Shown here one piece after another: positions 1 through 54,658 of a stretch of DNA of 54,658 bases (positions within the stretch are counted from its first letter, which is position 1; each line of letters opens with the position of its first letter). This DNA is from Clostridia bacterium. Lineage in GTDB: Bacteria; Bacillota; Clostridia; Oscillospirales; Acutalibacteraceae. Both the position numbers and the translations under genes were made by a program. The DNA lies in contig JAGAPJ010000012.1 in the NCBI GenBank assembly GCA_017623315.1, positions 1-54,658 on the forward strand, in the 5' to 3' direction. The notes under the pieces are model-generated. The model ran no database searches. It saw only the letters and a program-made list of their open reading frames with translations, and was not told the origin of the DNA.

Positions 1-237
1 AACCCAAGCCTTCCCCAGCGGGGAAGGTGGCGCCGTTAGGCGACGAATGAGGAGAGCATTAAAGCACTTTCTTAACAATATTCTCCTCATCCACCAACCT
101 TGCGGTTGGTCTGACGGACCCGTCTCTCTCTGTCACTTCGTGACATCTCTCTCGCACTGCGAAAGAGTCTTCCCCTTCTCCGTTGGAGAAGGCTTTTGTC
201 TGTACAATACGCTCGGGCCAATAAACTATAATTTGAA
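1..237. repeat. Nested-palindromic GC-rich intergenic element, copy C (left end cut by window edge)
   Basis: Hairpins at 9-27 (ccttcccc/ggggaagg), 47-90 (atgaggaga/tctcctcat with AT-rich loop), 94-109, 132-144 and 174-192. Ends with tgtacaat...aataaactataatttgaaaa, like the copies at 24779, 39389 and 49917. Confidence 0.8.
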
Positions 238-243
238 AATATG

Positions 244-275
244 AAAAAACCTCGGTAGATATTTCTACCGAGGTT
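244..275 (-). terminator. Rho-independent terminator of secDF
   Basis: 11-bp stem acctcggtaga/tctaccgaggt (249-259/264-274), followed by a T-run on the minus strand. Confidence 0.85.
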
Positions 276-291
276 AATGTTAATATTGAAA

Positions 292-1221
292 TTATTTTTT
301 GCCTTTTGCAATGCGGCGGCGTCTCCAAATAACCCAAAGGGGACCGGAAACGAAGAGAGATGATACAGCACCGGATAAAAGACCGAATACCATGGGAATG
401 GCAAAGGTGCGAAGGCTTGTAAGACCATAAATTTCTGAAACAGCAATAATAGTTGTAACAGCCAAAAGGGTTGTAGCGGTAGTAACAATGTTACGAATAA
501 CAACGGTGTTAATGCTGGTGTTTACAAGCTGACCAATTTCCATATCGGGATTGTACTTTTTGTTTTCGCGGATACGGTCATAAATAACGATGGTGTCGTT
601 AAGTGAATAGCCGAGCATTGTAAGTACAACTGCAATATAGTTAGAGTCGATTTGAAGTCTGAAAATAACACAAACAAAGAATGTGATAAGCACGTCGAAC
701 ACAAGTGAAACAAGTGCTGTAATACCTGCCGATACACCACCGATTCTTCTAAAGCGGATACCAACGTAAATTACAACCAATACAGCGGTAATTAAAACGG
801 CAACCAAGCTTTTAGCAAAGAACGAGCCTGCAACCGAAGGAGAAACCGAGTTAGAGTCGTAAAGTTCAATTTTATTGTCCTTGAATTTTTCAACTAAGGC
901 TTTTGTCATAGCTTCTTGTGTTTTTGCAGATAAGGCATTTTTGCCTGAAAGTGAAATTTCAAAGGTTTGGGTATCGCCTGCAAGAGAGGTAGACTTTCTT
1001 AAATTGTATTCCTTTTTAATGTGCTGGTCAACAATAGCTTCAATATCCTTGTCGGCAAGCTCACCTGTGTAGGAATAAGAAACCTTAGCACCGCCCGAGA
1101 AGTTAATATCAAGCTTAACGCCAAATATTACAGACCACAAAATACCGATAACGAAAATTGCAAGGTAAACAATTAAAATGGGTTTTAATGCTTTATTAAA
1201 ATCAATATTAAACTTACGCAT
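292..1221 (-). CDS. secF: Protein translocase subunit SecF
   Basis: 309 aa, six-TM SecF-type sequence. Overlaps secD by 8 nt. Confidence 0.93.
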   Translation of the reverse strand: MRKFNIDFNKALKPILIVYLAIFVIGILWSVIFGVKLDINFSGGAKVSYSYTGELADKDIEAIVDQHIKKEYNLRKSTSLAGDTQTFEISLSGKNALSAKTQEAMTKALVEKFKDNKIELYDSNSVSPSVAGSFFAKSLVAVLITAVLVVIYVGIRFRRIGGVSAGITALVSLVFDVLITFFVCVIFRLQIDSNYIAVVLTMLGYSLNDTIVIYDRIRENKKYNPDMEIGQLVNTSINTVVIRNIVTTATTLLAVTTIIAVSEIYGLTSLRTFAIPMVFGLLSGAVSSLFVSGPLWVIWRRRRIAKGKK

Positions 1222-2599
1222 TTTTCTTACCTCCGTACAAAGCGGGATTTCTCAAGAATTTTGCTTTTGAGATGCTCTTAATCATAATTCTGGAAGCAAG
1301 AACGCCCATGATGAGATTAAAGATAGTACCTACTAACAAGGTGTAACCGAAGGAGTAGATAGAACCTGTGATAGATGTGCCGAAAAGTGACATTAAGGGT
1401 GAGAATACCTGTGCTAATAAGCTGTCAGGTGTACCGAAAGCGCCCATAAGTACAATAGAAACGATTACGATGGTAACGTTACCGTCGATAATTGCGCTAA
1501 GTGAGTTCTTATAACCTGAATCAATAGCACCGTCAATGGTCTTGCCCTTTTCGAATTCGTCACGAATACGTTCAGCAGCAATAACGTTACAGTCAACGCC
1601 CACACCGATAGAAAGGATGATACCTGCAATACCGGGGATGGTAAGTGTAAAGCTTTCAAAGCCGGGGAAGTAGCCTGAAATACAAGCAATCGAGCCTGCA
1701 AGCTGACCTAAAAGTGCGATTGCAGCAACAAAACCGTTAAGGCGGTAGCGGGCAATCATAAGTAAGCAAACAAGTGCAAATGCGATAGAGCCCGCAATAA
1801 CCATTACGTTAAGTGCGTCGTTACCAAGTGTTGGTGAAATAACCTGAAGCTTGCTGTCGTCAACGGTTAACGCAAAGGGAAGTGAGCCTGCATTAATTTT
1901 ATCGGCAAGTGCTTCTGCTTCTTCAGCACTGCCCATTCCTGTAATAACTGCTTTGCCGTCGGTAATTTGTTCGTTAACGGTTGGGGCTTGAATTTGTGTG
2001 TCGTCCATCCAAATAGAGATGGTTTTGCCCTTAAGCTCTTTAGTAGCGGTAGAAAATTTTTCCTTACCGCTATCTTTAAGTTCAAGCTGAACAACGTATT
2101 GACGTTGACCTAATTCAACCTCCTGATATGCGGGGGTTGCCTTTTTAACGTCAGCACCTGTTAAAATAACCTTTGAAGAATCTGTTTCTTTACAGAACTT
2201 TAAAAGTGCGGTTGCACCAAGTTCTTGTACGGCTGCAGCTGCATCAAAATCGCTTTCTTCAGCAGCCCAGGGGAAGCGAACGATAATTTGCTTATTGTTT
2301 TTGTCGGCGTAAACCTCATAGTCGGTGATGTTTTGGTTTACAAGACGGGTTTCAAGGATGGCTTTAGCGGCGTTAATATCGTCGTCGGTAATTTTAATGC
2401 CTTCCTTGTCGGGTGAAAATACAGCTTCAACACCGCCGCGGATATCAATACCCCAACGAATGTCGTCTGCACCCTTAAAATAAACTAATTCGGTGTCGCC
2501 ATAGTAGTTTTTAACACCAAAGAAAGCGGTAAATGTTAACGCTAAAATTAGTGCGAGAACTACGAAAAACGGCACAATGCCTTTCTTTTTGGACTTCAT
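1214..2599 (-). CDS. secD: Protein translocase subunit SecD
   Basis: 461 aa with an N-terminal TM, a large periplasmic-type domain and a C-terminal SecD/SecF TM bundle. Confidence 0.93.
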   Translation of the reverse strand: MKSKKKGIVPFFVVLALILALTFTAFFGVKNYYGDTELVYFKGADDIRWGIDIRGGVEAVFSPDKEGIKITDDDINAAKAILETRLVNQNITDYEVYADKNNKQIIVRFPWAAEESDFDAAAAVQELGATALLKFCKETDSSKVILTGADVKKATPAYQEVELGQRQYVVQLELKDSGKEKFSTATKELKGKTISIWMDDTQIQAPTVNEQITDGKAVITGMGSAEEAEALADKINAGSLPFALTVDDSKLQVISPTLGNDALNVMVIAGSIAFALVCLLMIARYRLNGFVAAIALLGQLAGSIACISGYFPGFESFTLTIPGIAGIILSIGVGVDCNVIAAERIRDEFEKGKTIDGAIDSGYKNSLSAIIDGNVTIVIVSIVLMGAFGTPDSLLAQVFSPLMSLFGTSITGSIYSFGYTLLVGTIFNLIMGVLASRIMIKSISKAKFLRNPALYGGKKNA

Positions 2600-2664
2600 A
2601 GTAATCCTCCAATGATATGATATATGATTTATTATACTAAATTAAAAGCCTAAAGTCAATTAAT

Positions 2665-3936
2665 TTAATCTTTTAAAAGCTTTTCGAGTGCAGCATATTT
2701 AACTGCGGTGCAAAGCACTAAGGAAGCCTTTTCAATTTCGGCTACCGATGGGTAGGACGGTGCAATTCTTAAATTGCTGTTTTTGGGGTCATTACCATAT
2801 GGGTATGTAGCACCTGCGGGGGTTAAAATCATACCTGCGTTAGCACAAAGCTGTTCAACACGTTTAGCACAGCCTTCCATAACATCAAGGCTAATAAAGT
2901 AACCGCCCTTTGGTTTTGTCCAGGTTGCAATTTCCTTGCCTTTAAGGGTGCTAAGTGCATTTAAAACTGCTTCAAATTTGGGTCTTAAAATTTCAGCGTG
3001 CTTTCTCATATGTTCTCTAACAGCGTCAGCGTTTTCAAACACACGTGCGTGACGAAGCTGATTTAACTTATCAGGGCCAATGGTTTGGAATTTCATACGG
3101 CTTTTTAAAAGCTCAACGTTGTTGGGGCTGCCTGCTTCAACTGCAACACCTGCGCCGGGGAATGTAACCTTTGAAGAAGAGGTGAAAATTAAAGGTAAGT
3201 CGGGGTTGCCAGCCTTTACACATTCGCTGTAAATATTTAAAAGCTTGTCGCCATCATCATAAAGGTCGTGAATAACGTAAGCGTTATCCCAAAAAATTCT
3301 AAAGTCGCTGGCGGCGGGCTTTAAAGCAGCCATACGGCGTACAACTTCATCTGAATAGGTGTTACCAACAGGGTTAGAATATTTGGGGACGCACCAAATA
3401 CCTTTAACCGACGGGTCTTTAACCCACTGTTCAACCTCGTCCATATTTGGACCGTTTTCATCGCTTGAAATTGTAATAAGTTCAAAGCCAAAATATTGGG
3501 TAATGGCAAAATGTCTGTCATATCCGGGCGAAGGGCATAAGAACTTACGGTTTTTGCATTCGTACCAAGGCTCGCCGCCCATGCCGTGTGTCATTGCTTG
3601 GGCAACGGTGTCAAACATCATATTAAGTGATGAATTGCCGCCAACAATAATTTGGTTTTCTTCAAGCTCTAAAATATCGGCAAAAATTTTTTTCATTTCG
3701 GTAAGACCGTCAAGGCCTCCATAGTTACGGCAGTCAATACCGTCAATGTTTTTAAAGCCTGTATCGTTGCCAACAAGGTCAAACATTTTTTGGCTTATAT
3801 CCATATTATCAAAGCCGGGCTTACCGCGTGACATATCAAGCGATAAATGCATTGCGCGAAGCTTTTCGTATTCAGCTTTGACCGATGAAAACTCTGCTTC
3901 AAGCTCGGGCTTGGTCATTTGTAAATAACTTTGCAT
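2665..3936 (-). CDS. PLP-dependent aminotransferase (class I/II fold, aspartate-aminotransferase-like)
   Basis: The translation has aminotransferase-fold motifs (SSSKVTFPGAG, GGYFISLD). I moved the start to the ATG at 3936, which follows aaggag; the track ORF extends to 3999. Confidence 0.85.
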   Translation of the reverse strand: MQSYLQMTKPELEAEFSSVKAEYEKLRAMHLSLDMSRGKPGFDNMDISQKMFDLVGNDTGFKNIDGIDCRNYGGLDGLTEMKKIFADILELEENQIIVGGNSSLNMMFDTVAQAMTHGMGGEPWYECKNRKFLCPSPGYDRHFAITQYFGFELITISSDENGPNMDEVEQWVKDPSVKGIWCVPKYSNPVGNTYSDEVVRRMAALKPAASDFRIFWDNAYVIHDLYDDGDKLLNIYSECVKAGNPDLPLIFTSSSKVTFPGAGVAVEAGSPNNVELLKSRMKFQTIGPDKLNQLRHARVFENADAVREHMRKHAEILRPKFEAVLNALSTLKGKEIATWTKPKGGYFISLDVMEGCAKRVEQLCANAGMILTPAGATYPYGNDPKNSNLRIAPSYPSVAEIEKASLVLCTAVKYAALEKLLKD

Positions 3937-4023
3937 AAGTAAACAATCTCCTTTTTTCGTTAACCAATATATAATACTATATATTAGCAAATTTTGCAAG
4001 AGTTTTTAAAGTAAGAAATACAT

Positions 4024-4053
4024 AAAGACCGCACTTTTTAGGGTGCGGTCTTT
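4024..4053 (-). terminator. Rho-independent terminator after the parB/noc-like gene
   Basis: Stem aaagaccgcac/gtgcggtcttt. Confidence 0.75.
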
Positions 4054-4101
4054 ATGCTTTAAGGGGGGATGATTATGATAATTAAGAAAAAATCTTAATT
4101 T

Positions 4102-4935
4102 CTAGCAAATTTTAAGCTGTTCACAGTCGTTTCGTTCAGGTGTATTTTTTGAAATTCTCACTTTATATTCAATGTATTTATCGTTTTCATATTTACGGGT
4201 TTTAGCATTTAATCCTGCATTTTGTAAGGTATTTACTAATTTTGAAAGACTGTTGTAAAAAAGCCTAACGTCGCTTATTGCATATTTTCTAATTGGCTTT
4301 TCGGGAGGCAGTTCTTCTTGCTTAGGATTTAAAATATTTTCAATATATTCTTCGCTTTCCTTTAAATTTAAAGCGTTTGCAATAATATAGTTAAGGGCGT
4401 TTTCACGGTCGGTGCCATCAAGACGCAATAATGCACGGGCATGGCGTTCGGTAAGACGGGCGGTAATAATACGCTGGCGTTGATCGTCGTTTAACCTTAA
4501 AAGTCTTAATTTATTTGAAAGTGTAGACTGTGCTAAACCAAGGCGGGTGGCAATTTCAAGCTGTGGCATACCAAAGTGAACTATAAGGCGGTTTATGGCT
4601 TCTGCCTCTTCAAAAAAGGTTAAGTCCTGTCGCTGTAAATTTTCCATTATGGCATAGATTGCGGCGGTTTTATCATCGGTGTTATGTAATACACAGGGAA
4701 TACGGCGAAGCCCAACCATTTTAGCGGCGAGAAAACGGCGTTCACCCGCAATAATTTCATATTTACCGTCAATGCTTTTTCGCACTGCTAAGGGCTGAAT
4801 AATTCCGCTTGACTGAATACTGTCGGCTAAAAGCTTTAATTCATATTCGTCAAAGCTTTTTCGCGGTTGGTTTTTTGATGGCTTAATTTCACTTGGACGT
4901 AACATTAAAAGCTTCTTTTCCCATAGGGTGTACAT
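4102..4935 (-). CDS. ParB/Spo0J/Noc-family DNA-binding protein (Noc-like by its position after rsmG)
   Basis: ParB N-domain motif IIAGERRFLAAK and a following HTH (LEIATRLGLAQSTLSNKLRLLRL). Lies directly downstream of rsmG, as noc does in Bacillus. Confidence 0.85.
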   Translation of the reverse strand: MYTLWEKKLLMLRPSEIKPSKNQPRKSFDEYELKLLADSIQSSGIIQPLAVRKSIDGKYEIIAGERRFLAAKMVGLRRIPCVLHNTDDKTAAIYAIMENLQRQDLTFFEEAEAINRLIVHFGMPQLEIATRLGLAQSTLSNKLRLLRLNDDQRQRIITARLTERHARALLRLDGTDRENALNYIIANALNLKESEEYIENILNPKQEELPPEKPIRKYAISDVRLFYNSLSKLVNTLQNAGLNAKTRKYENDKYIEYKVRISKNTPERNDCEQLKIC

Positions 4936-5020
4936 TCTACCGCCTCCTATGTTTTAGTATAAAAACAGTAACGAATTTTGTAAAGAAAAACACGTCGTTA
5001 AAATTCGGCATAATAAAACA

Positions 5021-5048
5021 AAAACAGCCCGTTTATAAGGGCTGTTTT
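5021..5048 (-). terminator. Hairpin overlapping the rsmG stop codon
   Basis: Stem aaaacagccc/gggctgtttt. Confidence 0.6.
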
Positions 5049-5752
5049 GAAATATTTCCGCTGTTTCGGGGGTATTTTGGCGGTGTTTGCGATATTTTTT
5101 TAAATATTACAAAGGTTCTTGGGTCATTATTGGGGAGCTTTTCGCATATAATTTCGGGTTTTCCCATTTTTAAAACCTTAATTGCGTTATCACAAAGGGC
5201 AATCTCATCCTCGGCAGATGGACCTTTCATAGCAATAAATCTGCCGCCAACCTTTACAAACGGGGTGCAATATTCCATTAAAACAGGCATATTAGCAACC
5301 GCACGTGCACAGGCAATATCATACTTTTCGCGGTAAGTCGGGTTTTTGCCACCTTCTTCGGCACGGCTGTGAATTGCCTCAATATCGGTAAGGTCACATT
5401 TCTCGATAACATCCTTTAAAAAGGTAATGCGCTTATTTAAACTGTCAAGTAAGGTTACCTTTAAATCTTCACGCACAATTTTTAGCACAAGACCTGGGAA
5501 ACCCGCACCTGTACCCACATCAATAATAGAAGCACCAACGGGTACTTTGTTATGCTTAAAGAACAAAATACAGTCGTAAAAATGTTTATATAAAACATCC
5601 TCGGGCGCAGTTATGGCGGTGAGGTTTATTTTTTCGTTCCATTCGAGCAAAAGGTTGCCGTAAAGGTTAAGCTTTTTAATTTTTGTTTCATCCAACATGA
5701 TGCCAAATTCATTGCAAAGTGGGGAGATTTTTTCAATATTAAAATTAATCAT
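5033..5752 (-). CDS. rsmG: 16S rRNA (guanine527-N7)-methyltransferase RsmG (GidB)
   Basis: 239 aa with SAM motif IIDVGTGAGFPGLVLKI and a GidB-like overall sequence. Confidence 0.92.
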   Translation of the reverse strand: MINFNIEKISPLCNEFGIMLDETKIKKLNLYGNLLLEWNEKINLTAITAPEDVLYKHFYDCILFFKHNKVPVGASIIDVGTGAGFPGLVLKIVREDLKVTLLDSLNKRITFLKDVIEKCDLTDIEAIHSRAEEGGKNPTYREKYDIACARAVANMPVLMEYCTPFVKVGGRFIAMKGPSAEDEIALCDNAIKVLKMGKPEIICEKLPNNDPRTFVIFKKISQTPPKYPRNSGNISKQPL

Positions 5753-6428
5753 TATTTTCTCCTAAATAAGCTTCTAAACGATAAATTGGAAAGCCTTGGC
5801 TTGAAAAACGCGCTTCATATTCGGTAACGATATTACCCTCAAAATCGCTGTTATGAAGGTCAAAGGTAACGTTTTTAAGCGCAAAGCCCGACTGTGAAAA
5901 TTCCTCAATAGAAAATTCAAAAAAGTGCATATTGTCGGTCTTTTGGTGAATTTCAGCGCCGTTTTTTAAAAGCTCTTTATAAATTTTTAAAAATCTTCTA
6001 TGTGTTAAGCGGTGTGCGGCGTAGGCTTTTTTGGGGAACGGGCAGGAAAAATTAAGAAAAATTCGGTCAATGGTATTTGGTGCAATAAATCGGGGTAAAT
6101 ATTCTGCACTGCCACCGATAAAATATAAATTATTAATATTTTCTTTATTAGCGTTTTCGCAAGCGCCAACAATAACGTTTGCGGTTTTTTCCACAGCAAT
6201 TAAGTTGATTTCAGGGTGGCTTTTTGCATATTCACAGGCAAATTTACCCTTGCCACAACCAATTTCAAGGTAAATGGGGTTATCGTTTTTAAAAATTTCC
6301 CTAAAATTTATATATTCTTTTTCCTTAATTGCTGTGTTAAAGTTTCTATCATCAATATTTATAGTAAAAAGGTTATTGCTCACAGCCTCTAATCTTTCAT
6401 TTAAATATTTCTTTTTTCGCATTCTCAT
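5745..6428 (-). CDS. trmB: tRNA (guanine46-N7)-methyltransferase TrmB
   Basis: 227 aa with LEIGCGKGKF and FLNFSCPFPKK motifs typical of TrmB. Confidence 0.9.
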   Translation of the reverse strand: MRMRKKKYLNERLEAVSNNLFTINIDDRNFNTAIKEKEYINFREIFKNDNPIYLEIGCGKGKFACEYAKSHPEINLIAVEKTANVIVGACENANKENINNLYFIGGSAEYLPRFIAPNTIDRIFLNFSCPFPKKAYAAHRLTHRRFLKIYKELLKNGAEIHQKTDNMHFFEFSIEEFSQSGFALKNVTFDLHNSDFEGNIVTEYEARFSSQGFPIYRLEAYLGENND

Positions 6429-6454
6429 AAAATCACCAAGGGCATTATAACTTA

Positions 6455-6487
6455 AAACCCCGTTTTTTTCAAGTAAAAACGGGGTTT
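6455..6487 (-). terminator. Rho-independent terminator after the CARF-nuclease gene
   Basis: 13-bp stem aaaccccgttttt/aaaaacggggttt. Confidence 0.8.
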
Positions 6488-6491
6488 AAGG

Positions 6492-7694
6492 TTAAACAAA
6501 ATCCTTTATCATATTTATAAAATCATTTTCATTCATTAAATGCACGTTTTCAAAAAGGGCAATATCCATATCCTCGGCCCTTTTTCTGAAATATGCTGTG
6601 GCGGTGACGTCTTTGCCGTGATTAGTTGAAACAAGCACTTTTTTTGCATATTTACCGCCAAAACGACGGGCAACAGCGTCTAATTTATAAAGCTCGGCTT
6701 CCTCAATTTCGCCACCCTTACAGGAAATAAAAACAGGAACAAGATTTTTTATTAAAACACAGTCTATTTCATTTTTGGTGTCACCGGTTTTGCTACTGCC
6801 TATCTTTCCGTCCCAGTCGATAATAACGCTTCGTTTGGCATCGTTATAATATGGTGCGCCGTTTTGGTCTTTTATATCAATTGCGGTTTTATAAACCTTC
6901 ATTTCTAAAATATTGCCCGATTTTTCCAAAAGCTCCTTTGCAGTGCTGTTTTTAAATGAAAACTTAATTTCATTGCTTGTTATGTTTAAAAAGGTAATAA
7001 TACCGTCATTTTTTAAAAATTCCAAAAATTCAATAAGCCATTCGCTTGTGCGTTCATCCATTTCGCTGTTTTTGAATTCGGTAAGATTGATTTTTGCAAA
7101 AAGTTCGCGACTGTCACAGTCAAATTTCATTGCACGTTGCAAAAGTTTTACATTTGTGTTGTAATGTTTGTCTGTTTTAAAAACCGACCAAAGCGCCTCA
7201 ATAACAGGACCGGTTTGGTTATTAAGCGGTATTTCATCATTTTTGTTTTCAATAATCATACCGCCGTGAAGGGTTATTTGTTCATCTACCGAAAGGGAGG
7301 CGTTGGTGGACTTTTCGGTTTTTTCACCGTTTTGCCAGGAAACAAGACGGTTTTGGTTAATATGAAAGCGCTGTACGGTAATATTTTTAAAACGTTCTAC
7401 CATAACGCCCATTGCGGTAAGCAAAAGGTCCTCGCCGCCTGTTAAATCAAAGGTGATTTGGGTGTCACTTTTAGCGATGTCGCTTAAAATATCCACAAGG
7501 TTATATAAATCGCTTGTGTCGGTATAAATAAATTCGGCTTTGGTAGATGGCGATTTTGATTTTATAAAACGTGTATAAATATTTTCGCGCTTATCACTTT
7601 TATTACCTATAAATATTATTTTATCGGGGTGAAGGGTTAAAGCGCTAGCAATGTTTTCGGTAGGACAACGGTATAAAAATTCAACTGTGGTCAA
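6492..7694 (-). CDS. CARF-domain protein with a C-terminal PD-(D/E)xK-like nuclease domain (Card1/Can2-like, DUF1887-type)
   Basis: 400 aa. The N-terminal Rossmann-like region has DKIIFIG and FDLTGGEDLL (CARF TGG motif). The C-terminal region has GNILEMKVY ... NEIDCVLIKNLVPVFISCKGGE ... GGKYAKKVLVS, a restriction-endonuclease-like pattern. Confidence 0.65.
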   Translation of the reverse strand: MTTVEFLYRCPTENIASALTLHPDKIIFIGNKSDKRENIYTRFIKSKSPSTKAEFIYTDTSDLYNLVDILSDIAKSDTQITFDLTGGEDLLLTAMGVMVERFKNITVQRFHINQNRLVSWQNGEKTEKSTNASLSVDEQITLHGGMIIENKNDEIPLNNQTGPVIEALWSVFKTDKHYNTNVKLLQRAMKFDCDSRELFAKINLTEFKNSEMDERTSEWLIEFLEFLKNDGIITFLNITSNEIKFSFKNSTAKELLEKSGNILEMKVYKTAIDIKDQNGAPYYNDAKRSVIIDWDGKIGSSKTGDTKNEIDCVLIKNLVPVFISCKGGEIEEAELYKLDAVARRFGGKYAKKVLVSTNHGKDVTATAYFRKRAEDMDIALFENVHLMNENDFINMIKDFV

Positions 7695-7712
7695 GCCTTA
7701 CACTCCTAAAAA

Positions 7713-8114
7713 TTAATTTTTGTTAAAGCCTGTGAAAACGACCTCGGCAACCTTTGTGCCAAGCTCGTCGGTTATGTGAACGGTATAGTAGCAGGTGGCG
7801 CGGCCAAATTTAACACATTCGGCTCTTGCTATAAGTCGGTTGCCCTTTACAACACCTAAAAATGAAATAGTCGAGCTAAGGGATACGGTACGCATTATCT
7901 CGTGATTGGTAGCGACTGCAAAGGCAAAATCTGCGAGCATAAAGGGAACACCGCCCATAACTCCGCCTGCGGCGTTTTTGTGGGTGGGGCCGATTTTTAA
8001 GCTACAAACTGCCCAGTCCTCACCAACCTCGTCAATTACAGCGCCGTTTTCGGTCGCGAAACGGTCGGCTTTAAAAATTTCTCTTATTTCCTCAACGGTT
8101 TTCAATATATACAC
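7713..8114 (-). CDS. PaaI-family hotdog-fold thioesterase
   Basis: 133 aa with the HKNAAGGVMGGVPFMLADFAFA motif. Confidence 0.85.
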   Translation of the reverse strand: MYILKTVEEIREIFKADRFATENGAVIDEVGEDWAVCSLKIGPTHKNAAGGVMGGVPFMLADFAFAVATNHEIMRTVSLSSTISFLGVVKGNRLIARAECVKFGRATCYYTVHITDELGTKVAEVVFTGFNKN

Positions 8115-8135
8115 CTCTTAACCATTATTGCCCAA

Positions 8136-8816
8136 TTAGATTAAAACATAAAAGAAAACCGAAACAAATTGCAAAACGCTTCCTACCACAACGAAAAGGT
8201 GGAAGACCGAATGAATGTATTTTGTTTTCTTTTTAGCGGCAACGGCGTAAAATATTGCACCGATGGTATAAGCAATACCGCCTGCAAGCAGCCACCAAAA
8301 GCCTGCCGCATCCATAGCATTTAAAAGCGGCTTTAAAACAAAAAGCACGCACCAACCAACCGCAATATAGCAAACGTTTGAAAAAACGCTGTACTTTTTT
8401 AAATCAATGGCGTTAAAAACAACGCCTAAAATTGCCATTGCCCAGACAAAGCCGCAAAGCCCCCAACCAATGAATGCGTTATATTCGCGCAGGTTGCAAA
8501 GGGCAATAGGGGTGTAGGTGCCTGCTATCAAAATAAAAATAGCGCAGTGGTCTATTATCTGAAAAACCTTTTTGGCAGTTACGGGTACAAGCCCGTGGTA
8601 AATGCTTGACATGGTGTAAAGCACCACCATAGAAATGCCGTAAATAAATGCGCCTACAATTTGGTAAGCATCAAAATTTAAAAATGCCTTAATAATGCAA
8701 AGGGCGGCCATAATAACACCCAAACCGCCACCCGAAATGTGTGAAACCATATTAAAAATTTCTTCCCCACGGGTGTAAGGTGGAAGAATACGGTCTTTAA
8801 GCTTTGTTCTTTTCAA
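8136..8816 (-). CDS. Hemolysin III / PAQR-family membrane protein
   Basis: 226 aa, seven TM segments, SSIYHG and HxxxH-type motifs. TTG start. Confidence 0.85.
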   Translation of the reverse strand: MKRTKLKDRILPPYTRGEEIFNMVSHISGGGLGVIMAALCIIKAFLNFDAYQIVGAFIYGISMVVLYTMSSIYHGLVPVTAKKVFQIIDHCAIFILIAGTYTPIALCNLREYNAFIGWGLCGFVWAMAILGVVFNAIDLKKYSVFSNVCYIAVGWCVLFVLKPLLNAMDAAGFWWLLAGGIAYTIGAIFYAVAAKKKTKYIHSVFHLFVVVGSVLQFVSVFFYVLI

Positions 8817-8938
8817 AAATAGTACCTCGTTAGTAAAATTAACTGTTTTTAAGTAATAAAAATGATGTCGAAACTTGACAAATTAATTGACATAATTATT
8901 TACGAAAATTATTAACAACCAGGAAGTTTTTCAACTTG

Positions 8939-9034
8939 TTAACACAGTTATCCACCGAAAAACGCCCCAAAACCTTGATTTTTCGTTTTCAAGGTCTTAA
9001 AAGTGTTAATATTTCGGTGGATAAGTTGGATAAC
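8939..9034. promoter_or_regulatory. Inverted repeats carrying DnaA-box-like 9-mers
   Basis: ttatccaccgaaa (8948-8960) and tttcggtggataa (9012-9024) form a perfect 13-bp inverted repeat. A third box, gttatccaac, is the reverse complement of 9025-9034. ttaacac/gtgttaa lie at 8939-8945/9003-9009. A central 7-bp hairpin sits at 8972-8995. Confidence 0.45.
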
Positions 9035-9106
9035 TTTTATGGTTGCTTCGGTTTACATAAAACCATAAAATTGTAATTTTTTTACATTACGAAAAAACGA
9101 AACGCC

Positions 9107-10321
9107 TTAAATTTTTTCTAGCAATTTGTTCATAATGCTTGGTCCATGTTCCACAAAATTGCCTGTGCTTTCGGCAAATTTTTCGGTTAATTTTTCAACG
9201 CCATTTACTTCTTTGCGGCTGTCGTAAATTAAATAGGGAACAGGGGCTGATGAATGGGTCTTTGTGTTAAGTGGTGTGGGGTGGTCAGGCATAATTAAAA
9301 TTCTGAAATCATCACCACAGTTTTCAAGGTAATCAAAAACAGAAACAAACGCGCGCTGTTCAATAACCTCAATAGCCTTTACCGTATTTGCGGCTTCGCC
9401 ACGGTGACCGCATTCGTCGGGTGCTTCAAAGTGAAGGTATACTAAATCACAGCCGTTTTTGAAAGCATCAATAGTTGCTTTTGCCTTGCCTTCAAAATTG
9501 GTGTCAAGGTAACCAGTCGTGCCCTCAACCTCGGGGGTTAGCATATCGGCGCAAATGCCAATGCCTTTTAAAAGGTCAACCGCACTTATAACAGCGGCTT
9601 TAACACCGTTCTTTTCATAAAAGTTTTCTAAAGCGGGCTTTCTGCCTTCACCCCAAAGCCAAATCGAATTAGCTTCGTTTAGTCCCTTTTCGCGACGCTT
9701 AAGGTTTACGGGGTGGTCCTTTAAAATGTCGTAGCTTTTCTTCATTAAATCAATAAGCGGTGCGGCATTTTCACTTTTGCTGAGGTATTCGCCAATAACA
9801 CGGCCGCTAATGTCGTGAGGGGGTGTCATTTCGCCTAAATCGGTTGTGCCGTTATCCACTACAAGACAATGTCTATAGCTTACACCGCCGTAAAATTTAT
9901 ATATTTCGTTGCCAAGCTTTTCTTCCACAGTTTTAATAATTTCATGGGCTTCCTTGGTGGAAATATCCCCCGCGCAATAGTCAACCATTGTTTTATCACA
10001 ATAGTTTTTTTCATTAGACAGGGTAACAATATTACAGCGAAGCGCAACGTCGGTTTCCTTTAAATCAACACCAATTGATGCAGCCTCCAAGGGTGAACGG
10101 CCTGTATAGCAAACCATAGGGTCATAACCCATAACCGACAAATTAGCAACGTCGCTACCGGGTTTTAAGCCGTTTGCAACCGTTTTGCACATACCTACCT
10201 CTGAAACCTTGGCAAGCTTATCTATCAAAGGCTTGTTTGCAAGCTCCATAGGGGTCTTATTTCCAAGTGACTCATACGGCGTATCAGCCATACCGTCACA
10301 AAGTAAAACTAAATATTTCAT
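9107..10321 (-). CDS. apgM: Cofactor-independent phosphoglycerate mutase, archaeal-type (ApgM family)
   Basis: 404 aa with the LLCDGMADTP N-terminus and metalloenzyme-superfamily motifs (EAPDECGH, MPDHPTP). Confidence 0.85.
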   Translation of the reverse strand: MKYLVLLCDGMADTPYESLGNKTPMELANKPLIDKLAKVSEVGMCKTVANGLKPGSDVANLSVMGYDPMVCYTGRSPLEAASIGVDLKETDVALRCNIVTLSNEKNYCDKTMVDYCAGDISTKEAHEIIKTVEEKLGNEIYKFYGGVSYRHCLVVDNGTTDLGEMTPPHDISGRVIGEYLSKSENAAPLIDLMKKSYDILKDHPVNLKRREKGLNEANSIWLWGEGRKPALENFYEKNGVKAAVISAVDLLKGIGICADMLTPEVEGTTGYLDTNFEGKAKATIDAFKNGCDLVYLHFEAPDECGHRGEAANTVKAIEVIEQRAFVSVFDYLENCGDDFRILIMPDHPTPLNTKTHSSAPVPYLIYDSRKEVNGVEKLTEKFAESTGNFVEHGPSIMNKLLEKI

Positions 10322-10444
10322 ATAAGTACCTTCTTTATGTATTATTATGGATATTATACCAATAATATATTTCTTTGTAAAGAAAAAACACTTTTCTTTT
10401 TAGCATTTTGTGGTATTATGTATTAAGAGGTAGGTGAAACCCCA

Positions 10445-12502
10445 ATGACTAACATAAAAAATGCTGAAATTTTATCCCCTGTTGGCAATAATGAAATGCT
10501 AATTGCGGCAGTTAGAAGCGGTGCCGATGCGGTTTATTTTGGCGCAAAGGATTTTTCGGCTCGCCGAAATGCCGAAAATTTTGGCAGATTTGAACTTAAT
10601 GAGGCAATAAAATACTGTCATATACGTGGGGTTAAAGCCTATTTAACCCTTAATATTTTGATTAAGGATGACGAATTTTCGGATGCGGTAGCATTAGCAC
10701 GTGATGCTTATAATTTTGGCATTGACGGGGTAATTGTGCAGGATTTGGGACTTGCAAATGTCCTCCACAAATTATTACCCCATTTACCCTTACATGCATC
10801 TACTCAAATGTCAGTTCACACTCCCGCCGCCTTATATATATTAAAGAAAATGGGCTTCAAACAGGTGGTAGCGGCACGCGAAATGTCATTTGATGATTTA
10901 AAACAGCTTTGCAAAACCGCAAACGAGCTTGATATGGTAGTTGAGGTATTCGTACACGGTGCATTGTGTATGTCGGTGTCGGGACAATGTCTTTTATCGG
11001 CATATTTAGGCTCTCGCAGCGGTAACCGTGGGCTTTGCGCGGGTCCTTGCCGTTTGCCATTTAAGGTCCAAAATGGTACAGGGTATGATTTAAGCTTAAA
11101 GGATTTATCGTTAGTTGAGCATATAGCCGACCTTTATAATATAGGTGTGCGTTCCTTTAAAATTGAGGGTAGAATGAAGCGCCCCGAATACGTTGCCGCC
11201 GCTACAAAGGCTTGTAAGGAGGCACTTTATAACGGGGTTATTGATTATGAACTTTCAAAAACCCTAGGGAACGTTTTCTCTCGTTCGGGCTTTACCGATG
11301 GTTATTTACAAAACAATCTTGGGCGCGATATGTTCGGTATTCGTACTAAGGAGGACGTGGTATCGGCAGATAAGGCTTTTCCTGTGCTTCACGAAATTTA
11401 CCGAAACGAGCGCCAGTCGGTAGCGGTTGATTTAAAATTTACAGCAAAAGCAGAAAATGAAATCGAGCTTATTTTAACCGATGGTGAAAACACTGTTTTG
11501 GTAAAAGGCTTGAAGCCTGATTTTGCCCAAAATAAAGCCGCCGATTTTAAAAGTGTGCTTAAAAATTTAAATAAATTTGGCGGTACACCATATTACCTAA
11601 ATAATGCTGAAATTGTTTTGGACGACGGTCTTTTCTTACGCGCGGGTGAGCTTAATGAGCTTAGGCGAACAGCGGTGGAATTACTGTCCGAAAAGCGTGG
11701 CGAATGTCAGCGTAAGGAGATAAACTTTATTTTCGGTAAGGACAAACCTTTTGAACGTAATTGCAAAGACCTGCAAACATATATCCGTATTGAAAATGCC
11801 GACCAATTGCCCGACGATTTAAGCGGTATTTCGGCATTAATTTTACCCCTTGAAAATGATTTCCCACAAATAGAGGGGGTTAAATGCATTGCTGAAATTC
11901 CAAGGGGAATTATCAGCGAAGCGGCAATTATAAAACGTCTTGAAATATTTAAAGAAAAAGGTGTCAGCACCGCACTTTGCGGCAATTTATCGGCTGTGAA
12001 AATTGCTAAGGACTGTGGCTTTGAGGTTATGGCGGATACTGGCCTTAACGTTTATAACAGTTATTCGGCTAATGCAGTTTCTAAAATGGGCTGTGATGCT
12101 GTGGTGTTATCAAACGAAATGCTTTTAAGTGATGCTGTGTCACTTTCTTCACCCATAAATAAAGGTATTATAAGCTACGGAAATATACCCCTTATGCTGT
12201 TTAAAAACTGTCCTATTAGAAACGGTAAAAATTGTAATGAATGTGACAAGAAAAACACTATTGTTGACCGAAAGGGAATAGAATTCCCCGTTAGGTGCCG
12301 TATGGGCTACAGCGAGCTTTTAAATTCGGTACCTGTTTGGCTTGCCGATAAGCAAAAGCAAATTAAAAATATCGATTTTCAAATTCTATATTTTACCAAT
12401 GAGGATAAAAAGCGTGTTAATGAAGTAATAAATGCATATAAAAATGCAACCGAGCCTGACTGCAAATATACACGCGGCCTGTTTTTCAGAGGAATAATTT
12501 AA
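10445..12502 (+). CDS. U32-family peptidase (collagenase-like)
   Basis: 685 aa with E.LSPVG, GADAVYFG and SFKIEGRMKRPEYV motifs. Confidence 0.9.
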   Translation: MTNIKNAEILSPVGNNEMLIAAVRSGADAVYFGAKDFSARRNAENFGRFELNEAIKYCHIRGVKAYLTLNILIKDDEFSDAVALARDAYNFGIDGVIVQDLGLANVLHKLLPHLPLHASTQMSVHTPAALYILKKMGFKQVVAAREMSFDDLKQLCKTANELDMVVEVFVHGALCMSVSGQCLLSAYLGSRSGNRGLCAGPCRLPFKVQNGTGYDLSLKDLSLVEHIADLYNIGVRSFKIEGRMKRPEYVAAATKACKEALYNGVIDYELSKTLGNVFSRSGFTDGYLQNNLGRDMFGIRTKEDVVSADKAFPVLHEIYRNERQSVAVDLKFTAKAENEIELILTDGENTVLVKGLKPDFAQNKAADFKSVLKNLNKFGGTPYYLNNAEIVLDDGLFLRAGELNELRRTAVELLSEKRGECQRKEINFIFGKDKPFERNCKDLQTYIRIENADQLPDDLSGISALILPLENDFPQIEGVKCIAEIPRGIISEAAIIKRLEIFKEKGVSTALCGNLSAVKIAKDCGFEVMADTGLNVYNSYSANAVSKMGCDAVVLSNEMLLSDAVSLSSPINKGIISYGNIPLMLFKNCPIRNGKNCNECDKKNTIVDRKGIEFPVRCRMGYSELLNSVPVWLADKQKQIKNIDFQILYFTNEDKKRVNEVINAYKNATEPDCKYTRGLFFRGII

Positions 12503-12530
12503 AAAATCCACCCGCCTGGGTGGATTTTTT
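12503..12530 (+). terminator. Rho-independent terminator
   Basis: Stem aaaatccaccc/gggtggatttt followed by a T-run. Confidence 0.9.
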
Positions 12531-12606
12531 AGTGGATGGTGAAAGGGTGTCGCTTTGCGACGGATATATTATAAAAATTTGGTAATAATATTTGCGGTGA
12601 TTTTTT

Positions 12607-13542
12607 ATGTGTACTGCAATAAGCTATAATGCCGTAGGGCATTATTTCGGAAGAAATTTAGATTTAGAGCGTGGCTATAACGAAAGGGTTGTTATCACAC
12701 CTCGAAATTACAACTTTAAAATGCGCTGTGGGGAAAGACTGCAAAAGCATTACGCTTTAATAGGTATGGCGGCGCTTGCGGGTGAATTTCCCCTTTATTT
12801 TGAAGCCGCAAACGAAAAAGGCTTATGTATGGCGGGACTTAATTTCCCAAACAATGCGGTTTACCACCCTGAAGACAGTGAAAAAATTAATATTGCACCC
12901 TTTGAATTTATCCCTTATATATTAGGTAGGTGTAAAGATGTAGCTGAAGCTGAAAAGCTATTAACTAAAATTAACCTTGTGGATATTAATTACAGCGACG
13001 AGCTTAAGCTTTCACCGCTTCATTGGCTTATAAGCGACGGTGAAAATTCCCTAACGGTTGAAAGTGTAAAGGCAGGGTTAAGGGTTTATAAAAACACCGT
13101 TGGGGTGCTGACAAATAACCCGCCGTTTTTAAAACAGCTTGAAAATTTAGAAAAATATACAAACATTTTTTTGCAAAAACAACCTAGCAATAACGGCGGC
13201 GAGGATTATAGCTTAGGGCTTGAATCACAGGGACTACCCGGCGGCTTTTTATCACAGGACAGGTTTGTGCGCGCTGTATTTGTAAAGCAAAAAGCACCCA
13301 CCGATATTAGCGGGGACGAAGCAGTTAATCAGCTTTTCCATATTTTAGGCAGCGTTGCAATGCCAAAGGGGTGTGTTTTAACCCCGATGGGTCAAAGCGA
13401 ATACACCCGTTATACCTGTTGTATGGATACTGAAAAATGGCATTATTATTACACCACTTACGATAATTGCCAAAGGATTAAAGCATCGTTTGACGATTGC
13501 GATTTAAGCGGCGAGAAAATTTATATATACGAAAATAACTAA
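12607..13542 (+). CDS. Choloylglycine hydrolase family (bile-salt hydrolase / linear amide C-N hydrolase)
   Basis: 311 aa. Has the Ntn-hydrolase MCTA start (catalytic Cys2), then GRNLD. Confidence 0.9.
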   Translation: MCTAISYNAVGHYFGRNLDLERGYNERVVITPRNYNFKMRCGERLQKHYALIGMAALAGEFPLYFEAANEKGLCMAGLNFPNNAVYHPEDSEKINIAPFEFIPYILGRCKDVAEAEKLLTKINLVDINYSDELKLSPLHWLISDGENSLTVESVKAGLRVYKNTVGVLTNNPPFLKQLENLEKYTNIFLQKQPSNNGGEDYSLGLESQGLPGGFLSQDRFVRAVFVKQKAPTDISGDEAVNQLFHILGSVAMPKGCVLTPMGQSEYTRYTCCMDTEKWHYYYTTYDNCQRIKASFDDCDLSGEKIYIYENN

Positions 13543-13555
13543 AGGTTAATATTAT

Positions 13556-13590
13556 AGAGGGATGATTGGTATATCATCCCTCTTTGATTT
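13556..13590 (+). terminator. Rho-independent terminator
   Basis: Stem agagggatgat/atcatccctct followed by ttgatttt. Confidence 0.85.
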
Positions 13591-13789
13591 TAATGAAATT
13601 ACAATCCATCTACAATGCTATATGTGCATATATAACTTGAAAATATCAGCAAAAAATGTTATATTAAATACAAGAAAATGCTTGTTGTTACTTAAAACAG
13701 GAATGTAAGTTGTGTTATAATTAATAAAAGTGTAAAAAGCTGAGAGTTTTTTAAGGTTTATGCGTCTAACAAATAAAGGCGGTGATATT

Positions 13790-14554
13790 ATGAAAAAAGT
13801 AATTTGCTTTTTAATGGTGTTTTTATTATTGTTTTCAACTATTTGCATAACAGCAACGGCCTGTGAATATGTTTCCGATAACGCTGTTACACTGCGTGCG
13901 GGCGGAGGAGGCTCTAGCGGCGGTGGTTCTGGTTCGGGCGGAAGCTCGGGTGGAAGTCATCGCAATGGCTCGAATGGGGAAAGTAGTATTTTGGGCAATA
14001 TTTTAAATTTTATTTTAATGCCGTTTGTATTGTTTTCTTCGTCAATTGCTTTTTATGCACAACTAACCAAGCGTGCACGAAGGTCTAAAAAGCTTATGAA
14101 GCAAATGCTGCAAAGCGATAGTGCGTGGAAATTTAAGGATATATCTGAAACGGTTAACGACAGCTTTTACGCTATTCAAACTGCTTGGACAAATATGGAT
14201 ATGACACCCGCAAAAATATATATGTCAGGTGAGCTTTTGGACAGCTTTCAAACAAAACTTAATTGGATGACCTACCGGAACCAAAAAAACGTTTTGGAAA
14301 AAATTGAGCTTTTATCGGCACTGCCTGTTGCAGTGTATGATGATAAAGATAATTCGCGTGATTTTATTTGGTTTTACATAAAGGGCAAAATGGTGGATTA
14401 TACCATTGATACTATCACACAGTTGAAGGTTGAGGGTAGTACCTCGGCAACCTCGTTTATTGAATATTGGCAATTTGTAAGGCGGGAAAATTGTTGGGTT
14501 TTAAACCAAATTTTACAAAAGGATGAAGCCGATCAAATCCCGTTTAGCGAATAA
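13790..14554 (+). CDS. Secreted/membrane protein with a Gly/Ser-rich linker and a Tim44-like C-terminal domain
   Basis: I chose the ATG at 13790, which follows aaaggcggtga. The protein has a signal peptide, a GGGGSSGGGSGSGGSSGGS tract, one TM, then a Tim44-like region (FYAIQTAWTNMD...). Confidence 0.7.
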   Translation: MKKVICFLMVFLLLFSTICITATACEYVSDNAVTLRAGGGGSSGGGSGSGGSSGGSHRNGSNGESSILGNILNFILMPFVLFSSSIAFYAQLTKRARRSKKLMKQMLQSDSAWKFKDISETVNDSFYAIQTAWTNMDMTPAKIYMSGELLDSFQTKLNWMTYRNQKNVLEKIELLSALPVAVYDDKDNSRDFIWFYIKGKMVDYTIDTITQLKVEGSTSATSFIEYWQFVRRENCWVLNQILQKDEADQIPFSE

Positions 14555-14570
14555 AAAGGAGGAATGTTTT

Positions 14571-15407
14571 GTGAAAAAGTTTAAAAAGTCGTTTTTTGTT
14601 ACAATTATATTGGTTTTGGTTTTACTTTTAAGCGGTTGCAAGGCATTGGTTGGCACCTTTGAAAATGAAAAACTTCGCGACCATACCGACGTAATGCTTA
14701 ATGCAATACTTATGAAGGATGCTGATGCAGGCTATTCACTTGTAAAGGAAGTTTGTGAACGAAGCGATTTTGACCCCTCTTTTGATAAAATGTGTGAAAT
14801 GCTTAACGGCGTTAAAGAATATAACCTAAATATGCTTTCAATATATCAAAAGGCAGGTATACAAAACGGTGAAAGCTATAAATTTGTGGATTCGGTTTAT
14901 GAAATGACCGCAAACGACAAGCGTTATATTATAAGTGTTCAGCTTGACGGTAATACCGAAAAATTACGCCTTTTTAACATTATTCCTTATGAAAAGACCA
15001 ATTATTACTATACCGGTGTTATAACCAATATGAAGGGTGCTTCAGTTATACAGTGGGGCTTTTTGCTTTCTAATCTTTTGGTGGTTGCGCTTGTTATCTT
15101 TGCGCTTATTGACTGTTGTCGACACAAAATTAAGCTTAAACCGCTTTGGATTGTTATAATTCTTTTGGGTGCGTTTTCTATTGGCACAACAATATCTGCA
15201 ACAAGCTTTCATGTGAATTTTGGCATAATCTGGTTTACTGCTTATAGCGCTTTGGTGCGTTACGGTGGCGGTCAGGTGTTATTGCGCTTTGTAATTCCGT
15301 GGGGTGCACCGCTTTATTTCATATTAAGACATTGGCTTATTAAAAAGCCTGAGGTAACACCTGTTACCGAAACGGAAGAGACTGAAAATATACAAACTGA
15401 AGAATGA
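14571..15407 (+). CDS. Lipoprotein-signal protein with a C-terminal multi-TM domain (function unknown)
   Basis: GTG at 14571 follows aaaggagg. Lipobox LLLSGC, followed by four predicted TM segments. Confidence 0.7.
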   Translation: MKKFKKSFFVTIILVLVLLLSGCKALVGTFENEKLRDHTDVMLNAILMKDADAGYSLVKEVCERSDFDPSFDKMCEMLNGVKEYNLNMLSIYQKAGIQNGESYKFVDSVYEMTANDKRYIISVQLDGNTEKLRLFNIIPYEKTNYYYTGVITNMKGASVIQWGFLLSNLLVVALVIFALIDCCRHKIKLKPLWIVIILLGAFSIGTTISATSFHVNFGIIWFTAYSALVRYGGGQVLLRFVIPWGAPLYFILRHWLIKKPEVTPVTETEETENIQTEE

Positions 15408-15410
15408 ATT

Positions 15411-15437
15411 AAACCCCAAGTCGACGACTTGGGGTTT
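15411..15437. terminator. Bidirectional terminator between convergent genes
   Basis: Stem ccccaagtcg/cgacttgggg flanked by an A-run and a T-run. Confidence 0.9.
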
Positions 15438-15450
15438 TTGTTATATAAAA

Positions 15451-16233
15451 TTATTTAATTGCTACAGCTATTTCATAGCAAATAAAAGCTGCTAAAAGGA
15501 AAACAACAAAAACAGCAAAAAAAATTAAAATATCAAAGCTTGCGGTTTTGGTGAATGGCATAAGCAATTTATATTTGCGCTTAATTTTGCCGATTTTCCA
15601 TAATTTTTTGCAAATTCTGTAAAGTACAACAAATGCGCCGAAAAGAATAACGCCTATGTATTTTAAAATTTCGAGAATAATCTTCCACGCTTTTTTGCCT
15701 TTTGTTTCTTCTAATGGGTCATCGTCCTTTTGTTCGGCTTTTTTCTTTTTATTATTTTCAAGCATTAATTTAAATGCTGAAATATCAAGAATTATAACGC
15801 CTGCAATAAGGGGAATAAGACCCCAAAAGTTTGCAAATACCAAAAGGCAAATGCCAATGGCAAGTAAAGGCCAACCAATTACGCAAAATGCAAGGTTTTT
15901 TCGAAGCTCTTTGCGTTTTTGGGCATATTTTTCAAAACCCTCGCATAAAGCGTCATAAAAAGGTGTGCCGTCCTTTTCAACTTTCTTTTCTTTGAAAGCG
16001 CGTTTTAAGCACACGTCAACAAGCGCACCGCTGTTTTCAAAGCGTTCCTTTAAAGCTTTTGCTTCATTAAAGGTTTTAGCATAAGCAATGCTGTAAGGCT
16101 TACCGTTTTCAATACGTTCTAAAATAACCTCAACGTCGCTGTCGGCAGTACCGTATGAGATTAATTCTTCCTTTACCTTTTCGGGCTTTTTGCCTAAATC
16201 CTTCAAAATAATGGCGTATAAATCCTTTGCCAT
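15451..16233 (-). CDS. Hypothetical membrane protein (soluble N-domain plus TM helices)
   Basis: 260-aa ORF with a gggggactgaaa-type RBS context and hydrophobic segments. I recognise no family. Confidence 0.6.
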   Translation of the reverse strand: MAKDLYAIILKDLGKKPEKVKEELISYGTADSDVEVILERIENGKPYSIAYAKTFNEAKALKERFENSGALVDVCLKRAFKEKKVEKDGTPFYDALCEGFEKYAQKRKELRKNLAFCVIGWPLLAIGICLLVFANFWGLIPLIAGVIILDISAFKLMLENNKKKKAEQKDDDPLEETKGKKAWKIILEILKYIGVILFGAFVVLYRICKKLWKIGKIKRKYKLLMPFTKTASFDILIFFAVFVVFLLAAFICYEIAVAIK

Positions 16234-16310
16234 TTTCAGTCCCCCTTAAAATAGGAATTTTTACATATATATTATACCAATTAATAGCATTAATTTCAAG
16301 TATTGTGTGT

Positions 16311-16330
16311 TATAATTATAATTTGAAAAC
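16311..16330. repeat. Solo copy of the element end motif (tataattataatttgaaaac)
   Basis: Matches the gataaactataatttgaaaac end of copies A and C. It abuts a terminator in the same way they do. Confidence 0.5.
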
Positions 16331-16332
16331 AA

Positions 16333-16364
16333 AAAGCAACCGTGGTATAGTTCACGGTTGCTTT
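16333..16364 (-). terminator. Rho-independent terminator
   Basis: 12-bp stem aaagcaaccgtg/cacggttgcttt followed by a T-run on the minus strand. Confidence 0.9.
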
Positions 16365-16371
16365 AAACATA

Positions 16372-17187
16372 TTATTCTTTATTTTTAAGGCGCTTTTTTG
16401 CATCTTCAATGCTTTCGCCGTCTTTTGTAAGATAATTATCAATAAATTTGTCTTCAATTTTTGTGTATCCGTCTACAACTGCTTTTTCAACTGTTTTGTA
16501 TCCGTCGACAACAGTGTTCTCAATTTTTTTATATCCGTCAGTCATAGTGTCAGCCACTTTTTGACCTGCATTTACAATTTTAGATTTTGCCATTTCGGTT
16601 TTCCTCCCTCCTATAAGATTTATTCCTAGCAAAAACACGGTAATATAAACTGCAGTACCCGTTATAATATTAAATATTGTAATGCTATTGAATGGCATAC
16701 CGTTAAATGTGGTAAGCATTGAACGCTGAAGCGCAAAAATTGACACCAGCGCATCCGCAAAGGAAATGTTGCGTAGAGTTTTAACAATGTGCGAGCTGTA
16801 TTTGCGAGACTTTACAAGGTTTATTATTGCAACTGTTACCTTAATAAATGCATAAAGTGCGATGGCAATCATTAAAATTTCATCGTATTTTATACCTCTG
16901 CTTTCGGAAACGGAAAGGTATGCTGTTCCTGCAAGTACTACCGAAAGTGCCAAAAACATAAAGCCGCAAAATTTTTGCGCAAAAAAGGCAAGATTTTTAT
17001 CGGTTTGGGCTTTGGCACGTATTTTTAAAACCGCAAGTCGCATTACACTTAGCACAACATAATAAGCGGCAAGGGTTAAAAACCACCACGAAGGCAGCCA
17101 AATACCTAATATGGTGTTATAAATGCAATAAGCGGTATTCACCATCAAACTTAATAGCGCGGGGGTGAAAATTTTTTCAAATTTCAT
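16372..17187 (-). CDS. Hypothetical multi-TM protein with a C-terminal 11-aa tandem repeat
   Basis: 271 aa. The tail reads DGYKKIENTVV DGYKTVEKAVV DGYTKIEDKFI DNY. Confidence 0.65.
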   Translation of the reverse strand: MKFEKIFTPALLSLMVNTAYCIYNTILGIWLPSWWFLTLAAYYVVLSVMRLAVLKIRAKAQTDKNLAFFAQKFCGFMFLALSVVLAGTAYLSVSESRGIKYDEILMIAIALYAFIKVTVAIINLVKSRKYSSHIVKTLRNISFADALVSIFALQRSMLTTFNGMPFNSITIFNIITGTAVYITVFLLGINLIGGRKTEMAKSKIVNAGQKVADTMTDGYKKIENTVVDGYKTVEKAVVDGYTKIEDKFIDNYLTKDGESIEDAKKRLKNKE

Positions 17188-17552
17188 TTTATGCCTTTAA
17201 TTATAGGTATAAGAGATAAAAGCAAAACGATACCGACAAGACCGATAATTGTGCCGATTATGATATTTTCCCATACCATACAAAAACACATACCAATGCC
17301 TAGTACCAAAGCGCCTAAAATACCAAAAACAGCAACCAGAATGGTTTTGCCGTTAAATTTAATGGGGGCTTTATGCTCCATTTTGCGCCATATTATTAAT
17401 GTAATAAGTCCCAGCGCTAAACCTACCGTTCCAAAAATAATACCTTCTTTGAAAGAATTCCATTTGGGGAGCAGTGCCATGCACATGCCAAGTGCGAATA
17501 ATACACCGCTTACAGTGCCTAAAATCATTGCAACAAAACTGCTTTTTTTCAT
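17184..17552 (-). CDS. Small four-TM membrane protein (internally duplicated)
   Basis: 122 aa. Overlaps the downstream gene by 4 nt (operon). Confidence 0.65.
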   Translation of the reverse strand: MKKSSFVAMILGTVSGVLFALGMCMALLPKWNSFKEGIIFGTVGLALGLITLIIWRKMEHKAPIKFNGKTILVAVFGILGALVLGIGMCFCMVWENIIIGTIIGLVGIVLLLSLIPIIKGIK

Positions 17553-17643
17553 ATTTATTCTCCTTTCATTAAGCCAACAGTTGTGTTTTTAATGCTCTTA
17601 TAGTATAATGAATTTTGCGAAGAAAAAACAACCAACAGAAAAA

Positions 17644-17703
17644 AACAAGTGTTGGAATAATACAAAAAAAGGTCAACATTTTCGCAACAAGTGTTGGAAT
17701 AAT
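17644..17703 (+). promoter_or_regulatory. Two perfect 18-nt direct repeats upstream of the TetR gene
   Basis: aacaagtgttggaataat at 17644-17661 and 17686-17703, 42 nt apart. Confidence 0.5.
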
Positions 17704-17718
17704 CAAAGGTGAGAAAAA

Positions 17719-18237
17719 ATGAATACTAAAAATAATAAACGTCGACGTGATTCAATAGAGAAAATTGAAAAGACATTCGTGGTACTTTTGCAGGAAAACG
17801 ATATTGATAAAATCTCCGTTTCGGACATTTGTAAAATAACGGGTCTCAACCGAAGCACATTTTATGCCAATTATTTAGATATTTATGATTTGGCAGATAA
17901 GGTGCGCAAAAAATTGGAAGACGATTTTTCAGAACTGTTTAGCGATTATGACGCTTATAGTGAACATAGCGGTGCATTAAAGATGTTCAGACATATAAAA
18001 GATAATCAGTTGTTTTATAAAACCTATTTTAAACTTTGTTATGATGAAAGTCATCTTATATATGTTTATGATACTAGACGTGCAGAATTTGACAATATAA
18101 ACGCAAATTTAATTTATCACATTGAGTTTTTTCGCAACGGGCTTAATGCAATTATTAAACTATGGTTAAAAAATGGGTGCAAAGAAAGCCCCGAAGAAAT
18201 GGCAGAAATTTTAAAACAAGAATATAAGGGAAGATAA
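17719..18237 (+). CDS. TetR/AcrR-family transcriptional regulator
   Basis: 172 aa with N-terminal HTH ISVSDICKITGLNRSTFYANY. Confidence 0.88.
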   Translation: MNTKNNKRRRDSIEKIEKTFVVLLQENDIDKISVSDICKITGLNRSTFYANYLDIYDLADKVRKKLEDDFSELFSDYDAYSEHSGALKMFRHIKDNQLFYKTYFKLCYDESHLIYVYDTRRAEFDNINANLIYHIEFFRNGLNAIIKLWLKNGCKESPEEMAEILKQEYKGR

Positions 18238-18244
18238 ATTTTAC

Positions 18245-18290
18245 TTGACAAACCTATAAATGTATAGTAATATAATTGTATACATTTATA
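18245..18290 (+). promoter_or_regulatory. Promoter of the TAXI-TRAP operon, overlapped by a 12-bp inverted repeat
   Basis: TTGACA (18245-18250), 17-nt spacer, TAATAT (18268-18273). Inverted repeat tataaatgtata (18255-18266) / tatacatttata (18279-18290). Confidence 0.7.
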
Positions 18291-18305
18291 CAGGAGGCAA
18301 AAATT

Positions 18306-19289
18306 ATGAAAAAGTTTTTAATCGCTTTACTTTCAATTATCATGGTTTTAACTATGGTTGCTTGTGGCGGTGCTACTGATAACGGCGGCAACAAGGGTGC
18401 AACCAAAATGACAATGGGTACAGGTGGTACTCAGGGTACATATTTCGCTTATGGTAATGTTCTTTCACAGTATATAAAGGACAAAACCGGCATTTCTGTT
18501 ACTGCTGTTTCTTCTGACGGTTCAAAAGCAAATATTCAAAGCATTGACGTTGGTGACTATCAGTTAGGTACTGTTCAGTCTGACGTTATGGCTTATGCTT
18601 GGGACGGCGTTCGTTCATTTAAGGACGAAGGCAAAATTACAACCTTCCGCACAATAGCAGGTCTTTATGCAGAAGCTGTTCAGCTCGTTACTACCGACCC
18701 TAACATCAAGTCAGTTAAAGACTTAAAAGGCAAGAAGGTTTCAATCGGCGCTCCCGCTTCGGGCGTTTACTTTAATGCTATCGACGTGTTAGAAGCTGCA
18801 GGTCTTACCGAAAAGGACATTCAGGCACAGTATCAAGACTTCGGTCAAAGTGCTGACGCTCTTAAGGACGGTAAAATTGACGCTGCATTTATCGTTGCTG
18901 GTGCTCCTACACCCGCTATTGACGAGCTTTGCATGACTAATAAAAATGCTCGCCTTGTTCCTATCGATGGTGAAATTGCAGAAACACTTATGAAGAATAA
19001 CAGTTTCTATTCAGTTTACGAAGTTCCTGCAAATTCTTACAAGAATCAGGATAAAGCAGTTCTTACCGTTACCGTTAAGGCAACACTTATCGTAAGCGCT
19101 GATGCATCAGAAGATGACGTTTATAACTTAACAAAGGCTATTTTTGACAATATTGAAGACATTAAGGTAAAGCATGCTAAGGGTGCTGAGCTTTCACTTG
19201 AAAATGCTACCGAAGGTCTTACCGTTCCTTTCCACGCAGGTGCTGCAAAATACTTTAAGGAAAAGGAAATTGAAGTAGCAACCAAATAA
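18306..19289 (+). CDS. TAXI-family TRAP transporter solute-binding protein (lipoprotein)
   Basis: ATG at 18306 follows aggagg. Lipobox MVACGG and TAXI motif GTGGTQGTYF. Confidence 0.88.
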   Translation: MKKFLIALLSIIMVLTMVACGGATDNGGNKGATKMTMGTGGTQGTYFAYGNVLSQYIKDKTGISVTAVSSDGSKANIQSIDVGDYQLGTVQSDVMAYAWDGVRSFKDEGKITTFRTIAGLYAEAVQLVTTDPNIKSVKDLKGKKVSIGAPASGVYFNAIDVLEAAGLTEKDIQAQYQDFGQSADALKDGKIDAAFIVAGAPTPAIDELCMTNKNARLVPIDGEIAETLMKNNSFYSVYEVPANSYKNQDKAVLTVTVKATLIVSADASEDDVYNLTKAIFDNIEDIKVKHAKGAELSLENATEGLTVPFHAGAAKYFKEKEIEVATK

Positions 19290-19314
19290 TTATTAGGCGG
19301 TTGATTTTAAATTG

Positions 19315-19346
19315 AAATAGCTGCGACTGTAAAGCCGCAGCTATTT
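19315..19346 (+). terminator. Intra-operon hairpin between the binding-protein and permease genes
   Basis: 11-bp stem aaatagctgcg/cgcagctattt followed by t. Confidence 0.6.
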
Positions 19347-19375
19347 TAGTGTGTTTATAGAAAGGTAGGATAAAT

Positions 19376-21328
19376 TTGACTTTGTTTAAGAAAAAGGCAG
19401 TTGCGATAGATGCGCCAATGGACGTTGATGCCGTAATGAAAAAATATGACAGAGAATCTAACGTTCGTGTTTGGGAAGGTAAACCCAAGATTTTTGTCAA
19501 CTGTATTCTTGCGGCTTTTTCTTTGTTCTGCATTTACGTAACGTTTTTTGCGACCTGGCTTGACCATATTCGTTTGGCAAGCTTTGTTGGTTGCATAGTT
19601 TTTATTGGTTTTTTGGTGTTCCCCGCACGAAAGGGCACTCAAAAGGTAAATTATATCCCTTGGTATGATTTTATTTTAATGGCTTTGGGTTCGGGCTCAT
19701 TTTTTTATATCGTTATTTATGCCCAAAAAATCATTAACCAAGGTATTAAATTTGACAATTATCAAATCATAATTGCTGCAATTGGTGTATTGTGCCTTTT
19801 AGAGCTTTGCCGCCGCTGTGTTGGTATTCCGATTATTGTGGTTGCGGTTGCATTTATGATTTATGCACTTTTCTGGGGTCTTCAACAGCCCGACTTTATG
19901 CGCCGTGTGGTTAAGCTTTTTAGCGGTATTTTCTATACAACCTCTACAGGTGTTTTATCTACACCTATTGCTACCTGTTCAAAATATATTGCAATTTTTA
20001 TTATTTTCGGTGCTTTTCTTGAAAGAACAGGCATTGCCGACTTCTTTATTAAAATTGCAAATTCGGTTGTTGGCGGATTTTCGGGCGGTCCCGCAAAGGT
20101 TGCCGTTGTGGCATCTGCGCTTGAAGGTATGGTTTCAGGCTCGTCAGTTGCTAATACCGTTGGTTCGGGTGCTGTAACTATTCCGCTTATGAAAAAGGCA
20201 GGCTATAAACCCGAATTTGCCGCAGCGGCTGAAGCTTCGGCATCCACTGGCGGTCAAATAATGCCCCCTATTATGGGCGCGGCTGCATTCTTAATGGCTG
20301 AAAATATGGGCGTTTCTTATAGCAACATTGTTGTACGAGCAATTTTACCCGCTGTGCTTTACTTCCTTGGAGTATTCATTGTGGTACACCTTGAAGCAAA
20401 GAAGGAAGGTCTTCGCGGTCTTACAAAGGACGAATTACCCAAATTTTTACCACTTTTAAAACAATCATACTTATTATTACCAATTATTATTTTAATTTCG
20501 CTTGTAAGCAGTGGAGCACGCTCAATTGCTTTTGCTGCGGCTGTGGCAATTATTGCGGCTATCGTTGTTGGTATTTTCAATAAGGAAAATCGTATAACAC
20601 CAAAGCGTATTTTTGAAGCTTTGGCAGCAGGCGGTCAGGGTATGATTACCGTTGCGGTTGCTTGCGGTGTTGCAGGTATTATCGCTGGTATTATTTCTAT
20701 AACCGGTCTTGCTACACAGCTTATGACCGCTATTGTTGGTCTTGCGGGTAATAACGTAATTATTGCATTGTTTTTAACGATGCTTGCTTGTATAGTTCTT
20801 GGTATGGGTGTGCCTACCACTGCAAACTATTGCATTATGGCGGCAACCTGTGCACCAATTCTTATGGAAATGGGTGTTCCCGCAATTGCGGCACACTTCT
20901 TCGTGTTCTATTTCGGCATTGTAGCTGACTTAACGCCTCCTGTTGCGTTGGCAGCTTATGCAGGCGCGGCTATTGCACAGGCAAACCCAATGAAAACAGC
21001 ATTTACTGCAACAAAACTTGCTATTGGTGCATTTATTGTGCCTTACGTATTTGCGCTAAACCCTGCAATGTTGTTTGTAAATACCGTTTGGTATGAGGTT
21101 GTGCTTATTTGTATTACCGCAATTATTGGTATGTTTGGCGTATCTGCCGCGCTTGAAGGTTATTTGTTAACTAATATGAAATGGTACGAGCGTATTATTT
21201 CAGCGGTTGGCGGTTTACTTCTTATTTACCCCGGTATTATAACCGATAGTATAGGCTTAGGTTTTATTGCAATTGTAATGCTTATTCAAATAATTTCTAA
21301 AAAAGCACACAAACAAATTAATGCATAA
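19376..21328 (+). CDS. TRAP transporter fused permease (TAXI-type DctQM fusion)
   Basis: 650 aa and highly hydrophobic. The TTG start is the one given by the track; an ATG 14 codons downstream is an alternative. Confidence 0.88.
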   Translation: MTLFKKKAVAIDAPMDVDAVMKKYDRESNVRVWEGKPKIFVNCILAAFSLFCIYVTFFATWLDHIRLASFVGCIVFIGFLVFPARKGTQKVNYIPWYDFILMALGSGSFFYIVIYAQKIINQGIKFDNYQIIIAAIGVLCLLELCRRCVGIPIIVVAVAFMIYALFWGLQQPDFMRRVVKLFSGIFYTTSTGVLSTPIATCSKYIAIFIIFGAFLERTGIADFFIKIANSVVGGFSGGPAKVAVVASALEGMVSGSSVANTVGSGAVTIPLMKKAGYKPEFAAAAEASASTGGQIMPPIMGAAAFLMAENMGVSYSNIVVRAILPAVLYFLGVFIVVHLEAKKEGLRGLTKDELPKFLPLLKQSYLLLPIIILISLVSSGARSIAFAAAVAIIAAIVVGIFNKENRITPKRIFEALAAGGQGMITVAVACGVAGIIAGIISITGLATQLMTAIVGLAGNNVIIALFLTMLACIVLGMGVPTTANYCIMAATCAPILMEMGVPAIAAHFFVFYFGIVADLTPPVALAAYAGAAIAQANPMKTAFTATKLAIGAFIVPYVFALNPAMLFVNTVWYEVVLICITAIIGMFGVSAALEGYLLTNMKWYERIISAVGGLLLIYPGIITDSIGLGFIAIVMLIQIISKKAHKQINA

Positions 21329-21330
21329 TT

Positions 21331-21356
21331 AAAAGCATCTCTGCGGAGATGCTTTT
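21331..21356 (+). terminator. Rho-independent terminator
   Basis: Stem aaaagcatctc/gagatgctttt. Confidence 0.85.
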
Positions 21357-21372
21357 AATTTTCTAAAAAAAC

Positions 21373-21400
21373 TTGACAAACAAGAAAATTATGGTATAAT
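21373..21400 (+). promoter_or_regulatory. feo operon promoter
   Basis: TTGACA (21373-21378), 16-nt spacer, extended -10 TGgTATAAT (21392-21400). Confidence 0.75.
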
Positions 21401-21407
21401 ATTTTAC

Positions 21408-21425
21408 AGTTAGCAAAGGCTAACT
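21408..21425 (+). promoter_or_regulatory. Palindrome agttagc-aaag-gctaact just downstream of the feo -10
   Basis: 7-bp perfect arms. A near-identical copy lies at 21694-21709. Confidence 0.5.
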
Positions 21426-21451
21426 CAATTTTAAAGGATAGGTGAAAATTG

Positions 21452-21673
21452 ATGAAAACCCTTAAAGACGTGAAGGTTGGGCAAACCGCAAGGGTTGTAA
21501 GGCTTCACGGTGAAGGCGCGGTAAAACGGCGTATAATGGATATGGGCATTACTAAAGGGGTAGAGGTTTTTGTCCGCAAGGTTGCACCGCTCGGCGATCC
21601 TATGGAGCTTGCAGTTCGCGGGTATGAATTATCACTTCGCAAGGCCGATGCTGAAATAATTGAAATTGAATAA
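21452..21673 (+). CDS. feoA: Ferrous iron transport protein FeoA
   Basis: 73 aa, SH3-like FeoA sequence (ARVVRL...RRIMDMGITKG). Confidence 0.9.
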   Translation: MKTLKDVKVGQTARVVRLHGEGAVKRRIMDMGITKGVEVFVRKVAPLGDPMELAVRGYELSLRKADAEIIEIE

Positions 21674-21693
21674 TTTAAATTTTTTATCTAACG

Positions 21694-21709
21694 GTTAGCC
21701 AAAGCTAAC
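21694..21709 (+). promoter_or_regulatory. Second gttagc-caaa-gctaac palindrome between feoA and feoB
   Basis: 6-bp perfect arms with the same core as 21408-21425. Confidence 0.5.
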
Positions 21710-21730
21710 TTATTTGAAAGGAAAGTATAA

Positions 21731-23872
21731 ATGTCTATTAAAATTGCGCTTGTCGGCAACCCAAACAGTGGTAAAACTACACTTTTTAACCTGCTTACAG
21801 GGTCTAACCAATACGTTGGTAACTGGCCGGGTGTTACGGTTGAAAAAAAAGAAGGTAAGCTTAAAAAACAAAGCGACGTAATTATTACCGACCTTCCCGG
21901 TATATATTCGCTTTCTCCTTACACCTTGGAAGAGGTTGTAGCACGTAATTATTTGGTTTATGAACGTCCCGACGTTATTTTAAACGTTGTTGACGGCACA
22001 AACCTTGAACGTAATCTTTACCTTACGACCCAGCTTATCGAGCTTGGCATACCTGTGGTTATTGCTATTAATATGATGGACGTTGTACGTAAAAACGGCG
22101 AAAATATCGACACTGCAGTGCTTTCAAAAAGACTTGAATGTAACATTGTGGAAATTTCGGCATTGCGTGGTACGGGTATGGATGAGGTTACGGCTGCTGC
22201 AATAGAAGCGGCAAGAGTTAAAAACAAAATTCCACGTCATGTTTTTTGCGGTGACGTTGAACACGCCTTGGCACATATAGAAGAAGCTGCCGTACATAAT
22301 ATGCCTGATGAAAGGCAACGCTGGTATGCGGTTAAAATTTTTGAACGCGACCAGCACGTTTTAAAGGAATTAAGCCTTAATACCGCCGTTTTAAATCATA
22401 TCGAAGAGGATATTGCTTTTGTTGAAACGCTTATGGATGATGATAGCGAAAGTATTATAACTAACGAAAGATATGAATATATTGCCCGTGTTCTCAGTGG
22501 CTGTTACAAGAAAAAGCCCTTAAACCGTTTAAGTGCGTCGGATAAAATTGACCGCATTGTTACAAATCGCTTTTTAGCTTTACCGATTTTTGCAATTGTA
22601 ATGCTTCTTGTTTATTACATATCAATTGGCTCTATCGGTAACTGGACAGTCGGCTTTATGAACGACACCCTTTTCGGTGAATGGATAATTCCTTGGGTTA
22701 GCGATTTGTTAACTAAATGGAACGTGGCTTCTTGGCTTGTAAGCCTCATTGCTGACGGTATAGTGGGCGGTGCAGGTGCTGTGCTTGGCTTTGTTCCGCA
22801 AATGGCGATACTATTTTTAATGCTTTCACTTTTAGAGGACTGCGGTTATATGTCCCGCGTTGCCTTTATTATGGATAAGATTTTCAGAAAGTTTGGGCTT
22901 TCGGGCAAATCTTTTATACCAATGCTTGTGGCAACGGGCTGTGGTGTACCGGGTATAATGGCAAGCCGTACGATTGAACAGGACCGTGACCGTAAAATGA
23001 CCATTATGACCACAGGCTTTATACCCTGCGGTGCTAAAATGCCAATAGTTGGTATGATAGCGGGTGCATTGTTCGGCGGTAGTGCGTGGGTTGCGTTGCT
23101 TGCGTATTTTGCAGGTATAGGTGCGGTTGTGGTAACAGGCTTAATGCTTAAGAAAACAAAGCTTTTTGCGGGTAACCCTGCACCTTTTGTAATGGAGCTT
23201 CCCGCATACCACGCCCCCGTGCTAAAAAACACCTTCCGTTCCACTTGGGATCGCGCGTGGTCATTTGTTAAGCGTGCAGGCACGGTTATCGTTGCGGCTA
23301 ATATTATAATTTGGTTTTTAAACACCCTTTCGTTTGACGGCGGTATTCACTTCATTACCGAACAAAGCGGCGGCGCTTCGGTGCTTGAAAACATTGGCGG
23401 ACTTTTTGCTTGGTTATTCAGACCCTTGGGCTTTGGTAATTGGCAGGCAACCGTTGCGACTGTGCTTGGACTTATGGCTAAGGAACAGGTGGTAGGCACC
23501 TTCGGTACGCTATCCTCGATGGCAAGCGCTGATTTGGCTATTGAGGGTGACGCCGCAATGTACACTGTTATCGCTAATGAATTTTTTGGCGGTAACGGTT
23601 TGGCGGGTATATCTTTTATGCTGTTTAACCTTTTGTGTGCGCCTTGCTTTGCCGCAATGGGCGCTATTAAGCGTGAGATGAATAACTGGCGTTGGTCGGT
23701 TGGTACAATTGCTTATATGTGCGTTTTTGCTTATGCAATTTCGCTTATGGTTTATCAGTTCGGCTTATTGTTTATGGGCACACCAAATATTTTTGGCTTA
23801 ATTGCCGCAACTGCTGTGCTGGTGTTTATGCTTTATATGCTTTTTAGACCTGAAAAAAAGCTTAAAAAATAA
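21731..23872 (+). CDS. feoB: Ferrous iron transporter FeoB
   Basis: 713 aa with an N-terminal G-domain (GNPNSGKTTLFN, DLPG) and a polytopic membrane domain. Confidence 0.95.
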   Translation: MSIKIALVGNPNSGKTTLFNLLTGSNQYVGNWPGVTVEKKEGKLKKQSDVIITDLPGIYSLSPYTLEEVVARNYLVYERPDVILNVVDGTNLERNLYLTTQLIELGIPVVIAINMMDVVRKNGENIDTAVLSKRLECNIVEISALRGTGMDEVTAAAIEAARVKNKIPRHVFCGDVEHALAHIEEAAVHNMPDERQRWYAVKIFERDQHVLKELSLNTAVLNHIEEDIAFVETLMDDDSESIITNERYEYIARVLSGCYKKKPLNRLSASDKIDRIVTNRFLALPIFAIVMLLVYYISIGSIGNWTVGFMNDTLFGEWIIPWVSDLLTKWNVASWLVSLIADGIVGGAGAVLGFVPQMAILFLMLSLLEDCGYMSRVAFIMDKIFRKFGLSGKSFIPMLVATGCGVPGIMASRTIEQDRDRKMTIMTTGFIPCGAKMPIVGMIAGALFGGSAWVALLAYFAGIGAVVVTGLMLKKTKLFAGNPAPFVMELPAYHAPVLKNTFRSTWDRAWSFVKRAGTVIVAANIIIWFLNTLSFDGGIHFITEQSGGASVLENIGGLFAWLFRPLGFGNWQATVATVLGLMAKEQVVGTFGTLSSMASADLAIEGDAAMYTVIANEFFGGNGLAGISFMLFNLLCAPCFAAMGAIKREMNNWRWSVGTIAYMCVFAYAISLMVYQFGLLFMGTPNIFGLIAATAVLVFMLYMLFRPEKKLKK

Positions 23873-23890
23873 TGAAAGGGGGGCAACTTT

Positions 23891-24046
23891 ATGCCAACCA
23901 TAATTGTTGGAAGCATTGTTGCGATAATGTTTATTGCGATAATTGTTAACGAAATTAAAAAGAAAAAATCGGGCAAGGGCGGTTGCAACTGCGGTGGTAA
24001 TTGTGGTGCCTGCGGTATCAATTGCCCGTCTAAACAAAATAAATAA
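23891..24046 (+). CDS. FeoB-associated Cys-rich membrane peptide
   Basis: Translated by hand; it is below the track size cut-off. Sequence MPTIIVGSIVAIMFIAIIVNEIKKKKSGKGGCNCGGNCGACGINCPSKQNK (51 aa), following gaaagggggg. Confidence 0.8.
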   Translation: MPTIIVGSIVAIMFIAIIVNEIKKKKSGKGGCNCGGNCGACGINCPSKQNK

Positions 24047-24052
24047 AAAATT

Positions 24053-24085
24053 AGCACTCGCATTAATGCGAGTGCTTTCTTTTTT
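24053..24085 (+). terminator. feo operon terminator
   Basis: Perfect palindrome agcactcgcat-ta-atgcgagtgct (24053-24076) followed by ttcttttttg. Confidence 0.85.
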
Positions 24086-24434
24086 GCCGTCTTGCCTTAA
24101 ATTGTTCGTATGCAAATTTGAAAATTTCCGCTTTGCTTTCTTTATTGACGCATCTATACATTGTAATCAAATCATATTCACGTCTATTAAGTTGATAATA
24201 ATCATCAGGTATTTCAATAATTACAGGTGTTTCGGGTATGTCGTCATATAAAAATGTTTTAACGTCAACCTTAAAAAAATCCGCTAAAAGCACCAATTCA
24301 TCGCCGTTAAAATTTCCTTCACGTTCCATTTGTGAATAGGTGCTTGTTTTCATTCCAAGCAAATTGCCAATATTTTTTTGTGAATATTTGTTTTGTTTTC
24401 TTAATTTTTTAACACGCTGATTAATTTTATTCAT
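24063..24434 (-). CDS. XRE-family HTH protein with a C-terminal extension
   Basis: 123 aa. HTH LRKQNKYSQKNIGNLLGMKTSTYSQMEREG. Paralogue of 39036-39401. Confidence 0.8.
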   Translation of the reverse strand: MNKINQRVKKLRKQNKYSQKNIGNLLGMKTSTYSQMEREGNFNGDELVLLADFFKVDVKTFLYDDIPETPVIIEIPDDYYQLNRREYDLITMYRCVNKESKAEIFKFAYEQFKARRQKRKHSH

Positions 24435-24454
24435 AAAATCACCCCAAAACTATT

Positions 24455-24512
24455 ATAGGTCAATTTTACCCTAATTTCAATAGGTCATTTTGACATAATA
24501 TTAAATAGGTGA
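24455..24512. promoter_or_regulatory. Three ATAGGT(C/G)A repeats at 25-nt phasing in the divergent XRE/XRE intergenic region
   Basis: Copies at 24455-24462, 24480-24487 and 24505-24512. An extended -10-like TGaCATAAT lies at 24491-24499. Confidence 0.5.
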
Positions 24513-24516
24513 TATT

Positions 24517-24732
24517 ATGAATAGAGTAAAAGAATTAAGAAAAGAACGTGGTTACACACAAATCAAGATGCAACATCTTACAGGTATTGACCAAAGTGAT
24601 TATTCTAAAATTGAAAATGGTAAAAGATATTTAACCTTCGAACAATGCCGTAAGATTGCCGTTGCACTTAACACGAGTATGGATTATTTGGCAGGATTAA
24701 CAGATGAAAAGAAACCATATCCAAGAGTGTAG
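24517..24732 (+). CDS. Small XRE-family (Cro/CI-type) HTH protein
   Basis: 71 aa. LRKERGYTQIKMQHLTGIDQSDYSKIENGKR. Confidence 0.85.
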   Translation: MNRVKELRKERGYTQIKMQHLTGIDQSDYSKIENGKRYLTFEQCRKIAVALNTSMDYLAGLTDEKKPYPRV

Positions 24733-24778
24733 TAAAGGCAATAATTTGGTTTTAATATAAAAAGTAGATACGAATGGT

Positions 24779-24993
24779 AAATTGGGGTTTATCTAATTTG
24801 GAATGATATTGTAAACCAATGGCTCCCTCTGACGAGGGAGTTGTCACGGAGTGACTGAGGGAGAGAAATGTATTAAATATTGTTTTTTAGTCTCTCCCTC
24901 CGTCTTTTTGCTACGCAAAAATCCACATCCCTCATCAGATGGAGGCAAGGGTTTGTACAATCTATTTACAACGATAAACTATAATTTGAAAAC
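24779..24993. repeat. Nested-palindromic GC-rich intergenic element, copy A
   Basis: Ends aaattggggtttatc / gataaactataatttgaaaac. Hairpins at 24823-24840, 24857-24900 and 24905-24921. Arms 24821-24838 and 24929-24946 are inverted repeats (15/18). Confidence 0.85.
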
Positions 24994-24997
24994 AAAA

Positions 24998-25023
24998 AAC
25001 GAGGTCACGGTTGTGACCTCGTT
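24998..25023 (-). terminator. fba terminator
   Basis: Stem aacgaggtcac/gtgacctcgtt followed by a T-run on the minus strand. Confidence 0.9.
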
Positions 25024-25041
25024 AATTTTTCAAAATTTCAA

Positions 25042-25905
25042 TTAAGCCTTGTTAACTGAACCGAAAAGTTCCATCTTTTCTTTAACGGTTGCTTTAATTG
25101 CTTCAAAGCCAGGAGCTAAAAGCTTTCTGGGGTCGAAGCCCTTGCCGCTTAAGTCCTTACCAGCTTCCACGTATTCACGTGTTGCAGCAGCAAATGCTAA
25201 CTGACATTCGGTGTTAACGTTAATCTTAGAAACGCCAAGAGAAATAGCCTTTTGAATCATATCAGCGGGGATACCTGTACCACCGTGAAGAACTAAAGGC
25301 ATATCGCCTGTGAGCTGTTGGATAGCGTCGAGTGTATCAAAGCTTAAACCTGCCCAGTTTTCAGGATATTTACCGTGGATGTTACCAATACCCGCTGCAA
25401 GCATTGTAATGCCTAAATCAGCAATCATTTTGCATTCATTGGGGTCAGCACATTCGCCTGCGCCTACAACACCGTCTTCTTCACCGCCGATAGAGCCAAC
25501 TTCAGCTTCTAAAGAAAGGCCAAGCTCGTCACAGGTTGCAACCAATTCCTTAGTTTTTGCAATGTTTTCTTCGATGGGGTAGTGCGAACCGTCAAACATA
25601 ACAGATGAGAAACCAGCTTCAATGCACTTTTTAGCGCCCTCATAGCTACCGTGGTCAAGGTGAAGAGCAACAGGAACAGTAATACCAAGCTCATCAATCA
25701 TACCGTTAACCATACCAACAATGGTCTTGTAACCACACATATATTTACCAGCGCCTTCAGAAACGCCAAGGATAACGGGAGAGTTAAGCTCCTGAGCGGT
25801 TAAAAGAATGGCCTTTGTCCATTCAAGGTTGTTGATGTTGAATTGACCAACAGCATATTTGCCTGCTTTTGCTTTTTGAAGCATATCTTTTGCGGATACT
25901 AACAT
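25042..25905 (-). CDS. fba: Class II fructose-1,6-bisphosphate aldolase
   Basis: 287 aa with QFNINNLEW, HLDHG and VLHGGTG motifs. Confidence 0.95.
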   Translation of the reverse strand: MLVSAKDMLQKAKAGKYAVGQFNINNLEWTKAILLTAQELNSPVILGVSEGAGKYMCGYKTIVGMVNGMIDELGITVPVALHLDHGSYEGAKKCIEAGFSSVMFDGSHYPIEENIAKTKELVATCDELGLSLEAEVGSIGGEEDGVVGAGECADPNECKMIADLGITMLAAGIGNIHGKYPENWAGLSFDTLDAIQQLTGDMPLVLHGGTGIPADMIQKAISLGVSKINVNTECQLAFAAATREYVEAGKDLSGKGFDPRKLLAPGFEAIKATVKEKMELFGSVNKA

Positions 25906-25938
25906 TTTTTATTCCTCCGTTTAATTTTTTACCTTACT

Positions 25939-25998
25939 ATTGTATACTAAAAGCTTGTTAAAATCAAGCGTTATATTGACTAAATTTTAACAAGCTTT
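25939..25998 (-). promoter_or_regulatory. fba promoter plus a 15-bp perfect inverted repeat
   Basis: On the minus strand: TTGATT (25962-25967), 17-nt spacer, TACAAT (25939-25944). Inverted repeat aaagcttgttaaaat (25950-25964) / attttaacaagcttt (25984-25998). Confidence 0.6.
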
Positions 25999-26015
25999 AT
26001 AATTTTTTTCGTTTA

Positions 26016-26858
26016 TTATTTATCCTCGTCCTCTAAAACCTTTTCAGGTGGAAGCTCCAAAAGCTCGGGATTAGCTAAATAACGCTTAAGGGTTTTAAAT
26101 GCCAAGGCAAAATAACTGCCCGAACAAACACGTTCGTCCATAACAACACCAATTGGAAGCGAACGAACAAAGGTGATTTCATCGCCCTTGCGTTTTGGTA
26201 CTTCACGCAAATTGCCCATTGCCATAAATACGCTGGTTGTACCAAATTCATAGCAGTGGTGATAAATGTGGTTAGTGCGGATAGATGCTAGATTGGTGAT
26301 ACCCATACTCATATGGAAGGGTGACATATCAATAACAAATTTAGGTAATAGGCCGTGCTTATCCATCCATTTAAGCACCTTAACACCAACGGTTAAAAGA
26401 CCGGGTACGCTTAAAAGGAACTTGATAATTTTTTCAGTACCGTTATTTTCGGGGTTTTCGCGGTTTTCTTCAACGTATTTGTTAATAACGTTGTTAACGT
26501 CAAAAATGGTTTGAGTTTTATCAAAATACATTTTAGACATAGTGCCGTTGCTATCCTCACCCGACTTTAAAACAACCATACCAATGGCAATTTCGTTACG
26601 GGTGTAAACCTTTTTATTAACAATAAAGCGGTTAAGTTGGGGGTGCTCGGCCATAGTGCGAATATATGCAGCAATAACAAGGGCAAGGTGGCTTATTCTA
26701 ATACCTTCCTTGCGCTTTTTGTTTATGTATTCTTGCATAGGCTCATAAGGAATATCGATAGTAATCATATTCATCGAGTCAACGCGTTTGTCCATAATAT
26801 GCGCCGCAACCCTGTACATCGGGTCGGTATTGCGAAGTCGTTTTCCGTCTGCTCTCAT
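26016..26858 (-). CDS. 2-oxoacid dehydrogenase E2 / CAT-like acyltransferase-fold protein (function unknown)
   Basis: I chose the ATG at 26858, which follows gagg. The C-terminal motif VVMDERVCSGSYFALAF resembles the E2 DHRxxDG motif but has E in place of H. Confidence 0.6.
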   Translation of the reverse strand: MRADGKRLRNTDPMYRVAAHIMDKRVDSMNMITIDIPYEPMQEYINKKRKEGIRISHLALVIAAYIRTMAEHPQLNRFIVNKKVYTRNEIAIGMVVLKSGEDSNGTMSKMYFDKTQTIFDVNNVINKYVEENRENPENNGTEKIIKFLLSVPGLLTVGVKVLKWMDKHGLLPKFVIDMSPFHMSMGITNLASIRTNHIYHHCYEFGTTSVFMAMGNLREVPKRKGDEITFVRSLPIGVVMDERVCSGSYFALAFKTLKRYLANPELLELPPEKVLEDEDK

Positions 26859-27035
26859 AAAATACCTCTTTGTCAAATTTATGAATAAATTGTAAAATAA
26901 TGATACCACAAACTATTAAAAACCGCAACATTTTTTTAAAATCTTAAGAATTAAAACTACTTGTTAAATTAATATATATATGGTATACTTATTATGTATG
27001 AATTTTTCGTTGAAATTTTTCCATAATAAATATGG

Positions 27036-27719
27036 GTGATTTTAATGAGTGATAATAATTCTTTAAAAAACGAAAAAAGCGAAGAAATAAAGGAATTTGG
27101 GGCGGTGGTGGCGTCCGACGGTAAGCATAAAATTTACTGCCTTACCATTATTGGTGAAATTGAAGGCCACACCGTTTTAGCGGAGAATAGCAAATCGACA
27201 AAGTACGAGCACATTATACCGCAGCTTGTTGCGGTAGAGGAATCGCAGGAAATTGAAGGTCTTTTGGTAATACTTAATACCATTGGCGGTGATGTTGAAG
27301 CGGGTCTTGCCATTGCCGAGCTTATTTCAGGTATGAAAAAGCCCACCGCATCCTTTGTGCTTGGCGGCGGTCATTCAATCGGTGTTCCGCTTGCAGTATC
27401 GGCAAAGCGGTCGTATATTGCACCATCGGCAACTATGACAGTACATCCTGTAAGAAGTAATGGGCTTTTTATTGGTGTACCTCAAATGCTTAACCATTTT
27501 CAGCGTATGCAAAAGCGCATAACTGAATTTGTTTGTCGCAATTCAAAAATTAATGAGGATACCTTTACTAACCTTATGATGAACACGGGTGAAATGGTGA
27601 CCGACGTAGGTAGCGTTTTATCGGGTGAAAAAGCGGTAGAGCTTGGACTGATTGATAAGGTCGGTAATCTTTCCGAGGTTATTGAAGGACTTTACGAATT
27701 AATCGAAAAAAACGGCTGA
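27036..27719 (+). CDS. tepA: ClpP-fold protein, TepA-like (translocation-enhancing protein family)
   Basis: 227 aa. IIGEIEGH...KYEHIIPQL...LNTIGGDVEAGLAIAELI. Start is the GTG at 27036 or the ATG at 27045. Confidence 0.8.
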   Translation: MILMSDNNSLKNEKSEEIKEFGAVVASDGKHKIYCLTIIGEIEGHTVLAENSKSTKYEHIIPQLVAVEESQEIEGLLVILNTIGGDVEAGLAIAELISGMKKPTASFVLGGGHSIGVPLAVSAKRSYIAPSATMTVHPVRSNGLFIGVPQMLNHFQRMQKRITEFVCRNSKINEDTFTNLMMNTGEMVTDVGSVLSGEKAVELGLIDKVGNLSEVIEGLYELIEKNG

Positions 27720-27761
27720 TCTTTCAGCCTTACATATCTAAATATTAAGGAGAAGATTTTT

Positions 27762-30155
27762 TTGGCAACTAAAAAAAGGAAGTATACAAAACGCAAAACT
27801 CAAAAACAAACTAAGCAAAACCAAGCTGCACAGCGTCAGCTTTATTCGGTAATTGGCTTTGCAGTTGCAATATTTTTACTTTGCGTTGTATTTATAAAGG
27901 GCGAAAACGTTTGGCTTTGGTTACATAATTTTGTTTTCGGTCTTTTCGGTGTTACAGCTTATGCAGTACCCTTTTTTGTAGGTATTGTATCGGTATTTGT
28001 TTCTATGGAAAAATTAACCAATACCACCATTGCAAAGCTCGTTGAGGGTGGGGTGTTAATCGCGTTTATAGGGGCTGCTATCGATATTTTTTCAAAGCAT
28101 ACCGATATTAGCTTTTGGTTACATTTAGGTAAAGCTTACACAAATGGTATTGCCCTTAAAAGCGGCGGCTTTGTAGGTGCGCTTATTGGTCAGCCTATTT
28201 ACCTTTTATTTGGTAAAACAGGTGCCGCTATAACCGTAATTTTGCTTATGTTTGTGCTTTTAATGATACTTACAGGCACAACCCTTATAAGTCTTTTCAA
28301 AATGCTTAAAAAGCCTGCAAAGGCTGTTGCTGAGCAGGCACAAAGTGCATATCAAAAGAATGATGATAAGGATATTAAGGTGGTTAAGGGCTTTAACGTT
28401 GACGTACCTGTTGACGGCAGTATTAAGGAACGCCAAAAGGAACAAAATGAATTGCCCCTTAAAAGCAAGCGACTTATTCGCGCTTATAAGGACGAAAGCG
28501 AGCCTGAAGCAAATAATGCCGCTATTATAGTTCAGCCTGAGGGTGCTGAGGACAAGGCGGAAATGGATACCGCTTTACAGGCAGCTAAGGTGGAAGATGA
28601 AAAAATTGTTATTGATATGAAGGCTGAAACCGAAATATTTACCGAAGAGGTTAAGGAAAACCTTGAATCCGCTACCGATAGGGGCTACGTTTATCCTCCT
28701 ACTACTCTTTTAAAGGAAACCCGTGGTACAAGTGCCTTAATTGCCGAGGATAATTCCGACACAGCCGAGCATCTTGTTAGAACACTTCGCAGCTTCGGTG
28801 TTGAAACACGAATTGTTGACATTAGTCGCGGTCCTACCGTTACCCGTTACGAATTACAGCCCTGTGCAGGTGTTAAAATTAGCAAAATCACCGCTTTGGC
28901 TGACGATATTGCCCTTAATTTAGCGGCAGGCAACGTGCGTATTGAAGCGCCTATCCCAAATAAAGCCGCCGTTGGTATTGAAGTGCCTAATAAGGAAAAG
29001 CGCGCTGTTGGTATTCGCGAAATTTTAGAAGCGCCCGAATTTACATCGGCAAAATCTAAATTGACTGTTGCACTCGGTAAGGATATTACAGGCAACATTA
29101 TTACAACCGATATTGCAAAAATGCCTCACGGTCTTATTGCGGGTGCTACAGGCTCGGGTAAATCGGTTTGCACAAACTCAATTATCATAAGTTTGCTTTA
29201 TAAGAACACACCCGACGAATTAAAGCTTTTGCTTATCGACCCAAAAACCGTTGAGTTTGAGCCTTATAACGGTATTCCTCACCTTATGGTACCTGTTGTT
29301 ACCGACCCTAGAAAAGCCGCAGGCGCTCTCGGTTGGGCTGTTGGCGAAATGGAAAAGCGTTATAAAATGCTTTCCGACCGCAAGGTAAGAAATATTGAAG
29401 AATATAACGAAGCGGTCGAGGGTCTTGTTGACGAGCCCGAGGTTGAAAAAATGCCGTATATCGTTATAATGATAGACGAATTTGCCGATTTAATGCAAAC
29501 TGCTTCTAAAGAAGTAGAAGACCATATTGCACGCTTGGCCGCTAAGGCCCGTGCCGCAGGCATACATATGATTTTGGCAACCCAACGCCCATCTGTTGAC
29601 GTTATTACAGGTGTTATTAAGGCTAATATTCCAACCCGAATTGCACTTACTACCTCCTCACAAATTGATAGCCGTACAATTATTGACCAAGCAGGCGCTG
29701 AAAAGCTTCTAGGCCGTGGTGATATGCTGTTTAACCCTGTTGGCACCTCAAAGCCAAGCCGTTTACAAGGTTGTTTTGTAAGTAACGAGGAAATTAAAGC
29801 CGTTGTTGATTTTGTTAAGGGTGACCGTGCCGCCGCTTATAACGAAGACGTTATGAATGAAATTGAACGACAGGCGGCAATTGAAAAGAAACAGCGTACA
29901 GGTGTTGAGGAGGACGGTCCCGACGAAGACCCAATGCTTAAGGATGCTATCCGTGTAGTTGTGGAAAACGGTCTTGCTTCAACCTCACTTTTACAGCGCA
30001 AGTTAAAGCTTGGTTATGCTCGTGCCGCACGTATCATTGATGAAATGGAGCAGCGTGGTATAGTTGGTGGTTACGAGGGCTCGAAGCCACGCAAGGTGCT
30101 TATCACTTCCGAACAGCTAATGGAAATGGAAGCCGCAGGTAAGGACGAAGTATGA
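27762..30155 (+). CDS. ftsK: DNA translocase FtsK/SpoIIIE
   Basis: 797 aa with N-terminal TMs, Walker A GATGSGKS, LLIDPK, a DEFADL Walker B and a C-terminal gamma wHTH (LLQRKLKLGYARAARIID). Confidence 0.95.
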   Translation: MATKKRKYTKRKTQKQTKQNQAAQRQLYSVIGFAVAIFLLCVVFIKGENVWLWLHNFVFGLFGVTAYAVPFFVGIVSVFVSMEKLTNTTIAKLVEGGVLIAFIGAAIDIFSKHTDISFWLHLGKAYTNGIALKSGGFVGALIGQPIYLLFGKTGAAITVILLMFVLLMILTGTTLISLFKMLKKPAKAVAEQAQSAYQKNDDKDIKVVKGFNVDVPVDGSIKERQKEQNELPLKSKRLIRAYKDESEPEANNAAIIVQPEGAEDKAEMDTALQAAKVEDEKIVIDMKAETEIFTEEVKENLESATDRGYVYPPTTLLKETRGTSALIAEDNSDTAEHLVRTLRSFGVETRIVDISRGPTVTRYELQPCAGVKISKITALADDIALNLAAGNVRIEAPIPNKAAVGIEVPNKEKRAVGIREILEAPEFTSAKSKLTVALGKDITGNIITTDIAKMPHGLIAGATGSGKSVCTNSIIISLLYKNTPDELKLLLIDPKTVEFEPYNGIPHLMVPVVTDPRKAAGALGWAVGEMEKRYKMLSDRKVRNIEEYNEAVEGLVDEPEVEKMPYIVIMIDEFADLMQTASKEVEDHIARLAAKARAAGIHMILATQRPSVDVITGVIKANIPTRIALTTSSQIDSRTIIDQAGAEKLLGRGDMLFNPVGTSKPSRLQGCFVSNEEIKAVVDFVKGDRAAAYNEDVMNEIERQAAIEKKQRTGVEEDGPDEDPMLKDAIRVVVENGLASTSLLQRKLKLGYARAARIIDEMEQRGIVGGYEGSKPRKVLITSEQLMEMEAAGKDEV

Positions 30156-31045
30156 CCCGTAAGGCTGAAATACGAAAAATAATTACAGTGATAACAGCGG
30201 TGCTTTGCATCGTTGTTTTCACTGTTTTACTGTTTTACGCCCGTGACCCATCGCTGTTTTCGGGTCAGAATTCAGGCGGGAAAGTTAATTTCGAGGACGA
30301 TTTCATTAAGTTTATGGACGTTTCGCAGGGTGATGGCGCAATAATTTACAGCGACGGCTACTGTGCGGTTATAGATGCGGGCGAAGCGGTAGCGGCAAAG
30401 GCCGTTTTGGCTGATTTAAATCGCCTTAACGTAAAGCAAATTGATATGCTTATTGCATCACATTATCATACCGACCACATAGGCTCATTCGAAGCAATCG
30501 CGGCTAAATACCCAATAAAAAATATGCTTGGTCCCGAAATTACCAAATACAATATTAAATCCGCCAAAAACGCTAAAGAAAGTGTGTTAAAGCAGGGCGG
30601 CAGCTTTTACGAGGGGATTTATGGGCTTAATTTTACCCTTGGCGAATTTGAAATTACGATTTTGGGTTATTATAACTGTAATGACGAAAACGACCGTTCA
30701 CTTTACCTTATGGCCGAAATTGACGGTGTAAAGTTTTTATTTACGGGCGACGGTGAACGCTTGGCGGAAGAGGAATTGATTAATCGCACAAGGGATATCG
30801 ACTGTGACGTATTAAAGGTTGCTCACCACGGCAGTAGGGGCGGCACGGGTTATCAGTTTTTACAGTACGCGAAGCCCGAATATGCCGTTGTTTCATCGGG
30901 TGCGGGTAACGAATACGGTCACCCGCATATTGAAACCATGAAAGCACTCGAAAACATTAATGCAAAAATTTACCGCACCGATACAAAGGGCGATATTACC
31001 TTTTATGTCGATGACGGCGAAATAGAAATTAAAACCGAAAAATAG
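30152..31045 (+). CDS. ComEC/Rec2-related MBL-fold metallohydrolase with an N-terminal TM
   Basis: HYHTDHIG (HxHxDH) and KVAHHGS motifs. ATGA overlap with ftsK. Confidence 0.85.
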   Translation: MTRKAEIRKIITVITAVLCIVVFTVLLFYARDPSLFSGQNSGGKVNFEDDFIKFMDVSQGDGAIIYSDGYCAVIDAGEAVAAKAVLADLNRLNVKQIDMLIASHYHTDHIGSFEAIAAKYPIKNMLGPEITKYNIKSAKNAKESVLKQGGSFYEGIYGLNFTLGEFEITILGYYNCNDENDRSLYLMAEIDGVKFLFTGDGERLAEEELINRTRDIDCDVLKVAHHGSRGGTGYQFLQYAKPEYAVVSSGAGNEYGHPHIETMKALENINAKIYRTDTKGDITFYVDDGEIEIKTEK

Positions 31046-33220
31046 GTGATTATTATTAACATTATTGAAAAATTAACACAGGAATTTTCGCTTAAAACTT
31101 ATCAGGTGGAAAACACGGTAAAGCTTATTGACGAGGGCAATACCATACCCTTTATCGCCCGTTACCGTAAGGAAGCCCACGGCTCACTTGACGACCAGGT
31201 TTTGCGTGAATTATCTGAAAGGCTTAACTATCTTCGCAATATGGACGAAACCCGTGAAAAGATTAAGGCTTCTATTGAAGAACAGGGCGCATTAACCGAC
31301 GAGCTTATGGCGGCAATTGACGCGGCGCAAACCTTAACCGAGCTTGACGATATTTATAGACCCTATAAGAAAAAGCGCAAAACAAGGGCAAGTGTTGCTA
31401 AGGAAAAGGGACTTGAGCCCTTGGCTGATATTATTTACGAGCAAGCCCCAGACTGCAAATTGCCCATTGAAATGGCGGCCGATTTCATTAATGCTGAATT
31501 AGGTGTTGAAACCGCCGAAGACGCTTTGCAGGGCGCAATGGATATTATTGCTGAAAAAATTTCGGACGATGCCGATATTAGAAAGCGTATGCGCTTTGTT
31601 TGTATGGCGCACGGTATTTTAAATGTTAAAGGTGCAAAGGATGACCTTGATGTTTATGAAATGTACAAGGAATATAGCGAAGCTCTTTCAAAAATTGCCG
31701 ACCATAGAATTTTGGCAATAAACCGTGGAGAAAAAGAAGAATTTTTAAAGGTTTCGATTGATTTTGACGAAGCAAAAGCAATGTTTATAATTGCCAAAAA
31801 TCATATTAAAGAGGGTAGCCCTGCAACCGAAACTGTGGTTGCCGCCGCAAAGGATGCTTACAGCCGTCTTATTTTCCCGTCTATTGAACGCGAAATTAGA
31901 AGCGAGCTTACTGACCGTGCATCCACCTCGGCAATTAAGGTTTTCTCCACTAATTTACAGCAATTATTAATGCAACCACCTGTAAATGATAAGGTTGTCT
32001 TAGGGTTAGACCCAGGCTATCGCACAGGCTGTAAGGTTGCGGTTGTTGACGGTACGGGTAAGGTGCTTGACACGGGTGTTATTTATCCCGCACCGCCAAA
32101 GAGTGATATAGAAAACGCTAAAATTATTGTAAAAGCCCTTGTTAAAAAGCACGGTGTTCAGGTGTTTGCCATCGGTAACGGTACCGCAAGTCACGAAACC
32201 GAAGTTTTTGCCGCCGACGTTATTAAGGAGCTTAACGACGGGCTTTCATATATGGTGGTTAGCGAAGCGGGTGCAAGTGTTTATTCGGCTTCAAAATTAG
32301 CGGCTGAGGAATTCCCCGATTATGACGTATCGCTTCGCAGTGCTGTGTCTATTGCAAGACGACTTCAAGACCCACTTGCCGAGCTTGTTAAAATCGACCC
32401 CAAGGCAATTGGTGTTGGTCAATACCAGCACGATATGCCCCAAAATCAGCTTAACAGCGCACTTGACGGTGTTGTTGAAGACTGCGTTAACTCAGTTGGT
32501 GTTGATTTAAATACCGCTTCGGTTCAGCTTTTGGCTCGTGTTTCGGGTCTTGGTCCTTCAGTTGCAAAGAACGTGGTTGCTTACCGTGAGGAAAACGGTC
32601 GTTTTACTAACCGCAGTCAGCTTAAAAAGGTTGCAAAGCTTGGTCCTAAGGCGTATGAACAATGCGCGGGCTTTTTGCGTATTACCGACGGTAAAAACCC
32701 GCTTGATAATACCTCGGTTCACCCCGAAAGCTATGAGGCGGCTGAGAAGCTTATTAAGATTTGTGATTATACTGATAAAGACCTTAAAAACGGTGCGCTT
32801 ACCAACTTATCCGAAAAGGTAAATGAAAAGGGTGTAAGCGCAGTTGCAGCCGAAATTGGTGTGGGCGAGCCAACACTTTTAGATATTGTAAAAGAGCTTG
32901 AACGTCCCGGCCGTGACCCTCGTGACGAATTACCCGCACCGCTTTTACGTACCGATATTATGTCTATGGAAGACCTTAAAGCAGGTATGGAGCTTACAGG
33001 TACCGTCCGTAACGTTATCGACTTTGGCGCGTTTGTGGACATTGGTGTTCACCAAGACGGACTTGTTCATATTTCCCATATTACCAACCGCTTTATTAAG
33101 CACCCAAGTGAAGTATTAAAGGTTGGTGATATTGTTAAGGTTTGGGTTTTATCGGTTGACGTTAATAAAAAACGCATTTCACTTACAATGCGAAAGGATA
33201 AATTAAATGAAGCAAAATAA
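31046..33220 (+). CDS. tex: Tex-like transcription accessory protein (YqgF/HHH/S1 domains)
   Basis: 724 aa with TIPFIARYRKE, LGLDPGYRTGCK and a C-terminal S1 domain (GTVRNVIDFGAFVDIG). Confidence 0.93.
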   Translation: MIIINIIEKLTQEFSLKTYQVENTVKLIDEGNTIPFIARYRKEAHGSLDDQVLRELSERLNYLRNMDETREKIKASIEEQGALTDELMAAIDAAQTLTELDDIYRPYKKKRKTRASVAKEKGLEPLADIIYEQAPDCKLPIEMAADFINAELGVETAEDALQGAMDIIAEKISDDADIRKRMRFVCMAHGILNVKGAKDDLDVYEMYKEYSEALSKIADHRILAINRGEKEEFLKVSIDFDEAKAMFIIAKNHIKEGSPATETVVAAAKDAYSRLIFPSIEREIRSELTDRASTSAIKVFSTNLQQLLMQPPVNDKVVLGLDPGYRTGCKVAVVDGTGKVLDTGVIYPAPPKSDIENAKIIVKALVKKHGVQVFAIGNGTASHETEVFAADVIKELNDGLSYMVVSEAGASVYSASKLAAEEFPDYDVSLRSAVSIARRLQDPLAELVKIDPKAIGVGQYQHDMPQNQLNSALDGVVEDCVNSVGVDLNTASVQLLARVSGLGPSVAKNVVAYREENGRFTNRSQLKKVAKLGPKAYEQCAGFLRITDGKNPLDNTSVHPESYEAAEKLIKICDYTDKDLKNGALTNLSEKVNEKGVSAVAAEIGVGEPTLLDIVKELERPGRDPRDELPAPLLRTDIMSMEDLKAGMELTGTVRNVIDFGAFVDIGVHQDGLVHISHITNRFIKHPSEVLKVGDIVKVWVLSVDVNKKRISLTMRKDKLNEAK

Positions 33221-34130
33221 TTTAAAGGGCAGTTTAATTCTTGCCCTTGCGGCACTTATTTGGGGTATGGCATTTGTAGCACAAAACCAAATTAGCGACA
33301 CGGTACCGACCTTTACAATTAATGCTTTAAGGTCATACATTGCAGCAATTTTCTTATTTGTTTTTTGGAAGGTTACAAACATAAAAACTAAAGCAAAATT
33401 TTTACCAACTGACAAGGTAGGCAAAAAGAAATATTTTGCTGCGGCTTTAATGTGCGGTGGCTTTTTAGCCGTCGCAATGAATTTACAGCAGTTTGGCATT
33501 GCGCTTTATCCAAAGAGTGCACCCGCCGAAACTCACGCAGGCTTTTTAACCGTTTTATACGTAATTTTGGTGCCGATTTTTTCGGTGGCGCTTCGCAAAA
33601 AAGTTCCGTTTTTTGTGTGGTGCGGCGGTATATTGGCAACAATCGGCATTTATCTTTTGTGCCTTGCAAACGGGCTGGACGCTTTCTACTTTGCGGACAT
33701 TATCGTTTTTTGTTGTGCAATTGCCTTTGCACTTCAAATCTTGGCGGTTGATAAATACGTTGGCCTTACAGGTGGGGTTAAGCTTTCTATAATGCAATTC
33801 TTTGTGGTTGGTGTGATTTCCACTATATGCGCCTTAATTTTTGACCTTAAAACCTTGTCAATGTCGGCTTTACTTGACGGTGCATTACCGATTTTATATC
33901 TTGGTATAATGTCAAGCGGTATAGCGTATACGCTTCAAATTGTCGGTCAAAAATATGCCGAGCCATCGGTTGCGTCAATTGTTATGAGCTTTGAAAGTGT
34001 GTTTGCGGTTTTGGGTGGTGTGATTTTTTCACATTCCACATTATCACCGAACGAAATTATCGGTTGTATTGTAATGTTTGCGGCAATAATTATTGCACAG
34101 CTACCCGAATTTAAAAAGAATAAAGAATAA
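33207..34130 (+). CDS. DMT-superfamily (EamA) transporter
   Basis: 307 aa, ten TM segments, two EamA-like halves. Confidence 0.85.
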   Translation: MKQNNLKGSLILALAALIWGMAFVAQNQISDTVPTFTINALRSYIAAIFLFVFWKVTNIKTKAKFLPTDKVGKKKYFAAALMCGGFLAVAMNLQQFGIALYPKSAPAETHAGFLTVLYVILVPIFSVALRKKVPFFVWCGGILATIGIYLLCLANGLDAFYFADIIVFCCAIAFALQILAVDKYVGLTGGVKLSIMQFFVVGVISTICALIFDLKTLSMSALLDGALPILYLGIMSSGIAYTLQIVGQKYAEPSVASIVMSFESVFAVLGGVIFSHSTLSPNEIIGCIVMFAAIIIAQLPEFKKNKE

Positions 34131-34153
34131 CAAAAGCACCAAATTTAGACTTC

Positions 34154-34182
34154 TTGACAGATTGGTTTTAATATGTTATACT
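34154..34182 (+). promoter_or_regulatory. glpP promoter
   Basis: TTGACA (34154-34159), 17-nt spacer, TATACT (34177-34182). Confidence 0.75.
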
Positions 34183-34203
34183 GATTGTTGGATGTGAATT
34201 TTT

Positions 34204-34764
34204 ATGGATTCATTACAGCTTATTGAAATGTTAGAGCTTAGCCCAATAATTTCAGCCGTGCACGATGCACAGTTTAATGATGCACTTGCGTCCCCTTGTG
34301 AAATTGTATTTTTGCTTGAGGGTGACGTTATGACAGTGGGCGAAAAAATTGCCGCCGCGCATAAAAACGAAAAGCTTTTGTTTGTGCATATCGATTTAAT
34401 GAAGGGCATCGGCAAGGACAAATGTGGTGTTCAGTTCTTGGCAAATTTAGGGGCTGACGGTATAATTTCCACCCGTGCGCTTTTAATTAAAAACGCTAAA
34501 GAAATTGGCATCTTAGCTGTTCAGCGTTATTTTGCGCTTGACAGTCAGGGGCTTGAAAGCATTAGGGAAATGATTGTTTCTGCCAAGCCTGACCTTGTTG
34601 AAATTATGCCGGGCGTAATTGAAAAGGTTATTAAAAAGTTTGCAAACGATAAAATACCCGTAATTGCAGGCGGTCTTTTAGAAACAAAGGCAGAGGTTAC
34701 CGCGGCTTTAAATAGCGGTGCCTTGGCGGTTTCTACAGGCAAGAAGGAATTATGGTATATTTAG
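34204..34764 (+). CDS. glpP: Glycerol-3-phosphate-responsive antiterminator GlpP
   Basis: 186 aa with PIISAVHD, LFVHIDLMKGIGKD and GADGIISTR motifs. Confidence 0.88.
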   Translation: MDSLQLIEMLELSPIISAVHDAQFNDALASPCEIVFLLEGDVMTVGEKIAAAHKNEKLLFVHIDLMKGIGKDKCGVQFLANLGADGIISTRALLIKNAKEIGILAVQRYFALDSQGLESIREMIVSAKPDLVEIMPGVIEKVIKKFANDKIPVIAGGLLETKAEVTAALNSGALAVSTGKKELWYI

Positions 34765-34793
34765 CTTAAAATTTAATATTTTTCCAAGAGATT

Positions 34794-34853
34794 AAGAGAA
34801 ACGGAATAAATAAGACGGCTTTTGTCGCCTTGTTTTTCTGTTTCTCTTTTTTT
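34794..34853 (+). terminator. Leader terminator upstream of the G3P oxidoreductase genes (likely GlpP target)
   Basis: Stem aagagaaac (34794-34802) / gtttctctt (34840-34848) followed by tttttttatttt. Confidence 0.6.
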
Positions 34854-34877
34854 ATTTTAAAAAAGGAGAGTTAAAAA

Positions 34878-36311
34878 ATGAATTACGACATTATTATTGC
34901 AGGTGGCGGTGTTATCGGCGGTATGGTAGCGCGTGAGCTTTCAAAGTACAAGCTTTCGGTTTGTGTTTTAGAAAAGCAAAGTGACGTGGCTATTGGTGCG
35001 TCAAAGGCTAACAGCGGTATTATTCACGGCGGTTACGACCCCGAGCCAAACACCCTAAAGGCTAAAATGAACAGTCGTGGTGTTGACCTTTTATATAAGG
35101 TCGCAAAGGAGCTTAACGTGCCATTTAAGCAAAACGGCTCGATGATTTGCGCTTTTGGTAAAGAAGAGGAAGCCGAGGTTTTCAACCTTTTTGAACGCGG
35201 TCGTGAAAACGGAATTGAGGAAATGCGCATTATAACAGGAGATGAAGCTCGTGAAATCGAGCCTGCATTATCTGAAGACGTAAGCCTTGTTTTATATGTT
35301 CCCACAGCGGGTATTATTTGTCCTTATAAGCTTACAATTGCGGCGATTGGTAACGCTATGGACAACGGTGTAGAGCTCATCCGTAATTTTGAAATTTGTG
35401 ATATTGGGAAAACCGACAGTGGATTTGTGGTCAAATCGACTAACGGTGAGGAAGTCACCGCAAAATATTTAATAAACTGTGCAGGCTGTAGCAGCGATAA
35501 GGTTGCAAAAATGGCTGGCGACGGCGAATTTGAAATTATCCCCCGCGCAGGTGAATATCTCCTTTTGGATAAAGCCGAAGGCAGTACTGTTTCCCACACA
35601 ATTTTCCAAGTACCCTCTGCTAACGGTAAGGGTATTCTTGTTACGCCTACTGCTGACGGCAACCTGCTTACAGGTCCTACTGCAGCAGTGGTTGAAAGCG
35701 CTGATAATAACGAAATTACACCCGAAGGTATTAGAACTGTTATTAACCTTGCAAAACGCAGTGTGCCTGAAATTCAGTTTTCAAAGGTTATTACCTCATT
35801 TGCGGGGGTTCGTTCTTCTGAAAAGGACGGCGACTTTATAATCGAAGCATCTAAAAAGGTCGAGGGTCTTGTAAACGTTGCGGCTATTGACTCTCCCGGT
35901 CTTACCTCTTGTGTAGCCATTGCTGAATATGTTACAGTTATTTTAAAGGGTATAGGTGTTACATTAACCCAAAAAGAAAACTGGAACGGTCACCGTGCTG
36001 ATATGGAAGCTTTTAATCATATGAGTGATGAGAAAAAGGACGAATTTATAAAACAAAACCCCGCTTACGGTAAAATTGTTTGCCGTTGCGAAGGTATTAC
36101 CGAGGGTGAAATTCGCGCGGCAGTAAGACAAAATCCCAAAGCGCTTGATATGGATGCTGTTAAGCGACGTACCCGTTCAGGTATGGGTAGATGTCAGGGT
36201 GGTTTTTGCTCACCATATGTTATGCGTATAATTGCCGAAGAAAACGGAATTAAAATGGAAGACGTAACCAAAAAGGGCGGCGCTTCAAAAATGCTTGTTG
36301 GGAGGATATAA
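34878..36311 (+). CDS. FAD-dependent glycerol-3-phosphate dehydrogenase/oxidase with a C-terminal BFD-like [2Fe-2S] domain
   Basis: 477 aa with DIIIAGGGVIGG, CRCEGITEGE and MGRCQGGFC motifs. Confidence 0.85.
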   Translation: MNYDIIIAGGGVIGGMVARELSKYKLSVCVLEKQSDVAIGASKANSGIIHGGYDPEPNTLKAKMNSRGVDLLYKVAKELNVPFKQNGSMICAFGKEEEAEVFNLFERGRENGIEEMRIITGDEAREIEPALSEDVSLVLYVPTAGIICPYKLTIAAIGNAMDNGVELIRNFEICDIGKTDSGFVVKSTNGEEVTAKYLINCAGCSSDKVAKMAGDGEFEIIPRAGEYLLLDKAEGSTVSHTIFQVPSANGKGILVTPTADGNLLTGPTAAVVESADNNEITPEGIRTVINLAKRSVPEIQFSKVITSFAGVRSSEKDGDFIIEASKKVEGLVNVAAIDSPGLTSCVAIAEYVTVILKGIGVTLTQKENWNGHRADMEAFNHMSDEKKDEFIKQNPAYGKIVCRCEGITEGEIRAAVRQNPKALDMDAVKRRTRSGMGRCQGGFCSPYVMRIIAEENGIKMEDVTKKGGASKMLVGRI

Positions 36312-36314
36312 ATA

Positions 36315-37559
36315 ATGCTTAAATGTGATATTGCAATAATTGGCGGCGGTCCTGCAGGCATGGCGGCGGCTTGTGCTGCTTATGATGCGGGCGTAAAGGA
36401 TGTAATTATTTTCGACCGCGAAGATGAAATGGGCGGCATTTTAAGACAGTGTATACATAACGGCTTCGGTCTTCATAAGCTTGGAAAAGAGCTTACAGGT
36501 CCTGAATATGCCGCTGTTTATGCTGATATGGTAAAGGAACGTGGCATTAAGGTTTATACCAACACTACAGTTTTAAAGTTGTCTAATGATAAGGTTATAA
36601 CCGCAACCAACACCGAAGGTATTTTAAAGGTTAAGGCAATTTCTGTTATTCTTGCAATGGGTTGCCGTGAACGTAGCCGCGGCGCACTTAATATTTGCGG
36701 TACACGTCCTGCAGGTATTTACAGCGCAGGTACAGCCCAAAAGCTTATTAACTGCGAAGGCTATATGGTGGGCAAAAAGGTTGTAATTCTCGGCTCGGGT
36801 GATATTGGTCTTATTATGGCACGCCGTATGTCACTCGAGGGCGCAAAGGTTGAAGCCGTTTGTGAAATTATGTCTTATTCGGGCGGTTTAACCCGTAATA
36901 TTGTTCAGTGCCTTGAGGACTATAACATTCCGCTTTATCTTTCAACAACTGTTGCTGAAATTCACGGACGTGAGCGTTTAGAGGGTGTAACCATTGCCGA
37001 GGTTGACGCTAACCGTCAGCCCATTGAAAGCACCAAGCGTTATATTCCTTGCGATACCTTACTTTTATCCTGCGGTCTTATTCCCGAAAATGAATTAACC
37101 ACAGGTGCAGGTATAGAAATTGACCATATCACCTCTGGCGCGGTGGTTGACCAAAATCGCCAAACCGAAATTGAGGGTGTGTTTGCTTGCGGTAACGTGC
37201 TTCAGGTACACGACCTTGTTGACTACGTTTCGGATGAAGCTGAAATCGCAGGTAAGGGCGCGGCAGAATACGTTATGGGCAAAAGCACAAAGGGTGAGGT
37301 TATTATCACAAAGTCAGGTAATGGTGTTCGTTACGTATTGCCCCAACGCATTGTTAAGAATGATGAGGGTGTTTCGCTTTTCCTTCGTGTAACCAAGCCC
37401 TTTGGTAAGGTAAAATTTACCGTTAAATCGGGCAATGAAGTTTTGGTAACTGCAATTCGTATAAAAGCCGCCCCCGGTGAAATGGAAAAATTAACCGTTA
37501 AGGCTGATAAAATGGCTATTGCTAAAAATGAAATTACCGTCGAATTGGAGGAAGTATAA
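36315..37559 (+). CDS. NAD(P)/FAD-dependent pyridine-nucleotide-disulfide-type oxidoreductase
   Basis: 414 aa with IAIIGGGPAGMAAA and VILGSGDIGL dinucleotide motifs. Confidence 0.85.
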   Translation: MLKCDIAIIGGGPAGMAAACAAYDAGVKDVIIFDREDEMGGILRQCIHNGFGLHKLGKELTGPEYAAVYADMVKERGIKVYTNTTVLKLSNDKVITATNTEGILKVKAISVILAMGCRERSRGALNICGTRPAGIYSAGTAQKLINCEGYMVGKKVVILGSGDIGLIMARRMSLEGAKVEAVCEIMSYSGGLTRNIVQCLEDYNIPLYLSTTVAEIHGRERLEGVTIAEVDANRQPIESTKRYIPCDTLLLSCGLIPENELTTGAGIEIDHITSGAVVDQNRQTEIEGVFACGNVLQVHDLVDYVSDEAEIAGKGAAEYVMGKSTKGEVIITKSGNGVRYVLPQRIVKNDEGVSLFLRVTKPFGKVKFTVKSGNEVLVTAIRIKAAPGEMEKLTVKADKMAIAKNEITVELEEV

Positions 37560-37906
37560 TGAAACGTGAACTTACTTGTATAATTTGCCCCCGTGGTTGC
37601 GGTCTTACTGTCCAAATTAATGGTGATAATGTGACAGTTACAGGTAACGGTTGTCCCAAGGGTGTGCAGTACGGAATTGACGAATGTACAAACCCCACCC
37701 GTACAGTCACCTCTATTGTGCGTGTCGCAAACCGTATTGACACTATGGTAAGTGTTAAAACCGAAAGTCCCATACCTAAAGGCAACATTTTTGACCTTAT
37801 GGAAATTATCCGCAAAAAAGAAGTTAACGCACCTATTGAAATTGGCGACGTAATATGCGATAATGTTTTTGGTACAAAAGTAATTGCAACAAAGCAGGTG
37901 AAGTAA
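37559..37906 (+). CDS. DUF1667-family Cys-rich protein
   Basis: 115 aa with CIICPRGC...GNGCPKG. Typical third gene of this cluster. Confidence 0.8.
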   Translation: MKRELTCIICPRGCGLTVQINGDNVTVTGNGCPKGVQYGIDECTNPTRTVTSIVRVANRIDTMVSVKTESPIPKGNIFDLMEIIRKKEVNAPIEIGDVICDNVFGTKVIATKQVK

Positions 37907-38709
37907 TGGATATAAACCAAACTGTAAAACAGGTAAAGCTGTTTCTGTTTGATATGGACGGCACACTTTATTTGGGTGACCAACTTTACGATTTTACAAT
38001 TGAGCTTTTAAACACTATTAAAAAAAATGGCTCAAGATATATGTTTATGACGAATAATTCCTCCAAAAGTGTTAATGCATATATTGAAAAGCTTGATAAA
38101 TTAGGCATTAAAGCCACTAAAGAGGATTTTATAACCTCTTCACAGGCAACTGCCTTTTACCTTAAAAAGCACCATAAAAACGCTACACTTTACGTTTGCG
38201 GTACACAGTCGCTAAAGGACGAGCTGATTAGTGAAGGCTTTAAGATTAGTGAAAATTTGGACGAGGTTCAGTGCATTGTAATGGGCTTTGATACCGAGCT
38301 TACCTTTAAAAAGCTACACGATATTTCGTTTATGCTTTGCACAAGGGAATTGCCCTATATTGCAACTAATCCCGATTACGTTTGTCCTACTGAATTTGGT
38401 TCAGTGCCTGACTGCGGCAGTGTTTGCGATATGATTTTTAACGCAACAGGCAAACGCCCCATAGTAATTGGTAAGCCCGAAGCATTAATGCCACAGCTTG
38501 CAATGGAAATGGCGGGTGTTTCTAAGGCGCAAACCGCCGTTATTGGTGATAGAATTTATACTGACATTAAAAGCGGCATAAATGCAGGTGCTGTTACCGT
38601 TTTGGTTATGAGCGGTGAAACTACCTACGAAGTGCTCGAAAAATCGGCTGATAAGCCTGATGTTGTATTGGAAGATGCAGGACTTATGATACCAATGATT
38701 AAGGATTAA
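37906..38709 (+). CDS. HAD-IIA family phosphatase (NagD-like)
   Basis: 267 aa with LFDMDGTLY, MTNNSS and GDRIYTDI motifs. Confidence 0.88.
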   Translation: MDINQTVKQVKLFLFDMDGTLYLGDQLYDFTIELLNTIKKNGSRYMFMTNNSSKSVNAYIEKLDKLGIKATKEDFITSSQATAFYLKKHHKNATLYVCGTQSLKDELISEGFKISENLDEVQCIVMGFDTELTFKKLHDISFMLCTRELPYIATNPDYVCPTEFGSVPDCGSVCDMIFNATGKRPIVIGKPEALMPQLAMEMAGVSKAQTAVIGDRIYTDIKSGINAGAVTVLVMSGETTYEVLEKSADKPDVVLEDAGLMIPMIKD

Positions 38710-38716
38710 TTACACA

Positions 38717-38746
38717 AAAAGCACCCAACGAAAGTTGAGTGCTTTT
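38717..38746. terminator. Bidirectional terminator
   Basis: Stem aaaagcacccaac/gttgagtgctttt with one mismatch. Confidence 0.8.
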
Positions 38747-38747
38747 A

Positions 38748-38948
38748 CTATTTAACTTCGGCGTTTTTAATTGCGTAATCTAAAAGAATGTTTATAAGTT
38801 CATTGCGTGAACGATTGGTATTTTCTGAAAGTTCGTCAAGTTTTTCTACAGTTTTATCCTTGATTCTAATAGAAAAAGTTTTAAATCCATCCTCGCCTTT
38901 GAGGGATTTCTTGTTGATTATAAGTTTTTCTTCCATAATATTATTCAC
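38748..38948 (-). CDS. Ribbon-helix-helix (CopG/Arc-like) protein
   Basis: 66 aa, GTG start. FSIRIKDKTVEKLDELSENTNRSRNELINILLDYAI fits a beta-alpha-alpha RHH pattern. Confidence 0.7.
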   Translation of the reverse strand: MNNIMEEKLIINKKSLKGEDGFKTFSIRIKDKTVEKLDELSENTNRSRNELINILLDYAIKNAEVK

Positions 38949-38965
38949 CTCAATATTATTATGAC

Positions 38966-39004
38966 TTGATTTATGTTATAAATATATGTTATAATTTATA
39001 ACAT
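38966..39004 (+). promoter_or_regulatory. Promoter overlapped by three ATGTTATAA 9-mers
   Basis: TTGATT (38966-38971), 18-nt spacer, TATAAT (38990-38995). 9-mers at 38973-38981 and 38986-38994, plus an inverted copy at 38996-39004. Confidence 0.6.
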
Positions 39005-39035
39005 AATAGGTTTGAAAAAATATAAAGGTGATTAT

Positions 39036-39401
39036 ATGAATAAGATAAATGAACGTGTAAGAAAAATCAGAAAGCAAGCCAAATACAGTCAAGCCATGCT
39101 TGGAAAAATGCTTAATTTAAAAACAAGCACATATTCACAAAAAGAACGTGAAGGTAAATTAAGCTGAGAAGAATTGCTGATATTAGCCGATATTTTTAAG
39201 GTTGACGTACGAAAATTTTTGTATGATGATATAGCGGATGAAATAAAACCGTACGTAATTATCCCTGACGAGTATTATATGTTAAATGACCGCGAAGGTC
39301 ATATAATAACAATGTATCGAAACGTGTCAAAACAAAAGCAAAAGGAAATATTTGCATTTGTGTTTAATACATTTAAAATGAAGCATCATTTCAAATTATA
39401 G
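39036..39401 (+). pseudogene. XRE-family HTH gene (paralogue of 24063-24434) interrupted by an in-frame TGA
   Basis: ATG at 39036. Translation MNKINERVRKIRKQAKYSQAMLGKMLNLKTSTYSQKEREGKLS, then TGA (39165-39167), then EELLILADIFKVDV... in the same frame. The paralogue has Gly at that position. Confidence 0.7.
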
Positions 39402-39687
39402 TTTATCGATTGGTTGAATTGATATATTTTTGGCTCCCTCTGACGAGGGAACTGTTGAGCGTTAGCGAAACTGAGGGAGAGAAAAATATTTGATTTGCTG
39501 TATTTTTATTTTCTCCCTCCGTCTTTTTGCTCCGAAAAATCCACCTCTCGCACTGCGGTGCTCGGTCCCTCCGCGGCTATAACAGTCCACCGGACTGTTA
39601 TTCACTACCGCGTCGCTCGCTACGCTAACCTCATCAGATGGAGGCATTGGTTTGTACAATCAATTCAGCCCCATAAACCCCAATTTT
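39389..39687. repeat. Nested-palindromic GC-rich intergenic element, copy B (with an 84-nt internal insertion)
   Basis: Same core as copy A (ggctccctctgacgaggga ... cctcatcagatggaggc ... gtttgtacaat). Ends tttcaaattatagtttatcg / cataaaccccaatttt. Extra segment at 39545-39628 with a 10-bp hairpin at 39579-39601. Confidence 0.85.
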
Positions 39688-39690
39688 ATT

Positions 39691-40758
39691 CTATAAAAGA
39701 ATCAAATCCTTTGGGCTTTTAGTTAAATTTTCACATCCGTTATCATTAACACAAACAACGTCCTCTATTCTTACCCCGAATTCATTTTCAAGGTAAATTC
39801 CAGGCTCAACCGAAAGCACCATACCGCTTTGAAGCTTGGTGGTATCCCTTAAATTAAACGACGGTGATTCGTGCACTTCAATACCCAGGCTGTGACCAAG
39901 CCCGTGGCCGAAGCAGCCCTTAAACCCTGCATTATCAATAATATTACGGGCAACTGCATCAATTTCCTTACAAACTGCACCTGCTTTGATTTGCTTTAAC
40001 GCTTCAAGCTGTGCCTTAAGCACGGTATCATAAACAAGCCGTTGTTTATCCGAAACATCACCAAGCGCTATTGTACGTGTCATGTCAGCGCAATAACCGT
40101 TATACCTTGCGCCAAAATCCATTGTTATAAAATCACCGTTTTTTAGTTGTCGTTCACCAGGTGTGCCATGCGGTAAGGAGGAATTTTCACCGCTTACCAC
40201 GATAAAATCAAAAGCAATGCCGTCACTTCCGCGTTTACGCATATAAAATTCCAATTCCAAGGCAATTGCCTTTTCGGTTTTGCCTTGACGAATATAGTCC
40301 AAAATATATTCAAAGCCGTCATCAGTCAATGCCTGTGCCTGACGCATAAAGGCAAGTTCTTCATCACTTTTAATCGCACGAAGTGAATATAAATAATCCT
40401 CTTTTTCTTTGTTATCGCTAATTTCAAAACCGTTTAAATTCTTTTTAAGAGACAAAAATTCATTTAAAGAAAGTGTTCGTGTTTCGGTGTAAACATTTTT
40501 AATGTTTTGGCCTTTTAAAATATCGCTAATTTGCTGCCAAAGCTTATCGCTTAAAATAACGTTACAGCTTTTTACAACCCTTTTAGCCTTTTCATAATAG
40601 CGAAAATCTATAATAAAATCAGCACTGTTTGGGGTTATAACCACAACCCCCGCCGATGATTTAAACCCCGTTAAGTAAAAGCGGTTTGGACCGTAATAAA
40701 CAATAAATGCCTCATTATTTTTTAAGTTTTTTTGAAGCTTTTCTATTCTTTTTATCAT
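39691..40758 (-). CDS. M24-family Xaa-Pro aminopeptidase/dipeptidase
   Basis: 355 aa with DFGARYNGYCADMTRT, HGLGHSLGIEVHE and VEPGIY motifs. Confidence 0.9.
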   Translation of the reverse strand: MIKRIEKLQKNLKNNEAFIVYYGPNRFYLTGFKSSAGVVVITPNSADFIIDFRYYEKAKRVVKSCNVILSDKLWQQISDILKGQNIKNVYTETRTLSLNEFLSLKKNLNGFEISDNKEKEDYLYSLRAIKSDEELAFMRQAQALTDDGFEYILDYIRQGKTEKAIALELEFYMRKRGSDGIAFDFIVVSGENSSLPHGTPGERQLKNGDFITMDFGARYNGYCADMTRTIALGDVSDKQRLVYDTVLKAQLEALKQIKAGAVCKEIDAVARNIIDNAGFKGCFGHGLGHSLGIEVHESPSFNLRDTTKLQSGMVLSVEPGIYLENEFGVRIEDVVCVNDNGCENLTKSPKDLILL

Positions 40759-40759
40759 T

Positions 40760-42061
40760 TTACTTCTCCTTTAAAATAGTGATAACATTTTTCGACAAAA
40801 ACATTAATACTAAAAGATTTATAATAACTAAAACACCGTTTAAAAACTCGGCTGTTTGCCAAATAAAATTTGCCGATAGCACCGCGCCCACCACACAAAA
40901 AAGCGGGTAACTTAAAATAAAAACTTTTTTACCGAAATTTCCATATAAAAATTCGCTAAAGCTTATGCCGTAGGTTGCCCAACCAATAACGCTTGATATA
41001 CCAAAAAGCAATAATAAACCGCTTAAAATATAGCCTGAAGCATTACCGTAAAGGGTCGAAAGTGCCGATATTGTAAGGTGGGATGCTGGTGCTTTATTAT
41101 AGTCTATAATAACCCCGCTTGTTAAAATTGTCAATGCTGTTAAAGTGCATAAAAGTATTGTATCAATAAACACCTCGAAAATTCCGTAAAGGCTTTGCAA
41201 AAAAGGCTTAGCACACAAAACCTGTGAATGTGCAATTGCCGCTGTGCCTACCCCCGCTTCGTTTGAAAAAATACCCTTTGATGCACCAACCGACACCACC
41301 TTTAATATACTGCCTATTGCCCCGCCCGTAACCGCTTTGGGCGAAAAAGCACCTATAAAAATACTTTTAATAGCAAGTGGTATTTGGTTATAATTTTTAA
41401 AAATCACACCAAGGCATAAAAGTATATAAGCAACTGCCATAAAGGGCAAAAGCTTAGTTAAAAAATCGGCAATTTTTTGTGCACCGCCGTATATTATAAC
41501 AAGCACTGCAATAGCCGATAATACCCCGATTAAAAAGCGAATGTCAAGCCTATTTGAAACCCCCGATACCGCTGAATTTATCTGCGTCATATTACCACAA
41601 AAAAAGGTTGCAAAAAAACCGATAAAAGCAAATATAAAGCTTATAAATCTAAGTTTTTTCGGCATTGCATTATTAATATAAATATGCGGTCCGCCCGTAA
41701 AATTTCCACCCTTTTTACTGCGGTAAAAAACGCCTAAAGCAATTTCGGCCGACTTTATAACCATACTAAAAAAAGCACTGACCCACATCCAAAAAACCGC
41801 CCCTGCACCACCTGTGGATAACGCCGCCGCTACCCCCACGATATTACCCGTGCCAAGTGCCGCCGAAAGCGAATTGCACATTGCCGAAAAGCTGCTTATT
41901 CCCCTACCCTTTTCACCCTTAAGCGCAATAAAAGATTTAGAGAAATATTTAAGCTGAAAAAAGCCTGTTTTAAGGGTAAAATATCCACCCACAAGCACTG
42001 TTAAACAAAACGGAAAAGCACCCGATATAAGTGTAAGCATAAAATTGACCAAATTAACCAC
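40760..42061 (-). CDS. Alanine/glycine:cation symporter (AGCS family)
   Basis: 433 aa with the GGAGAVFWMWVSAFF motif. GTG start. Confidence 0.88.
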   Translation of the reverse strand: MVNLVNFMLTLISGAFPFCLTVLVGGYFTLKTGFFQLKYFSKSFIALKGEKGRGISSFSAMCNSLSAALGTGNIVGVAAALSTGGAGAVFWMWVSAFFSMVIKSAEIALGVFYRSKKGGNFTGGPHIYINNAMPKKLRFISFIFAFIGFFATFFCGNMTQINSAVSGVSNRLDIRFLIGVLSAIAVLVIIYGGAQKIADFLTKLLPFMAVAYILLCLGVIFKNYNQIPLAIKSIFIGAFSPKAVTGGAIGSILKVVSVGASKGIFSNEAGVGTAAIAHSQVLCAKPFLQSLYGIFEVFIDTILLCTLTALTILTSGVIIDYNKAPASHLTISALSTLYGNASGYILSGLLLLFGISSVIGWATYGISFSEFLYGNFGKKVFILSYPLFCVVGAVLSANFIWQTAEFLNGVLVIINLLVLMFLSKNVITILKEK

Positions 42062-42163
42062 CGCAACATTTTATGAATAATTTGAAAAATTTATGTTTTC
42101 TATTGTCTTTTTTATTCTAATATATTATAATAATTTATATATAACTATTTAAGGGGTGAAGTA

Positions 42164-43288
42164 ATGATATATCTTGATAATTCAGCCACAACAAAACCTT
42201 GTAAAAAAGCGGTTGATTTTTTAAATAATGCCTTAATGAAAAATTGGGGTAACCCGTCGTCCTTACATATTTTAGGTATGAACGCTGAAGATATTGTCAA
42301 TACTTCACGCAAGGCGGTTGCGAAAACACTGAACGCTCGAGAAAGTGAAATTATTTTCACATCCTGCGGTAGCGAAGCTAACAATATGGCATTTATGTCG
42401 GCACTTTACCGCAAAAATCGCGGTAACCGCATTATTACCACCGCAATTGAGCACCCATCGGTTTTAGAGGCTGCAAAGCGTATGGAGGAATTAGGCTTTG
42501 AGGTTATTTATTTAAAACCAAACCAAAACGGTGTTATTTCACTTGACAATTTAAAAAACGCCTTAAACAATAAAACCCTGCTTGTAAGCATCATGATGGT
42601 TAATAACGAAATTGGTACTATTCAGCCAATTGAGGAAGCTGTAAAGCTTACAAAAGCAGCTGCTCCCTTTTCTTATTTTCATACCGATGCGGTACAAGCC
42701 TATGGCAAAATGCCGATTAACGTCCAAAAACTTGGTGTTGATATGCTTACCGCCAGCGGTCATAAAATACACGCTCCAAAAGGTATTGGCTTTTTGTATA
42801 AAAACCCAAAATGCCATATCGAACCTTTTATTGTGGGTGGCGGGCAGGAAAAAGGTATGCGTTCGGGTACCGAATGTGTCCCACTTATTGCAGCACTTCA
42901 CGGCGCTGTTGAGGAACTACCAAACCCTGCGGCACACCTTTTAAAAATGCGTGAGCTTTATAATTACGCTAAAGAAAAGGTCACCCTTGACAGAGATGTT
43001 ATTATAAATTCGTTTGACGAAGGTCTGCCCTATATTTTAAATATATCAATTCCAGGTTACCGTAGTGAAACAATGCTTCACTTTTTGGAAAGTAAGGACA
43101 TTTATGTTTCAAGCGGAAGTGCCTGCGCTAAGGGTAGTACAAGCTATGTTTTAAGGGAAATTGGTGCAAACGAAAAGCTGCAGGATTCTATGCTTCGCAT
43201 AAGCTTTAATCATTCAACCACAAAAGATGATATTGATAAGCTTTGCGACGCTTTAACTATTGCTAAAAAGCAAATTAGAAAGGTTTAA
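42164..43288 (+). CDS. Cysteine desulfurase (NifS/IscS family)
   Basis: 374 aa with MIYLDNSATT, SGHKIHAPKGIG (PLP Lys) and SSGSACA motifs. Confidence 0.92.
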   Translation: MIYLDNSATTKPCKKAVDFLNNALMKNWGNPSSLHILGMNAEDIVNTSRKAVAKTLNARESEIIFTSCGSEANNMAFMSALYRKNRGNRIITTAIEHPSVLEAAKRMEELGFEVIYLKPNQNGVISLDNLKNALNNKTLLVSIMMVNNEIGTIQPIEEAVKLTKAAAPFSYFHTDAVQAYGKMPINVQKLGVDMLTASGHKIHAPKGIGFLYKNPKCHIEPFIVGGGQEKGMRSGTECVPLIAALHGAVEELPNPAAHLLKMRELYNYAKEKVTLDRDVIINSFDEGLPYILNISIPGYRSETMLHFLESKDIYVSSGSACAKGSTSYVLREIGANEKLQDSMLRISFNHSTTKDDIDKLCDALTIAKKQIRKV

Positions 43289-43290
43289 AA

Positions 43291-44460
43291 ATGAAGGAAA
43301 TTATACTTATTAAAAACGGTGAATTAACTCTTAAGGGCTTAAACCGTTGCAATTTTGAAGATATTTTAATTAGAAACATTCGCAAAAGTATTCGTGATTT
43401 GGGCGAATGTAATATTAAAAAAGCACAGTCCACAATTTTTATTGAGCCTAAGGACGAAGGCTTTGATTTTGAGGAAGCCCTTGTAAGAATTAAACGTGTT
43501 TTCGGTATTGCCGCATTTAGCCGTGCCTGTGTTTGCGAAAAGGATATGGCTGATATTATTTCAAAATCACCCAACTATTTGCGTGACGACCTTAAAAAAG
43601 TCAAAACCTTTAAGGTAGAGGCTAAGCGTTCGGATAAGCGTTTTCCCTTAACCTCACCCGAAATTTGCCGTGAAATAGGCGGTGTGCTATTATCACACTT
43701 CCCTCACCTTTCGGTTGATGTTCACAATCCCGACTTAGTGGTTAACGTTGAAATTCGCGACTTTAACGCTTATGTTCGCGGTGAACAAATACAAGGTGCG
43801 GGCGGTCTTCCTGTTGGCACGGCAGGTACTGCTTCGATTTTAATTTCAGGAGGTATTGACAGCCCTGTTGCCGCTTGGTGTATGGCAAAGCGCGGTTTGC
43901 GCCTTAATGCAATTCACTTTGCAAGTCCACCCTACACAAGTGCCCGTGCCGAGCAAAAGGTTAAAACCCTTCTATCAAAGGTTGCGCGTTACAGCGGAAC
44001 CATTAACCTTGCAATTGTCCCCTTTACCGAAATTCAGGACAAAATTGCCGAATACTGCCCCGAAGATTACTTCACCCTTATAATGCGCCGTATGATGATG
44101 CGTATTTCACAAAAAATTGCTGCAAATTCAAACAGTCTTGCGCTTATTACAGGTGAAAGTCTCGGTCAGGTTGCAAGTCAGACACTGCCCGCACTTGTTA
44201 CCACCGACTATGTTTGTAATATGCCTGTTCTTCGTCCCTTAATCGGTATGGACAAAGAAGAAATTATTGAAATTTCACGCAAAATTGACACCTTTGAAAC
44301 TTCAATTTTACCTTACGAGGACTGCTGTACTGTATTCACTCCCAAGCACCCCAAAACCCGTCCTACTTTACAGTCCTGTGAAGAAGCCGAAGGCAATTTA
44401 CCAATTGATGAATTAATTGAAAAAGCCATAAGCGAAACTATTTACACCTATATTGATTAA
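43291..44460 (+). CDS. thiI: tRNA 4-thiouridine(8) synthase ThiI
   Basis: 389 aa with a THUMP-like N-terminus and PP-loop SGGIDSPVA. Confidence 0.92.
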   Translation: MKEIILIKNGELTLKGLNRCNFEDILIRNIRKSIRDLGECNIKKAQSTIFIEPKDEGFDFEEALVRIKRVFGIAAFSRACVCEKDMADIISKSPNYLRDDLKKVKTFKVEAKRSDKRFPLTSPEICREIGGVLLSHFPHLSVDVHNPDLVVNVEIRDFNAYVRGEQIQGAGGLPVGTAGTASILISGGIDSPVAAWCMAKRGLRLNAIHFASPPYTSARAEQKVKTLLSKVARYSGTINLAIVPFTEIQDKIAEYCPEDYFTLIMRRMMMRISQKIAANSNSLALITGESLGQVASQTLPALVTTDYVCNMPVLRPLIGMDKEEIIEISRKIDTFETSILPYEDCCTVFTPKHPKTRPTLQSCEEAEGNLPIDELIEKAISETIYTYID

Positions 44461-44463
44461 GAG

Positions 44464-44967
44464 GTGAACACCTTGACCCAAATTCTAAATAACGCCGCCG
44501 AAAAAGCCGTTAATATTCTAAAACAAAATAATAAGACGGTTGCCACAGCCGAAAGCTGCACAGGCGGTCTTTTATCCACCCTTATAACCTCGGTTTCGGG
44601 TGCGTCAGCAGTTTTCCTGCTTGGTGTATGCTCATATTCACCCAAAGCCAAAAATGAAATTTTAAAGGTCAAAACTGAAACACTTAAAAATTATGGCACA
44701 GTAAGCGAATTTACAGCCAAGGAAATGGCGGAAAACGTCCGTCAAATTTCAGGGGCTGATATCGGGCTTTCGGTAACGGGTGTTGCAGGCCCTGACCCTT
44801 CTGAGAACAAACCCGTCGGGCTTGTTTATATAGCTTTAAGCTACCAAAACAATACCCATGTTAAAACACTAAATATTGAAAATCACGGTCGCGATTATAT
44901 AAGAAAAGTCGTTGCTTTAGAGGTTTTCAATTTACTAATAAATCATTTAAATTTGGAGGAACAATAA
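44464..44967 (+). CDS. CinA C-terminal-domain protein (nicotinamide-nucleotide amidohydrolase, PncC-like)
   Basis: ATAESCTGGLL motif. The TTG at 44473 fits the aagagg RBS better than the track GTG at 44464. Confidence 0.85.
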   Translation: MNTLTQILNNAAEKAVNILKQNNKTVATAESCTGGLLSTLITSVSGASAVFLLGVCSYSPKAKNEILKVKTETLKNYGTVSEFTAKEMAENVRQISGADIGLSVTGVAGPDPSENKPVGLVYIALSYQNNTHVKTLNIENHGRDYIRKVVALEVFNLLINHLNLEEQ

Positions 44968-46124
44968 TGCTTTACAACCTACGTGCAGACATTATTTATT
45001 ACAAATCAGGCTCGGATTTCGAGCTTGAATTTAATCTTTGCGGTTGTTGCCGTATGCGCCTTTTAACCGATAAACCCTCAAATAAAAAGGCTTTCGTACA
45101 TTCTCTTGCCCGTGCTGTTTCACGCAGCCGTGTAATCTTAATTGCAGGTCCGCTTTTTGGTGCTGATAACACAATTGCGACCGTAGCCCAAGCACTCGGC
45201 ACCACAACCGAAGCGGTTGATAACAGCGCATACAATATTGCAAGCGATGATGAAATCGAAATTATTAAAGGTTCACTTCCATTGGTTGCAAGTGATGGCT
45301 CCTTTGGTGGCTGTATAATTGAAAGCGGTCCCCAAACAATGATTTTATTAACCGATAATAAAACCCTTCGCAAAAACATTATGTCAAACCTTATTCACCC
45401 CTATGTGTCTGAGCTATATTCTGCTGAATTAAAGGCAAATTCTAATCCTGCACCCGCTAAGGTTGACACCACAGCAGAAGGAACCTTAAATACACAGGAA
45501 GAAACAGTTGATATTGTAGAGTCTACCCCCGAAATCATTGAAGAACAACCAATTTTTGAAGAAACGGTCGAACCCGCACCGTTGGTAACCGACGAGGCAT
45601 TAGATAGCGAAAATGAAATAATTGCCGACAGCCTTGTTTTAGAGGAGGACGCATTAAACGTGCCTTATCAAGCTCGGTCTAATGATTTAAGCTTTGACGA
45701 CCTTATTAGCGATTCTGATGAGGTTGTTGTTCCTCAAAAGCTTAATAATGAAATCGACCAAACACAAATTATTTTGGAAGATGTAGACAACAAAGAGCAC
45801 GTATTCCCCGAAGAATACGAACAGGTTTTCAGCGAAATGTTTACCGATGATATTAACAATGCACCTAAGGCTGAGGATTATTTAAATCGCAATTCACAAC
45901 CTGACGGATACCAATTCTTTAATGACGACGGCGAAATTATGGACGACACCGAAGTGATAATTGAAAACCGCACTTCGCGCCTTAGCATTGCCACAGCAAT
46001 AATTACAGCTATTTTACTGCTTTCAATTATTGTATTATGCTACTGTATATTCTCGGCTTCAGCTAACGACGGTATGGCGCCTGCTGAATATATCCGTAGC
46101 GTTTGGCAAACAGTTTTCGGTTAA
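44967..46124 (+). CDS. Hypothetical protein: degenerate CinA-N/MoCF-like domain, long acidic linker and a C-terminal TM anchor
   Basis: 385 aa. RVILIAGPLFGADNTIATVAQALG ... GGCIIESGPQTMILL resembles the CinA N-domain. The start overlaps the upstream stop by 1 nt. Confidence 0.6.
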   Translation: MLYNLRADIIYYKSGSDFELEFNLCGCCRMRLLTDKPSNKKAFVHSLARAVSRSRVILIAGPLFGADNTIATVAQALGTTTEAVDNSAYNIASDDEIEIIKGSLPLVASDGSFGGCIIESGPQTMILLTDNKTLRKNIMSNLIHPYVSELYSAELKANSNPAPAKVDTTAEGTLNTQEETVDIVESTPEIIEEQPIFEETVEPAPLVTDEALDSENEIIADSLVLEEDALNVPYQARSNDLSFDDLISDSDEVVVPQKLNNEIDQTQIILEDVDNKEHVFPEEYEQVFSEMFTDDINNAPKAEDYLNRNSQPDGYQFFNDDGEIMDDTEVIIENRTSRLSIATAIITAILLLSIIVLCYCIFSASANDGMAPAEYIRSVWQTVFG

Positions 46125-46155
46125 TTTACACTATTTATAAAAAGGCGGTGATAAT

Positions 46156-46866
46156 TTGCTTAACAAAAAAGCTGTACGCTACACACTTATTGCGATTTTG
46201 TCGGTAGTATTTGTTTTTTCATCAGTTATGCTAATTAAAACCGTTTATGAAAACCAAAAATCCAAACAGCAGTTTGATGAATTAGCACAGCTTATCACCC
46301 TGCCCGATACCAAGGAAAACGATAGCACCACAACAAGTGAAACCAGTACCCCCACTACAAATACACCGACTCTTCAACCCATAACACGCAATATTGCACT
46401 TTTAAATGAACGCAATAGCGACTGTGTAGGTTGGGTATATATAAAAGGGACGAAGGTTAATTACCCCGTTATGTACACACCTGATAAGCCCGAAAAATAC
46501 CTAAAGCGTGATTTTTACGGCAGAATTATGGGAAGTGGTACGCCGTTTATTGATGCCCGTTGTGACCTTGACAGCAAAAACATTATAATTTACGGTCATA
46601 ATATGAAAAACCTTACAATGTTTGGCGGTCTTAGAAAATACCTTGATGAAAGCTATTTAAAAGCCCACTCCACCATTGAATTTGAAACGCTGATGGGCTG
46701 TACTAAATACGATATTATTGAGGTGCGCAAAACCGATATTAAGGATAGCTGGTTTACACATAATTTAGGTGGCGAAAGTGATGATAACGAATACCTTACA
46801 CTTTCCACCTGCTATGGCAGTAATAAAAATTCCCGTTTACTTATAATTGCAGTAAAACAAAAATAG
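46156..46866 (+). CDS. srtB: Class B sortase
   Basis: 236 aa with an N-terminal TM and GTKVNYPVMY, IIIYGHNM, LTLSTC (catalytic Cys) motifs. Confidence 0.88.
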   Translation: MLNKKAVRYTLIAILSVVFVFSSVMLIKTVYENQKSKQQFDELAQLITLPDTKENDSTTTSETSTPTTNTPTLQPITRNIALLNERNSDCVGWVYIKGTKVNYPVMYTPDKPEKYLKRDFYGRIMGSGTPFIDARCDLDSKNIIIYGHNMKNLTMFGGLRKYLDESYLKAHSTIEFETLMGCTKYDIIEVRKTDIKDSWFTHNLGGESDDNEYLTLSTCYGSNKNSRLLIIAVKQK

Positions 46867-46893
46867 AACAATAAATTAGGGGGGATATTTAGG

Positions 46894-49857
46894 TTGTTAA
46901 GAGTTGAAAATTTAACCAAAATTTACAAAACTAAAAAAGGCGCCGACGTTCACGCACTTGACGGTGTGACACTTCAATTTTCCGAAAAGGGTATGGTTTT
47001 TCTTTTGGGTAAAAGCGGTAGCGGTAAATCCACCCTTTTAAACGTTTGCGGCGGTCTTGACGCACCTACAAGCGGTGAAATTATTGTAAAGGGCCGCAGT
47101 AGCAAGGACTTTTCACAAGCCGATTTTGACAGCTACCGCAACACCTTTATTGGCTTTATTTTCCAAGAATATAATATTCTTAACGAATTTTCGGTTGAGG
47201 ATAATATTGCTTTAGCACTTGAACTTCAAGGAAAGTCTAAAGACAAAAAGGCAATTAAAGCCCTTTTAGAAGAGGTTGACCTGCAGGGCTTTGCAAAGCG
47301 TAAGCCTAATACCCTTTCAGGCGGTCAAAAACAGCGTATTGCTATTGCCCGCGCACTTATAAAGTCACCCGAAATTATTATGGCAGACGAGCCGACAGGC
47401 GCGCTTGACTCTAACACAGGTAAGCAGGTATTAGACACCCTTAAAAAGCTCTCACAAAATAAGTTGGTTATTGTTGTTTCACATGACCGCGAATTTGCCG
47501 AGCTTTACGGTGACCGTATTATTGAGCTTAAAGACGGTAAGGTTATTTCGGACGTTACAAAGGGCGTCGCTAATGAAAAAGCCTTAAGCGAAAACATTAA
47601 TACCATTGGCGATATGCTTTGCATTAAAAACGGTAGCGAATTAACCGAAAGCGAATTTGAAAAAATTAAAGCCTTTTTGAAAAAGTCTAAAAGCGATATA
47701 ATTATTGCACAAAACGAAAAAGACGTTAAGAACTTTAAAAAGATTAACCGTATTAACGACGACGGACAAAAGGAAATTTTTGCCGACACTGACGAAAGCA
47801 AGCTATCAGAAAAGGAATACACCAAGGAAGAAAGCCGTTTTATTCGTTCGCGTCTGCCCTTTCGTCACGCCTTTAAAATTGGTGTTTCAAGCCTTCGCTT
47901 AAAGCCAATACGGTTGCTTTTCACTATTTTGCTCTGCACCGTTGCCTTTACCCTTTTAGGCTTACTTTCCACCCTTAATTTTTACAACAGCGAAGCTACC
48001 TTTAAGGAAACCCTTTCGGATATAAGCATTTCAAACGTTCAACTTCGCAAGGAATATTTGACTACAACCATTTGGTATGAAAAGGACGAAAAACGTAACG
48101 AATATGAGAGCTGGGAAATTGGCAAATTTAACAATGCTGAAATTAAAGAGCTTGCAGGCAAATTTGGCAAGGACGCTTTCGGTGGTCTTAATATTGGCGG
48201 AAACTTTAATTTGCGTGTAAACAATTCACAATATTGGTTAAACAGCATTGTTGCCTACGCCCACTTGCCTGAAAATAATTCATTACGCCAAAGCATAACG
48301 GGTACATACCCTAAAAACGCAAACGAGATTATGATTACTTCGTATATTGCAAATATGTTTATGGAATGTCAGGCGGTTGACAGTAACTCTAACCTAATTG
48401 AAGCGACCGACCGCGCACAGCTTATTGGCAAAAAAATTGGTCTTCAAGGCGAAGCCTATACAATTACGGGCATTTTAGAAACAGGCGAAGTTCCTGCGGA
48501 ATATGAACCCCTAAAAACCGCTACTGAAGAGGATTACAACCTTCAAAGTAAGCTTCGCACATATTTTGACAGCAGTCTTCACGGCATAGTTTTTACTACC
48601 GAGGACCGCATACAAAAGCTTGCCGCGCAAAACACAGGTTGGAAAGAAAGTATAGTTAACTATACCCGTGTTGTTTCCGCCTTAAAGCTTGACGGTAAAT
48701 ATACATACCCCGAATACGCCAACGCTAACTATATGCGCCCCGGCGACCTCAATAATGGCTATAAGCTCTATTCACCCGACGGTTTAACTGTCCCAGATAA
48801 CAACCAAGCCTTCATCACAAGCGAATTTTTAGGCAACATAGTAAGCGAAGCATATTGGAAGCTTATTGAGAACGCTGATATGAACGAAAATTATGAGCTT
48901 TCTGAAAAATACCGCAAGGTGACCGAAATTGCCGATCAAGTCCGCAACGGTGGTGTTTATAGTTGGAATGAAGCCGACAAAACCGATAACTTCACCCCAT
49001 TTACCGAAGCGCAGCTTAAAGTAAAGATTAACGAGCTTTTCAAGGCTGTTAAACGTGATAAAGTTTCATTAAAACTTGGTATTAAAGCTTATAATGACAA
49101 TAATCAATCGGTTGTTGGTACACAAAACGAGCTTACCGTTGTAGGTGTTGCTTATAAGACCGTCGCTTCTGAACACAGTGGTGAAAACAGCATTATTTTA
49201 AATGATGCAACCTTTAATAAGCTTTGGGATGAACAAAAGGACTTTATTGATTTTTACGGTGAAACCAAAACCGATTACGTTGAGCCAGAAAACGCATTCT
49301 ATACCACCGCAGTTATTCCCTTTAAATACGACCAAGCGGTTGTAGATGAATATTGGAACATTTACAACAATGAAGAATTTGACGAAAAAGCTACACGTCT
49401 TGGCATATCAAGCTCATTTATTTATAATTTGCAAATGGTTGATGATATGGTAGAGGGTCTATCAAAGGTGTTCCTTTACGTTGGTCTTGTTTTCGCATTA
49501 TTTGCAGCACTTTTACTTTCTAACTTTATATCAGTTTCAATTTCCAATAAAAAGCGTGAAATTGGTATACTTCGTGCAGTAGGCGCCCGCGGTACCGACG
49601 TTTTTAAAATCTTCTTCTCGGAATCTTTTGTAATTACCGCAATTTGTGTTGCACTTTCAACAATTGCAAGCATTCTTGTTTGCGGTCTTATTAACGGCGA
49701 AACCGCAAGATATATCGGTGCATCACTCTTTGTATTCGGTATTTTATCATTTTTCATCATGGTTTTAATTGCACTTGTTACCGCAATTATCGCAACCTTC
49801 TTACCCGTTTACAACGCCGCACGCAAAAAGCCCGTTGACTCTATCCGTTCACTTTAA
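46894..49857 (+). CDS. Fused ABC transporter: ATP-binding domain plus FtsX/MacB-type permease with a very large extracytoplasmic domain
   Basis: 987 aa with Walker A GKSGSGKST, signature LSGGQKQR and Walker B IIMADEPT, one TM near aa 335, then about 500 aa, then a C-terminal FtsX 3-TM bundle. Confidence 0.9.
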   Translation: MLRVENLTKIYKTKKGADVHALDGVTLQFSEKGMVFLLGKSGSGKSTLLNVCGGLDAPTSGEIIVKGRSSKDFSQADFDSYRNTFIGFIFQEYNILNEFSVEDNIALALELQGKSKDKKAIKALLEEVDLQGFAKRKPNTLSGGQKQRIAIARALIKSPEIIMADEPTGALDSNTGKQVLDTLKKLSQNKLVIVVSHDREFAELYGDRIIELKDGKVISDVTKGVANEKALSENINTIGDMLCIKNGSELTESEFEKIKAFLKKSKSDIIIAQNEKDVKNFKKINRINDDGQKEIFADTDESKLSEKEYTKEESRFIRSRLPFRHAFKIGVSSLRLKPIRLLFTILLCTVAFTLLGLLSTLNFYNSEATFKETLSDISISNVQLRKEYLTTTIWYEKDEKRNEYESWEIGKFNNAEIKELAGKFGKDAFGGLNIGGNFNLRVNNSQYWLNSIVAYAHLPENNSLRQSITGTYPKNANEIMITSYIANMFMECQAVDSNSNLIEATDRAQLIGKKIGLQGEAYTITGILETGEVPAEYEPLKTATEEDYNLQSKLRTYFDSSLHGIVFTTEDRIQKLAAQNTGWKESIVNYTRVVSALKLDGKYTYPEYANANYMRPGDLNNGYKLYSPDGLTVPDNNQAFITSEFLGNIVSEAYWKLIENADMNENYELSEKYRKVTEIADQVRNGGVYSWNEADKTDNFTPFTEAQLKVKINELFKAVKRDKVSLKLGIKAYNDNNQSVVGTQNELTVVGVAYKTVASEHSGENSIILNDATFNKLWDEQKDFIDFYGETKTDYVEPENAFYTTAVIPFKYDQAVVDEYWNIYNNEEFDEKATRLGISSSFIYNLQMVDDMVEGLSKVFLYVGLVFALFAALLLSNFISVSISNKKREIGILRAVGARGTDVFKIFFSESFVITAICVALSTIASILVCGLINGETARYIGASLFVFGILSFFIMVLIALVTAIIATFLPVYNAARKKPVDSIRSL

Positions 49858-49867
49858 TAATTAATTT

Positions 49868-49915
49868 AACCGCGGCGGAAAATTTCAGTGGAAAATTTCC
49901 ACCGCGGTTTTTTAT
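49868..49915 (+). terminator. Rho-independent terminator
   Basis: Stem aaccgcgg.ggaaa / tttcc.ccgcggtt followed by tttttt. Confidence 0.85.
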
Positions 49916-49916
49916 T

Positions 49917-50147
49917 CCAATTATAGTTTGTCGGGGAGATAAAATTGACAAATTTAGCCTTCTCCAGCGGAGAAGGTGCCGAGTATACGAGGCGGATGAG
50001 GAGAGCACTTAAGCAGAATCTTTTATTATTCTCCTCATCCACCAAACTTGCGTTTGGTCCCCCTTCCCCGCTGGGGAAGGCTTGATTTATACAATAATTC
50101 CGAATTACGCATTCAGAATTGGGCGTCAGCCCCGTAAATCCAAATTT
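49917..50147. repeat. Nested-palindromic GC-rich intergenic element, copy D
   Basis: Hairpins at 49958-49976, 49996-50038, 50042-50057 and 50062-80, collinear with copy C. Ends ccaattatagtttgtcg / cgtaaatccaaattt. Confidence 0.85.
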
Positions 50148-50213
50148 ATTTTCCTATGGAAATTTAATGCAAAATAGTATATAATATAATCACAAACCGA
50201 AAGGAGAATTCAT

Positions 50214-50522
50214 ATGGCAGTTATTGAAATCAATAAAAGCAATTTTAACACGGTTATAAATACCGATAAAAAAATACTTGTGGACTTTTTTGCAACCTGG
50301 TGTGGCCCTTGCCGTATGGTGTCCCCCATTGTTGATGAAATAGCCGAGGAACATCCCGAAATTGTTGTTGCAAAGGTTGACGTTGACAAAAGCCCCGAGC
50401 TTGCAGCTGAGTTTAATGTTATGAGCATTCCCACTCTTGTTGTTATTAAGGACAAAAAGGTTATTAATCAATCGGCAGGCGCACGCCCCAAGGCACAAAT
50501 TTTGGCAATGCTTGAAGGTTAA
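50214..50522 (+). CDS. trxA: Thioredoxin
   Basis: 102 aa with the WCGPC active site. Confidence 0.95.
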   Translation: MAVIEINKSNFNTVINTDKKILVDFFATWCGPCRMVSPIVDEIAEEHPEIVVAKVDVDKSPELAAEFNVMSIPTLVVIKDKKVINQSAGARPKAQILAMLEG

Positions 50523-50526
50523 TAAA

Positions 50527-51447
50527 ATGGACAAGCCTTACGACATTATTATTATAGGTGGCGGTCCTGCGGGCTATACGGCGGCGCTTTATGCCTCACG
50601 CGCAGGGCTTAGCACACTTGTACTTGAAAAAATAGCGGTTGGCGGTCAAATGTCACTTACAGGCGATATTGACAACTACCCAGGATTTGAAGAAGGTGTT
50701 GACGGCTTCACCTTAGGAATGAAAATGCAACAATCGGCCGAACGCTTTGGTGCCAAAACCGAATATGACGAGGTTTTATCGGTTGATTTTTCGCAAAAAA
50801 TAAAGCAAATTAAAACCCTTATGGGCGAATATTCGGCAAAGGCAGTTATTATTGCCACAGGTGCAAACCCCAAAAAATTAGGGCTTGAAAAAGAAGACAC
50901 CCTTACAGGCAGGGGTATACACTATTGCGCCCATTGTGACGGCAGGTTTTATAAGGACAAAATCGTTGCAGTTATAGGTGGCGGTAATTCGGCAGTAAGT
51001 GATGCACTTTACCTGTCAAACCTTGCCAAAAAGGTTTATCTTATCCACCGCCGTGATACTTTAAGGGCAACAAACGTTTACAAAGCGCCACTTGAAAAAG
51101 CCAAAAATATTGAATTTTTGTGGAACACTGCTCTTACAGACGTTGTGTTCGACCAAAAGGTTATCGCAGCAGAAATAAAAAATTTAAAAACAAATGAAAC
51201 AAGCGGTTTAGCACTTGACGGTGTTTTTATAAGCATTGGCAGAAGTCCCGCAAGTGAATTATTTAAGGATATCTTAAATATTGACGAATACGGCTATATT
51301 ATTGCCAACGAAACCACAAAAACCAATATAGATGGGGTTTACGCTATCGGTGATGTTCGTACAAAGGCGCTCCGTCAGGTTGTTACCGCTGTGGGTGATG
51401 GCGCAACCGCCGTTCACTTTGCAGAAGAATATATTGCAAATTTTTGA
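50527..51447 (+). CDS. trxB: Thioredoxin-disulfide reductase
   Basis: I chose the ATG at 50527 (MDKPYDIIIIGGGPAGY). Has the CAHCDG redox motif. The track ORF starts 90 nt upstream, inside trxA. Confidence 0.93.
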   Translation: MDKPYDIIIIGGGPAGYTAALYASRAGLSTLVLEKIAVGGQMSLTGDIDNYPGFEEGVDGFTLGMKMQQSAERFGAKTEYDEVLSVDFSQKIKQIKTLMGEYSAKAVIIATGANPKKLGLEKEDTLTGRGIHYCAHCDGRFYKDKIVAVIGGGNSAVSDALYLSNLAKKVYLIHRRDTLRATNVYKAPLEKAKNIEFLWNTALTDVVFDQKVIAAEIKNLKTNETSGLALDGVFISIGRSPASELFKDILNIDEYGYIIANETTKTNIDGVYAIGDVRTKALRQVVTAVGDGATAVHFAEEYIANF

Positions 51448-51513
51448 AACATTCTTGAAAAAACATAATGAAACGGTTATAATATATTTAAACTTAGTTT
51501 GGAGGTTTTAATA

Positions 51514-51672
51514 ATGAAAAAATATGTTTGCGACCTTTGTGGTTGGGTTTATGATGAAGAATTAGGCGCTGAAGAATGCGGTATTGCCGCAGGCACCAAG
51601 TTTGAAGATTTACCTGACGATTTTGCTTGTCCCCTTTGCGGTGCCGGCAAAGACCAATTTTCAGAGGAATAA
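51514..51672 (+). CDS. Rubredoxin
   Basis: Translated by hand; it is below the track cut-off. Sequence [18 protein letters not shown]...[16 protein letters not shown] (52 aa) with two CxxC pairs, following ggagg. Confidence 0.9.
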
Positions 51673-51678
51673 AAAACA

Positions 51679-51705
51679 GCCTTGGCAATGCCAAGGCATT
51701 TTTTA
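51679..51705 (+). terminator. Rho-independent terminator
   Basis: Stem gccttggc/gccaaggc followed by atttttt. Confidence 0.85.
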
Positions 51706-51720
51706 AATAATGGTGATTAA

Positions 51721-52473
51721 ATGAAACTTGTACTACTAACCGCTGCAGGTGTTGGCGGAGCAACCGTTTTCGGTGCACTTATAGGCTTTATTTTTAAAAA
51801 GCTTTCACACAAATTTTCAGATATTATTATTTCCTTTGCTGCAGGTGTAATGCTTGCCGCAGCGGTTTTAGGCCTTGTTTTGCCATCGGTCGAATATGGC
51901 GGCAAATTTGGGCTTTTATATGCCGTTACAGGCATTTTCACGGGTGCATTATGTCTTAACCTTATTGATAAGCTTGTGCCCCATATGCACAAAATTATAG
52001 GCGCAGACGCCGAACAGCACCCAAACGCCAATTTAAGCAAGGTTTTGCTTTTTATAACCGCTATTGCAATACATAATCTTCCTGAAGGTATTGCGGCAGG
52101 TGTCGGCTTTGGCTCGGGCGATACCTCGCAAGCCCTTTTAATTGCGGGCGGTATTGCGCTTCAAAACATTCCTGAAGGTATGGTAATTATCGGGCCAATG
52201 CTTGCTGCGGGCGCTTCCCCTAAGAAGACCCTTATACTTGCAATGCTCACAGGTGTTGTCGAGGTTGTGGGTACCTTTATCGGCTATTTCGCAGTTAACG
52301 TATCCCAAGCAATTTTGCCCTTTGCACTTGCCTTTGCAGGCGGTACCATGCTTTACGTTATAAGTGATGAAATGATACCCGAAACCCACGCACACGGCAA
52401 CCAGCGCGGTGCAACATACGCCTTGCTCGTCGGCTTTTGTGTAATGCTTGTAAGCGACGTTTTGTTGGGATAA
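51721..52473 (+). CDS. ZIP-family metal transporter (ZupT-like)
   Basis: 250 aa with two HNLPEG/QNIPEG motifs. Confidence 0.88.
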   Translation: MKLVLLTAAGVGGATVFGALIGFIFKKLSHKFSDIIISFAAGVMLAAAVLGLVLPSVEYGGKFGLLYAVTGIFTGALCLNLIDKLVPHMHKIIGADAEQHPNANLSKVLLFITAIAIHNLPEGIAAGVGFGSGDTSQALLIAGGIALQNIPEGMVIIGPMLAAGASPKKTLILAMLTGVVEVVGTFIGYFAVNVSQAILPFALAFAGGTMLYVISDEMIPETHAHGNQRGATYALLVGFCVMLVSDVLLG

Positions 52474-52483
52474 AATATAAAAA

Positions 52484-52511
52484 AATCCTTGAAGGTTTTC
52501 CTTCAAGGATT
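52484..52511. terminator. Bidirectional terminator
   Basis: 12-bp stem aatccttgaagg/ccttcaaggatt. Confidence 0.9.
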
Positions 52512-52520
52512 AAAATAATA

Positions 52521-53309
52521 TCATTTTCCACGGCACTTTAGTGCTTCATATGCAGCATTAATTGCATTGTCTTTGGTGTCATATAATCCGCTTGGGATGA
52601 TGTTAATAGCTGGCGCCCAATAGTACATGCCAAAATAGTCGTCAAAATCTATTTCCATAATGTCATAAGTGTAAGCATTATGATTTTTTAAAATCTCAAT
52701 ATAGCAATCTTCGTTAATGTCAATCACTTCAATAGCATTTGGGTCTACGCTTTTGGGCTGTCGTGTGGTGAAAACGCCCTTGGATTTATCAAACTGCCAC
52801 GTTGTTGAGCGAATGGATTTTTTACCAAATGGGTTAATGAATTCCGAAAGACCGTACCAAGTGTTGCCGATACATTCGTCTTCTCTTCCGTCGTGATAAA
52901 TTACAAAGTATTTTTCAGAAGATAAGGTCTTGCCCTTGTAATATTCAACTTTCTGAATTTTATATTCGAACAACTCTTTCAAAAAGTGTTTTGCACGTTC
53001 GATATAATTTTCTTCTCCATCTTGAAGTTCTGAAGTATAATCCTCAAAATGATAATGGTCGGTGAAATAGTACGCAATAATTTCGTTTTCAAAAACTTCA
53101 AAACCAACATGATTATTAGCATCAATGGTTACAAGATCTGACTTGTAACTGCGATTACGCCAATCTGTGTTATCGGTGGAAATATCAACAATAGCATTTT
53201 CCAAATAAGGCTTTAATACCTCCAACAAAACTGAGGTTATTTCAAAATTCAATTCCCTCACCACCTTTGTGATTATTGTATCACATAAAGAAAACAACCG
53301 CAATCCCAA
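52521..53309 (-). CDS. Hypothetical acidic/aromatic-rich cytoplasmic protein (immunity-protein-like; no family recognised)
   Basis: 262-aa ORF. The real start is probably the TTG at 53252, after aaaggtggtgagg. AT-rich codon usage. Confidence 0.6.
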   Translation of the reverse strand: MGLRLFSLCDTIITKVVRELNFEITSVLLEVLKPYLENAIVDISTDNTDWRNRSYKSDLVTIDANNHVGFEVFENEIIAYYFTDHYHFEDYTSELQDGEENYIERAKHFLKELFEYKIQKVEYYKGKTLSSEKYFVIYHDGREDECIGNTWYGLSEFINPFGKKSIRSTTWQFDKSKGVFTTRQPKSVDPNAIEVIDINEDCYIEILKNHNAYTYDIMEIDFDDYFGMYYWAPAINIIPSGLYDTKDNAINAAYEALKCRGK

Positions 53310-53352
53310 GATTACGGTTGCAATTGAAGACTGACCATAATTTTAATACAAA

Positions 53353-53422
53353 TGCACCCCCTTTTGAAGCAAGGGGGTGCAAAGTTATTTTAGGGGGTGC
53401 ATTTTCTTGTCAGGGGGGTGCA
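53353..53422. repeat. GGGGGTGCA repeat array (three direct copies plus one inverted)
   Basis: Direct copies at 53373-53381, 53393-53401 and 53414-53422. An inverted copy at 53353-53361 forms an 11-bp hairpin with the first direct copy. Confidence 0.8.
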
Positions 53423-53426
53423 ATTT

Positions 53427-54494
53427 TTATAGTCCAAACTGCGCTTTTACTGCTTGTAGTTTTTCGGAATGCTTCGGATTACGCAAGTCTCTATCAACCC
53501 AATGCGGATAATAATGTGACCAGTATGGATTGTTTGATCCTTCAACTACGCATTGTTGCAAAACATCTAAGGTGAAATTTAGATTGAAGGAAACTCCATT
53601 ATTTACGAAACCTCCATATATCGCTGTTCCGTTATCAATTATACGAAAGTTCTTTCCACATTGATAGCAAACTGCTTTTTCACCAAAATGGATGCTGTTG
53701 CCATACATAATTGGGTAATCTTCATCGTCCGTAATTGGTATATTTCCTATAATTTCGTACTCGCCGTAATACAGTGAATTATCTGCAATGATTGTTGACG
53801 GCAGGGAGCAGAGTGTCTTTAGTTCGTCAACAGAAACATCAGGTTGTTCTGTCACAATATGGTACACACTGCAAACCAAGGGCTTACTCATAAGAATATC
53901 CCAAAAGGGTTCTTTCCCTTTTCGCATCTTATCGTAATCAAGAAGGATTCTGCCATATCCATATAATCTGCGACCAATCTTGAACCGAAACACATCACCT
54001 TCCCGGTAACGAATATGGAGTCGTTTCTGTTGGGAAAAATGGAAAACATCTTCACGATCAGCATCAGATGTTTCAGCACACCAGTCTTCGACCCAACGAG
54101 AAAAACCTGATAAATCTCTGAATTCATCCTGTAGATAACTGTTTGAGTAATAATCGCCCCGATCACCCCAAAGTCTTATGCAGTTACCTTTATAGGATAA
54201 AACCATTCCGATACTTTTGCGCTTTAATATGTTGGAAGATGACAATAGAACAGGTTTACCTTTCGCCGTTTTAGGCATCAAGTATTTTTTATCTGGACTA
54301 ACAGTTTCAGCTAACTCATATTCACAGTATTGTGCATAGCCGCATAAAATGCACTTTACAATCGTGACACCATCAAGATAAATATATGTTTTGAATTGAT
54401 CATACGGACTAGGTTTTACCTCAATGCGTTCCCACTGATCGCTAACAGGTACAAGCGCAAAGCATTTTCTTTGTTCATTTGTTAATTCAAACAT
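53427..54494 (-). CDS. Two-domain protein with an Imm26-like (polymorphic-toxin immunity) C-terminal half
   Basis: 355 aa. REGDVFRFKIGRRLYGYGRILLD resembles the Imm26 GD(I/V)F..P...G.YG.G.VL motif. Confidence 0.55.
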   Translation of the reverse strand: MFELTNEQRKCFALVPVSDQWERIEVKPSPYDQFKTYIYLDGVTIVKCILCGYAQYCEYELAETVSPDKKYLMPKTAKGKPVLLSSSNILKRKSIGMVLSYKGNCIRLWGDRGDYYSNSYLQDEFRDLSGFSRWVEDWCAETSDADREDVFHFSQQKRLHIRYREGDVFRFKIGRRLYGYGRILLDYDKMRKGKEPFWDILMSKPLVCSVYHIVTEQPDVSVDELKTLCSLPSTIIADNSLYYGEYEIIGNIPITDDEDYPIMYGNSIHFGEKAVCYQCGKNFRIIDNGTAIYGGFVNNGVSFNLNFTLDVLQQCVVEGSNNPYWSHYYPHWVDRDLRNPKHSEKLQAVKAQFGL

Positions 54495-54516
54495 ATCATT
54501 TCACCACCTTAGATTC

Positions 54517-54545
54517 ATTATACCATAAAACACAATATCTTTCAA
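54517..54545 (-). promoter_or_regulatory. Near-consensus promoter of the Imm26-like gene
   Basis: On the minus strand: TTGAAA (54540-54545), 17-nt spacer, TGgTATAAT with TATAAT at 54517-54522. RBS aaggtggtga. Confidence 0.75.
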
Positions 54546-54629
54546 CGATTACAACCTGTAATTTAACGATTTCCCTTATAAATCAACGATTATGGTTACA
54601 ATTTAACGATTACTTGTCTTTTAACGATT
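54544..54629. repeat. Five TYAACGATT direct repeats at 18-21-nt phasing (iteron-like)
   Basis: The aacgatt core occurs at 54544, 54565, 54585, 54605 and 54623. It is followed by hairpin atatcgc-ttgc-gcgatat (54639-54656) at the window edge. Confidence 0.8.
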
Positions 54630-54658
54630 TGAAATGATATATCGCTTGCGCGATATGA

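Follow-up and report, generated by a model that had tools for sequence, protein, structure and literature searches.

At the locus described here, within a 54,658-nucleotide stretch of Clostridia bacterium DNA that we call the window, the last of three closely packed, co-directional genes encodes a 400-aa protein with a CARF domain at one end and a PD-(D/E)xK nuclease domain at the other (Table 1). Translation of the 6492-7694 ORF starts at a TTG codon, and the N-terminal residues MTTVEF are kept across the family in our alignment. Gaps of 18 and 21 nt separate the genes of the hlyIII-thioesterase-nuclease unit. The hairpin behind the nuclease gene has a predicted dG of -19.2 kcal/mol (z = -4.5, RNA fold); a consensus terminator scan missed it because the T-tract that follows is short. 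A promoter-like site overlaps the hairpin, and the arrangement suggests that trmB and rsmG, which come next, form a separate transcription unit.

Table 1. Features of the locus (all on the minus strand; positions in the window)
Feature	Position	Strand	Basis
Promoter-like site TTGAAA-17-TATAAT (11/12), upstream of trmB, overlapping the hairpin	6444..6472	-	Consensus scan, pattern match only
Stem-loop directly 3' of the stop codon, likely terminator of the hlyIII-thioesterase-nuclease unit	6455..6487	-	Sequence and RNA fold
Gene for the CARF + PD-(D/E)xK nuclease, acidic-CARF subfamily of Can2/Card1/VC1899	6492..7694 (incl. stop codon)	-	
C-terminal PD-(D/E)xK nuclease domain, aa 258-400	6495..6923	-	Pfam PF09002 over aa 259-386
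S324-C325-K326, (E/S)CK element of the nuclease motif	6717..6725	-	Invariant, 78/78
Helical/beta-hairpin insertion domain between CARF and nuclease, ~aa 151-257	6924..7244	-	AF2 secondary structure
N-terminal CARF (Rossmann-like) domain, ~aa 1-150	7245..7694	-	AF2 strand/helix alternation; full-length PADLOC and Foldseek alignments
Altered CARF sensor D83-L-T-G-G-E88-D89, in place of canonical NxTGGTK	7428..7448	-	Alignments
Shine-Dalgarno sequence AGGAG	7703..7707	-	8 nt 5' of the TTG start; read from sequence
4HBT/PaaI-type thioesterase gene, 18 nt upstream of the nuclease gene	7713..8114	-	Pfam 4HBT, E=1.6e-7
Hemolysin-III family membrane protein gene, first in the unit	8136..8816	-	Pfam HlyIII, E=9e-39

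Nothing in the window connects this gene to a CRISPR-Cas system. Pfam scans, together with PADLOC on the other 45 ORFs, found neither cas genes nor a cyclase in the 54 kb; scans for tandem repeats, Rfam families and CRISPR-like repeats found no array; and tblastn found no Cas10, Cmr, CorA or Cas6 homologue. The gene therefore lies neither in nor beside a type III locus, and it does not adjoin corA. A first description of the window from its letters alone (the sequence-only reading) had reported the tight packing with hlyIII and the thioesterase amid housekeeping genes, the hairpin, and the lack of cas genes, arrays and cyclases, and all of these stand after the profile, repeat, tblastn and folding analyses.

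Family membership and the two motifs

The product is confirmed as a full-length member of the Can2/Card1/VC1899 family (CARF4/Crf4). The PADLOC model CARF4--CARF_PDDEXK aligns with residues 12-398 (E=6.6e-30), and Pfam PF09002 (Card1_endonuc, DUF1887) matches with E=2e-7, at 31 bits against a curated cut-off of 26.4. With an AF2 model of the protein (pLDDT 89.4, pTM 0.88) as query, Foldseek ranks VC1899 (1xmx) first (E=8.5e-22, TM 0.73/0.77) and Cdn1 second (E=7e-19, TM 0.71), followed by Can2 and Card1 over their full length at E-values of about 1e-15 to 1e-18; the full-length matches comprise 1xmx, 7bdv, 8bao, 6xl1 and 8q3y. Given the PADLOC, Pfam and Foldseek E-values, the domain calls are far above chance. 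At the sequence level the relationship is distant: a single-sequence phmmer search of the PDB gave no match, and the family profile that was required instead found VC1899 as its sole significant match (E=2e-5). These searches uphold the sequence-only reading in its view of the product as a CARF protein with a restriction-endonuclease fold, akin to Card1 and Can2, and the peptides that it quoted all occur in the protein (DKIIFIG, 24-30; FDLTGGEDLL, 82-91; GNILEMKVY, 260-268; NEID...SCKGGEIEE, 308-332; GGKYAKKVLVS, 346-356).

SthCan2 (7BDV), TresuCard1 (6WXW/6XL1) and TbrCan2 (8Q3Y) share with this protein the order of CARF domain, helical insertion and PD-(D/E)xK domain, although sequence identity to them is only about 15-18%; the insertion has a described counterpart in Can2 and VC1899 (PMC7969007). 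They also share the published nuclease motif of the Can2 family, E-ExD-(E/S)CK (PMC10783487), which is represented here by E264, E309-I-D311 and S324-C325-K326, with 13 residues from D311 to S324, as in SthCan2 and TbrCan2. Within the nuclease domain, which also contributes D293/D295 and E334/K337, seven positions (E264, D293, E309, D311, S324, C325 and K326) are invariant in 78 of 78 family sequences, and E334 and K337 are kept in 76; SCK recurs in 145 of 150 diverse representatives. The S-C-K tripeptide aligns with E-C-K of VC1899 and 8BAO. Its serine had been taken for an anomaly, with the acidic residues shifted downstream, and we considered compensation of the Cfr10I/NgoMIV type, with an acidic residue (E334) supplied by the following helix. 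Both ideas were dropped, since (E/S)CK is a published form of the motif and TbrCan2, which has Ser here, is active (PMC10783487). The catalytic site therefore looks intact.

The CARF sensor departs from its canonical form. The motif NxTGGTK, which mediates cOA/cA4 binding and is reported for all seven Can2 clades (PMC10783487), reads DLTGGED in the window protein, so that the TGG core is not the normal CARF motif for which it had been taken. The altered residues are themselves strongly conserved: D83 is found in 77 of 78 family sequences, G86 and G87 in all 78, Glu or Asp at position 88 in 72 and Asp or Glu at position 89 in 77. Both residues after the glycines are acidic in 107 of 150 diverse representatives, and T-K occurs in none of the 150. 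D89 aligns with R96 of VC1899, the equivalent of K99 of Can2, a cA4 contact (PMC7969007), and N31 aligns with VC1899 D34, at the position of Can2 T42. Judged from these alignments, the sensor has shifted from basic to acidic, with a charge reversal at the Lys position, and the ligand pocket would carry acidic charge. The signature DxTGG[E/D][D/E] marks out, at the sequence level, a large and uncharacterised group of gut-clostridial proteins, with 751 representatives at E<=1e-30, which we call the acidic-CARF subfamily. Because NxTGGTK has changed to DxTGG[E/D][D/E], cA4 is unlikely to be the ligand of the window protein.

VC1899, the founding DUF1887 member (1XMX), offers the closest parallel. 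Like the window gene, it is an orphan outside type III CRISPR; the pocket proposed to hold its ligand is acidic/hydrophobic, and cA4 elicits no response (PMC7969007). In vitro it showed only weak, unregulated RNase activity. The window protein likewise combines a Can2 fold and missing cA4-contact residues with the lack of a type III locus in the window, although the group that it would join consists of one characterised protein. The two differ in that VC1899 has E-C-K where the subfamily has S-C-K, and Arg rather than Asp at the Can2 Lys position. It also belongs to a different phylum and genomic context, whereas the acidic-CARF subfamily is large and partly linked to CRISPR and CorA. Cdn1 (9U49/8Z4I), which is CARF4-related, is, unlike the window gene, CRISPR-associated, and it is activated by cyclic oligoadenylates; with its broad cAn binding it shows that CARF pockets of the family can shift their ligand range (PMC12825302).

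Inheritance in the window lineage

The gene is vertically inherited and under purifying selection in the window lineage. It is kept at one chromosomal site in at least eight species-level assemblies, where it closes an hlyIII-(thioesterase) unit adjoining trmB-rsmG-parB, and sister lineages have no such gene there. Synteny with hlyIII extends to all close orthologues. The thioesterase, by contrast, is missing from the orthologous block of locus L014 (tblastn synteny) and is a dispensable neighbour. As neither neighbour accompanies the gene in any distant relative, and L014 has no thioesterase, we rejected the idea that the three genes form a functional module throughout the family.

Across the orthologues the ORF is intact (400-403 aa), and dN/dS is 0.13-0.18 over a dS of 0.7-1.2, close to the values for the flanking genes. 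We found no sign of recent horizontal transfer or compositional anomaly: GC and GC3 lie within the range of the window, and dS is in line with the genes on either side. The suggestion that the gene is more AT-rich than its neighbours was not confirmed: the window averages 39.6% GC and the gene 36.2%, but the adjoining trmB, at 33.5%, is lower still. An origin of the window copy from a phage or mobile element was also rejected, as tblastn found no matches in phage and plasmid collections and no viral structure matched over the full length.

These data bear directly on whether the gene is functionless, the remains of a CRISPR accessory gene that is decaying or has been inactivated, an idea to which the absence of nearby cas genes and an evolutionary rate about twice that of the flanking genes lend some colour. 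The low dN/dS over so much synonymous divergence, the intact ORF, and the 50 positions kept throughout the subfamily, all the catalytic residues among them, effectively refute it, and we consider it scarcely credible. The degenerate domain suggested by the sequence-only reading fails on the same grounds, purifying selection and invariant catalytic and sensor residues.

Relatives inside and outside type III loci

The sequence-only reading had proposed a survey of the genomic contexts of homologues. For the most part members of the subfamily do not keep company with cas genes, with about 95% of species loci having none within 10 kb. In 4 of 79 species loci, however, the gene is embedded in a type III CRISPR locus, and three of these members are directly beside CorA, the hallmark of SAM-AMP signalling, which is reported as the SAM-AMP-activated effector of type III systems (PMC10600005, PMC11229360). 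Such embedding is a further likeness to Can2 and Card1, although the partner in the CRISPR-linked cases is mostly CorA, of the SAM-AMP type, rather than a cA4-type effector. Elsewhere the subfamily occupies varied defence-like islands, and in 26 of 67 distant species loci there are partners unrelated to CRISPR that recur: a 602-aa membrane protein, RyR, YbjN, AAA+/M41, a TIR-kinase and a TraG-like ATPase.

In L043 and L062 the gene order is Cas10b-Cmr3-Cmr4-Cmr5-Cmr6-CorA-[member], a compact Cmr locus with the same layout as the Cmr-CorA-NrN system of Bacteroides fragilis (III-B/III-D). The closest PDB relative of the L043 Cas10b is 9LQ5, and as the Cas10 proteins of both loci are short, they probably have no HD domain. 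L059 reads [member]-DEDDh-like-CorA-Cas6-array-Cas2-RT-Cas1; its DEDDh-like ORF recalls the described CorA systems, and its CorA is accompanied only by Cas6, Cas2, RT-Cas1 and arrays. Of 50 family-conserved positions, the CRISPR-embedded members share 49 with the window clade, and the sensor and catalytic residues are common to both.

The window gene might be a normal accessory effector that works in trans, with a type III locus elsewhere in the genome whose Cas10 product, cA4 or another cOA, would activate the nuclease. Family membership and the intact nuclease motif are in keeping with this idea, and the presence of 4 of 79 family loci within type III loci makes it somewhat more plausible, since it shows that independence from CRISPR is not built into the subfamily. 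Against it stand the acidic residues that replace the cOA contacts of NxTGGTK, as in the cA4-unresponsive VC1899, the general lack of cas genes around the family, and the fixed site in at least eight species-level assemblies, where CRISPR loci would usually be sporadic. On balance we think it improbable.

Alternatively, the protein may have nothing to do with CRISPR. It could be a sensor nuclease for a metabolite, endogenous or derived from stress or phage, or for the signal of a non-CRISPR conflict system with TIR-kinase, RyR or AAA+ partners, or else a nuclease that needs no ligand and serves some cellular process near the replication origin region (trmB-rsmG-parB). Vertical inheritance at a fixed housekeeping site, the non-CRISPR partners of so many distant loci, and the precedent of VC1899, an orphan unregulated by cA4, make this a contender, if a somewhat unlikely one. 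The identity of its sensor and catalytic residues with those of type III/CorA-embedded members favours a common ligand class instead, none of the recurring partner genes of distant loci occurs in the window, and the neighbours that it does have are lineage-specific, the thioesterase even dispensable.

Candidate signals and function

We put about an even chance on a third reading, that of a functional acidic-CARF relative of Can2 and Card1 whose nuclease is gated by a signal other than cA4, possibly one like SAM-AMP; among the three hypotheses of the sequence-only reading, a sensor of another nucleotide signal is accordingly favoured. By analogy with Can2 and Card1, the protein is probably a homodimeric, small-molecule-gated and divalent-metal-dependent nuclease. 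Ligand binding at the CARF domains would reposition the two PD-(D/E)xK domains for cleavage of DNA and/or RNA, and cleavage by the activated nuclease would lead to defence-type growth arrest. That gating takes place at all should not be assumed, because VC1899, the closest structural match, has weak and unregulated RNase activity. A signal less anionic than cA4 would fit the acidic sensor better, and the SAM-AMP-type messenger of CorA-containing systems is a candidate because some members that share these sensor residues have corA as their immediate neighbour. The link between the window protein and SAM-AMP is one that we infer, as we do the source of any ligand in this genome, whereas fold, motifs, selection, synteny and family contexts are what the data show; the window has no corA, cas10 or degrading enzyme. 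In this lineage the gene stands apart from any cas genes and is passed on vertically at the end of its hlyIII-(thioesterase) unit.

Several considerations weigh against this favoured reading. SAM-AMP is asymmetric, whereas CARF dimers classically bind symmetric cOA rings. Only 4 of 79 species loci have a CRISPR link, and this adjacency could stem from the clustering of defence islands. The 54-kb window shows no source for such a signal, and a defence effector that is long retained by vertical descent amid housekeeping genes is unusual.

CorA effectors are described as obligately paired with a degrading enzyme (PMC10600005), and this raises a different role for the family. In L043 and L062 the gene directly follows corA, and PDB sequence searches recognised no NrN, DEDD, lyase or other known SAM-AMP-degrading enzyme at significant levels in either locus; the downstream ORF of L062 is unrelated to the DEDDh-like ORF of L059. 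The CARF domain might then bind SAM-AMP for the PD-(D/E)xK domain to hydrolyse its phosphodiester bond, in place of NrN, DEDD or SAM-lyase, and stand-alone copies might protect against or reset signals. We regard this as highly improbable, given that L059 has a DEDDh-like ORF besides its family member, that divergent lyases or NrN in L043 and L062 may have escaped the PDB searches, that the PD-(D/E)xK enzymes of the family are known as nucleic-acid nucleases, and that it is hard to see what a degrading enzyme would do in a genome without the signal.

Regardless of the specific ligand, the seven described Can2 clades are reported to have one sensor motif and one ligand, cA4, in common. The acidic-CARF subfamily adds a branch in which the nuclease is kept and the charge of the sensor motif is reversed, comprising hundreds of gut-clostridial clusters at 50% identity, mostly outside CRISPR loci. 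One far-reaching possibility, although in our estimate a rather unlikely one, is that the subfamily represents the first CARF-type receptor for a SAM-AMP-class messenger, or for a related cationic or zwitterionic nucleotide conjugate, and serves as a nuclease arm for CorA systems, the window-lineage copy having been captured by the core genome and long kept without adjacent cas genes. If true, this would imply either that the signal acts in trans from elsewhere on the chromosome or that SAM-AMP-like molecules have a CRISPR-independent source. The literature that we searched describes no Can2-like or CARF component of the SAM-AMP/CorA pathway. In this context, the subfamily offers a concrete candidate, open to testing, for a sensor or processing enzyme new to that pathway, and the window lineage provides a clear case of a defence-type effector that is fixed amid housekeeping genes, with a bearing on the role of orphan CARF proteins such as VC1899. 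The remaining CRISPR-embedded member, in L067 ([member]-Cas6-...-Cas10-Cas7/5/11 fusion), comes from Coprococcus intestinihominis CLA-AA-H190, a cultured isolate.

Fold, catalytic centre and transcription unit

Fold, architecture and nuclease motif place the window protein in the Can2/Card1/VC1899 superfamily, and the CARF-plus-nuclease assignment first made by eye is now borne out by profile and structure searches. Eleven PADLOC models of the CARF_PDDEXK type (CARF4--CARF_PDDEXK and its close variants) give matches, of which the strongest spans residues 12-398 (E=6.6e-30), Pfam Card1_endonuc covers residues 259-386 above its curated threshold, and the family profile recovers VC1899 from sequence alone (E=2e-5). 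The AlphaFold2 model, with 39 homologues, is confident (pLDDT 89.4, pTM 0.88), and Foldseek aligns it at full length with VC1899 (1XMX, E=8.5e-22, TM 0.73/0.77) and also with Cdn1, Can2 from three organisms, and Card1.

The S-C-K of the nuclease motif had been read as a degenerate E-x-K. It is not: the published Can2 family motif is E-ExD-(E/S)CK, and TbrCan2, an active, cA4-dependent enzyme, has Ser where Card1 has Glu308 (PMC10783487). E264, E309-x-D311 and S324-C-K326 are all present in the window protein, and the 13-residue spacing is unchanged; they and D293 are invariant among 78 aligned family members, with E334 and K337 of the next helix kept in 76. Because motif, spacing and invariant residues all fit the family pattern, the catalytic centre seems to be intact and of known type. 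By analogy with Can2 and Card1, the protein would work as a dimeric, ligand-gated, metal-dependent nuclease.

The open reading frame stands as originally called, and its start is right, since the N-terminus MTTVEF is common to all homologues in the alignment; a Shine-Dalgarno sequence lies just upstream (Table). The gaps of 18 and 21 nt towards thioesterase and hlyIII, both upstream, hold as well, as does the terminator-like stem-loop, which a consensus terminator scan left unflagged because its T-tract is short. Since this hairpin follows the stop codon and is overlapped by a trmB promoter-like site (11/12, consensus scan), the nuclease gene is probably the last in a hlyIII-thioesterase-nuclease unit and trmB-rsmG probably a separate transcription unit, boundaries drawn from pattern matches rather than transcript data. 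Within the thioesterase gene the consensus scan also marks a weak terminator-like hairpin and a promoter-like site (9/12), and the nuclease gene may therefore have some independent regulation. Its supposed AT-richness does not survive measurement: GC is 36.2% (GC3 0.349), where the window averages 39.6% and the adjoining trmB has 33.5%.

The sensor motif and the extent of the subfamily

In all seven Can2 clades, the CARF motif NxTGGTK mediates cOA binding (PMC10783487). The TGG noted in the sequence-only reading is present in the window protein, but the motif around it is altered to D83-L-T-G-G-E88-D89, with Glu or Asp at position 88 in 72 of 78 family sequences and Asp or Glu at position 89 in 77. 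By profile alignment to VC1899 and the residue equivalences of PMC7969007, D89 replaces Can2 Lys99, a cA4 contact, and N31 replaces Can2 Thr42. At the level of this alignment, on which the pocket's geometry and charge also rest, the sensor motif is charge-reversed, and the ligand would be one other than cA4. VC1899, closest in kind to the window protein and likewise an orphan, is without these contacts; its pocket is acidic/hydrophobic, and it gives no response to cA4 (PMC7969007). That the window protein is an ordinary effector which depends on cA4 and acts in trans appears unlikely.

At E<=1e-30, an exhaustive family-profile search over 1.84 billion 50%-identity representatives returned 751 proteins, rising to 1394 at E<=1e-10 and to 2325 at E<=1e-3. 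The 150 top-scoring representatives all fall below 1e-110; among them, 145 carry SCK, 107 have acidic residues at both positions after GG, 134 of the 135 in which the pattern located the motif have an acidic residue at one position or both, and T-K follows GG in none. One-genome-per-species reference genomes hold 523 loci encoding a relative, related loci being nearly all MAG contigs. Of the best 80 of these 523, nearly all come from gut MAGs whose label is Oscillospiraceae, Acutalibacteraceae, Eubacteriales or Clostridia, a few have the label Lachnospiraceae or Coprococcus, and one belongs to a cultured Coprococcus isolate.

Canonical Can2 is defined by the NxTGGTK sensor motif and by placement in a type III locus, and the window protein has neither. 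An orphan Can2-like gene is not new in itself, since VC1899 has already been published as one. The subfamily as such and its acidic sensor signature appear to be undescribed in the literature searched, as do its size, the fact that most members lie outside CRISPR loci, the recurrent placement next to corA, and its fixation in a core-genome block of one lineage.

Genomic contexts of relatives

At least one recurring partner lies within 10 kb in 26 of 67 other species loci. These partners comprise a 602-aa membrane protein whose C-terminus is RyR-like and which has no Pfam match, RyR-domain proteins, YbjN-like proteins, a 1165-aa AAA+/M41 protein, a 660-aa AAA protein, a TIR-kinase and a TraG-like ATPase; the set resembles conflict-system islands and looks like an uncharacterised conflict system. 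It accompanies distant subfamily members in loci L006, L008, L019, L022, L031, L066 and others, and L043 joins two of the partners (AAA, YbjN-like) with a type III-B locus. One representative protein (P0148, 833 aa) fuses the CARF-nuclease to C-terminal Sel1/TPR repeats, and large TPR proteins related to these repeats (cluster 56) adjoin family members in L070, L076 and L045.

Four loci of relatives are type III CRISPR loci (L043, L062, L059 and L067; Table). Gene calls there are PADLOC, Pfam or PDB matches, apart from the L043 Cas6-like and Cmr1-like genes upstream of Cas10b, called from translations, and a 144-aa ORF placed by the position and size of Cmr5. The four members are spread over three branches of a neighbour-joining tree; of 50 subfamily-conserved positions, they share 49 with the window clade, all sensor and catalytic residues among them. 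Relatives with near-identical sites occasionally stand beside corA: in L043, L062 and L059 the member lies directly next to a CorA-like effector, L043 and L062 being full type III-B loci, and the SAM-AMP/CorA literature searched yielded no description of this association. The 573-aa ORF of L067 is a candidate that might be a divergent CorA; the host is culturable, which makes experiments feasible. That the window protein is instead a sensor independent of CRISPR, or a nuclease that needs no ligand, is possible, if doubtful.

The Cas10b of L043 is short, as would be expected if, like the B. fragilis enzyme, it lacks an HD domain. Its best solved relative in a PDB sequence search is 9LQ5_B, a 600-aa III-B Cas10 (E=6e-32), with the classical cOA-producing Cmr2 structures far behind at about 1e-10.

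SAM-AMP is roughly net-neutral, with sulfonium and amino groups, and cA4 carries four negative charges. Because the pocket is acidic and CorA recurs as a neighbour, a SAM-AMP-type messenger is the most concrete ligand candidate, one that we offer tentatively and consider rather unlikely to be correct as it stands. In this genome the ligand could come from a type III/CorA locus elsewhere or from a non-CRISPR source. CorA is an effector reported as SAM-AMP-activated and described as obligately paired with a SAM-AMP-degrading enzyme (PMC10600005, PMC11229360, PMC12255297); that the nuclease-family protein is such a degrading enzyme, not an effector, seems quite improbable. A III-D2 system also produces SAM-AMP and SAM-AMP2 (PMC13294483), and the 2025 CRISPR classification regards the SAM-AMP pathway's components as not thoroughly characterised.

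Features of the window and of related loci ("member", the subfamily gene of a locus)
Feature	Location	Strand	Details
Nuclease gene	window 6492-7694	-	400 aa, TTG start
Shine-Dalgarno AGGAG	8 nt upstream of TTG	-	sequence read
Terminator-like stem-loop	window 6455-6487		13 bp, 3' of stop; -19.2 kcal/mol, z = -4.5
Weak terminator-like hairpin	window 7743-7763		consensus scan
Intact HTH gene	window 24063-24434	-	123 aa
25-nt unit	window 24455-24517		2.5 copies
Ribbon-helix-helix-like ORF	window 38748-38948	-	66 aa
Split HTH_3 regulator gene	window 39012-39401	+	51 + 75 aa
Imm26-family gene and neighbour	window 52521-54494	-	355 aa (Pfam E=4e-19); unannotated 262-aa ORF, window end
L043, uncultured Oscillospiraceae MAG	1833-13082		Cas6-like, Cmr1-like, Cas10b, Cmr3, Cmr4, Cmr5-sized ORF, Cmr6, CorA, member, Cas6, 10-repeat array
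L043 Cas10b	3689-5164
L062, Coprococcus sp. MAG	441-7745		Cas10b, Cmr3, Cmr4, Cmr5, Cmr6, CorA, member
L059, Faecousia sp. MAG	9992-19548		member, DEDDh-like, CorA, Cas6, array, Cas2, RT-Cas1, array
L067, Coprococcus intestinihominis CLA-AA-H190, cultured isolate	1280-10352		member, Cas6, two unannotated ORFs (122, 573 aa), Cas10 (III-D-like), Cas7-Cas5-Cas11 fusion
L014, species of the window's clade	9291-11200		hlyIII, 32-nt gap, nuclease gene
L092, sister lineage	1783-2799		338-aa protein

Inheritance in the window's lineage and the rest of the window

In the window's lineage the nuclease gene is inherited vertically, without local cas genes. The clade is tight (proteins at 63-81% identity), the order U32 peptidase, apgM, hlyIII, thioesterase, nuclease, trmB, rsmG, parB is kept in every assembly examined except L014, where the thioesterase is absent and hlyIII leads directly to the nuclease gene, and window-type synteny is seen again in at least eight independent assemblies. 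Against seven species-level orthologues, the nuclease gene has a dN/dS of 0.13-0.18, the flanking genes 0.035-0.14, with comparable dS (about 0.7-1.2); it has therefore diverged in step with them under purifying selection, at about twice their rate. These values contradict the degenerate domain entertained earlier and make a decaying relic very improbable.

The hlyIII-(thioesterase)-nuclease unit adjoins trmB in this lineage only, since in 80 sister-lineage metagenomic loci (TrmB 60-74% identity; 32 with a complete 7-kb upstream flank) no nuclease, thioesterase or hlyIII gene lies upstream of trmB. Sixteen of these sister-lineage loci keep trmB-rsmG, 12 of the 16 parB as well, and the genes upstream of trmB vary among sister lineages; this region is a synteny breakpoint across lineages. 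In L092, a protein that by eye resembles an HTH-WYL regulator lies directly upstream of trmB. None of the distant family members examined has hlyIII or thioesterase neighbours, and functional coupling of the nuclease to either is therefore unlikely.

The remainder of the 54 kb is an ordinary Clostridia chromosome, with secDF, aminotransferase, parB/noc-like, rsmG, trmB, apgM, U32 peptidase, choloylglycine hydrolase, TRAP/TAXI transporter, feoB, fba, ftsK, tex, glycerol-3-phosphate dehydrogenase-like, nifS, thiI, cinA, sortase and ABC/FtsX transporter genes, and a few more identified by translation reading alone. The absence of cas and cyclase genes asserted in the sequence-only reading holds: PADLOC on the other 45 window ORFs finds no Cas, CD-NTase or SMODS family, only generic look-alikes (NifS as DndA/SspA, FtsK as mad8), and tblastn of the window with Cas10b, Cmr3-6, CorA, Cas6, Cas2 and RT-Cas1 from the related loci gives no match. 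Repeat scans find no CRISPR-like arrays in the window, an Rfam scan gives 0 matches, and the window has no tRNAs.

Elsewhere in the window, an HTH_3 regulator gene, apparently split across two frames, is frameshifted and paralogous to the intact HTH gene, and adjoins the ribbon-helix-helix-like ORF in a stretch of about 1 kb otherwise without long ORFs. The 25-nt unit just upstream of the intact HTH gene may be an operator-like repeat, and the Imm26-family gene and its neighbour could be either a remnant or a piece of a polymorphic-toxin immunity cluster.

What the first reader, a model, noticed from the sequence alone, without database searches (positions are those of the whole stretch)
24779..24993. 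Family of long, GC-rich, nested-palindromic intergenic elements (4 copies plus a solo end in 54 kb)
Four intergenic loci (1-237, 24779-24993, 39389-39687, 49917-50147) share one architecture, although only two pairs (A/B and C/D) share extended sequence. The order of parts is as follows. First an outer end AAATT(GGGG or ATAG)TTTAT. Then an inner arm ATTGTA(C)AAACC. Then a 7-8-bp GC-rich hairpin (copy A: ctccctc-tgac-gagggag, 24823-24840). Then a spacer of about 20 nt. Then a central hairpin with a purine-rich stem and a 24-26-nt AT-rich loop (A: gagggagaga 24857-24866 / tctctccctc 24891-24900). Then a short hairpin (A: tttttgc-tac-gcaaaaa, 24905-24921). Then the mirror image of the first arm, and finally the opposite end GATAAACTATAATTTGAAAA. 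The left and right arms are imperfect inverted repeats: ggctccctctgacgaggg (24821-24838) matches the reverse complement of 24929-24946 at 15 of 18 positions. Each copy is therefore a 215-300-nt imperfect palindrome built from smaller palindromes, and it stands out as GC-rich islands in AT-rich spacers. All copies lie in 3' intergenic space. The organisation recalls ERIC/Correia/RUP-type MITEs, REP/BIME clusters or IS200/IS605-derived palindromic elements, but it could equally be a structured RNA. I cannot assign it to a named family from memory. The track ORFs inside the copies (47-244, 24851-25045, 39462-39659, 39495-39722) are most likely translation artefacts of the repeat.
Basis: seen in the sequence. 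Interest (0 to 1): 0.75.

Follow-up and report, generated by a model that had tools for sequence, protein, structure and literature searches.

The report
Mosaic hairpin repeats in gut Clostridia
The four GC-rich nested palindromes are real copies of a multi-copy, apparently undescribed family of mosaic hairpin repeats, built like the E. coli BIME/REP elements, that sits beside transcription terminators in uncultured gut Clostridia and marks sites of genome rearrangement.

Summary
Four intergenic elements (A 24779-24993, B 1-237 cut by the contig start, C 39389-39687, D 49917-50147) and one solo end (16314-16330) share one design. A conserved asymmetric frame, AAATT-GGGG-TTTATCG ... CGATAAA-CTAT-AATTTGAAA, encloses a five-hairpin, dyad-symmetric module.

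The right-end 18-mer recurs many times per genome in Acutalibacteraceae, Oscillospiraceae and Ruminococcaceae MAGs of about 35-60% GC. Its interiors vary: GTAG-headed REP-like hairpins, AT-rich short repeats, or the window's module in either orientation.

- The ATAG end abuts a terminator hairpin (26 of 49 flanks, against 7 of 53 GGGG flanks).
- The GGGG end often lies within 10 nt of a stop codon.
- There is no Rfam match, no target duplication, no coding potential and no strand bias in G-U pairs inside modules.
- Arms are 97-100% identical at different loci of one genome.
- Closely related assemblies differ at the same sites: A-type, B-type or no element beside the FBA terminator, and a recombinant half-element at C.

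Best reading (about 0.6): a BIME/REPIN-like family of non-autonomous hairpin DNA repeats. The enzyme that moves them was not found.

In passing: half-modules of this family lie inside the rmtG resistance fragment of Klebsiella plasmids, which points to a Clostridia donor.

The parts
24779..24993 (+). Element A, complete. The frame runs from the GGGG end to the ATAG end on the + strand and encloses an A-type five-hairpin module.
24779..24792 (+). GGGG end of A (AAATTGGGGTTTAT), 46 nt after the stop codon of the 71-aa HTH gene.
24821..24946 (+). Five-hairpin module of A: H1 24823-24840, H2 24843-24855, H3 24857-24900 with an AT-rich loop, H4 24905-24921, H5 about 24929-24946.
24974..24993 (+). 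ATAG end of A (ATAAACTATAATTT plus GAAAAC), followed directly by the two-way terminator at 24998-25023.
1..237 (+). Element B (B/D-type module), truncated by the start of the window. The ATAG end is at 221-234, next to the SecF terminator at 244-275. The full 357-nt copy is seen in L119.
39389..39687 (-). Element C (A-type module plus an extra hairpin insert of about 85 nt). The GGGG end at 39673-39686 lies 4 nt after the stop codon of the M24 peptidase gene. The ATAG end at 39393-39406 supplies the stop codon of an HTH pseudogene.
49917..50147 (-). Element D (B/D-type module). The ATAG-type end at 49918-49932 follows the terminator at 49871-49910. A degenerate GGGG-type end lies at 50134-50147.
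16314..16330 (+). Solo ATAG-type end (ATAATTATAATTTGAAAAC) next to the terminator of the gene at 16372-17187. It is either a relic or the frame without an interior.
   Evidence: (D19)

Best explanation
The four loci are copies of a dispersed, non-coding, hairpin-rich DNA repeat family of Oscillospirales. The family is built like the bacterial interspersed mosaic elements (BIME/REP/REPIN) of Proteobacteria.

Each copy has a conserved outer frame made of two inverted ends that differ in one 4-nt box, GGGG versus ATAG. The frame encloses a variable mosaic of palindromic units. In this window the mosaic is a dyad-symmetric pair of half-units that gives five hairpins.

Shown here:
- The family is multi-copy, with near-identical arms at different loci of one genome.
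- The interiors are mosaic, and the frame is conserved.
- The ATAG end sits just beyond a terminator's T-tract, and the GGGG end often sits just after a stop codon.
- There is no target duplication and no strand bias inside modules.
- Copies are substrates of ectopic recombination that reshuffles neighbouring genes between closely related assemblies.

Inferred, not shown:
- The units spread as DNA through hairpins in single-stranded DNA, cut and joined by a trans-acting HUH/Y1 (RAYT-like) enzyme or a comparable enzyme. That enzyme would read the 4-nt boxes as left and right signals.
- Because copies lie between stop codon and terminator, they are co-transcribed and can act as 3'-end stem-loops.
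For: - **Copies in the window.** There are four copies and one solo end in 54.6 kb, and no others.
- **Distribution.** About half are chance hits in unrelated phyla. The rest are multi-copy in Oscillospirales MAGs: at least 13 in Oscillospiraceae SIG584 and at least 10 in Acutalibacteraceae SGB_1444. Many contigs start 100-125 nt before the motif, which is an assembly break inside the repeat.
- **Mosaic interiors.** They include GTAG-headed hairpins in inverted pairs and the window's module in either orientation.
- **Structure kept while sequence changes.** 8 of 18 predicted pairs in H1 and H5 show two-sided changes on a structure-blind alignment. Five hairpins are recovered in 15 or more distinct modules.
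- **No strand bias inside modules.** G-U pairs are 55 of 810 against 53 of 799, and folding energies are equal.
- **Terminator adjacency.** 26 of 49 ATAG flanks have a perfect hairpin, against 7 of 53 GGGG flanks and 9 of 49 random stretches.
- **Stop-codon adjacency** of the GGGG end.
- **No target duplication**.
- **Recent spread or homogenisation.** Arms are 97-100 of 100 identical within a MAG, against 80-90 between MAGs.
- **Polymorphism at one site.** Beside the FBA terminator there is an A-type element, a B-type element (FBA 99.3% identical) or none.
- **Recombinant element at C** and at B.
- **No known RNA or coding potential**.
Against: - No transposase was found: none in the window, and none in 1.28 Mb of fetched loci probed with IS200 and IS608 TnpA sequences written from memory.
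- The window's own copies lack the GTAG head that defines classical REPs.
- No clean insertion with an empty site was captured within one species with synteny kept, so transposition itself is inferred.
- The exact conservation of the ends across genomes of about 35-60% GC, and the persistence of the frame at orthologous sites with different interiors, could instead mean that the frame has a host function.
- Whole elements fold slightly better on the GGGG-to-CTAT strand (33 of 42). Part of that difference lies in the 20 nt at each end: with them removed it falls from -4.8 to -2.4 kcal/mol (27 of 42). This leaves room for an RNA role.
- All comparison data are metagenome assemblies, in which repeats can cause mis-joins.
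Confidence: 0.6

Rival explanations
1. The element is primarily a cis-acting structured RNA. It would be co-transcribed between stop codon and terminator, closed by a terminal helix in which GGGG pairs with CUAU (G-U, G.A, G-U, G-C), and it would stabilise, process or terminate the upstream mRNA.
For: - The GGGG end lies 0-10 nt after a co-oriented stop codon in many copies, and the ATAG end lies just before a terminator.
- The end asymmetry allows pairing only on the GGGG-to-CTAT strand. Whole elements fold better on that strand in 33 of 42 cases, by 4.8 kcal/mol on average.
- Hairpins are maintained by two-sided changes, including between the plasmid copy and its 96%-identical chromosomal relative (direct reading).
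- H2 often carries tandem G.A/A.G mismatches.
Against: - There is no Rfam match.
- Inside modules G-U pairs and energies are equal on both strands, and the inner parts show only a weak bias.
- Modules occur in both orientations relative to the frame. B and D are preceded by a terminator, and in both the frame runs antisense to the upstream gene.
- One orthologous copy (L114) carries uncompensated stem changes.
- Near-identical arms at many loci fit spread as DNA.
Confidence: 0.15
2. The element is a classical miniature inverted-repeat transposable element. It would be a deletion derivative of a DDE-type insertion sequence or transposon, with long terminal inverted repeats that carry repeated transposase-binding motifs (the GCGTAATTCGGAAT repeats).
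For: - The inverted ends extend for up to about 60 nt, including sub-terminal 14-nt repeats.
- The size range is 60-400 nt.
- The family is multi-copy, and minimal versions consist of the two ends plus one hairpin (L043, L031, L058).
Against: - No target-site duplication exists at any offset or length, apart from the palindromic AATT that belongs to both ends.
- If AATT were the duplication, the element tips would be GGG versus ATA, and such tips are normally identical.
- No full-length parent with these ends was seen among the fetched loci.
- The fixed placement and orientation next to terminators is not typical of DDE elements.
Confidence: 0.1
3. The frame ends are site-specific recombination sites, like attC or pdif sites or inverton sites. 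They would bound exchangeable gene cassettes or invertible segments.
For: - The DNA next to A, B and C differs between closely related assemblies.
- A cI/Cro-like HTH gene pair lies beside elements in the window (A and C) and in L050, L100 and L031.
- A 4-nt variable box sits between conserved arms.
- The interior occurs in both orientations relative to the ends.
Against: - At C the divergence starts inside the element, with about 20 SNPs in the ATAG-proximal half. That is the signature of homologous recombination between copies, not of exchange at a core site. The same holds at B.
- No orientation polymorphism was seen at any one locus across 3-6 displayed assemblies per locus.
- The ends lack the two inverted arms around a spacer that tyrosine recombinase sites have, and they do not fit the attC core GTTRRRY (direct reading).
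- No recombinase gene is nearby.
- There are no viral hits for the right end.
Confidence: 0.07

Closest known systems
BIMEs (bacterial interspersed mosaic elements, clusters of REP/PU units) of E. coli and relatives
   Same: - Extragenic and multi-copy.
- Mosaics of palindromic units in alternating orientation, separated by other short motifs.
- Conserved outer motifs, comparable to the BIME A and B motifs (this point is from my own knowledge of Gilson et al.).
- Located after stop codons and near terminators.
- Substrates for rearrangement.
   Different: - No sequence similarity, and a different phylum (Firmicutes, Oscillospirales).
- The outer frame is an inverted pair that differs in a fixed 4-nt box.
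- The window's unit is a 125-230-nt five-hairpin dyad, not a 35-nt palindromic unit.
- Binding of IHF, gyrase or Pol I is unknown.
REPIN/RAYT systems and GTAG- or CGTC-tagged REPs (PMC3116915, PMC3733652)
   Same: - Inverted doublets of hairpins (H1 and H5).
- GTAG-headed hairpins in related copies, such as GTAGGGGCGATTCACGAATCGCCC.
- A CGTC tag before H4 in copies A and C.
- No target duplication.
- Near-identical copies within a genome, with persistence at orthologous sites.
- TIR-flanked variants ('TIRtrons') are described in PMC3733652.
   Different: - No RAYT gene was found.
- H1 and H5 in the window have no GTAG head.
- The PMC3733652 survey text does not mention Firmicutes or Clostridia.
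- The ends are conserved across families of bacteria, whereas REP sequences are usually species-specific.
IS200/IS605-derived palindrome-associated elements (PATEs)
   Same: - Sub-terminal hairpins.
- No target duplication.
- Insertion beside a defined short sequence in a fixed orientation.
- Ends distinguished by 4-nt boxes. In IS608 these are guide tetranucleotides (from my own knowledge).
   Different: - IS200/IS605 ends are not inverted repeats.
- No TnpA or TnpB gene was found.
- The interiors are mosaics of several unit types.
Correia (CREE), ERIC, RUP and BOX elements
   Same: Small, intergenic, co-transcribed, able to fold into long hairpins, and modular (BOX).
   Different: Those elements have defined target duplications (TA for Correia) or a fixed A-B-C module order. 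None has this frame or the adjacency to terminators. There is no sequence similarity.

Membership tests
REP / REPIN (RAYT-mobilised) | A 20-40-bp imperfect palindrome with an unpaired GTAG (or CGTC) head | tested here: inconclusive
   GTAG-headed hairpins are frequent modules inside the same frame in related MAGs and in one assembly's copy of B (L120). The window's H1 and H5 lack GTAG. H4 of A and C is preceded by CGTC.
REP / REPIN (RAYT-mobilised) | Two units in inverted orientation that form a longer hairpin; high copy number; extragenic | tested here: met
   H1 and H5 are inverted copies (15 of 18). A long hairpin is predicted. The family is multi-copy and intergenic.
REP / REPIN (RAYT-mobilised) | A cognate single-copy RAYT (Y1 HUH) gene flanked by the repeats | tested here: inconclusive
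   None in the window. None in 1.28 Mb of loci probed with from-memory TnpA sequences. Whole genomes could not be searched.
BIME | Mosaic of palindromic units in alternating orientation plus extra motifs, with conserved flanking motifs | tested here: met
   Head-to-head half-units occur in the window, and tail-to-tail half-units occur upstream of rsmH. The match is in architecture only, with no sequence relationship to the E. coli motifs.
TIR-MITE (DDE transposon derivative) | Terminal inverted repeats | tested here: met
   AAATTnnnnTTTATCG inverted at both ends, extending inward.
TIR-MITE (DDE transposon derivative) | Target-site duplication flanking the element | tested here: not met
   No direct repeat of 2-9 nt at any offset in 30 elements, except the AATT that is part of both conserved ends.
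Integron attC site | R''/R' core sites (RYYYAAC ... GTTRRRY), cassette arrays, and an IntI gene | tested here: not met
   The ends read GTTTATCG ... CGATAAAC, which is the opposite polarity and a poor fit (direct reading). There are only 4 copies in 54 kb of housekeeping genes and no integrase.
Any Rfam RNA family (including hammerhead, suggested by CUGAUGAG) | Score at or above the family's gathering threshold | tested here: not met
   There were 0 matches in the window and in the element regions of 18 related loci, where the only hits were tRNAs and one lysine riboswitch elsewhere. Only chance-level hits appear at E up to 10. CTGATGAGG is one strand of stem H3, and no GAAA core follows it.

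The most novel reading that the evidence does not exclude
The conserved asymmetric frame may be the signature of an undescribed mobility or recombination system of gut Clostridia that targets terminators. In this reading the 4-nt boxes (GGGG and ATAG) specify left-end and right-end processing. The frames would persist for long periods as 'landing pads' that capture and exchange hairpin units and neighbouring small gene cassettes, such as the cI/Cro-like HTH pair. They would drive strain-level gene-order change and leave traceable marks on DNA exported to other bacteria, as in the rmtG fragment.
Probability: 0.15. Interest if true: 0.8.

Novelty: new variant of a known kind. Interest (0 to 1): 0.55.

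Why it matters
- REP/BIME-type repeats have been studied almost only in Proteobacteria. A comparable, abundant family in Oscillospirales, a dominant but mostly uncultured gut order, would extend that biology to Firmicutes.
- It explains recurrent contig breaks in MAG assemblies. The window itself starts inside a copy.
- It marks hotspots where gene order differs between closely related assemblies.
- The fixed asymmetry of the ends and their docking beside terminators give a concrete handle for finding the responsible enzyme.
- The repeats can also serve as lineage markers. Here they point to an uncultured Clostridia lineage as the likely source of the rmtG aminoglycoside-resistance operon found on clinical plasmids.

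Tried and rejected
- **Hammerhead ribozyme** (CUGAUGAG, CUGACGAG). The motif is one strand of a stem or a loop, no GAAA core follows, and Rfam finds nothing.
- **Known RNA families.** None match.
- **Phage or att-site origin.** The right end has 0 hits in viral contigs. The 10 left-end hits are inside coding genes.
- **Xer/dif site.** The end resembles difSL (AAACTATAATTT) as I recall that sequence, but it has no inverted arms around a spacer, and there are many copies per genome.
- **Inverton.** The interior occurs in both orientations at different loci, but never differs at one locus across the assemblies read.
- **Outward promoter.** The right end holds TATAAT but has no consistent -35 or TG extension (direct reading; one search finds none there). 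Some genes do start 12-15 nt after the end.
- **Real small proteins.** The ORFs inside the copies have no Pfam match.
- **Plasmid or E. coli relatives.** The only hit is the rmtG fragment.
- **Y1 transposase near copies.** None was found. One weak hit in L054 proved spurious.
- **Metagenome scan with the left end.** It gave 28 hits, mostly chance, with about 6 real.
- **Literature searches** for a prior description found none.
- **Full covariance model.** I did not build one. MAFFT misaligned H3 by 2-3 columns, and any alignment fitted to each sequence's own fold would be circular.

Full report
**1. What is in the window.**

The outer ends are AAATT-nnnn-TTTAT in inverted orientation. They are exact at 221-234(-), 24779-24792(+), 24974-24987(-), 39393-39406(+) and 39673-39686(-), and degenerate in D.

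The two ends are not equivalent. One reads AAATT-GGGG-TTTAT and the other AAATT-ATAG-TTTAT. A and B have the ATAG end on the right, while C and D have it on the left. Yet the internal sequences of A and C, and of B and D, run the same way on the + strand. The interior can therefore sit in either orientation inside the frame.

Copy A folds far better than shuffled sequence on both strands, with z-scores of -7.1 and -6.7. A BLAST of 40 related elements from other genomes hits the window only at these four places. A fifth site, 16314-16330, matches the ATAG end of A plus its flank at 25 of 27 positions and also lies beside a terminator.

B is cut by the window start. In another assembly of the same scaffold it is 357 nt long.

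**2. Not a known RNA and not coding.**

Rfam gives no match at gathering thresholds in the window or in the element regions of 18 related loci, where the only hits were tRNAs and one lysine riboswitch elsewhere. At permissive thresholds only chance-level hits appear. The CUGAUGAG-like strings are one strand of stem H3 or the loop of H1, not a hammerhead core. The ORFs inside the copies have no Pfam match. The window otherwise holds housekeeping genes and no transposase or recombinase.

**3. The family beyond the window.**

The window matches a 205-kb metagenome scaffold. Its FBA protein is 99.3% identical to that of an Acutalibacteraceae MAG.

About half are single chance hits in unrelated phyla. 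The rest are multiple hits per genome in Acutalibacteraceae, Oscillospiraceae, Ruminococcaceae and unclassified Clostridia MAGs, with local GC from about 0.3 to 0.6. Many contigs begin 100-125 nt before the motif, which means assemblies break inside the repeat.

Read outward from the motif, the general plan is as follows.
- A gene's stop codon is followed by (T)AAATTGGGGTTTAT(C/G)G...
- A mosaic of 60-400 nt comes next.
- The right end ...CGATAAACTATAATTTGAAA closes the element.
- After it comes either a terminator hairpin or, less often, the ribosome-binding site of the next gene.

The mosaics include several unit types.
- GTAG-headed REP-like hairpins in inverted pairs, such as GTAGGGGCGATTCACGAATCGCCC and GTAGGGACAATTCACGAATTGTCC.
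- Short AT-rich repeats (GCGTAATTCGGAAT).
- Other hairpins.
- The window's five-hairpin module, in either orientation.

The sub-terminal sequences are interchangeable between the two ends. Only the 4-nt box and the outer flank distinguish them.

**4. Anatomy of the module.**

Across 15 or more distinct copies the order is H1 - T - H2 - (T/G)GA - H3 - TCC(GTC) - H4 - CC(AC) - H5. H3 has a purine-rich 5' strand and a variable AT-rich loop of roughly 20-75 nt.

The module is dyad-symmetric. It consists of two half-units, each reading (CTCCCTC)-(C/A)GTC-small hairpin-REP-like hairpin, which face each other across the AT-rich spacer. The stems differ in sequence between copies but stay paired. On a structure-blind MAFFT alignment, 8 of the 18 predicted H1 and H5 pairs show two-sided changes.

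Inside modules the two strands are equivalent. G-U pairs number 55 of 810 against 53 of 799, and the mean energy difference is 0.4 kcal/mol. That is what double-stranded palindromic DNA gives, and it is not what a one-strand RNA usually shows.

Whole elements fold somewhat better on the GGGG-to-CTAT strand (33 of 42, by 4.8 kcal/mol). With the terminal 20 nt removed the difference halves (27 of 42, 2.4 kcal/mol). On that strand GGGG can pair with CUAU.

**5. Where copies sit.**

The outward flank of the ATAG end holds a perfect hairpin of 6 bp or more in 26 of 49 distinct cases, starting about 12 nt away. The figure is 7 of 53 for GGGG flanks and 9 of 49 for random stretches. Read from the terminator, the sequence runs hairpin-TTTTTTGTTTTC-AAATTATAGTTTATCG.

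The GGGG end follows a co-oriented stop codon within 150 nt in 26 of 42 elements, often within 0-10 nt.

No target-site duplication exists at any offset or length, apart from the palindromic AATT contained in both ends.

**6. Dynamics.**

Within one MAG, the 100 nt inside the ATAG end are 97-100% identical at several different loci. The best matches in other MAGs are 80-90%. This indicates recent spread or homogenisation inside genomes.

Closely related assemblies that share identical flanking proteins differ at the same sites.
- **FBA terminator.** It is followed by an A-type element (window, L001, L003, L004), by a B-type element (L010), or directly by the stop codon of an acyltransferase gene with no element (L002). 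A different species has a 375-nt REP mosaic between the same two genes (L100).
- **Locus C.** Three assemblies are identical over the M24-proximal half. They differ at about 20 positions in the ATAG-proximal half and are unrelated beyond the end. This is the pattern expected from homologous recombination between copies at different loci.
- **Locus B.** It shows the same kind of switch inside H1, plus an extra GTAG hairpin in one assembly.
- **Locus D.** It is fixed in all assemblies read.

No locus shows its interior inverted between assemblies, which argues against an invertible switch. All of these comparisons use metagenome assemblies, so some joins could be artefacts. However, the 18-mer end itself is far shorter than the assemblers' k-mers.

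**7. Interpretation.**

The best-supported reading is a BIME/REPIN-like family of non-autonomous hairpin DNA repeats. Its copies dock beside terminators and are reshuffled by ectopic recombination.

The step from 'dispersed repeat' to 'mobilised by an HUH/Y1-type enzyme acting on single-stranded hairpins' is inference. It rests on four things: the lack of target duplication, the hairpin content, the fixed orientation next to a hairpin, and the 4-nt difference between the ends. No such gene was found in the window or in 1.28 Mb of fetched loci.

Three rivals remain.
- A cis-acting 3'-UTR RNA is possible, because of the placement and the terminal G-U pairing. The strand symmetry and the orientation data argue against it.
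- A DDE-type MITE is disfavoured by the lack of target duplication.
- Site-specific recombination sites are disfavoured by the intra-element breakpoints.

What no model yet explains is the exact conservation of the asymmetric frame across bacterial families, and its persistence at orthologous sites while interiors change.

**8. Comparison and novelty.**

In architecture this is closest to E. coli BIMEs and to REPINs, but there is no sequence relationship. The phylum is different, and the framed, asymmetric design and the five-hairpin dyad unit are distinctive. I found no prior description. A broad REP survey does not mention Firmicutes. I rate it a new variant of a known kind, of moderate interest.

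**9. Seen in passing.**

A search of plasmids with copy A hit Klebsiella and Enterobacter IncC plasmids at 83% identity over about 50 nt. The match lies upstream of rsmH in the rmtG-tgt-rsmH fragment, which is bounded by ISCR2 origin-like sequences.

Proteins 92-96% identical to the plasmid RsmH occur on gut-metagenome chromosomal contigs of about 57% GC. Those contigs carry the gene order tRNA synthetase - same intergenic half-modules - rsmH - tgt - FmrO-family gene - rsmI. One of them has spore-protein (SASP) genes nearby, and the nearest named relatives are Clostridia. The FmrO-family protein of one contig is 254 of 264 identical to RmtG. This points to an uncultured Clostridia lineage as the source of rmtG.

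Noticed in passing
L172/L173 (NZ_CP021956.1 133778-136830); L176:1400-4571; L178; L179; L180: The ISCR2-captured rmtG-tgt-rsmH fragment of Klebsiella and Enterobacter IncC plasmids carries half-modules of this repeat family upstream of rsmH. Gut-metagenome chromosomal contigs of a spore-forming Clostridia lineage (about 57% GC; MAGs GCA_965302545.1 and GCA_965348695.1) have the same gene order and intergenic region. Their RsmH is 95-96% identical to the plasmid protein, and their FmrO-family protein is 96% identical to RmtG. This is probably the native locus or donor lineage of rmtG.
   Followed up: partly
window 24063-24732 and 38748-39401; L050:4001-4643; L100:5738-6098; L031:1985-2686: A divergent pair of cI/Cro-like repressor genes (123-aa and 71-aa HTH proteins) lies directly beside elements in the window at A. 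A pseudogenised paralogue of the 123-aa gene (75% DNA identity over 212 nt), paired with an RHH gene, lies beside C. The same pair recurs beside elements in three other MAGs. At C the pseudogene's stop codon is the TAG of the ATAG end. The association looks cassette-like and is unexplained.
   Followed up: partly
window 1 (contig start) and many loci, e.g. L024, L035, L044, L060, L098, L099: The window begins inside copy B, and many MAG contigs begin 100-125 nt before the right-end motif. This repeat family is a systematic cause of assembly breaks in these genomes.
   Followed up: partly
L119:5197-5260 compared with window 1-40: Another assembly of the same scaffold has a 63-nt insert, made of two small hairpins, inside hairpin H1 of copy B. 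The window lacks it. This could be a nested unit insertion or an assembly artefact at the contig end.
   Followed up: no
window 6492-7694 (-) and 53427-54494 (-): A 400-aa protein has a Card1-like endonuclease domain, which hints at a cyclic-oligoadenylate effector. A 355-aa protein has an Imm26 immunity domain. Both are possible defence or immunity genes unrelated to the finding.
   Followed up: no
window 4102-6428: ParB and RsmG (GidB) genes, together with a minimum of cumulative GC skew near 9-10 kb, suggest that the window lies close to the chromosomal replication origin.
   Followed up: no
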